From Richelia sp. CSU_2_1 (GTDB lineage Bacteria; Cyanobacteriota; Cyanobacteriia; Cyanobacteriales; Microcoleaceae), in assembly GCA_012034575.1 (NCBI GenBank), contig JAAUPF010000142.1:1-18312 (forward strand): DNA of 18,312 nt, in the 5' to 3' direction. The position numbers and the translations under genes were made by a program. Of this stretch, positions 1 through 18,312 are shown in pieces; within the stretch, counting starts at the first letter, position 1; the number at the start of each line of letters is the position of its first letter. The notes below the pieces were generated by a model. That model had not been told where the DNA came from and made no database searches. It worked only from the letters and a program-made list of their open reading frames with translations.

Positions 1-480
1 GCCGAGACCTATACCAGCAGTTGGGCAAAGAAACTGATGTTGCCAACCTGTGGGGCTGGATATCGAATTGTTATCGAGATTGGGGCAAGTATCAGCAAGC
101 TTTGGAAGCAGAACAGCAGGATTTAGCAATTCGTCAACGGCTGGATGACCAGTCTGAGATTGCACATTCCTATTATCAATTTGGACGAATCTATCAAGCA
201 TGGAACAAATATGCAGAGGCGATCTCCCATCACGAACAAAGCCGAGACCTCTATCAGCAGTTGGGCAAAGAAACTGATGTTGCCGATCTGTGGTACTGGA
301 TATCCGATTGTTATCGAGATTGGGGTAAGTATCAGCAAGCTTTGGAGGCAGAACAACAGGATTTAGCGATTCTTCAACGACTGGATGACCAACTCAATAT
401 TGCCAATGCCTATCGGAAGCTAGGCAATATTTATGACGCATGGGAAAATTACGAGACAGCCATTCAATACTACCAGCAAA
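1..480 (+). repeat. Near-identical 240-bp tandem duplication inside the TPR gene (1-240 vs 241-480). A degenerate third copy starts at 481.
   Basis: The nucleotide strings gccgagacct(a/c)tatcagcagttgggcaaagaaactgatgttgcc...atcagcaagctttgga(a/g)gcagaaca(g/a)caggatttagc recur at 1 and 241, encoding the same 80-aa block. Confidence 0.9.
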
Positions 481-1106
481 GCCGCGACATTTATCAGCAG
501 CTAGACCAACCAGAAAAACTGGCACGTCAGCTTAGAAACATTGCCAACAGTCAATGCAAACACACCCGTCAGATCGCAGTTCCCACCACAGTTCTCACCC
601 AACTGACTCAAGCCGAACAAAACCTTCAACAAGCCATCCAACTCAACACAAAAGGCGACTACCAAGCAAACCTCGCCCGCGATTACATTAGCCTCAGCCT
701 AATCTGCGCCGAACAACTCCGCCACCTCCCCCCCAACGACCCAACCCAACCCAATCTCATCATCCAATTCCAAACCAACTATCCTATTGGCTTCAACATC
801 TTGACCGCCCTCGGTCAAACCCTCAGCCAAGCGGAACAAAGCCTGAAAATCGCCCGCGCCTACCTCGAAACCCCAGCCCTCCAAAATCTCGAAATCGCGA
901 TCGCCCTCACCCAACAATCCCTCGAAATCTGCCAAACTTACAACCGCCAAAAACTTCAAGCCGACGCCCTCAAACTCCTCGGAGAACTCTACCAACACCC
1001 AGACCAAACCAATCCCAACGCCACCGAAATCGCGCTGCAATTCCTCACCCAAAGTCAAGCCATCGATCGAGAAATAGGGTTCGGTGATGGTGATTTAATC
1101 AAATAG
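1..1106 (+). CDS. TPR-repeat protein, 5'-truncated by the window edge. The reading frame is open from position 3, and the listed M at 21 is a TTG inside the frame.
   Basis: There are repeated about 34-aa TPR-like units (W-LG-Y-A-F-A-P consensus; YQQLGKETDVA.LW.WIS.CYRDWGKYQQALEAEQQDLAI.QRLDD). The frame continues to the window start. The C-terminal part is Q/P/N-rich low complexity. Confidence 0.8.
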   Translation, partial: RDLYQQLGKETDVANLWGWISNCYRDWGKYQQALEAEQQDLAIRQRLDDQSEIAHSYYQFGRIYQAWNKYAEAISHHEQSRDLYQQLGKETDVADLWYWISDCYRDWGKYQQALEAEQQDLAILQRLDDQLNIANAYRKLGNIYDAWENYETAIQYYQQSRDIYQQLDQPEKLARQLRNIANSQCKHTRQIAVPTTVLTQLTQAEQNLQQAIQLNTKGDYQANLARDYISLSLICAEQLRHLPPNDPTQPNLIIQFQTNYPIGFNILTALGQTLSQAEQSLKIARAYLETPALQNLEIAIALTQQSLEICQTYNRQKLQADALKLLGELYQHPDQTNPNATEIALQFLTQSQAIDREIGFGDGDLIK

Positions 1107-1216
1107 CGATACATATTTACCCCCTTTATTTTCACCGACAAACGTAGGGACACGGTACTGCCTCATTGGTGTCAACTTAGGCTTGAAACCCTTGATAACT
1201 CTCGTTGTCACCTGAA

Positions 1217-1383
1217 TCTAGATCCCCCTAAATCCCCCTTAAGAAGGGGGACTTTAAGAGTGCTTCCAGTCCTCCCCTTAAGAAAGGAGATTTTAAGAGT
1301 GCTTCCAGTCCTCCCCTTAAGAAAGGAGATTTTAAGAGTGCTTCCAGTCCCCCCCCTTCTTAAGGGGGGCTAGGGGGGATCTA
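1217..1383. repeat. Composite intergenic repeat. A 39-bp unit (tccccttaagaaaggagattttaagagtgcttccagtcc) occurs three times in tandem. It is bracketed by inverted repeats (gatcccccta ... taggggggatc) and by C-run/G-run palindromes (cccccttaagaaggggg, cccccccttcttaagggggg).
   Basis: Read directly from the sequence. It lies between two convergent genes (the TPR gene ends at 1106 and the hydrolase gene ends at 1483), so it may act as a bidirectional terminator structure. Confidence 0.8.
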
Positions 1384-1482
1384 ATCTTAATCGCCAAACT
1401 GCAATCTCTGACTACCTTTAACCTTAAATTGACACTAATGGACTGAACCTAAGTCCCTACAATCGGAGACTCAACCCGAACT

Positions 1483-2523
1483 CTATTTGATATCCAACCA
1501 ACTATCAATTGACTGAGTAGATTTAACCACATTCATTCCCGCCGCTGCGAATCTTTGAAAAGCTGCATCGGCTTGTTCTGTAAAGTCAATAACGCCGGGA
1601 ACGACTACAGGCGACGTGCAATCTTCCAGTAAATAAACTTTTTTGGCTAACTGTCGATCGCGCGCTACAATCTCTGTTAATAAATCGTCGATCGTCCAAG
1701 CTACGCAGTGGCTTTTTGCTTGTCCGGCTATAATTATTGCATCAAATTCCAGCAATTTATTAATGAAATTCACGTTTTTTTGCGCGATCGCACTTCCATC
1801 AGCCCCGTCTAAAACTTCCGGCCGCAAAACAGAATAGTTTTCCGTTAAGGGATTGCCGCCTTTGATTTCAAAAAGTGCTTGACTGTTGCGGGCGATGCTG
1901 TGAAAAAATATTGCTTCTTCGACAGCGGAAACCAAGGCGTGTCCGATGCCTCCTAACATTGAATGATAGGGCCAAATCGTTAAAGGATATTTGCCATCGC
2001 TGCTGAGTTTTTTGACGTAGTGCAAGCAATGTTTTTCCAAGGCTGCATAGTTTCCGGCTGCGATGCTGCCGGCAACGGCGGGATTAACTTTCCAGATGCC
2101 TTTTTCCACATCTTCGAGAGTAATTAATGTCGCTGCTGGTAAAGGATGTTCGCCTGCTGAATTTATCCAAAAAATTGGATGGAAAATTTGCATGGCAGTG
2201 TGAGTGTCCATTGTCGGTGCAATGGTGGTAATTGAGTTTAAATTGCGGTAGATAAATTCGCACAACCGTACATTATCCTCGATCGCACCCGTCCCCGATC
2301 GACCGCCGACAAATAATTCAAACTCCGGCAAGCAAAAAGTATTTTGAGCGTCAATTACCAACAAACAAACCCGATTTTTATCGCTAATAGCAGGCTGAAT
2401 GCTGTATGTTTCCGCCCATTGTTTAGCAATAGCAGCCCGTTCTTGATAAGGCACGCGCCAGACTTCACTAACTTTTCTCGCATCAAAATATTCAGGAATT
2501 GGCAGTTCTATATTTACCGTCAT
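1483..2523 (-). CDS. Isochorismatase-family cysteine hydrolase (nicotinamidase-like), long form of 346 aa.
   Basis: The N-terminal motif CLLVIDAQNTFC has the conserved Asp of the isochorismatase/cysteine-hydrolase fold. The C-terminal motif AGQAKSHCVAWTIDDL matches the catalytic Cys context (G.A...C...T..DA). The start is ATG at 2523. Confidence 0.6.
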   Translation of the reverse strand: MTVNIELPIPEYFDARKVSEVWRVPYQERAAIAKQWAETYSIQPAISDKNRVCLLVIDAQNTFCLPEFELFVGGRSGTGAIEDNVRLCEFIYRNLNSITTIAPTMDTHTAMQIFHPIFWINSAGEHPLPAATLITLEDVEKGIWKVNPAVAGSIAAGNYAALEKHCLHYVKKLSSDGKYPLTIWPYHSMLGGIGHALVSAVEEAIFFHSIARNSQALFEIKGGNPLTENYSVLRPEVLDGADGSAIAQKNVNFINKLLEFDAIIIAGQAKSHCVAWTIDDLLTEIVARDRQLAKKVYLLEDCTSPVVVPGVIDFTEQADAAFQRFAAAGMNVVKSTQSIDSWLDIK

Positions 2524-2682
2524 AACGATTTATTTTCCAGTGAATTGCAGCAATAATTAAAGCCCACATAAAAAATCTCGAATTCCTCGCAAATCTCTCT
2601 CCCTACTCTTTCTCTGCGCCCTCTGCGCCCTCTGCGGTAAAAAAAGATCGCAAACTAGCAGATTCGAGTATAATCAACAATA

Positions 2683-3459
2683 ATGACTCAAGCATCATTT
2701 TTGGCAAAGTTATTTCAAAGATTTGTCATGGCTCAAGAAAAAGATCGGAGTTCTACTAGCAATATTTTCCAACGCAGCTTGTGGTTCCTGTCGATCGTCC
2801 TGTTAATCGCCCTCTTAATTGTAGCAACTAGATCTGCTGCCGTCCAAGATATTTTAAGAAGCCTGTTAATGCGAATCGAGGCTTTAGGCATTTGGGGACC
2901 GATCGCATTTATAGTTACTTATAATTTAGCTACCGTGCTGTTTGTACCCGGTTCGGTACTGACGCTGGGCGGGGGCGCGATTTTTGGCTTGTGGTGGGGT
3001 ACGGTTTACGTATTTGTCGCTTCTACTTTAGGTGCTACTTTAGCTTTTTTAATCGGTCGCTATTTGTGCCGCGATCGCGTGGTAAAATATATGGCAGGTT
3101 ATCCTAAGTTTCAAGCGCTCGATCGGGCAGTTCATCAAGAAGGATTAAAAATAGTTTTTTTGACTCGCCTCTGTCCTTTGTTTCCGTTCAATTTATTGAA
3201 TTACGCTTTGGGAATTACTCGGGTTTCTTTAAAAGATTATGTATTGGGTTCGAGCGGCATGATTCCAGGAACTGTAATGTATGTTTATTCTGGTTCTTTG
3301 GTGGGAAGTATGGCAACAATTTGTACGATCGATCGGCCGGAAACTCTGCAAGCGCAAATTGCGAATTGGTCAATTAATGTTATCAGCTTGCTTGCCACTT
3401 GCGCGGTCACTGTCTTGATTTCTAGGATTGCTCAACAAGCTTTAGATGAAAGTATTTAA
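2683..3459 (+). CDS. TVP38/TMEM64 (DedA, VTT-domain) family inner-membrane protein.
   Basis: It is a multi-pass hydrophobic protein with the family signature region LTLGGGAIFGLWWGTVYVFVASTLGATLAFLIGRYLCRDRV. Members of this family are frequently paired with mercuric-reductase-like oxidoreductases. Confidence 0.8.
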   Translation: MTQASFLAKLFQRFVMAQEKDRSSTSNIFQRSLWFLSIVLLIALLIVATRSAAVQDILRSLLMRIEALGIWGPIAFIVTYNLATVLFVPGSVLTLGGGAIFGLWWGTVYVFVASTLGATLAFLIGRYLCRDRVVKYMAGYPKFQALDRAVHQEGLKIVFLTRLCPLFPFNLLNYALGITRVSLKDYVLGSSGMIPGTVMYVYSGSLVGSMATICTIDRPETLQAQIANWSINVISLLATCAVTVLISRIAQQALDESI

Positions 3460-3538
3460 TTAGAGCAAATGCCCGATATATTAGAAGACAAATAATGTCG
3501 AATATCAGGGCAGGCACGGGGCACTACCCCTACCACAG

Positions 3539-3575
3539 GTCAACTGTCAACTGTCAACTGTCAACTGTCAACTGA
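3539..3575. repeat. Heptanucleotide tandem repeat (CAACTGT) in about five copies, STRR-like.
   Basis: The sequence reads ggtcaactgtcaactgtcaactgtcaactgtcaactga. It sits 18 nt upstream of the oxidoreductase start. Confidence 0.9.
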
Positions 3576-3592
3576 TAGAAGAGGATTTGTTC

Positions 3593-5128
3593 ATGTCGCA
3601 TTCAGCAGCCGAAGGCGTAACTGTCCCCCCGATGGACGAACACAATCAAAAATTAATCTCCTATTTACATCCGCCGGATTGGGTAAATCCGCAGCCTGCT
3701 AGCAGTTACAATCTAGTAGTAATTGGTGCGGGACCGGCCGGATTAATTGTCGCTGCGGGGGCGGCTGGATTGGGTGCAAAAGTTGCTTTAATTGAGAAAC
3801 ATTTAATGGGCGGCGACTGTTTAAACGTCGGTTGCGTGCCTTCAAAAGCTTTAATTCGATCGGCCCGGGCTGTTGGCGATATTTGGAATGCGGGTAAATT
3901 TGGGGTTAATGTTGCTAACAACCCAGAAGTTGATTTTGCCGCAGTTATGGAAAGGTTGCGCCGGATTAGGGCGGATATCAGTGATGTTGATTCAGTTGAA
4001 CGCTATCAAAATCAATTAGGAGTTGATGTTTTTTTAGGTTCCGGTCGTTTTACTAGCAACAATACTGTAGAAGTTGCGGGTCAAACTTTGCGCTTTAAAA
4101 AAGCAGTAATTGCCACAGGGGCGAGGGCTTTACAGCCGCAAATTCCCGGCTTGCAAGAAGCTGGATATCTGACTAATGAAACTGTATTTAACCTTACGGA
4201 AAAACCCCCGCGTCTGGCAGTAATTGGTGCGGGTCCGATCGGCTGCGAATTGGCTCAAGCCTTTCAGCGTCTGGGTTCGGAAGTTATATTACTGCACAAA
4301 AATGCTCATATTTTGGACAAGGAAGATATTAGTGCGGCAGAAATCGTCCAGCAAGTTTTTGTCAAAGAAGGAATTCAATTAATACTTGAATGCCAAATCT
4401 ATCGCGTGGAAAAAACAGATTTAGGGAAAGTAATTTACTATCGATCGCGCGGTCAAGAAGCATCAATAACAGTAGATGAAATTCTCGCGGGTGCGGGACG
4501 TTCTCCAAACGTTGAAGGACTAAATCTAGAAGCTGTCGGCGTGCGATACGATACAAAAAAAGGCGTATTTGTCAATGACAATTTGCAAACTACAAATCCC
4601 AAGATTTATGCTGCTGGCGACATTTGCATGAGCGAAAAATTTACTCACGCCGCCGATTTTGCCGCCAGAATAGTCATCCAAAATACTCTGTTTTTCGGGC
4701 GCAAAAAACTCAGCGATTTGACAATCCCTTGGTGTACCTATACTGACCCAGAAATCGCGCGGGTGGGAATGGGCGATCGAGAATTGCAAGCAAAAGCGAT
4801 CGACTTTGATACATTTGTAATTCCTTTCGATAAAGTCGATCGGGCAATTGTTGACGGCGAAGATGAAGGATTTGTCAAAATTCACGTCAAGAAAGGCAGC
4901 GATAAAATATTAGGTGCAACTATTGTAGCGCGACACGCGGGCGATACGATCAATACAATTACTTTCGCAATGACAAACAATATCGGATTGGGAAAAATTG
5001 CGAGTGTCATTCACCCGTATCCGACGCAAGCCGAGGCAATTCGCAAAGCTGGAGATGCTTACAATCGCACTCGTTTGACGCCATTTGTGAAGAATTTGTT
5101 TAATAAATGGCTGGCTTGGACGCGGTAA
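3593..5128 (+). CDS. Class I pyridine nucleotide-disulfide oxidoreductase (dihydrolipoamide dehydrogenase / mercuric reductase-like, without the NmerA domain).
   Basis: The FAD-binding motif is VVIGAGPAGL. The redox-active disulfide is GGDCLNVGCVPSK. The NAD(P) site is AVIGAGPIGCELA, and the C-terminal dimerization motif is HPYPTQAE. The ATG at 3593 lies 8 nt after the GAGGA at 3581, so it is preferred over the TTG at 3587. Confidence 0.9.
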   Translation: MSHSAAEGVTVPPMDEHNQKLISYLHPPDWVNPQPASSYNLVVIGAGPAGLIVAAGAAGLGAKVALIEKHLMGGDCLNVGCVPSKALIRSARAVGDIWNAGKFGVNVANNPEVDFAAVMERLRRIRADISDVDSVERYQNQLGVDVFLGSGRFTSNNTVEVAGQTLRFKKAVIATGARALQPQIPGLQEAGYLTNETVFNLTEKPPRLAVIGAGPIGCELAQAFQRLGSEVILLHKNAHILDKEDISAAEIVQQVFVKEGIQLILECQIYRVEKTDLGKVIYYRSRGQEASITVDEILAGAGRSPNVEGLNLEAVGVRYDTKKGVFVNDNLQTTNPKIYAAGDICMSEKFTHAADFAARIVIQNTLFFGRKKLSDLTIPWCTYTDPEIARVGMGDRELQAKAIDFDTFVIPFDKVDRAIVDGEDEGFVKIHVKKGSDKILGATIVARHAGDTINTITFAMTNNIGLGKIASVIHPYPTQAEAIRKAGDAYNRTRLTPFVKNLFNKWLAWTR

Positions 5129-5244
5129 TTTGAAATGTTTTACCAAATCCCGTAGGGTCGGGTTCACCCAGAATCTCTGGGAAAAATGAATCATATAATA
5201 AACCCGCCCCTACCCCACCAACAATACTAATTTACCATCTCATT

Positions 5245-5829
5245 TTACGTTTCTGTTTCTGTTTCAAATTGAACGCCTTCATACAAAAGTTCGATCGGCA
5301 ATTCAAATTCAACACTTGATAAAGTTATAATGTCTCCCGCAGCGTAAGGATAGTACAGCCACATTCTACCTTCTCCCCGACAGTAACGTTCAACAGATAC
5401 TTTTTCAGAATCAATCAAGATATACTCTTGCAAACTCGTAATTTTCAGGTAAGCAGCGAATTTTTCATCTCTATCTTTTCCGCTGGTACTGGGGGAAAGA
5501 ACTTCCGCAATTAGTTTAGGATTCTGAATGAATTTGCGGGAATTGAGGTCTTGAGGATCGCAACTAACTGTGACATCGGGATAGTAGTAACAGCTTTGAG
5601 AACTGATTTGCAATTTCACATCTAATACGTTAATTCTACAGCCTCTGGAACGCAGATGCGGGTACAAGACAGTGTAACAATTAAGTGCAATATCGTTATG
5701 AGGAATTGTATTCTCCATCCTGGCAAAAACTTCGCCGTTGACATATTCGTGACGCATCTCTTGTTGGGCTTCCCATTCGAGATATTCTTCAACGGTCATT
5801 TTTTGGGGTGTTTGGGAAATAGCTATCAT
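5245..5829 (-). CDS. Uma2-family (DUF820) putative restriction endonuclease-like protein.
   Basis: The conserved N-terminal region MTVEEYLEWEAQQEMRHEYVNGEVFAM is typical of the Uma2 family, which is abundant in cyanobacteria. The start is taken as ATG 5829 (MIAIS...). The ORF stays open up to 5898, and ATG 5799 (MTVEEY) is an alternative start. Confidence 0.7.
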   Translation of the reverse strand: MIAISQTPQKMTVEEYLEWEAQQEMRHEYVNGEVFARMENTIPHNDIALNCYTVLYPHLRSRGCRINVLDVKLQISSQSCYYYPDVTVSCDPQDLNSRKFIQNPKLIAEVLSPSTSGKDRDEKFAAYLKITSLQEYILIDSEKVSVERYCRGEGRMWLYYPYAAGDIITLSSVEFELPIELLYEGVQFETETET

Positions 5830-5897
5830 AATAAAATTGCTTTCAATGTTATTTGGATTGTAGCATAATTGGCAGGTCGATCGCACCCACAAAACCA

Positions 5898-6746
5898 TTA
5901 AAAATCCCCTTCATCTACTTGAAAAACAGTCAATCCCAAAGATCGCCACCTATCAACAACTTGCTGGCGATCGTCCAACACAAATTTAATGTTATATTTT
6001 CCATCAATATGCTGTCGGTAGAACTCCTCTTTAATAATTGAATCTTTCCGCATATCTCCGGTTTTCCGCATATAAAGCGCGGCATAATTCACCTCATATT
6101 GCTCCAACCATTTTACAGTTTGAGGCTGACAGTCATCCGTCCTTCCCGAGACTACAATAATCTTCACGTCGGTTTGCCACTTGCGGACGGTATCTAAAAC
6201 AGGCTGATTCGGTAAATCGCGATCGCACGTAGTAGCATCGAAAGGATTTCTACCGTTTAGAAGTGCTAAAGTACCGTCCATATCCACAATAATTGCATCG
6301 GGTAAATCCGGGTTGTATTCCGGTGCGGGAACGGGAACGCGCACGTACTGATTGTACATTTTCATTATCACATCTTTGCCCACAGAATTGAGCCTTTTCA
6401 AATCCCGTTTAATACATTCCTCTACCGGAACTTGCAGAAAAGAATCGTTAACTTCAACGATGGCTTTACCTTTAACTAACTCCTTGATATGCTCGATGTG
6501 GGGGCCGAAATTAGTATCGTCAACAATCACGTGCTTGCCACTTTCCAAAGCCATCAAAATAATCGTATCTCTCAACTGCACGATAAACTTTTCATTTGCA
6601 GGCGACCAATGAGAAGCGTGAGCCATTTCTCGCAATAAATCTTTATTTGTACGCACCCATCTTGCAGGTTCAGACAACAGCAATTCTCTCGCAAATTGAG
6701 ACTTTCCAGAAGCAGGCAAACCGACAAGAATCAAAACTCTTTTCAT
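5898..6746 (-). CDS. pnk: Bifunctional polynucleotide 5'-kinase / 3'-phosphatase, phage T4 Pnk-like.
   Basis: The N-terminal P-loop is ILVGLPASGKS (T4 GCPGSGKS). The C-terminal HAD/DxDGT acyl-phosphatase motif is AIIVDMDGTLA (T4 VIFDVDGTLA). The proteins are collinear to the C-terminus (IIVVSGR...DMRKDSIIKEEFY...DDRQQVVDRWRSLG...VDEGDF vs T4 ...DTRKDDVVKEEIF...DDRTQVVEMWRRIG...ASGDF). Confidence 0.9.
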   Translation of the reverse strand: MKRVLILVGLPASGKSQFARELLLSEPARWVRTNKDLLREMAHASHWSPANEKFIVQLRDTIILMALESGKHVIVDDTNFGPHIEHIKELVKGKAIVEVNDSFLQVPVEECIKRDLKRLNSVGKDVIMKMYNQYVRVPVPAPEYNPDLPDAIIVDMDGTLALLNGRNPFDATTCDRDLPNQPVLDTVRKWQTDVKIIVVSGRTDDCQPQTVKWLEQYEVNYAALYMRKTGDMRKDSIIKEEFYRQHIDGKYNIKFVLDDRQQVVDRWRSLGLTVFQVDEGDF

Positions 6747-6803
6747 GGTAATTGGTAATTGGTAATGGGGAATTGGGAATTAGGAATTGGGAATTGGGAA
6801 TTG
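6747..6803. repeat. Heptanucleotide tandem array (GGTAATT in three copies, then GGGAATT/AGGAATT in five copies) immediately abutting the pnk start codon.
   Basis: The sequence reads ggtaattggtaattggtaatggggaattgggaattaggaattgggaattgggaattg. It starts one base after the CAT (ATG on the minus strand) at 6744-6746. Confidence 0.9.
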
Positions 6804-6824
6804 TAAAACACCAAAGTAGATGCT

Positions 6825-6955
6825 GTAGGTTGGGTTGAGCGAAGGCGAAACCTAACAGCTTATTTTAGGCGAAACCAACAGCTTATTTTCAATAAAGAAT
6901 TGGGAAAGAGTTGGGCGGAGTGAAACGGAGGGTTCGCGGGTTCAACCCAACCTAC
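6825..6955. repeat. 14-bp perfect inverted repeat (gtaggttgggttga / tcaacccaacctac) enclosing a 23/24-bp tandem direct repeat (ggcgaaacc(t)aacagcttatttt, twice).
   Basis: Read directly. The arms are at 6825-6838 and 6942-6955, and the direct repeats at 6844-6867 and 6868-6890. It lies between rnl and pnk. Confidence 0.8.
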
Positions 6956-6969
6956 ATAACTACATATTT

Positions 6970-8055
6970 CTACAAACCTAAATTGATGTAATCCAAACCC
7001 AATAACTCCTCTATTTTATGAATCGTAACATCGCGCAAAGCTTCTTTCACGCCCGCAACTCTGCGAGCCCGCAAAGAAAACAAAATTCCCGAATAAGGCA
7101 AATGTTTGATAGCTAAAGCAAAGTCTTTCTGCACGGCAATATGTTCGTGCTGTCGGTAAACTTCCTCAATTTCTTCAACTAAACGTTGATATTTGTCTTT
7201 AACTTTTTGATAAAGTTCAGTCCATTCAGGAAAATAAGCTAAAAATTCTTCTCCTTCATTAGTCAAAACAATTTCTATCATTCGGCGCGTAGAAAACCCT
7301 TCCCGAAGGTGAGAAATCGCGACATATTGGGGAGACTTAACCTTAACTCTGTTGAAGTTAGCATCGCAAATAATATACCCTTCTGAATCCATCGGATCTA
7401 AATGTTGGGCCGCTTCGATAACTTCTTTCCAGCTAGTTAAAGGATAGGATGCTACCAATTCCCAGCCGTATTTATCAGCCCAAAAACTCGGATCGCTTTC
7501 CCGCAGTGTTTGAATATTGCGAACCCCGTGCAAGGCAATTCGATTGTTAGCTTGCTGGACGACTATTCTATTGTAAGGCGTCATCAATTCAAATATGAAA
7601 CACTCGTCAGTAGCTGACGGCAATTGATATCCCAATTCTTGCCAAACTTTCCAAAACAGTTCGGCAAAATTAAAGCCAAAACCGTTAACTTCGCCCGCTG
7701 CATCGGGAGTGCCGCTCGTTTGGACTCTCCATTCTCCTTTGTAAAAATAGAGTACAGTCAAAGAACCATCTAATTTTTCATAAACTTTGGCAGTTTTCCA
7801 ATCAATTGCAGCGGCGTGGCCTTCCCCGTAATTAAAAAATTTGTCGTAGGGATAAGAAACAATCTGCCAATCTTGAGACTCATCTAAAATAATGCCCCGA
7901 CACTGCTGCACTATTTTTTCGCCCAGCGGGGATTCTATCTGCGAGTATTTCAGACAAGCTAACTCGGGATATTGGCGGTGGCGGGTAACTTTGATCTGAT
8001 AAGTCGCGCACAAAGTTTCCAATCCGTGCTGGCGTAAATACTCTTGCAGTTCCAC
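6970..8055 (-). CDS. rnl: ATP-dependent RNA ligase, phage T4 Rnl1 family.
   Basis: The nucleotidyltransferase motif I is YEKLDGSL with Lys94 (T4 Rnl1 TKEDGSL, Lys99). Flanking blocks also match T4 Rnl1: QCRGIIL (ECRGIMF), DKFFNYGE (EKFFNLNE), IFELMTPYNRIVV (NFEFVAPTNRIV) and EGYIICD...VKVKS..YV..H (EGYVAVM...FKIKSDWYVSLH). The start is GTG at 8055, preceded by AGGAG with a 6-nt spacer. Confidence 0.85.
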   Translation of the reverse strand: MELQEYLRQHGLETLCATYQIKVTRHRQYPELACLKYSQIESPLGEKIVQQCRGIILDESQDWQIVSYPYDKFFNYGEGHAAAIDWKTAKVYEKLDGSLTVLYFYKGEWRVQTSGTPDAAGEVNGFGFNFAELFWKVWQELGYQLPSATDECFIFELMTPYNRIVVQQANNRIALHGVRNIQTLRESDPSFWADKYGWELVASYPLTSWKEVIEAAQHLDPMDSEGYIICDANFNRVKVKSPQYVAISHLREGFSTRRMIEIVLTNEGEEFLAYFPEWTELYQKVKDKYQRLVEEIEEVYRQHEHIAVQKDFALAIKHLPYSGILFSLRARRVAGVKEALRDVTIHKIEELLGLDYINLGL

Positions 8056-8246
8056 GATCGACTCCTAAATTTGTCGCCTGATATATCTTATATGATAATG
8101 CCTGTTTTTGGCAATTAGTCAATAAAATTTAACCCGATTTTTTTCCTGAATGCCTGCTGTCAATTTGGTAGTTAGGAGTACGATCGTACATAAGTAAATT
8201 CAGTCCTGAGAAAAATAGGGCTGTTGCAATATCGAGGAACAAGACA

Positions 8247-8819
8247 GTGACGAACAGATTCTTTCTTTTGGCAACTTCTGCTTGTATATTGACTGCATTA
8301 ATGCCTGCAACGCAAGTTTTTGGAGCGCGTGAAGTGTCGCCGCAATTGGCGCTGCAAGTGCCGGAACCGCAACAAATTGCTCGCACGGATACTGCGGTGC
8401 CTGTCAGAGACATTTTGGCAAAATTAAAAGGTAAAACGCAAGTACCAATTTTGATTCCTAACAGGATTCCTGTCTCCCAAAAACTTTACTATCAAACTCA
8501 AGCCAATGCAGACAGCTATACTATTTCTCTGGAGTTTACACCAGATTGCCGGGGTACGGGAGCTTGCACGCTTGGAGAATTTCGAGCGCAAAAAGGCGGC
8601 GAGTTTTCTACAAGAATAGAACGAGTAACCAAGACTTTAAAAAACGTGCAACTGGCGGGCGGAGTTAAAGGAGTTTTTCACAACGGTTGCGGGGCTTATT
8701 GCACGGCAAATCTGGAATGGAAAAATAAAGGTTTTATGTATACTGTAGCGATTAGAAACGGCCGGGAGGCAGATCTAATTAAAATTGCAAATTCTGCAAT
8801 TCAAGCTGGAATTAGATAA
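8247..8819 (+). CDS. Secreted hypothetical protein with a conserved Cys-containing C-terminal domain (paralog of 9193..10194).
   Basis: The start is GTG with GAGGAA 7 nt upstream. The N-terminal signal peptide is MTNRFFLLATSACILTALMPATQVFGA. The C-terminal approximately 130 aa align with the next gene: KGKT.VP...P.R, AGG.KG.FHNGCGAYC, IANSAI..G.R. Confidence 0.6.
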   Translation: MTNRFFLLATSACILTALMPATQVFGAREVSPQLALQVPEPQQIARTDTAVPVRDILAKLKGKTQVPILIPNRIPVSQKLYYQTQANADSYTISLEFTPDCRGTGACTLGEFRAQKGGEFSTRIERVTKTLKNVQLAGGVKGVFHNGCGAYCTANLEWKNKGFMYTVAIRNGREADLIKIANSAIQAGIR

Positions 8820-8923
8820 AATTTTCGGTAAACTATTGCAGAAAATCTGTGGGGATGGTTCGTAAATCTACAGCAGATTGCAGGTTCATCAAGTATAACC
8901 GTCGATCGAACCATCCTCGCAAT

Positions 8924-8964
8924 GACACGGCAGTGCCGTGTCCCTACCTGGGATTTATTTTTAG
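8924..8964 (+). terminator. Candidate intrinsic terminator after the first secreted-protein gene.
   Basis: A perfect hairpin gacacgg-cagtg-ccgtgtc at 8924-8942 is followed within 12 nt by ttatttttag. Confidence 0.35.
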
Positions 8965-9192
8965 CTCGCGCTTCATGAAAAAAGCTGTATAACTGATATA
9001 TTACAACAATACTAATAAAGGATTATTCTTGTGGTCGGGCGGGTTTATTTGATTTGTTTGCTGCTTTGAAGGTCCTTGGCGAATCCGCCCCTACATAAAT
9101 CGTAAAATTTGAGTGAAAATTTTTGGTAAAAACTTTAATAAAATATTTAAATCCTGCGTTGTTTTTGTTGACCTATTTCAAGGGAGATCGGA

Positions 9193-10194
9193 ATGAGAAA
9201 AAAATGGCTGTTTGGGGCATTTTTTTTGGGTGCAGTCACTGCTTTTACGATCGCACCTGCAACATCAAACTCAGCCCTAGCAAGGACGCAAGTCTCGATC
9301 GCAGAAATTCGCTGGTTGAATTATCCTACCCGAGATAATTGGCAATCGATCGAACTGATTGTACCCGATCGCGACAATACGAAAAAAGTCGATCGACTTA
9401 AGTTATCTTTGTACGACTTTCATGTTGCTAAGATGTTTGAGATTTCTCATTTTTTGTGCCAGCGCGATCGCACAGTTGTCGGATACAATTGGTCTTATCA
9501 ATTAGCAAATGGCAATATTGAAATCGGACGCTACAAAATTAGCTGCACCCTCGCCCGCCAAACAGCCGCAACTTACGGATTGGGGAAACCAGAAACAACG
9601 ACCATCCGTCGCAATTTCCAACTCCCAAATAACCGCCAATCTGTGGCTGTGGAAAAATATTTAATTCCTACTTTCAATATCGTTAAAAACAGATTTTCAG
9701 AGTGGCGGAAGTTTGCCAAACAATTACGGCCGATCGAAAATTCAGGCACGCAAAAAGCTAACAGTTCTTTTCCGGCAAATAACATATTTAAGCAAATTAA
9801 AGGCAAAACGCGAGTGCCTGTATTTCTGCCCAGCAGGCTGTTTTTACCTGCCACTCAGCAACTCGAATTTGACGTGCAAGCAGGCTCCCACGGTTACATC
9901 GTGAGAATGTATTTAGGTAAAGGATGCCGCACGAGAACTTGCTATTTCGGGACGATCGAAGCTATCAGAAGCGAACCCTTTTCACCGCCTTCTAATTTGC
10001 CGCGCGATACTTACAGGAGTATAGAATTAGCAGGGGGAATGAAAGCGATGTATTTTAATAAATGCGGTGCTTACTGCAATGCGTTTGTTGAGTGGCAAAG
10101 GTTGGGCGTACTGTATCGAGTAAGCAGGAAAAATGGCACGCAGCAAGAAGTCGTACAAATAGCAAATTCCGCAATTCGATCGGGACAACGATAA
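9193..10194 (+). CDS. Secreted hypothetical protein. It carries an N-terminal extra domain and the same C-terminal Cys-containing domain as 8247..8819.
   Basis: The start is ATG with GGGAGA upstream. The signal peptide is MRKKWLFGAFFLGAVTAFTIAPATS. The C-terminal block FKQIKGKTRVPVFLPSR...AGGMKAMYFNKCGAYCNAFVEW...IANSAIRSGQR parallels the upstream gene. Confidence 0.6.
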   Translation: MRKKWLFGAFFLGAVTAFTIAPATSNSALARTQVSIAEIRWLNYPTRDNWQSIELIVPDRDNTKKVDRLKLSLYDFHVAKMFEISHFLCQRDRTVVGYNWSYQLANGNIEIGRYKISCTLARQTAATYGLGKPETTTIRRNFQLPNNRQSVAVEKYLIPTFNIVKNRFSEWRKFAKQLRPIENSGTQKANSSFPANNIFKQIKGKTRVPVFLPSRLFLPATQQLEFDVQAGSHGYIVRMYLGKGCRTRTCYFGTIEAIRSEPFSPPSNLPRDTYRSIELAGGMKAMYFNKCGAYCNAFVEWQRLGVLYRVSRKNGTQQEVVQIANSAIRSGQR

Positions 10195-10197
10195 ATT

Positions 10198-10244
10198 CAG
10201 TTGACAGTTGATAGTTGGTAATTGGTAATTGGTAATTGGTAATT
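10198..10244. repeat. Heptamer repeats: ACAGTTG-type units (the reverse complement of CAACTGT) followed by GGTAATT in four copies.
   Basis: The sequence reads cagttgacagttgatagttggtaattggtaattggtaattggtaatt. It uses the same heptamer units as the arrays at 3539 and 6747. Confidence 0.9.
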
Positions 10245-10361
10245 CTCCAAATCTCCCAATCTAAAATCTAAAATATTCCCCTCTCCCCCTTTTCCTTTTT
10301 CCTTCTGTGAGGATTTGAGTAAATTGCTGTACAATTAAACTGTATCTAAAAACTCTAAGTT

Positions 10362-10799
10362 TTATTCTGGACAAACAGAATGGTCGCGATCGAACCAAAC
10401 GATGTAGTAAACAGATTGAACGCGAAACCCAAATATCCGTTTTTTCTCATCAATTCGCATCTCTGATAATCTTTCATCTTCAGGAATATTGTCAGGCAAA
10501 GTCGGATGGGTGTCAATTAACTTATAACCCGTTCCTACTGATTCATCTCGTTTTTTTGAGCCATGACCTTTGATTTGAGCCCAAGTATATTTTTCAATTT
10601 TCTTCAGTCCTGCAATTAGGTCATTGATTTCTGATGCTGTCCAATCGGACAGCAGCCAACGATTTTTATCTGCATAGGTAAATCGGAAGCTAGGATGCTC
10701 GTTATCTGTACTGCTTGGTTGGCTTAACAGGGTTGCTGCTTCTGGAATTTTTCTTTGTTGTTTTTGAGGTGGTTTTGGTATTTGATTCTTTTTTCCCAC
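10362..10799 (-). CDS. Small protein translationally abutting the Panacea gene. It is a putative toxin partner with a RelE/ParE-like C-terminal signature.
   Basis: The GTG start lies directly after the TAA of the upstream gene (TAAGTG). The C-terminus SEMRIDEKKRIFGFRVQSVYYIVWFDRDH resembles the RelE/ParE pattern (R.D...R.i..v....v.il.i.H). No other family was recognised. Confidence 0.4.
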   Translation of the reverse strand: MGKKNQIPKPPQKQQRKIPEAATLLSQPSSTDNEHPSFRFTYADKNRWLLSDWTASEINDLIAGLKKIEKYTWAQIKGHGSKKRDESVGTGYKLIDTHPTLPDNIPEDERLSEMRIDEKKRIFGFRVQSVYYIVWFDRDHSVCPE

Positions 10800-11255
10800 T
10801 TATGCCTCTACCAAAGATGAATAGCAGTCTTTCATATCATCGTGAGAGATGATGTTAGTTGATGTTTCCGCAGGTTCTAATCCCTTGCGAGCGTTTAACC
10901 AAGGCATCTCTGAGTGCGTTAGTTCTGCCAAATGTTTAGCACTTAATTCTCCATAAGCATTCCAAACTTCTTCGAGAACTTCGAGTTCATCTTCCTCAAA
11001 TTCTCCATCAAAGTTATCGGGAACGGGAATATCGCTATATTTGTAAGCTTTGTATTCATTCCAAACATCGCGGACAACAGGGCCGGAAACCCAAGCTTCA
11101 ACATCTTGAAAAAATAGCGGCTGGCTTCTAAAAACTAAACTCCAAGCTTGAGCGTAATACACGAGCTTTTGCAATTTGAGCAGAGAAATAGTATCGCCTG
11201 ATTCTCGATCGACCCGACATAAAAAGTAACGAGCTACATCCAGAGCACTTTTCAT
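10800..11255 (-). CDS. Panacea-domain (DUF4065, SocA/PanA-like) putative antitoxin.
   Basis: The core is ALDVARYFL....ISLLKLQKLVYYAQAWSLVF..QPLFFQDVEAWVSGPVV.DVW, which matches the DUF4065 consensus (KLqKLlYyaqgw ... eAW.yGPV). The ATG at 11255 is preferred. The ORF stays open to a TTG at 11282. Confidence 0.6.
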   Translation of the reverse strand: MKSALDVARYFLCRVDRESGDTISLLKLQKLVYYAQAWSLVFRSQPLFFQDVEAWVSGPVVRDVWNEYKAYKYSDIPVPDNFDGEFEEDELEVLEEVWNAYGELSAKHLAELTHSEMPWLNARKGLEPAETSTNIISHDDMKDCYSSLVEA

Positions 11256-11385
11256 AATTTGAGAATTTGAGTAATTTGACAAATTTACTTGTAATTATAA
11301 GATATTTGCTGGTTTAAAAAGATTTTGGATTGTGGATTTAAGATGTGAGATTTTTTTTGAGTTAGAACTTATATATGGGGACGGT

Positions 11386-11450
11386 GAAACCGGGTTTGTG
11401 GAGAAAATACTTCGTGGCGGCCAACAGCAAAGATAAAAAACCTGGTTTCT
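11386..11450. repeat. Small palindromic element: gaaaccgggttt ... aaaacctggtttct, related to the element at 13809-13872.
   Basis: Read directly. The arms are reverse complements of each other with one mismatch. Confidence 0.6.
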
Positions 11451-11706
11451 AGGCGTGGGAGTGCGTCAGTCCCCCGTGTTAGCCAATCCCGCATCGCCCG
11501 CAGCATTTCGCCAACAATCTCGATGGCGGCTCAGTTTGCTAGACCAAATGCTTGACTGGAAACACAAGAAAGCATTGCTGCTACTTGCGATCGAAATCTG
11601 ATATTTCTATTTTATCGCCCGAATTGCGCCAACCAGCAATTAAAGTCCCCACCTGCGGTAGGCTAGATGGGGTAAATATATCTGCTCCTAAATAAGCATC
11701 GTTCCT

Positions 11707-12678
11707 ATGTCTCCGATCGCATCTGCCCCCTCCAGAACCGTCCGCATCGGTTCTCGCAAAAGCCAACTCGCCCTCGTTCAAACTCATTGGGTGCAAGCAC
11801 AGCTTCAGAAACACTTTCCCGAACGTACTTTTGAAGTCCACACGATGGCCACGCAAGGCGATAAAATTCTTGATGTCGCCCTAGCCAAAATCGGCGATAA
11901 AGGACTTTTTACAAAAGAATTAGAAACGGGAATGCTGAACAATGAAACGGACTTTGCCGTTCATTCCCTCAAGGATTTGCCTACCAATTTGCCCGAAGGT
12001 TTAATTTTAGGATGCGTCACCGAACGGGAAAATCCTGCTGACGCCCTCGTAGTTCACGAAAAACACAAAGACAAGCAACTCGATACCCTGCCAGAAGGTG
12101 CTGTTATCGGCACTTCTTCCCTGCGCCGGCTCGCCCAATTGCGCCACCATTTCCCTCATTTTGAATTTAAAGATATTCGCGGCAATCTTAACACTAGACT
12201 CGCCAAATTGGATGAGGGCGGTTACGATGCAATTATTTTAGCAGTGGCGGGATTGGAAAGATTGGGAATGAGCGATCGCATCCATCAAATTATCGCTCCC
12301 GAAATCTCTTTGCACGCTGTCGGACAGGGTGCTTTGGGGATTGAATGCCGCGCCGGAGATCCAGAAATTCTACAAGTAATTAAAGCTTTAGAACATTCGG
12401 AAACCGCCCAACGGTGTTATGCCGAACGCGCATTTTTGCGGGAATTGGAAGGCGGCTGTCAAGTGCCGATCGGCGTTAATACTAACATAGAAAACGGTCA
12501 ATTAACTTTAACCGGCATGGTAGCCAGTCTCGACGGCAAGCGGTTAGTCAAAGACACTGTAACAGGTGCTGCCGAAACAGCCGAAATGTTGGGAATTGAC
12601 CTCGCTCACCGCTTGCGCAAACAAGGAGCGCAGGAAATTTTAGAGGAGATTTTTGTCGAAGTTCAGCGCGGTTCTTAG
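11707..12678 (+). CDS. hemC: Porphobilinogen deaminase (hydroxymethylbilane synthase).
   Basis: The classic HemC N-terminus is [14 protein letters not shown]. Further HemC blocks are [50 protein letters not shown] and ALG.ECR. Confidence 0.95.
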
Positions 12679-12934
12679 AGCGTGAAAATCTCTAGCCTTC
12701 ACTCAGCTTACCAGCAGTAAAAATGACTTGCCAGCCGCTGCTAACCAGCAGGTAAAGTCGCAGACAATTGTAGGTTTCAGGTGGAAAAGTCTAGATGGTG
12801 CGGAACTTACTAATGACCTCTATATATGGCGCGCAAGTAGGAGCAACCCCCCGCGGTTGCCCTCTCCCTCCAGCTACAATTAAGCATCCCGCAAAAGCAA
12901 CCAGCAATTTATCTAAATTGGGGAAAAGCAAAAT

Positions 12935-13765
12935 ATGAGCGATCTGGAAAGTACACTAAAGTTAGAAGTGGAAAAAGTTCAGCAACTTTACCGCAAAATG
13001 GAGGCCGATCGCGAAGCTTTGCAGCAGCAAGTGAAGGAACTCAAAACTCATTCGGGCAACTTTGCTGGTGCAGTCGATCGAGTCTTGCCCTCCGTAGTTT
13101 CAGTGTATGTCATGGATTGGGATTTAGAAGAAGAAATTTCCTCCGGCAGCGGCTTCTTTGTCTCCCCCGATCTCATTGTAACCAACTATCACGTAATCGA
13201 AGATATTGCCGAGGAAGATTATTTTTACGAAGAAGATGAAGTAGAACTTGTTTTAGTGGAAACTTACGGCGGACAAATGCGGCTGGCCGAAGTAGTTTTT
13301 ACCGGCAATGCGGAAGAAGATTTAGCTTTGCTATTAGTTACGGATTTTATCATCAACCCGGAAACCGGAGAACAAGTAGAATCTCCTCAAGAATATGCAC
13401 CCCTAGAACTGTCTTTTGATGTCAAAGTGGGAGATCCAGTAATTGCGGTAGGAAATCCTCTAGGGGAGTTTGCTGCAACTGTAACCCAGGGCATTATTAG
13501 TGCAATTCGCGAACCCGACGAGTATGAAGAAGGAGAGGACGAAGACAGCGATATTGCGGAAGTGAAAATATTGCAAACTGATGCGGCGATCAATCCGGGA
13601 AATTCGGGCGGCCCGTTAATTAATGCAGCCGGTCAAGTTGTCGGAGTGAATACGTGGGGTTGGGAAGAAGCCGACAGCATCAATTTGGCAATTTCTGCTG
13701 AAGCTTTGGATGACTTTTTAGCCGGATTTGAGGAAACTTTTGAAGGCCAACCCGAAGAAGAATAG
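12935..13765 (+). CDS. Trypsin-like (S1/HtrA-like, no PDZ domain) serine protease. It is cytoplasmic, with an N-terminal coiled coil and acidic inserts.
   Basis: The catalytic triad contexts are GSGFFVSPDLIVTNYHVI (His), EEDLALLLV (Asp) and TDAAINPGNSGGPLIN (Ser). There is no signal peptide. The N-terminal 40 aa are heptad-like (LKLEVEKVQQLYRKMEADREALQQQVKEL). There are Glu/Asp-rich stretches (EPDEYEEGEDEDSD, EGQPEEE). Confidence 0.85.
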   Translation: MSDLESTLKLEVEKVQQLYRKMEADREALQQQVKELKTHSGNFAGAVDRVLPSVVSVYVMDWDLEEEISSGSGFFVSPDLIVTNYHVIEDIAEEDYFYEEDEVELVLVETYGGQMRLAEVVFTGNAEEDLALLLVTDFIINPETGEQVESPQEYAPLELSFDVKVGDPVIAVGNPLGEFAATVTQGIISAIREPDEYEEGEDEDSDIAEVKILQTDAAINPGNSGGPLINAAGQVVGVNTWGWEEADSINLAISAEALDDFLAGFEETFEGQPEEE

Positions 13766-13776
13766 TCTGTTATATT

Positions 13777-13895
13777 TGACATCTTGCAGCATTCTCAATA
13801 ACCAAGCGAGAAACCGGGTTTCTGATGAAAAATATCTGTTTTTATGCAGAGTTTTTTCCAGAAACCCGGTTTTTGACATTGCTGCAAGATCTGAG
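13777..13895. repeat. Nested inverted-repeat element. The outer arms are atcttgcagca / tgctgcaagat, and the inner arms are agaaaccgggtttct / agaaacccggttt.
   Basis: Read directly. It sits 12 nt after the protease stop codon and could fold into a long stem-loop. The same gaaaccgggttt motif recurs at 11386. Confidence 0.7.
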
Positions 13896-14057
13896 TTATA
13901 TCTGAGATCTTTCACCTTTCTCAATAGGCAGCAGCTTCACTTTTTGGATGTAACATTTTGTAGTTTTGTTACAAGTTTGTAACTCCCACAAGAGAGAGAG
14001 TACGATCGACACAACATAACTGATACAGGATTCATCCACGCAGTAATTTGAACAGCT

Positions 14058-14133
14058 ATTTGCAGGTAAGGTGCGCAGTGCGCACCCTACAAATTATTTG
14101 CCGGTAAGGTGCGCAGTGCGCACCCTACAAATT
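14058..14133. repeat. Two abutting copies of a 38-bp unit (atttgc(a/c)ggtaaggtgcgcagtgcgcaccctacaaatt). Each contains a perfect 17-bp palindrome, GGTGCGCAGTGCGCACC.
   Basis: Read directly. It lies about 95 nt upstream of the MVP start codon, so it is a candidate dyad-symmetric operator or hairpin pair. Confidence 0.8.
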
Positions 14134-14225
14134 ACAAGTCAACTGTTTAAAAACCTCCATTACAATCGCCATCCAAGTCGCATCTCAACTACCAGCAAAA
14201 CAGCCTACAACCAACTATTAACATC

Positions 14226-16709
14226 ATGAATACCAGCGAACTAAAACGCGATAACAAAGGTGAAACTTTGGGAATTTCTAGCGGCATTATTCGCCTGAAG
14301 CCGCAGCAATACATTCATGTCATCGATAACAACACGGGCATTACCAGGCTAGAAGTCGGCCCGCAAACAATCACTTTGCGCGACCACGAACGGCTGATTT
14401 TAAGACCGGAACCGATGCTAATCGTGCCGCCGCGCTACTATTGCATTGTTGCTAATCCCGTCCTCCGTGATGCAGAAAATCAACCGATTGCTGACCCTCA
14501 CGGACAAATTAAATTGCGCTACGGCGATGCAGAAGTTCGCTTTGCTCAAGAACCTTTTGCCCTGTATCCGGGAGAAGAATTAGAGCAGGATGTGACTCGC
14601 TTGCAGGTTGTCGAAACCAATCAAGCATTGCGCCTCCGAGCACTGCGAGATTTTGCAGATACTCCTCCCATGCGGGGCAGCCACGGGGGGATTGCCCCTA
14701 CAGCAACGGCAGGAGAAAGTGAATCTGAAGGTCAAACAATTAATCGTTTGGCTGGGGATGAATGGCTGTTTGAAGGGCCGGGAACTTATTTGCCGCGCGT
14801 GGAAGTTGAAGTTGTAGAAACGGTGAAATCTGTAGTAATTAAACCGAATCAAGCTTTGCGCTTAATCGCCCGACAATCTTGTACTGACAGGCAAGGAAAC
14901 CGCCGCCGCGCTGGTGAAGAATGGTTGGTGAGGGATGAAGGTGCTTATTTGCCGGGAGTTGATGAAGCTGTTGTCAACATTATTAATGCTTGTGTTTTAA
15001 CGGAACGGAAAGCCCTGCATTTGAAGGCTAAACGCACTTTTACTGATGTTTTCGGGCGGCAGAGAAAAGCGGGCGATGAATGGTTGGTGACGTTTGAAGA
15101 TGCAGAAATTCACATTCCCGACGTGTACGAAGAAGTAGTAGGAGAAGTAGAAATTGCTACTTTGGGCGATCGTCAATGGTGTATTGTTCTCGATCCAATT
15201 GATGCGGATGGTAAGCCTCAATTGGGACTGAAAGAAGTCCGCCAGGGTCGAGCTTCTTTTTTCCTGCATCCGGGAGAATCTTTGGAAGGCGGGATTCAAA
15301 CAGTTTACGTTCTCAGCGAACAAGAAGCACTGTTATTGAGAGCGAAAGAAGCTTTTAATGAGGGAGAAAGCGACAATCTAGTTTCCCACCAACCGGGGGA
15401 TTTATGGATGATTTCCGGACCGCGCGATTACATTCCCCGCGTCGAAGTAGAAGTTGTGGAAAAGCGAAAAGCGATTCCTCTGGATAAGAATGAAGGCATT
15501 TACGTGCGCGATATCCAAACAGGAGAACTCCGATTAGTGGGCGGGCCGCAAGCATATATGCTGAGTCCTTACGAGGAACTTTGGGAAAAAGAATTGCCGC
15601 CAGTTGTTGAAGAATTGCTAGCACAAAAAAGCGATCCGATTTCCGATCGCGGAATGCAGCAATTGCGCGGTGTTGCCCACTCGGAAATGCAGGTTTTGCG
15701 GGATAAAACCAGGGCAGTTGTGTTCCACGTTCCCCAAAATTCCGCAGTGCAAATTCACGATTACAAAAATCGCACTGCCCGCACTGTATTCGGGCCGGAT
15801 TTGGTGATGTTGGGGCCGGATGAAGCGTTTACAGTTCTCAGTTTGTCTGGCGGCAAACCGAAAAAGCCGAATGCGATTAAATCTTTAGCTTTGTTGCTGG
15901 GTCCAGATTTTATGACTGATGTTTTTACTGTAGAAACATCGGATCACGCTCGCTTGCAAATTCAGCTATCTTATAACTGGTATTTCGATCTCGTGCGGCA
16001 CGACGAACAAGCGGCGGCAAAACTGTTTCAAGTTCCCGATTTTGTAGGAGATGCTTGCAAGGCAATTGCCTCTCGGGTTCGCGGTGCAGTTGCGGGAGAA
16101 AAGTTTGATGAATTCCACCGCAATTCGGCACGAATTATCCGCCATGCTGTATTTGGCGTCAGCGAAGACGGTCGGATCGGAGATGAATTTCGGTTTAAAA
16201 CTAACAGTTTGGTCATTACTAATATTGACATTCAATCAGTCGAACCGATCGATGAAGCAACGTTAAAAAGTTTGCAAAAATCGGTACAAATTGCAATTCA
16301 AATTACCACTGACGCTCAAGAAGCTGCTGCGAAGCACGATGCAGCCCGCATCGAACAAGAGGCAAAAGCTAGATTGGAAAGACAGGCAATTGTAGATAAG
16401 GGTGCGGCGGAATCCGAACGCAAAAATCTGTTAGAATTGCAGGCAGAAAATATTGCGATCGAATCTACCGGGCACGCGACAGCCGAAGCGAGGGCGAAAG
16501 CAGAAGCAGCGCGAATTCAAGGCGAATTAGCAGTGAATTTGGCACAGCAGGAAGCGGAAGCAGCCAGAATTCGCGCCGAGGGAGAATTGGCGCAAATGAG
16601 GGCCAGACAGGAAGCAGAATTAGCCCACCAACAAGCCCTAAGCACTCTAGAAATTGAGAAAGCCCAGCGAATGGCGGAAATTACCAGTGCGGAATTCCGG
16701 GAAAAGTAG
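14226..16709 (+). CDS. mvp: Major vault protein (MVP) homolog, full set of domains (MVP repeats, shoulder, cap-helix).
   Basis: It is collinear with metazoan MVP from the N-terminus: QQYIHVIDNNTGITRLEVGPQT...VPPRYYCIVANPV (human [25 protein letters not shown]...VPPRHYCTVANPV). Near-exact blocks include AGDEWLFEGPGTYLPR, NEGIYV, TVLSLS, LLGPDF and VPDFVGDACKAIASRVRGAVA. The Ala/Glu-rich C-terminal coiled coil (AKHDAARIEQEAKARLERQ ... ESTGHATAEARAKAEAARIQGE ...) matches the cap-helix. Confidence 0.95.
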   Translation: MNTSELKRDNKGETLGISSGIIRLKPQQYIHVIDNNTGITRLEVGPQTITLRDHERLILRPEPMLIVPPRYYCIVANPVLRDAENQPIADPHGQIKLRYGDAEVRFAQEPFALYPGEELEQDVTRLQVVETNQALRLRALRDFADTPPMRGSHGGIAPTATAGESESEGQTINRLAGDEWLFEGPGTYLPRVEVEVVETVKSVVIKPNQALRLIARQSCTDRQGNRRRAGEEWLVRDEGAYLPGVDEAVVNIINACVLTERKALHLKAKRTFTDVFGRQRKAGDEWLVTFEDAEIHIPDVYEEVVGEVEIATLGDRQWCIVLDPIDADGKPQLGLKEVRQGRASFFLHPGESLEGGIQTVYVLSEQEALLLRAKEAFNEGESDNLVSHQPGDLWMISGPRDYIPRVEVEVVEKRKAIPLDKNEGIYVRDIQTGELRLVGGPQAYMLSPYEELWEKELPPVVEELLAQKSDPISDRGMQQLRGVAHSEMQVLRDKTRAVVFHVPQNSAVQIHDYKNRTARTVFGPDLVMLGPDEAFTVLSLSGGKPKKPNAIKSLALLLGPDFMTDVFTVETSDHARLQIQLSYNWYFDLVRHDEQAAAKLFQVPDFVGDACKAIASRVRGAVAGEKFDEFHRNSARIIRHAVFGVSEDGRIGDEFRFKTNSLVITNIDIQSVEPIDEATLKSLQKSVQIAIQITTDAQEAAAKHDAARIEQEAKARLERQAIVDKGAAESERKNLLELQAENIAIESTGHATAEARAKAEAARIQGELAVNLAQQEAEAARIRAEGELAQMRARQEAELAHQQALSTLEIEKAQRMAEITSAEFREK

Positions 16710-16725
16710 AGGCTATCGGGCCTGA

Positions 16726-16935
16726 AACTTTGAAAGCAATGGCACAAGGCAGATCGTTGGCTTCGACAACATCGCCGCCATCAAGCCGCTGCTCACTGAC
16801 GGTCGCGTGCTCGCCACTGCCGACCAGCAAGGCGACAAGCTCGCTGTTTTCGGCATCGAAGCCGCGCTCAAAGTGCTGAAAGACAAGACCACACCGGCCG
16901 ATCAACAAACGCCGGTGGATGTAGTAGTGAAGTGA
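16726..16935 (+). pseudogene. 3'-terminal fragment (about 70 codons) of a periplasmic sugar-binding protein gene (RbsB/LacI-type PBP). It has GC3-rich codon usage unlike the rest of the window.
   Basis: The open frame encodes ...QIVGFDNIAAIKPLLTDGRVLATADQQGDKLAVFGIEAALKVLKDKTTPADQQTPVDVVVK*. This is the typical C-terminal hinge and end of ribose/xylose-type binding proteins (VVGFD...DGK.LATVAQ.P...G...A..LKG.....VD..VV.K). No N-terminal part or start codon is present. Confidence 0.5.
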
Positions 16936-17004
16936 GATTTAGGATACGTTTCAGAGAAAATAGCTTTTGAGTAATTTAAACTGGCAGTTTAGATTTCTCA
17001 AAAC

Positions 17005-17612
17005 ATGAAACCAGTAAATCGAGACATTGAAAAGCATCTGATGCTCGCAGCCAAGAGCTTTCCAGCAACGGTTGTCACCGGCCCACGAAGATCAGGGAAG
17101 ACTTACTTATTGAAGCGTCTGCTCCCTGCGGCGGAGTATTATCTGTTTGAAGACCCAGACATCATCTCGCGTTTCAGGCAGGACCCACAGGGCTTTCTGG
17201 ATGGAGTGAAACCGCCGGTGATTCTGGATGAGATTCAAAACTTGCCGGAAGTGTTTAACTACGTCCGCAGTCGCATTGATGCGCACCCGCGCAAGATGGG
17301 GCAGTGGTTCCTCACGGGCTCACAGGAAGCCGGGTTGATGCGGAATGTGACGGAGTCCATGGCTGGTCGAGCCGCGGTGCTGCAACTCCGCCCGCTCTCA
17401 ACGCGGGAAAGCCCCAAAGTGAATCTGTTCCGGGGGGCTATCCCGAGGTTGTGGCGCGGCCAGGTGCGCGCGGCAATGGTTCAATGCATACGTGCAGACC
17501 TATCTCGAGCGGGACGTGCGGCAGGTGACGGCCGTGCGAGACCTCGCGACGTTTCGGCGGTTCCTGGCCTTGACCGCGGCGCAGACGGGGCAATTGCTCA
17601 ACAAGACGACGA
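17005..17612 (+). pseudogene. AAA-ATPase of the AAA_14/DUF4143 family. It is disrupted by at least two frameshifts and C-terminally truncated.
   Basis: In frame 1 the sequence GPRRSGKTYLLKRL...VILDEIQNLPEVFNYVRSRIDA...WFLTGSQEAGL...LQLRPLS is present. The family motif GGYPEV then appears in a second frame (17304 ORF). The motif YLERDVRQV..RDLATFRRFLALTAAQTGQLLNKTTIA appears in a third frame (17492 ORF). Nothing family-like follows about 17612. It is GC-rich. Confidence 0.55.
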
Positions 17613-17829
17613 TCGCCGCGGGAACCATGTGTTCAGGCAGAGTCTGCCGCAGGTGCGACCGGCGGGATAGAGTTGAAAAAACCGGCGGAACCAGTGGTCG
17701 CAGTTGGGCCGGTGGTGCACGGGCCGCAGCGGATCGAGCACGGCCACTGCGCCGAACTTAGCCGCCTCCGAAGCACCGTAGGCTCGCTGCTCCACCGCAC
17801 CGCCGTAGGCGGCAAATGTGTTGAGTTTC

Positions 17830-18258
17830 GTGGCATGTTGGTATTCTACTGGAACAATCCACCATCACCTGTTTCAGGCAGTCCGACAAGTGAATGGTTC
17901 AACTTTGTGGGCAAACCTACATTTGTTGTTCTGGTTATCATTATTTCCCTTTGTCACCGCATGGATGGGTAAAAATCACTTTGCTGCGTTGCCTGTGGCG
18001 CTTTATGGTGTGGTTCTATTATTGGCTGCGATCGCCTACTTCACTCTGACCCGCACACTTATTTTTTACCACGGTCAAGATTCCACACTTGCAAACGCTC
18101 TTGGTCGGAATTTTAAAGGCAAGTTATCGGTATTGATTTATGCAGTTACAATTCCACTTGCTTTTGCAATCCCTGGGCTTGCATGTGCATTATACGTTCT
18201 GGTTGCAGTTCTGTGGCTCATTCCCGATCGTCGTATTGAAAAGGCGTTGAACTCATAA
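17830..18258 (+). pseudogene. DUF1211 (TMEM175-like K+ channel family) membrane protein gene, missing its N-terminal part and carrying a frameshift near its 5' end.
   Basis: The family block is (F)YWNN | HHHLFQAVRQVNGSTLWANLHLLFWLSLFPFVTAWMGKNHFAALPVALYGVVLLLAAIAYF...ALGRNFKGKLSVLIYAVTIPLAFAIPGLACALYVLVAVLWLIPDRRIEKAL. The YWNN part is in the frame of the 17673 ORF, and HHHLF onward is in the frame of the 17818 ORF. The expected approximately 50-aa N-terminal TM segment is absent. It contains a HIP1 octamer (gcgatcgc near 18028). Confidence 0.55.
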
Positions 18259-18312
18259 AGTTCCATGTTCGATGCAACAAAAACCAGCTAACAAGCCCTC
18301 TGCACCAGAACG

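Follow-up and report, generated by a model that had tools for sequence, protein, structure and literature searches.

A T4-type RNA ligase and polynucleotide kinase-phosphatase encoded as a conserved chromosomal gene pair in Microcoleus-type cyanobacteria

Results

The rnl and pnk genes

Two consecutive minus-strand ORFs of the DNA analysed (18,312 nucleotides, the 18.3-kb window in what follows) encode an Rnl1-type RNA ligase (Rnl) and a T4-type polynucleotide kinase-phosphatase (Pnk). Their coordinates, given in Table 1 with those of the other features, agree exactly with the preliminary description of this DNA, which had assigned the genes to the same two families, and the matches obtained in Pfam, PDB and PHROG are far beyond chance. 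The motifs quoted there are likewise all present in the translations, namely V91-YEKLDGSL, including Lys94, in Rnl, and G9-LPASGKS-16, V154-DMDGT-159 and a C-terminal GDF in Pnk.

Table 1. Features of the rnl-pnk locus (positions in the window, or residues where so stated).
Feature	Position	Strand	Description
rnl	6970..8055	(-)	Rnl1-family ATP-dependent RNA ligase, 361 aa, GTG start
pnk	5898..6746	(-)	T4-type polynucleotide kinase-phosphatase, 282 aa, ATG start
Pnk 5'-OH kinase domain	residues 1-~140		P-loop; AAA_33, 3e-12
Pnk 2',3'/3'-phosphatase domain	residues ~149-282		DxDxT HAD; HAD_PNKP, 1.7e-51
Intergenic spacer	6747..6969	(-)	223 bp, repeat-filled, between rnl and pnk
Heptamer repeats	about 6746-6815	coding strand	AATTCCC/AATTACC type
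MITE-like hairpin	arms 6824-6838 and 6942-6956		15-nt perfect arms, inside the spacer
Putative rnl promoter and short 5' leader	8056..8125	(-)	consensus scan
Putative -35-like hexamers of rnl	8109-8114 and 8117-8122	(-)	TTGCCA and TTGACT
Putative -10-like box of rnl	8085-8090	(-)	TAAGAT
Shine-Dalgarno sequence of rnl	8062-8066	(-)	AGGAG
Uma2 gene	5245..5898		after pnk; Pfam, 4.4e-34

Rnl matched Pfam RNA_lig_T4_1 (PF09511) over the whole profile (positions 1-227 of 227) at 67.5 bits (cut-off 28.3; E 2e-18), and PHROG 562 (RNA ligase) over profile positions 24-360 of 377 (3e-44). In the PDB search, T4 Rnl1 was matched at 1.9e-7, or at 2.5e-16 when a family profile was used. Both HMM and fold searches placed the protein with T4 Rnl1 and not with the DNA ligases or capping enzymes, thus removing a doubt that the preliminary description had raised about the family. 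Identity to T4 Rnl1 is 25%, and the score for the T4 RnlA equivalog model (NCBIfam TIGR02308) is 52 bits, below the cut-off of 242.25; judged by its sequence, Rnl is a member of a subfamily distinct from the T4 RnlA equivalogs. In RefSeq it already carries the name 'T4 RnlA family RNA ligase'. The subfamily of Rnl is large (9458 cluster representatives at 50% identity, E<=0.001), and its eukaryotic members carry fused TUTase or primase modules.

What defines each clade of RNA ligases is the set of domains attached to the nucleotidyltransferase (NTase) core (PMC6379707). The AlphaFold model of Rnl matches T4 Rnl1 across 329 residues, and the matched region includes a C-terminal helical domain, so that the all-helical domain that defines the Rnl1 type is predicted to be present. 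The final ~85 residues are shorter than the C-domain of T4 Rnl1 and showed no detectable profile-profile similarity to it; their equivalence is drawn from the predicted model and from the PHROG profile.

The nucleotidyltransferase residues K94-x-D96-G97, E156, E225-G226 and K238-x-K240 of Rnl correspond to K99/D101/G102, E159, E227/G228 and K240/K242 of T4 Rnl1, Lys94 being the predicted site of adenylylation. All 25 cyanobacterial sequences and all 27 diverse members of the subfamily that were compared have these residues of motifs I, III, IV and V unchanged, and alignment with T4 Rnl1 showed that R53, K72 and F73/F74, for whose T4 counterparts roles have been described (PMC6379707), are conserved as well. 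In all, 12 of the 13 mapped T4 catalytic residues are retained, the exception being the motif Ia residue Lys119. Mutagenesis in T4 has shown this lysine to be essential. Its position is occupied in Rnl by Ser114, with serine in 25/25 cyanobacterial sequences and Ser, Thr, Arg or Asn across the wider subfamily. By analogy with its family, Rnl may catalyse the ATP-dependent sealing of 3'-OH/5'-PO4 RNA with the preference for breaks in tRNA anticodon loops that is an Rnl1-family trait.

Pnk matched PHROG 505 (polynucleotide kinase) at 3e-84. As the preliminary description had stated, it is collinear with T4 Pnk down to the last residues (1-282 versus 1-301; PDB 1ltq, 4e-41), the two proteins being 38% identical; residues 3-282 are also collinear with residues 12-312 of Pnkp1 (PDB 4xrp, 1.2e-52). 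Every catalytic residue that could be mapped from T4 Pnk is kept and is invariant in the alignment: K15, S16, D36, R39 and R118 in the kinase domain (T4 Lys15, Ser16, Asp35, Arg38 and Arg126), and D155, D157, S200, K239 and D259 in the phosphatase domain (T4 Asp165, Asp167, Ser211, Lys258 and Asp278). The roles of these residues in the T4 enzyme are established (PMC3592404), and Pnk would by analogy possess 5'-kinase and 2',3'-cyclic/3'-phosphatase activities on RNA.

Linkage, spacer and promoter

The operon linkage of the two genes is almost general, pnk lying directly downstream of rnl in 75 of the 77 informative cyanobacterial genome loci; in the two exceptions (L071 and L080) the ligase has no adjoining Pnk. 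The distance between them varies, being only 5-7 bp in the distantly related Synechococcales and Gomphosphaeria, but 82-389 bp, with variable content, in Microcoleaceae (median 170 across 75 loci overall). The spacer of the present locus has a predicted RNA fold of -45.9 kcal/mol (z = -6.9), and its hairpin was considered as a conserved regulatory element. This was rejected: the hairpin arm was found in only 2 of 75 other loci, and in distant clades the gap is reduced to a few base pairs. For the same reasons the spacer is a secondary insertion that was absent from the ancestral operon. In Microcoleaceae, co-transcription of rnl and pnk across the repeat-filled spacer is putative.

Upstream of rnl, the consensus scan gave a promoter score not above shuffle expectation, while the -10-like box and the Shine-Dalgarno sequence are kept in the aligned upstream regions of Microcoleus and Kamptonema; these data point, tentatively, to the promoter listed in Table 1. 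Neither a regulatory palindrome nor an Rfam element was seen upstream of rnl in the upstream alignment and in the Rfam search.

Chromosomal setting

The host is a filamentous cyanobacterium of the Microcoleus type, and the pair belongs stably to its chromosome and is well conserved there. In Microcoleus, Tychonema, Lyngbya and Kamptonema the flanks are alike, with hemC on one side of rnl-pnk and genes for a pyridine-nucleotide oxidoreductase, a VTT protein and an isochorismatase-like protein on the other, and the pair was found at this same site in all the Microcoleaceae loci recovered. Each of the 80 genome loci has both genes intact, with dN/dS of 0.08-0.13 (0.08-0.10 for Pnk alone); both dN/dS and dS are indistinguishable from those of the nearby hemC and oxidoreductase genes, and with a GC content of 0.41-0.43 the pair does not differ from its flanks. 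Searches with Pfam and PHROG revealed no phage structural, integrase or lysis genes in the 18.3-kb window. The cellular location proposed in the preliminary description is therefore confirmed, and the conserved chromosomal position across related genomes shows that the locus is not a prophage. Its alternative suggestion of a remnant of phage cargo does not agree with the occupation of the same site across genera, the low dN/dS and the flank-like GC.

More widely, 169 species matches were obtained among 185,579 GTDB species genomes. Within the cyanobacteria the distribution is patchy, with clade-specific patterns, and the pair is known from many genera. What had been described as an unusual module is thus indeed a cellular Rnl1 plus Pnk, but a less unusual one than described, considering its occurrence in many cyanobacterial genera, the RefSeq name of its ligase and the precedent of the bacterial Pnkp1-Rnl-Hen1 system (PMC4411300).

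The Uma2 gene reported next to the pair is present, but is no partner of it, as it is only variably present among close relatives. A toxin-antitoxin pair near rnl-pnk is also variably present, and both look incidental. No defence-system model matched Rnl or Pnk when PADLOC was run over the window, where its matches were the incidental Uma2 (PDC-S03), a MAG6450/NsnC-like protein and an AAA_14 ATPase (PDC-S01). Clustering of the ORFs of 13 divergent cyanobacterial loci yielded no third partner, only Rnl and Pnk recurring beyond local synteny; elsewhere the genes next to the pair are unrelated and of housekeeping type (glycosyltransferase, GDP-mannose dehydratase, methyltransferases, DnaK, Mfd, MEKHLA). 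No ribonuclease, Hen1 or regulator is conserved beside the pair in the cyanobacterial loci compared, neither the window nor the related loci yielded a PrrC/RloC-like gene, and no tRNA or ncRNA linked to the pair was detected in the whole window by Rfam (gathering thresholds) or ARAGORN.

Phage relatives

Phage records matched both proteins abundantly (1320 for Rnl and 3286 for Pnk), with best identities to cultured phages of 37% and 44%, respectively. The closest non-cyanobacterial relatives of the ligase, 45-56% identical over the full length, lie in phage-like contigs (IMG/VR and metagenomes; uncultivated or jumbo phages), in arrays of small phage ORFs with Rnl2, HD, cREC, HNH and HAD_SAK genes. 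Several of them have a Pnk (AAA_33 + HAD_PNKP) 0-1.3 kb downstream of the ligase. Among 80 viral loci, however, a T4-type Pnk was located within 8 kb of the ligase (<=8 kb) in only 10, and was directly adjacent in only two. An NJ tree unites the cyanobacterial sequences in a single clade, which is nested within the phage-like relatives. Because the nearest outside relatives are found in phage-like contigs, sequence comparison suggests that the pair derives from a healing-and-sealing cassette that was captured from a phage long ago and later became fixed.

Discussion

Pnk and Rnl1 of phage T4 are the textbook case of a virus mending RNA that its host has cut on purpose. The T4 enzymes, encoded by pseT and rnlA (gp63), resemble the cyanobacterial pair in enzyme family, in the domain order of Pnk, in the overall fold of the ligase and in the catalytic residues, save the motif Ia lysine missing from the cyanobacterial ligase. 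The gene order is also alike, the ligase gene lying upstream of the kinase gene on one strand (rnlA-alc-pseT.3-pseT.2-pseT.1-pseT in T4). In contrast, the cyanobacterial genes are directly adjacent, chromosomal and vertically inherited, and differ from the T4 anti-PrrC system in being neither phage-encoded nor set in the context of a PrrC-type nuclease; the ligases of uncultivated phages, in spite of being the nearest non-cyanobacterial sequences, are distinguished by their phage ORF arrays.

It appears quite probable that rnl-pnk forms a self-contained operon for RNA healing and sealing, encoded by the host and descended from phage genes, which became fixed in a cyanobacterial lineage and is maintained under purifying selection. 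[quoted passage not shown] The phosphatase of Pnk, with Asp155 as nucleophile and Asp157 as acid-base, would open and remove the cyclic phosphate, yielding a 3'-OH/2'-OH end; the P-loop kinase (Lys15, Asp36, Arg118) would phosphorylate the 5'-OH; and the ligase, self-adenylylated on Lys94, would transfer AMP onto the 5'-phosphate and then seal the break. The fungal ligase Trl1 (Rnl6 clade) has a different C-terminal module, carries kinase and CPD domains in fusion, and requires a 2'-PO4 end (PMC6379707), whereas the phosphatase of the cyanobacterial Pnk should leave a 2'-OH. We infer that the RNA target may be damaged by the cell's own toxins, by those of competitors or by phage-triggered nucleases, and that the pair may have a protective role against toxin RNases.

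That the pair is instead inert phage cargo, i.e. a prophage remnant or recent insertion with no function for the host, is highly improbable. Both protein families are dominated by phages (PHROG 562 and 505, with the thousands of phage records mentioned above) and the nearest outgroups are phage-like contigs, but the pair is intact in 80/80 loci at one chromosomal position across several genera, evolves under the same constraint as the neighbouring housekeeping genes, with equal dS, and has the GC of its flanks in a window devoid of integrase, structural and lysis genes, while even the best cultured-phage relatives are distant. The cargo explanation can be regarded as already largely refuted. 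A three-component complex, in which a Hen1 encoded elsewhere would activate the ligase and 2'-O-methylate the junction against recutting, is suggested by the best solved-structure match of Pnk, which is Capnocytophaga Pnkp1 and not T4 Pnk. Moreover, the reconstituted bacterial Pnkp1-Rnl-Hen1 system likewise has a chromosomal T4-like Pnk beside a stand-alone RNA ligase, and in Capnocytophaga pnkp1 and rnl adjoin with hen1 far off (PMC4411300). Yet the combination of a Pnkp-C-type ligase with Hen1 that characterizes that system is not present at the locus, and we consider such a complex quite unlikely.

T4 Pnk is also active on DNA ends in vitro, and Pnk might accordingly act as a DNA 3'-phosphatase/5'-kinase, or the pair might serve programmed processing of RNA, such as the joining of purposely cut RNAs or circularization, rather than the repair of damage. 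The housekeeping-like conservation, the constitutive-looking promoter and the lack of a linked toxin or regulator would be compatible with a routine task, as would the fusion of eukaryotic subfamily ligases to TUTase or primase modules. Against an essential step, however, speaks the patchy spread in cyanobacteria; the relatives of known biology (T4, Trl1) all join RNA ends made by nucleases, and in the window the pair has no linked tRNA or ncRNA gene. Such roles are thus improbable, and repair of broken RNA is the preferred function.

A more specific form of the repair function, which we put forward tentatively and regard as possible rather than probable, is that a phage counter-defence cassette captured by cyanobacteria became a standing immunity or recovery function, reversing the cleavage of tRNA or other RNA by the abundant RNases of the cell itself (of toxin-antitoxin, HEPN or abortive-infection type) or by tRNase toxins of competitors. 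If this were true, filaments could leave toxin-induced dormancy, and the pair would be a host-side mirror of the T4-PrrC arms race, played through a divergent Rnl1 subfamily lacking the motif Ia lysine.

It should be noted that, while the identification of the genes is right, the pair is already recognized by annotation pipelines and is common in cyanobacteria, and nothing in it points to a novel type of mechanism. Within the literature accessible to the searches, no study of an Rnl1/Pnk pair in cyanobacteria or Microcoleus was found, and no biochemical or genetic work on the cyanobacterial ligase clade. The fixation of a T4-type repair kit under strong purifying selection in cells means that hosts, too, keep this chemistry. 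The large Rnl1-like subfamily, distant from the laboratory T4 enzyme, could supply RNA ligases with other properties, and the pair is a natural system for asking which RNA damage free-living cyanobacteria suffer, be it from toxin-antitoxin RNases, from competitors' toxins or from stress.

Identity of the two proteins

Two consecutive ORFs on the minus strand, the ligase gene rnl and the kinase-phosphatase gene pnk, had been given in a preliminary description, and their coordinates were matched exactly. All the motifs claimed there were also found, namely YEKLDGSL with Lys94, GLPASGKS, VDMDGT and the terminal GDF. The identity, fold and active-site conservation of the two proteins are clear from the searches reported here.

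Features of the window
Feature	Position	Strand	Remarks
Uma2 ORF	5245..5898		after pnk
pnk	5898..6746	minus	ATG start, 282 aa
Tandem heptamer repeats and MITE-like element	6746-6956		between rnl and pnk
rnl	6970..8055	minus	GTG start, 361 aa
Paralogue 1	8247-8819	plus	signal-peptide-like N-terminus
Paralogue 2	9193-10194	plus	signal-peptide-like N-terminus
SocA/Panacea-domain antitoxin	10800-11282	minus	pair spans 10362-11282
MAG6450-family/NsnC-like protein	10362-10799	minus	follows the antitoxin
Major Vault Protein homologue, bacterial	14226-16709	plus	full-length, 827 aa
AAA_14 ATPase ORF	17005-17670		PADLOC PDC-S01, 221 aa
Region of climbing GC	17005-18312		from ~0.45 to 0.58 at end

The product of rnl scored 67.5 bits against Pfam RNA_lig_T4_1 (threshold 28.3; E 2e-18) and matched PHROG 562 ('RNA ligase and tail fiber attachment catalyst') with 3e-44 over profile positions 24-360 of 377. 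Its sole significant relative of solved structure by sequence was T4 Rnl1 (RnlA), with 1.9e-7 for the single sequence and 2.5e-16 for a 25-sequence profile. It should be noted that T4 RnlA equivalog status was rejected, because the protein reaches 52 bits against the TIGR02308 (T4 RnlA) cut-off of 242 and is 25% identical to T4 Rnl1; on sequence grounds, it is assigned to a distinct subfamily, apart from the RnlA equivalogs.

For residue mapping, the T4 Rnl1 reference sequence was checked against the T4 genome and the T4 rnlA-pseT region was retrieved. T4 residues R54, K75, F76/77, K99, D101, G102, E159, E227, G228, K240, K242 and Y246 correspond to R53, K72, F73/74, K94, D96, G97, E156, E225, G226, K238, K240 and Y244 respectively, and these 12 counterparts are all invariant within the cyanobacterial clade. 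The single mapped exception is Lys119 of motif Ia, an essential residue of T4 Rnl1, whose counterpart in the rnl product is Ser114; 25 of 25 cyanobacterial sequences have Ser at this position. The profile-profile alignment to T4 Rnl1 ends at residue 277. RNA ligase clades are told apart by which domain is attached to the nucleotidyltransferase core (PMC6379707); since about 90 extra C-terminal residues align in a predicted structural model, the protein would belong to the Rnl1 clade.

The product of pnk matched Pfam HAD_PNKP (1.7e-51) and AAA_33 (3e-12) and PHROG 505 (3e-84), and it is collinear end to end with both the Capnocytophaga enzyme Pnkp1 (4xrp, 1.2e-52) and T4 Pnk (1ltq, 4e-41). Every catalytic residue described for T4 Pnkp (kinase K15, D35, R126; phosphatase D165, D167, S211, K258, D278; PMC3592404) is retained in the mapping, as are S16, R38, R176, R213 and D254 of T4 Pnk. 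The protein is a full-length T4-type kinase-phosphatase.

Distribution, linkage and neighbourhood

The source of the window is a filamentous cyanobacterium of the Microcoleus/Tychonema type. Many ligase orthologues already bear the NCBI label 'T4 RnlA family RNA ligase'. Dozens of Microcoleus genomes encode one with 87-93% identity; the Kamptonema orthologue shows 82%, and those of Gomphosphaeria, Spirulina, Waterburya, Geminocystis and Synechococcales MAGs show 60-72%. In one locus labelled as an Actinomycetota MAG (L068, JBLNEP010000118.1), hemC, rnl, pnk and the oxidoreductase gene stand in the cyanobacterial order, with 75-87% identity; the contig is almost certainly cyanobacterial and was assigned to the actinobacterial MAG by a binning error.

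When all window proteins were mapped onto 80 genome loci, the linkage of the two genes was evident: pnk lies directly downstream of rnl in 75 of the 77 loci with a continuing contig. The downstream sequence available for L071 (10001-15500, where mfd follows the ligase) and L080 (730-8291) holds no pnk, which in some lineages has been either lost or relocated. The Microcoleaceae share one neighbourhood, with a trypsin-like protease, hemC, two paralogous secreted proteins, rnl and pnk, followed by a pyridine-nucleotide-disulfide oxidoreductase, a VTT/DedA protein and an isochorismatase-like protein; more distant cyanobacterial loci are flanked by unrelated housekeeping genes and have an rnl-pnk gap of 5-7 bp. 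A Uma2 gene does adjoin the pair, as had been claimed. However, because many close relatives lack Uma2, and the SocA/Panacea and MAG6450 genes are variably present, both are incidental neighbours. ORF clustering across 13 divergent cyanobacterial loci revealed no conserved third partner.

In the window, rnl and pnk are separated by 223 bp. Besides the heptamer repeats, this spacer holds a MITE-like element whose 15-nt terminal inverted repeats (TGTAGGTTGGGTTGA) are perfect and form a hairpin with 15-bp arms; the predicted RNA fold has an energy of -45.9 kcal/mol (z = -6.9). Because spacers vary among Microcoleaceae in length (82-389 bp) and content, and the hairpin arm recurs in just two of 75 other loci (L070 and L076, again in the spacer), the hairpin is a repeat inserted at strain level. 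Co-transcription of rnl and pnk in Microcoleus appears plausible. The region upstream of rnl has a conserved Shine-Dalgarno sequence and a conserved -10-like box; neither a regulatory palindrome nor an Rfam element is present there.

Several other features of the window deserve mention. The two paralogues share a Cys-containing C-terminal domain and had no matches in Pfam, NCBIfam or PHROG; in Microcoleaceae, as in several more remote loci (L065, L068, L070-L072), a homologue lies next to rnl in divergent orientation. The SocA/Panacea and MAG6450/NsnC-like genes, which occupy their site in some Microcoleus loci only, look like a toxin-antitoxin pair. The gene for the vault protein (Pfam Vault 2.7e-65, MVP_shoulder 8e-52, Vault_2/3/4) lies some 6 kb away from rnl and pnk, and Microcoleus L001 has a syntenic counterpart with 85% identity; vault-like proteins are rare in bacteria. 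The AAA_14 ORF, in the region of climbing GC, is short for its ~400-aa profile and ends in an unusual tail rich in Arg and Ala; the gene may thus be frameshifted or truncated, or foreign DNA may join the sequence here.

Chromosomal residence and origin

The pair could be read as a decaying remnant of phage cargo, or as a resident of the chromosome. Nei-Gojobori dN/dS was computed against six relatives; in the four closest comparisons rnl gave 0.09-0.13 and pnk 0.08-0.10, the same as the neighbouring hemC (0.08) and oxidoreductase (0.12-0.13) genes, and dS was alike for the pair and its neighbours (0.46-0.67). These values led us to reject the remnant: the pair is under strong purifying selection and has diverged together with the chromosome. 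Its GC content equals that of the flanks, and the reported lack of phage structural genes nearby holds across the window, where lysis and integration genes are absent too.

A phage ancestry is a different matter. An exhaustive HMMER search with the ligase returned 9458 cluster representatives at E<=0.001; for 1855 of them the E-value was 1e-30 or lower. Identity reached 37% (Rnl) and 44% (Pnk) in cultured phages and up to 54% in uncultivated viral contigs. The nearest non-cyanobacterial relatives that were inspected (52-56% identity) all lie within phage-like arrays of small co-directional ORFs that also hold Rnl2, HD, cREC, HNH or HAD_SAK genes; in two arrays, Pnk is located ~1 kb downstream of the ligase. 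Among 80 viral loci, a T4-type Pnk lies within 8 kb in 10 and is adjacent in only two. A rough NJ tree, which carries no support values, groups the cyanobacterial ligases in a single clade inside the viral radiation and gives T4 a long branch. The simplest reading, we infer, is that a phage rnl...pnk cassette was captured once, long ago, that the small ORFs between the genes were then lost, and that the pair would thereafter have been inherited vertically.

The homologues include some unusual architectures. In metagenome proteins P0132 and P0199, and in L145 (6621-6911 and 8001-8777), the ligase is split right after motif I by a ~360-aa insertion carrying a LAGLIDADG endonuclease and an intein splicing domain, a sign that Rnl1-like ligases of phages contain inteins. 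Eukaryotic fusion proteins of Pyxidicula operculata (Amoebozoa; P0218, P0232) have close ligase domains (46-48% identical): one joins a P-loop kinase, a dual-specificity phosphatase, an AEP primase and then Rnl1, another Rnl1 and then TUTase/PAP. In metagenomic P0140, Rnl1 is fused to a C-terminal kinase without phosphatase.

Relation to known RNA repair systems

No experimental study of the cyanobacterial pair was found in the literature search. Identity with Pnkp1-Rnl-Hen1 (PMC4411300) was rejected because the ligase type differs and Hen1 is not linked to the pair; Pnkp-Hen1 and RtcAB were rejected as well. The T4 Pnk/Rnl1 pathway has the same component families and a similar predicted action, but the cyanobacterial pair is host-encoded, fixed and arranged in a compact operon, and its ligase, of a divergent subfamily, lacks the motif Ia lysine.

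The activity, substrate and biological trigger of the pair are inferred, the activity by homology. Pnk would convert 2',3'-cyclic-phosphate/5'-OH ends into 3'-OH/5'-PO4 ends, which the ligase would then seal via Lys94-AMP and AppRNA intermediates. Because the C-domain of T4 Rnl1 confers its tRNA specificity (PMC6379707), by analogy the substrate of the cyanobacterial pair may be tRNA anticodon loops.

Follow-up and report, generated by a model that had tools for sequence, protein, structure and literature searches.

The major vault protein (MVP) homologue encoded near the end of this contig stops early, MVP-like codons run on for a short distance in the -1 frame, and unrelated sequence follows. 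We asked whether this arrangement reflects a frameshifted or decaying gene, a recent rearrangement in the organism, or a fault of the deposited sequence.

An MVP gene with a premature stop

The window, by which we mean the whole stretch of DNA analyzed, is a complete MAG contig of 18,312 bp; its tail is the physical end of the contig, and the break in MVP lies 1.6 kb from it. The MVP homologue occupies 14226..16709 on the forward strand and was recognized from the list of open reading frames and its translation, from Pfam matches and from identity to orthologues. Pfam searches of the 827-aa product returned PF01505, PF17794, PF17795, PF17796 and PF11978, all far over their curated cut-offs (E-values from 1e-17 to 1e-65), and assigned the domains Vault, Vault_2/3/4 and MVP_shoulder. 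Tandem Vault repeat domains are followed by the MVP shoulder and then by the long C-terminal cap-helix coiled coil, in which residues ~692-827 correspond to residues 663-798 of solved MVP chains. As the original prediction had stated, the frame of 827 codons ends in ...AEITSAEFREK and a TAG at 16707-16709, with an A-run ('gggaaaag', 16699-16706) at the point where the frame switches. The final few turns of the cap-helix sit in the -1 frame, where translation, orthologue identity and alignment with vertebrate MVP delimited the last 46 nt of genuine MVP (16703..16748, forward strand). The -1 frame encodes 16 residues at 16703-16750, the first 15 of which are identical to those of cyanobacterial orthologues, bearing out the MVP-like continuation noticed earlier, and alignment to solved vertebrate MVP chains places 16703-16748 at the end of the cap-helix, at approximately rat MVP residues 799-813. 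The complete C-terminus with its conserved cap-ring motif, AGPEMQ.KLLQSLG...ITDG..PINLF, is missing from the window, and translations of all window frames after 16748 contained no conserved cap-ring segment. As deposited, the protein is without its last ~58 residues; the cap-helix is cut short and the cap-ring segment is missing altogether.

Searching 5.8 billion proteins retrieved 2,538 relatives; most of the best 120 come from cyanobacteria and, bar one partial record, they measure 860-932 aa. Orthologues are 73-93% identical to the window MVP over all 827 residues and read through its stop in one frame, with 33 residues followed by (L/I)QSVLITDGKNPINLF...; all of them continue for ~58 residues beyond the stop. 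An orthologue alignment of this kind had been proposed to establish the expected C-terminal length, on the understanding that orthologues also ending at EFREK would make the -1 frame match coincidental. Our check of the C-terminus covered the two closest 90% clusters, comprising 23 proteins (the 2 representatives plus 21 others). Of these, 22 have a complete C-terminus; all 22 read on, and not one stops at EFREK. Since the orthologues continue in the same way as the -1 frame and none ends where the window does, the match is not a product of chance.

Two near-identical assemblies and their private indels

Through exact matches to the products of two neighbouring genes, those for HemC and a trypsin-like protease, we found two assemblies that are nearly identical to the window, L072 (GCA_012030855.1, JAAUVE010000027.1), which matched window positions 1710-16756 at 99.59%, and L069 (GCA_012032195.1, JAAURP010000281.1), which matched 10973-16756 at 99.71%. 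In a five-way DNA alignment, the homopolymer at 16702-16705 (forward strand) is A4 in the window, one A fewer than the A5 of both L072 and L069; the indel list gives 'GAATTCCGGG[-]AAAAGTAGAG' for the window against '[A]' in the other two, which read GGGAAAAAGTAG (also given as GGGAAAAAGTAGAGGC). Comparison with independent assemblies, another check suggested at the outset, thus returned A5 in both cases, and it is the single-base deletion in the A-run that produces the premature TAG of the window MVP. Past the break in the window, L072 and L069 carry ...GCACAAGCCGGACCGGAAATGCAGGC... (also ...GCACAAGCCGGACCGGAAATGCAGGCTAAACTT...), the conserved MVP C-terminus.

The deletion is one of many such differences. 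Over 15 kb, 11 indels separate the window from L072, the majority of which alter the length of a homopolymer, and in the 5.8-kb overlap of the three assemblies every indel is private to one assembly. Each assembly has its own 1-nt indel in MVP (at 16702 in the window, at window position 15310 in L072 and at 16276 in L069), and the deposited MVP frames stop after 827, 370 and 722 codons, respectively, while the majority consensus of the three is an intact MVP ORF of 885 aa. In L072, the genes for a VTT-domain protein and a pyridine-nucleotide-disulphide oxidoreductase (Pyr_redox) are also split; both are intact in the window. These private frameshifts and split genes identify single-base indels, mostly of homopolymer length, as a general error mode of the sibling assemblies. 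Three private frameshifts in MVP, together with frameshifts in other conserved and presumably functional genes, are accounted for far better by errors of base calling or assembly than by three separate decays. L069 and L072 represent two strain types that are 98.9% identical to each other, and their characteristic substitutions recur in assemblies from separate sequencing runs; the A4 run and the junction downstream of it are private to the window, both being absent from the two near-identical assemblies. The repaired 885-aa consensus MVP had no exact counterpart in the protein collection, and the exact 43-mer between the A-run and the junction had no match in the JGI metagenomes.

The original prediction had offered two causes, a 1-nt indel or error, or a gene in decay before another sequence took the place of its 3' end. 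The first is favoured by the A5 run and full C-terminus of L072 and L069, and the second is at odds with the intact consensus of 885 aa: because two near-identical assemblies hold an intact gene end, the lesion points to an artefact and not to gene decay.

The A-run could also be read as a site of transcriptional slippage or of programmed -1 ribosomal frameshifting that yields full-length MVP from two frames. The -1 frame does remain MVP for 15 codons, and G GAA AAG contains A_AAG, the slippage-prone motif of dnaX-type sites. All orthologues, including L072 and L069, nevertheless encode the stretch in a single frame, the -1 frame of the window enters unrelated sequence after those 15 codons, and transcriptional slippage needs a longer run than A4. 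With the orthologues in one frame, no Rfam frameshift element found and no two-frame arrangement or slippery site conserved, we rejected programmed frameshifting, which we regard as exceedingly improbable.

A patchwork of fragments beyond the break

Alignment with L072 and L069 sets the first junction at 16749, the first base off the native MVP continuation, 16748 being the final base common to all three. Mismatches to L072 and L069 fall at 16749, 16751 and 16754 and the alignment ends at 16756; five of the eight bases that follow the junction still match the native sequence, by chance or through microhomology, which places the break within 16749-16757. We found no shared k-mer at this junction that would be long enough for a mis-join in a de Bruijn graph, only an imperfect match of ~8 nt, and a search for repeats or microhomology at the junctions of the tail turned up nothing convincing. 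The whole of L069 (8,055 bp) is collinear with L072, 2.3 kb of it lying downstream of the break in the window. Two assemblies thus support the native arrangement, and in both of them MVP is followed by an alpha-amylase gene on the opposite strand, of which the window holds no trace. What follows MVP in the window is 1.56 kb (16749-18312) of gene pieces cut at both ends.

The first piece (16750..16935, forward strand) is probably the 3' end of a GC-rich periplasmic sugar-binding-protein gene whose N-terminal part is missing, comprising 61 codons and a TGA, as judged from its translation, a Peripla_BP_4 match, collinearity with another contig (L074) and GC content at the third codon position (GC3). 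The +1 frame from 16750 reads QIVGFDNIAAIKPLL...VDVVVK*. The Peripla_BP_4 match is weak (E = 0.009, 16 bits against a curated cut-off of 35.1) and covers positions 211-257 of the 258 in the profile, that is, its C-terminal end. GC3 is 0.71 at 16750-16935, compared with 0.42 in MVP. The shift to GC3-rich codons and the unrelated sugar-binding C-terminus had both been noted from the sequence beforehand. L074 is a 2.5-kb contig of another organism, from another sequencing run, on which the end of a binding-protein gene is accompanied by genes for an AAA_14/DUF4143 ATPase and, downstream, a BPD_transp_2 ABC permease, and window positions 16750-17620 are collinear with it at 73% nucleotide identity. 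The earlier view that a foreign gene end had replaced the 3' end of MVP holds for this piece; it had missed a 1.56-kb patchwork of at least three fragments.

Directly upstream of the ATPase start codon, and part of the same foreign fragment, lies an imperfect palindrome of ~40 nt (16965..17004), which blastn on both strands matched to two sites in L074 and L075 flanking the ATPase gene; its predicted hairpin has a z-score of only -1.75. The 5' half of the AAA_14/DUF4143 ATPase gene itself (17005..17620, forward strand) covers residues ~6-214 of ~400, was assigned by Pfam AAA_14 and ends where the homology to L074 ends, at 17620. Tblastn with intact homologues of 396-436 aa gave HSPs in frames 1, 3 and 2, and mapped two frame changes to ~17425-17475, one of them at a G6 run. 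A protein search matched the ORF at 17005-17670 to NJR25031.1 ('MAG: AAA family ATPase [Richelia sp. CSU_2_1]') with 100% identity, and the contig that encodes this protein has the same length as the window; exact-product look-ups of the MVP, ATPase and TMEM175 ORFs of the window and of P0121 retrieved no record. The closest named relatives of the ATPase fragment are verrucomicrobial and its GC content is 0.6-0.7; the piece made up of the sugar-binding-protein and ATPase genes is from a non-cyanobacterial genome. A 23-mer scan for a near-identical donor of the ATPase gave 30 loci but no donor, since over >250 nt none exceeded 73% identity; a single match of 80 nt reached 82.5%. The loci did serve to map the two frame changes.

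The next fragment, 193 bp of GC-rich DNA (~0.7) at 17621..17813, reads best on the reverse strand, as judged from its translation and from the pattern of GC across codon positions. A Pfam search gave no match to it, and its best relevant phmmer match (E = 4e-4) was to one protein of 68 aa among 1.8 billion representatives. A cyanobacterial TMEM175/DUF1211 gene supplies the last fragment (17814..18258, forward strand), which makes up its 3' two-thirds, corresponding to residues ~46-191 of 191 and matching Pfam TMEM175. It is 95% identical at the amino acid level to P0241 (191 aa) from residue 60 onwards, and the DNA at 17814-18312 is 96% identical to the cyanobacterial locus L076. Alignment with L076 DNA revealed three single-base insertions (G to GG, T to TT and C to CC) at ~17833-17860, beside the third junction. 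Over the end of the window, GC content runs from 0.44 to 0.62-0.71 and back to 0.44, and the tail contains no transposase, integrase or flanking repeat.

Frame-breaking errors are concentrated in the same region. Six such indels lie in 16700-17860 (1.16 kb), one in MVP, two in the ATPase and three in TMEM175; the deletion in MVP is 44-47 nt from the first junction and the TMEM175 insertions are 20-50 nt from the third. Among the ORFs checked in 1-16699 none is broken, and their lengths match those in L003. If six indels were placed uniformly, the chance of all falling in such a stretch would be ~(1161/18312)^6, or ~6e-8, a figure that is indicative only, the stretch having been chosen post hoc.

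Origin of the contig end and standing of the gene

The tail could record a real and recent strain-specific event, in which illegitimate recombination swapped the 3' end of MVP for foreign DNA and left a pseudogene, the deletion in the A-run having occurred before or after. The deposited sequence shows exactly such an arrangement, and rearrangements of gene ends that are confined to one strain are found in nature. The region is moreover plastic, in that the synteny downstream of MVP varies by species (acetate kinase in L001, alpha-amylase in L072 and L069), and no fetched locus matches the window downstream of MVP. Such an event would, however, have to post-date the ~0.3% divergence from L069 and L072, yet the inserted pieces already contain five frameshifts, which cluster at the junctions. 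At least three sources contributed the pieces, which lie in both orientations and are each cut at both ends, in a segment that is located at a contig end and is not flanked by a mobile element or repeat; the different private MVP frameshifts of the three sibling assemblies and the further broken genes of L072 tell against it as well. We consider a real event of this kind unlikely. In its most specific form, a very recent illegitimate recombination in one strain that exchanged the cap-ring end for foreign scraps from a Verrucomicrobia-like donor and for relocated DNA, we consider it quite unlikely.

The presence of at least three unrelated, doubly truncated and frameshifted fragments at the end of a MAG contig favours misassembly over biology. 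The parts differ in origin and composition, they are truncated, and other assemblies do not support the junction. Taking the sequence comparisons together, a chimeric, low-quality and error-dense contig end very probably explains the truncation, and the MVP of the organism itself would be intact at ~885 aa; we attribute the missing cap-ring segment to the assembly and not to the organism. The first 16.7 kb would then be good Microcoleus-like cyanobacterial sequence and the last 1.56 kb a tail made during sequencing or assembly, with the shortened A5 run and the missing 3' end of MVP, lost at 16749, as two symptoms of one low-quality contig end. In the organism, the A5 run would be followed by ...GCACAAGCCGGACCGG..., and MVP would have both its cap-helix and its cap-ring. 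As to the technical cause, we infer, for example, homopolymer-prone reads and/or a false extension of the assembly graph at points where strains living together interrupt it; a search of the literature for the MAG project or the technology used to sequence it found nothing. Chimeric or misassembled ends of MAG contigs resemble this one in their abrupt change of composition, in junctions seen in a single assembly, in truncated fragments of unrelated taxa, in errors grouped near junctions and in the position at a contig end. The window differs from them in that its junctions have no visible long shared k-mer.

Indel-proneness is seen in the sibling assemblies, whereas the window itself has no broken ORF outside the tail, which counts against an artefact. 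The first 16.7 kb thus seem to have a low base-level error rate, as would be expected if the A4 deletion were a true strain polymorphism and only the tail beyond 16749 an artefact. The deletion is, however, only 44-47 nt away from a chimeric junction, it is a change in homopolymer length of the same kind as the errors at the third junction and in the sibling assemblies, and it would inactivate a gene that is intact in all orthologues whose C-terminus is on record. We judge such a mixed origin very unlikely and retain a single faulty contig end as the explanation for both lesions.

Once repaired, the gene is an ordinary member of the cyanobacterial MVP family. Its domain order (Vault repeats, shoulder, cap-helix) is that of the MVPs of Allocoleopsis franciscana PCC 7113 (K9WB38) and Moorena (Lyngbya majuscula; F4Y3B4), from which the deposited copy differs in the C-terminal residues that it lacks, a shortfall not shared by any other member whose end is complete. 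Over its last 192 residues, the repaired product aligns end to end with residues 663-854 of the rat and human MVP chains (vault structures such as 4V60 and 7PKZ; E = 1e-54), including the nearly invariant motif AGPEMQ.KLLQSLG..S.LITDG..P.NLF, whereas the ORF as deposited stops at the equivalent of residue ~798. In the rat vault structure, a stop at ~798 would reportedly remove the cap-ring that closes the vault. Were the truncation true, the cyanobacterium would have a naturally cap-less MVP or a vault gene only just inactivated, and this would bear on how bacterial vault-like shells are closed.

Nothing here is biologically new, as cyanobacterial MVP homologues have already been described (Daly et al., 2013, PMC3762200; Sokolskyi, 2019, bioRxiv 10.1101/872010). 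The finding carries little biological weight and serves mainly to urge caution in annotating genes and in surveying their presence. This contig and the two sibling assemblies would lead surveys of cyanobacterial vaults to miscount MVP as truncated, pseudogenized or absent, and the foreign fragments of the tail would be misread as horizontal transfer into a cyanobacterium. The annotation that cyanobacterial MVP homologues carry is 'colicin uptake protein'.

Taxonomic label and sibling assemblies

The body of the contig is syntenic with the Microcoleus/Oscillatoriaceae loci L002 and L003, with DNA identities of 81-92%. Because these matches lie with Microcoleus/Oscillatoriaceae while the MAG is named Richelia sp., sequence comparison suggests a problem of the taxonomic label or of binning. 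Private single-base indels were observed in the sibling assemblies GCA_012030855.1 (L072; window-equivalent positions 15310, 3079, 3735, 4204 and 8645) and GCA_012032195.1 (L069; 13828 and 16276), and these break the genes for the major vault protein (MVP) homologue, a VTT-domain protein and a Pyr_redox oxidoreductase. Neither assembly has an MVP protein record, and both would therefore be overlooked in MVP presence/absence surveys.

Palindromes around the ATPase gene

Immediately 5' of the AAA_14/DUF4143 ATPase gene lies an imperfect palindrome of ~40 nt, TTTTGAGTAATTTAAACTGGCAGTTTAGATTTCTCAAAAC (window 16965-17004). Copies were also found at 185-221 and 1421-1457 of L074, a 2.5-kb contig from another sequencing run; in L074, as in the further run-assembly locus L075, the second of two copies is located immediately 3' of the ATPase gene. 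Given the palindrome 5' of the gene and this second copy on its 3' side, the palindrome-flanked ATPase gene resembles an inserted cassette. It is enclosed by the sugar-binding-protein gene and its ABC permease. The related ATPase gene in these two independent run assemblies is predicted as two overlapping ORFs, AAA_14 followed by DUF4143 (L074 224-1404; L075 139-1319), split at the identical place in both, and may represent a real frameshift or a pseudogene in the organism from which L074 and L075 derive.

Candidate gene cassettes and repeats

On the minus strand (window 5245-8055), consecutive genes encode a Uma2 endonuclease, a PNKP-like kinase/phosphatase (AAA_33 + HAD_PNKP) and a T4 Rnl1-type RNA ligase, a row that looks like an RNA-repair cassette; the same gene row is kept in L003 and L072. 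Two further minus-strand genes (10362-11282) may form a Panacea-type toxin-antitoxin pair: an antitoxin-like gene with a SocA/Panacea domain (E = 1e-22; 10800-11282) and, directly after it, a 145-aa ORF without a Pfam match (10362-10799).

Immediately 5' of the oxidoreductase gene, the heptanucleotide TCAACTG is tandemly repeated ~5.5 times (window 3539-3577); it resembles the STRR-type repeats of cyanobacteria, and identical repeats occur in the cyanobacterial loci L010, L016 and L002. Short dispersed repeats containing CCCCCTTAAGAAGGGGGACTTTAAGAG are located at window 1203-1300, with several copies, on both strands, in L002 and other cyanobacterial loci.
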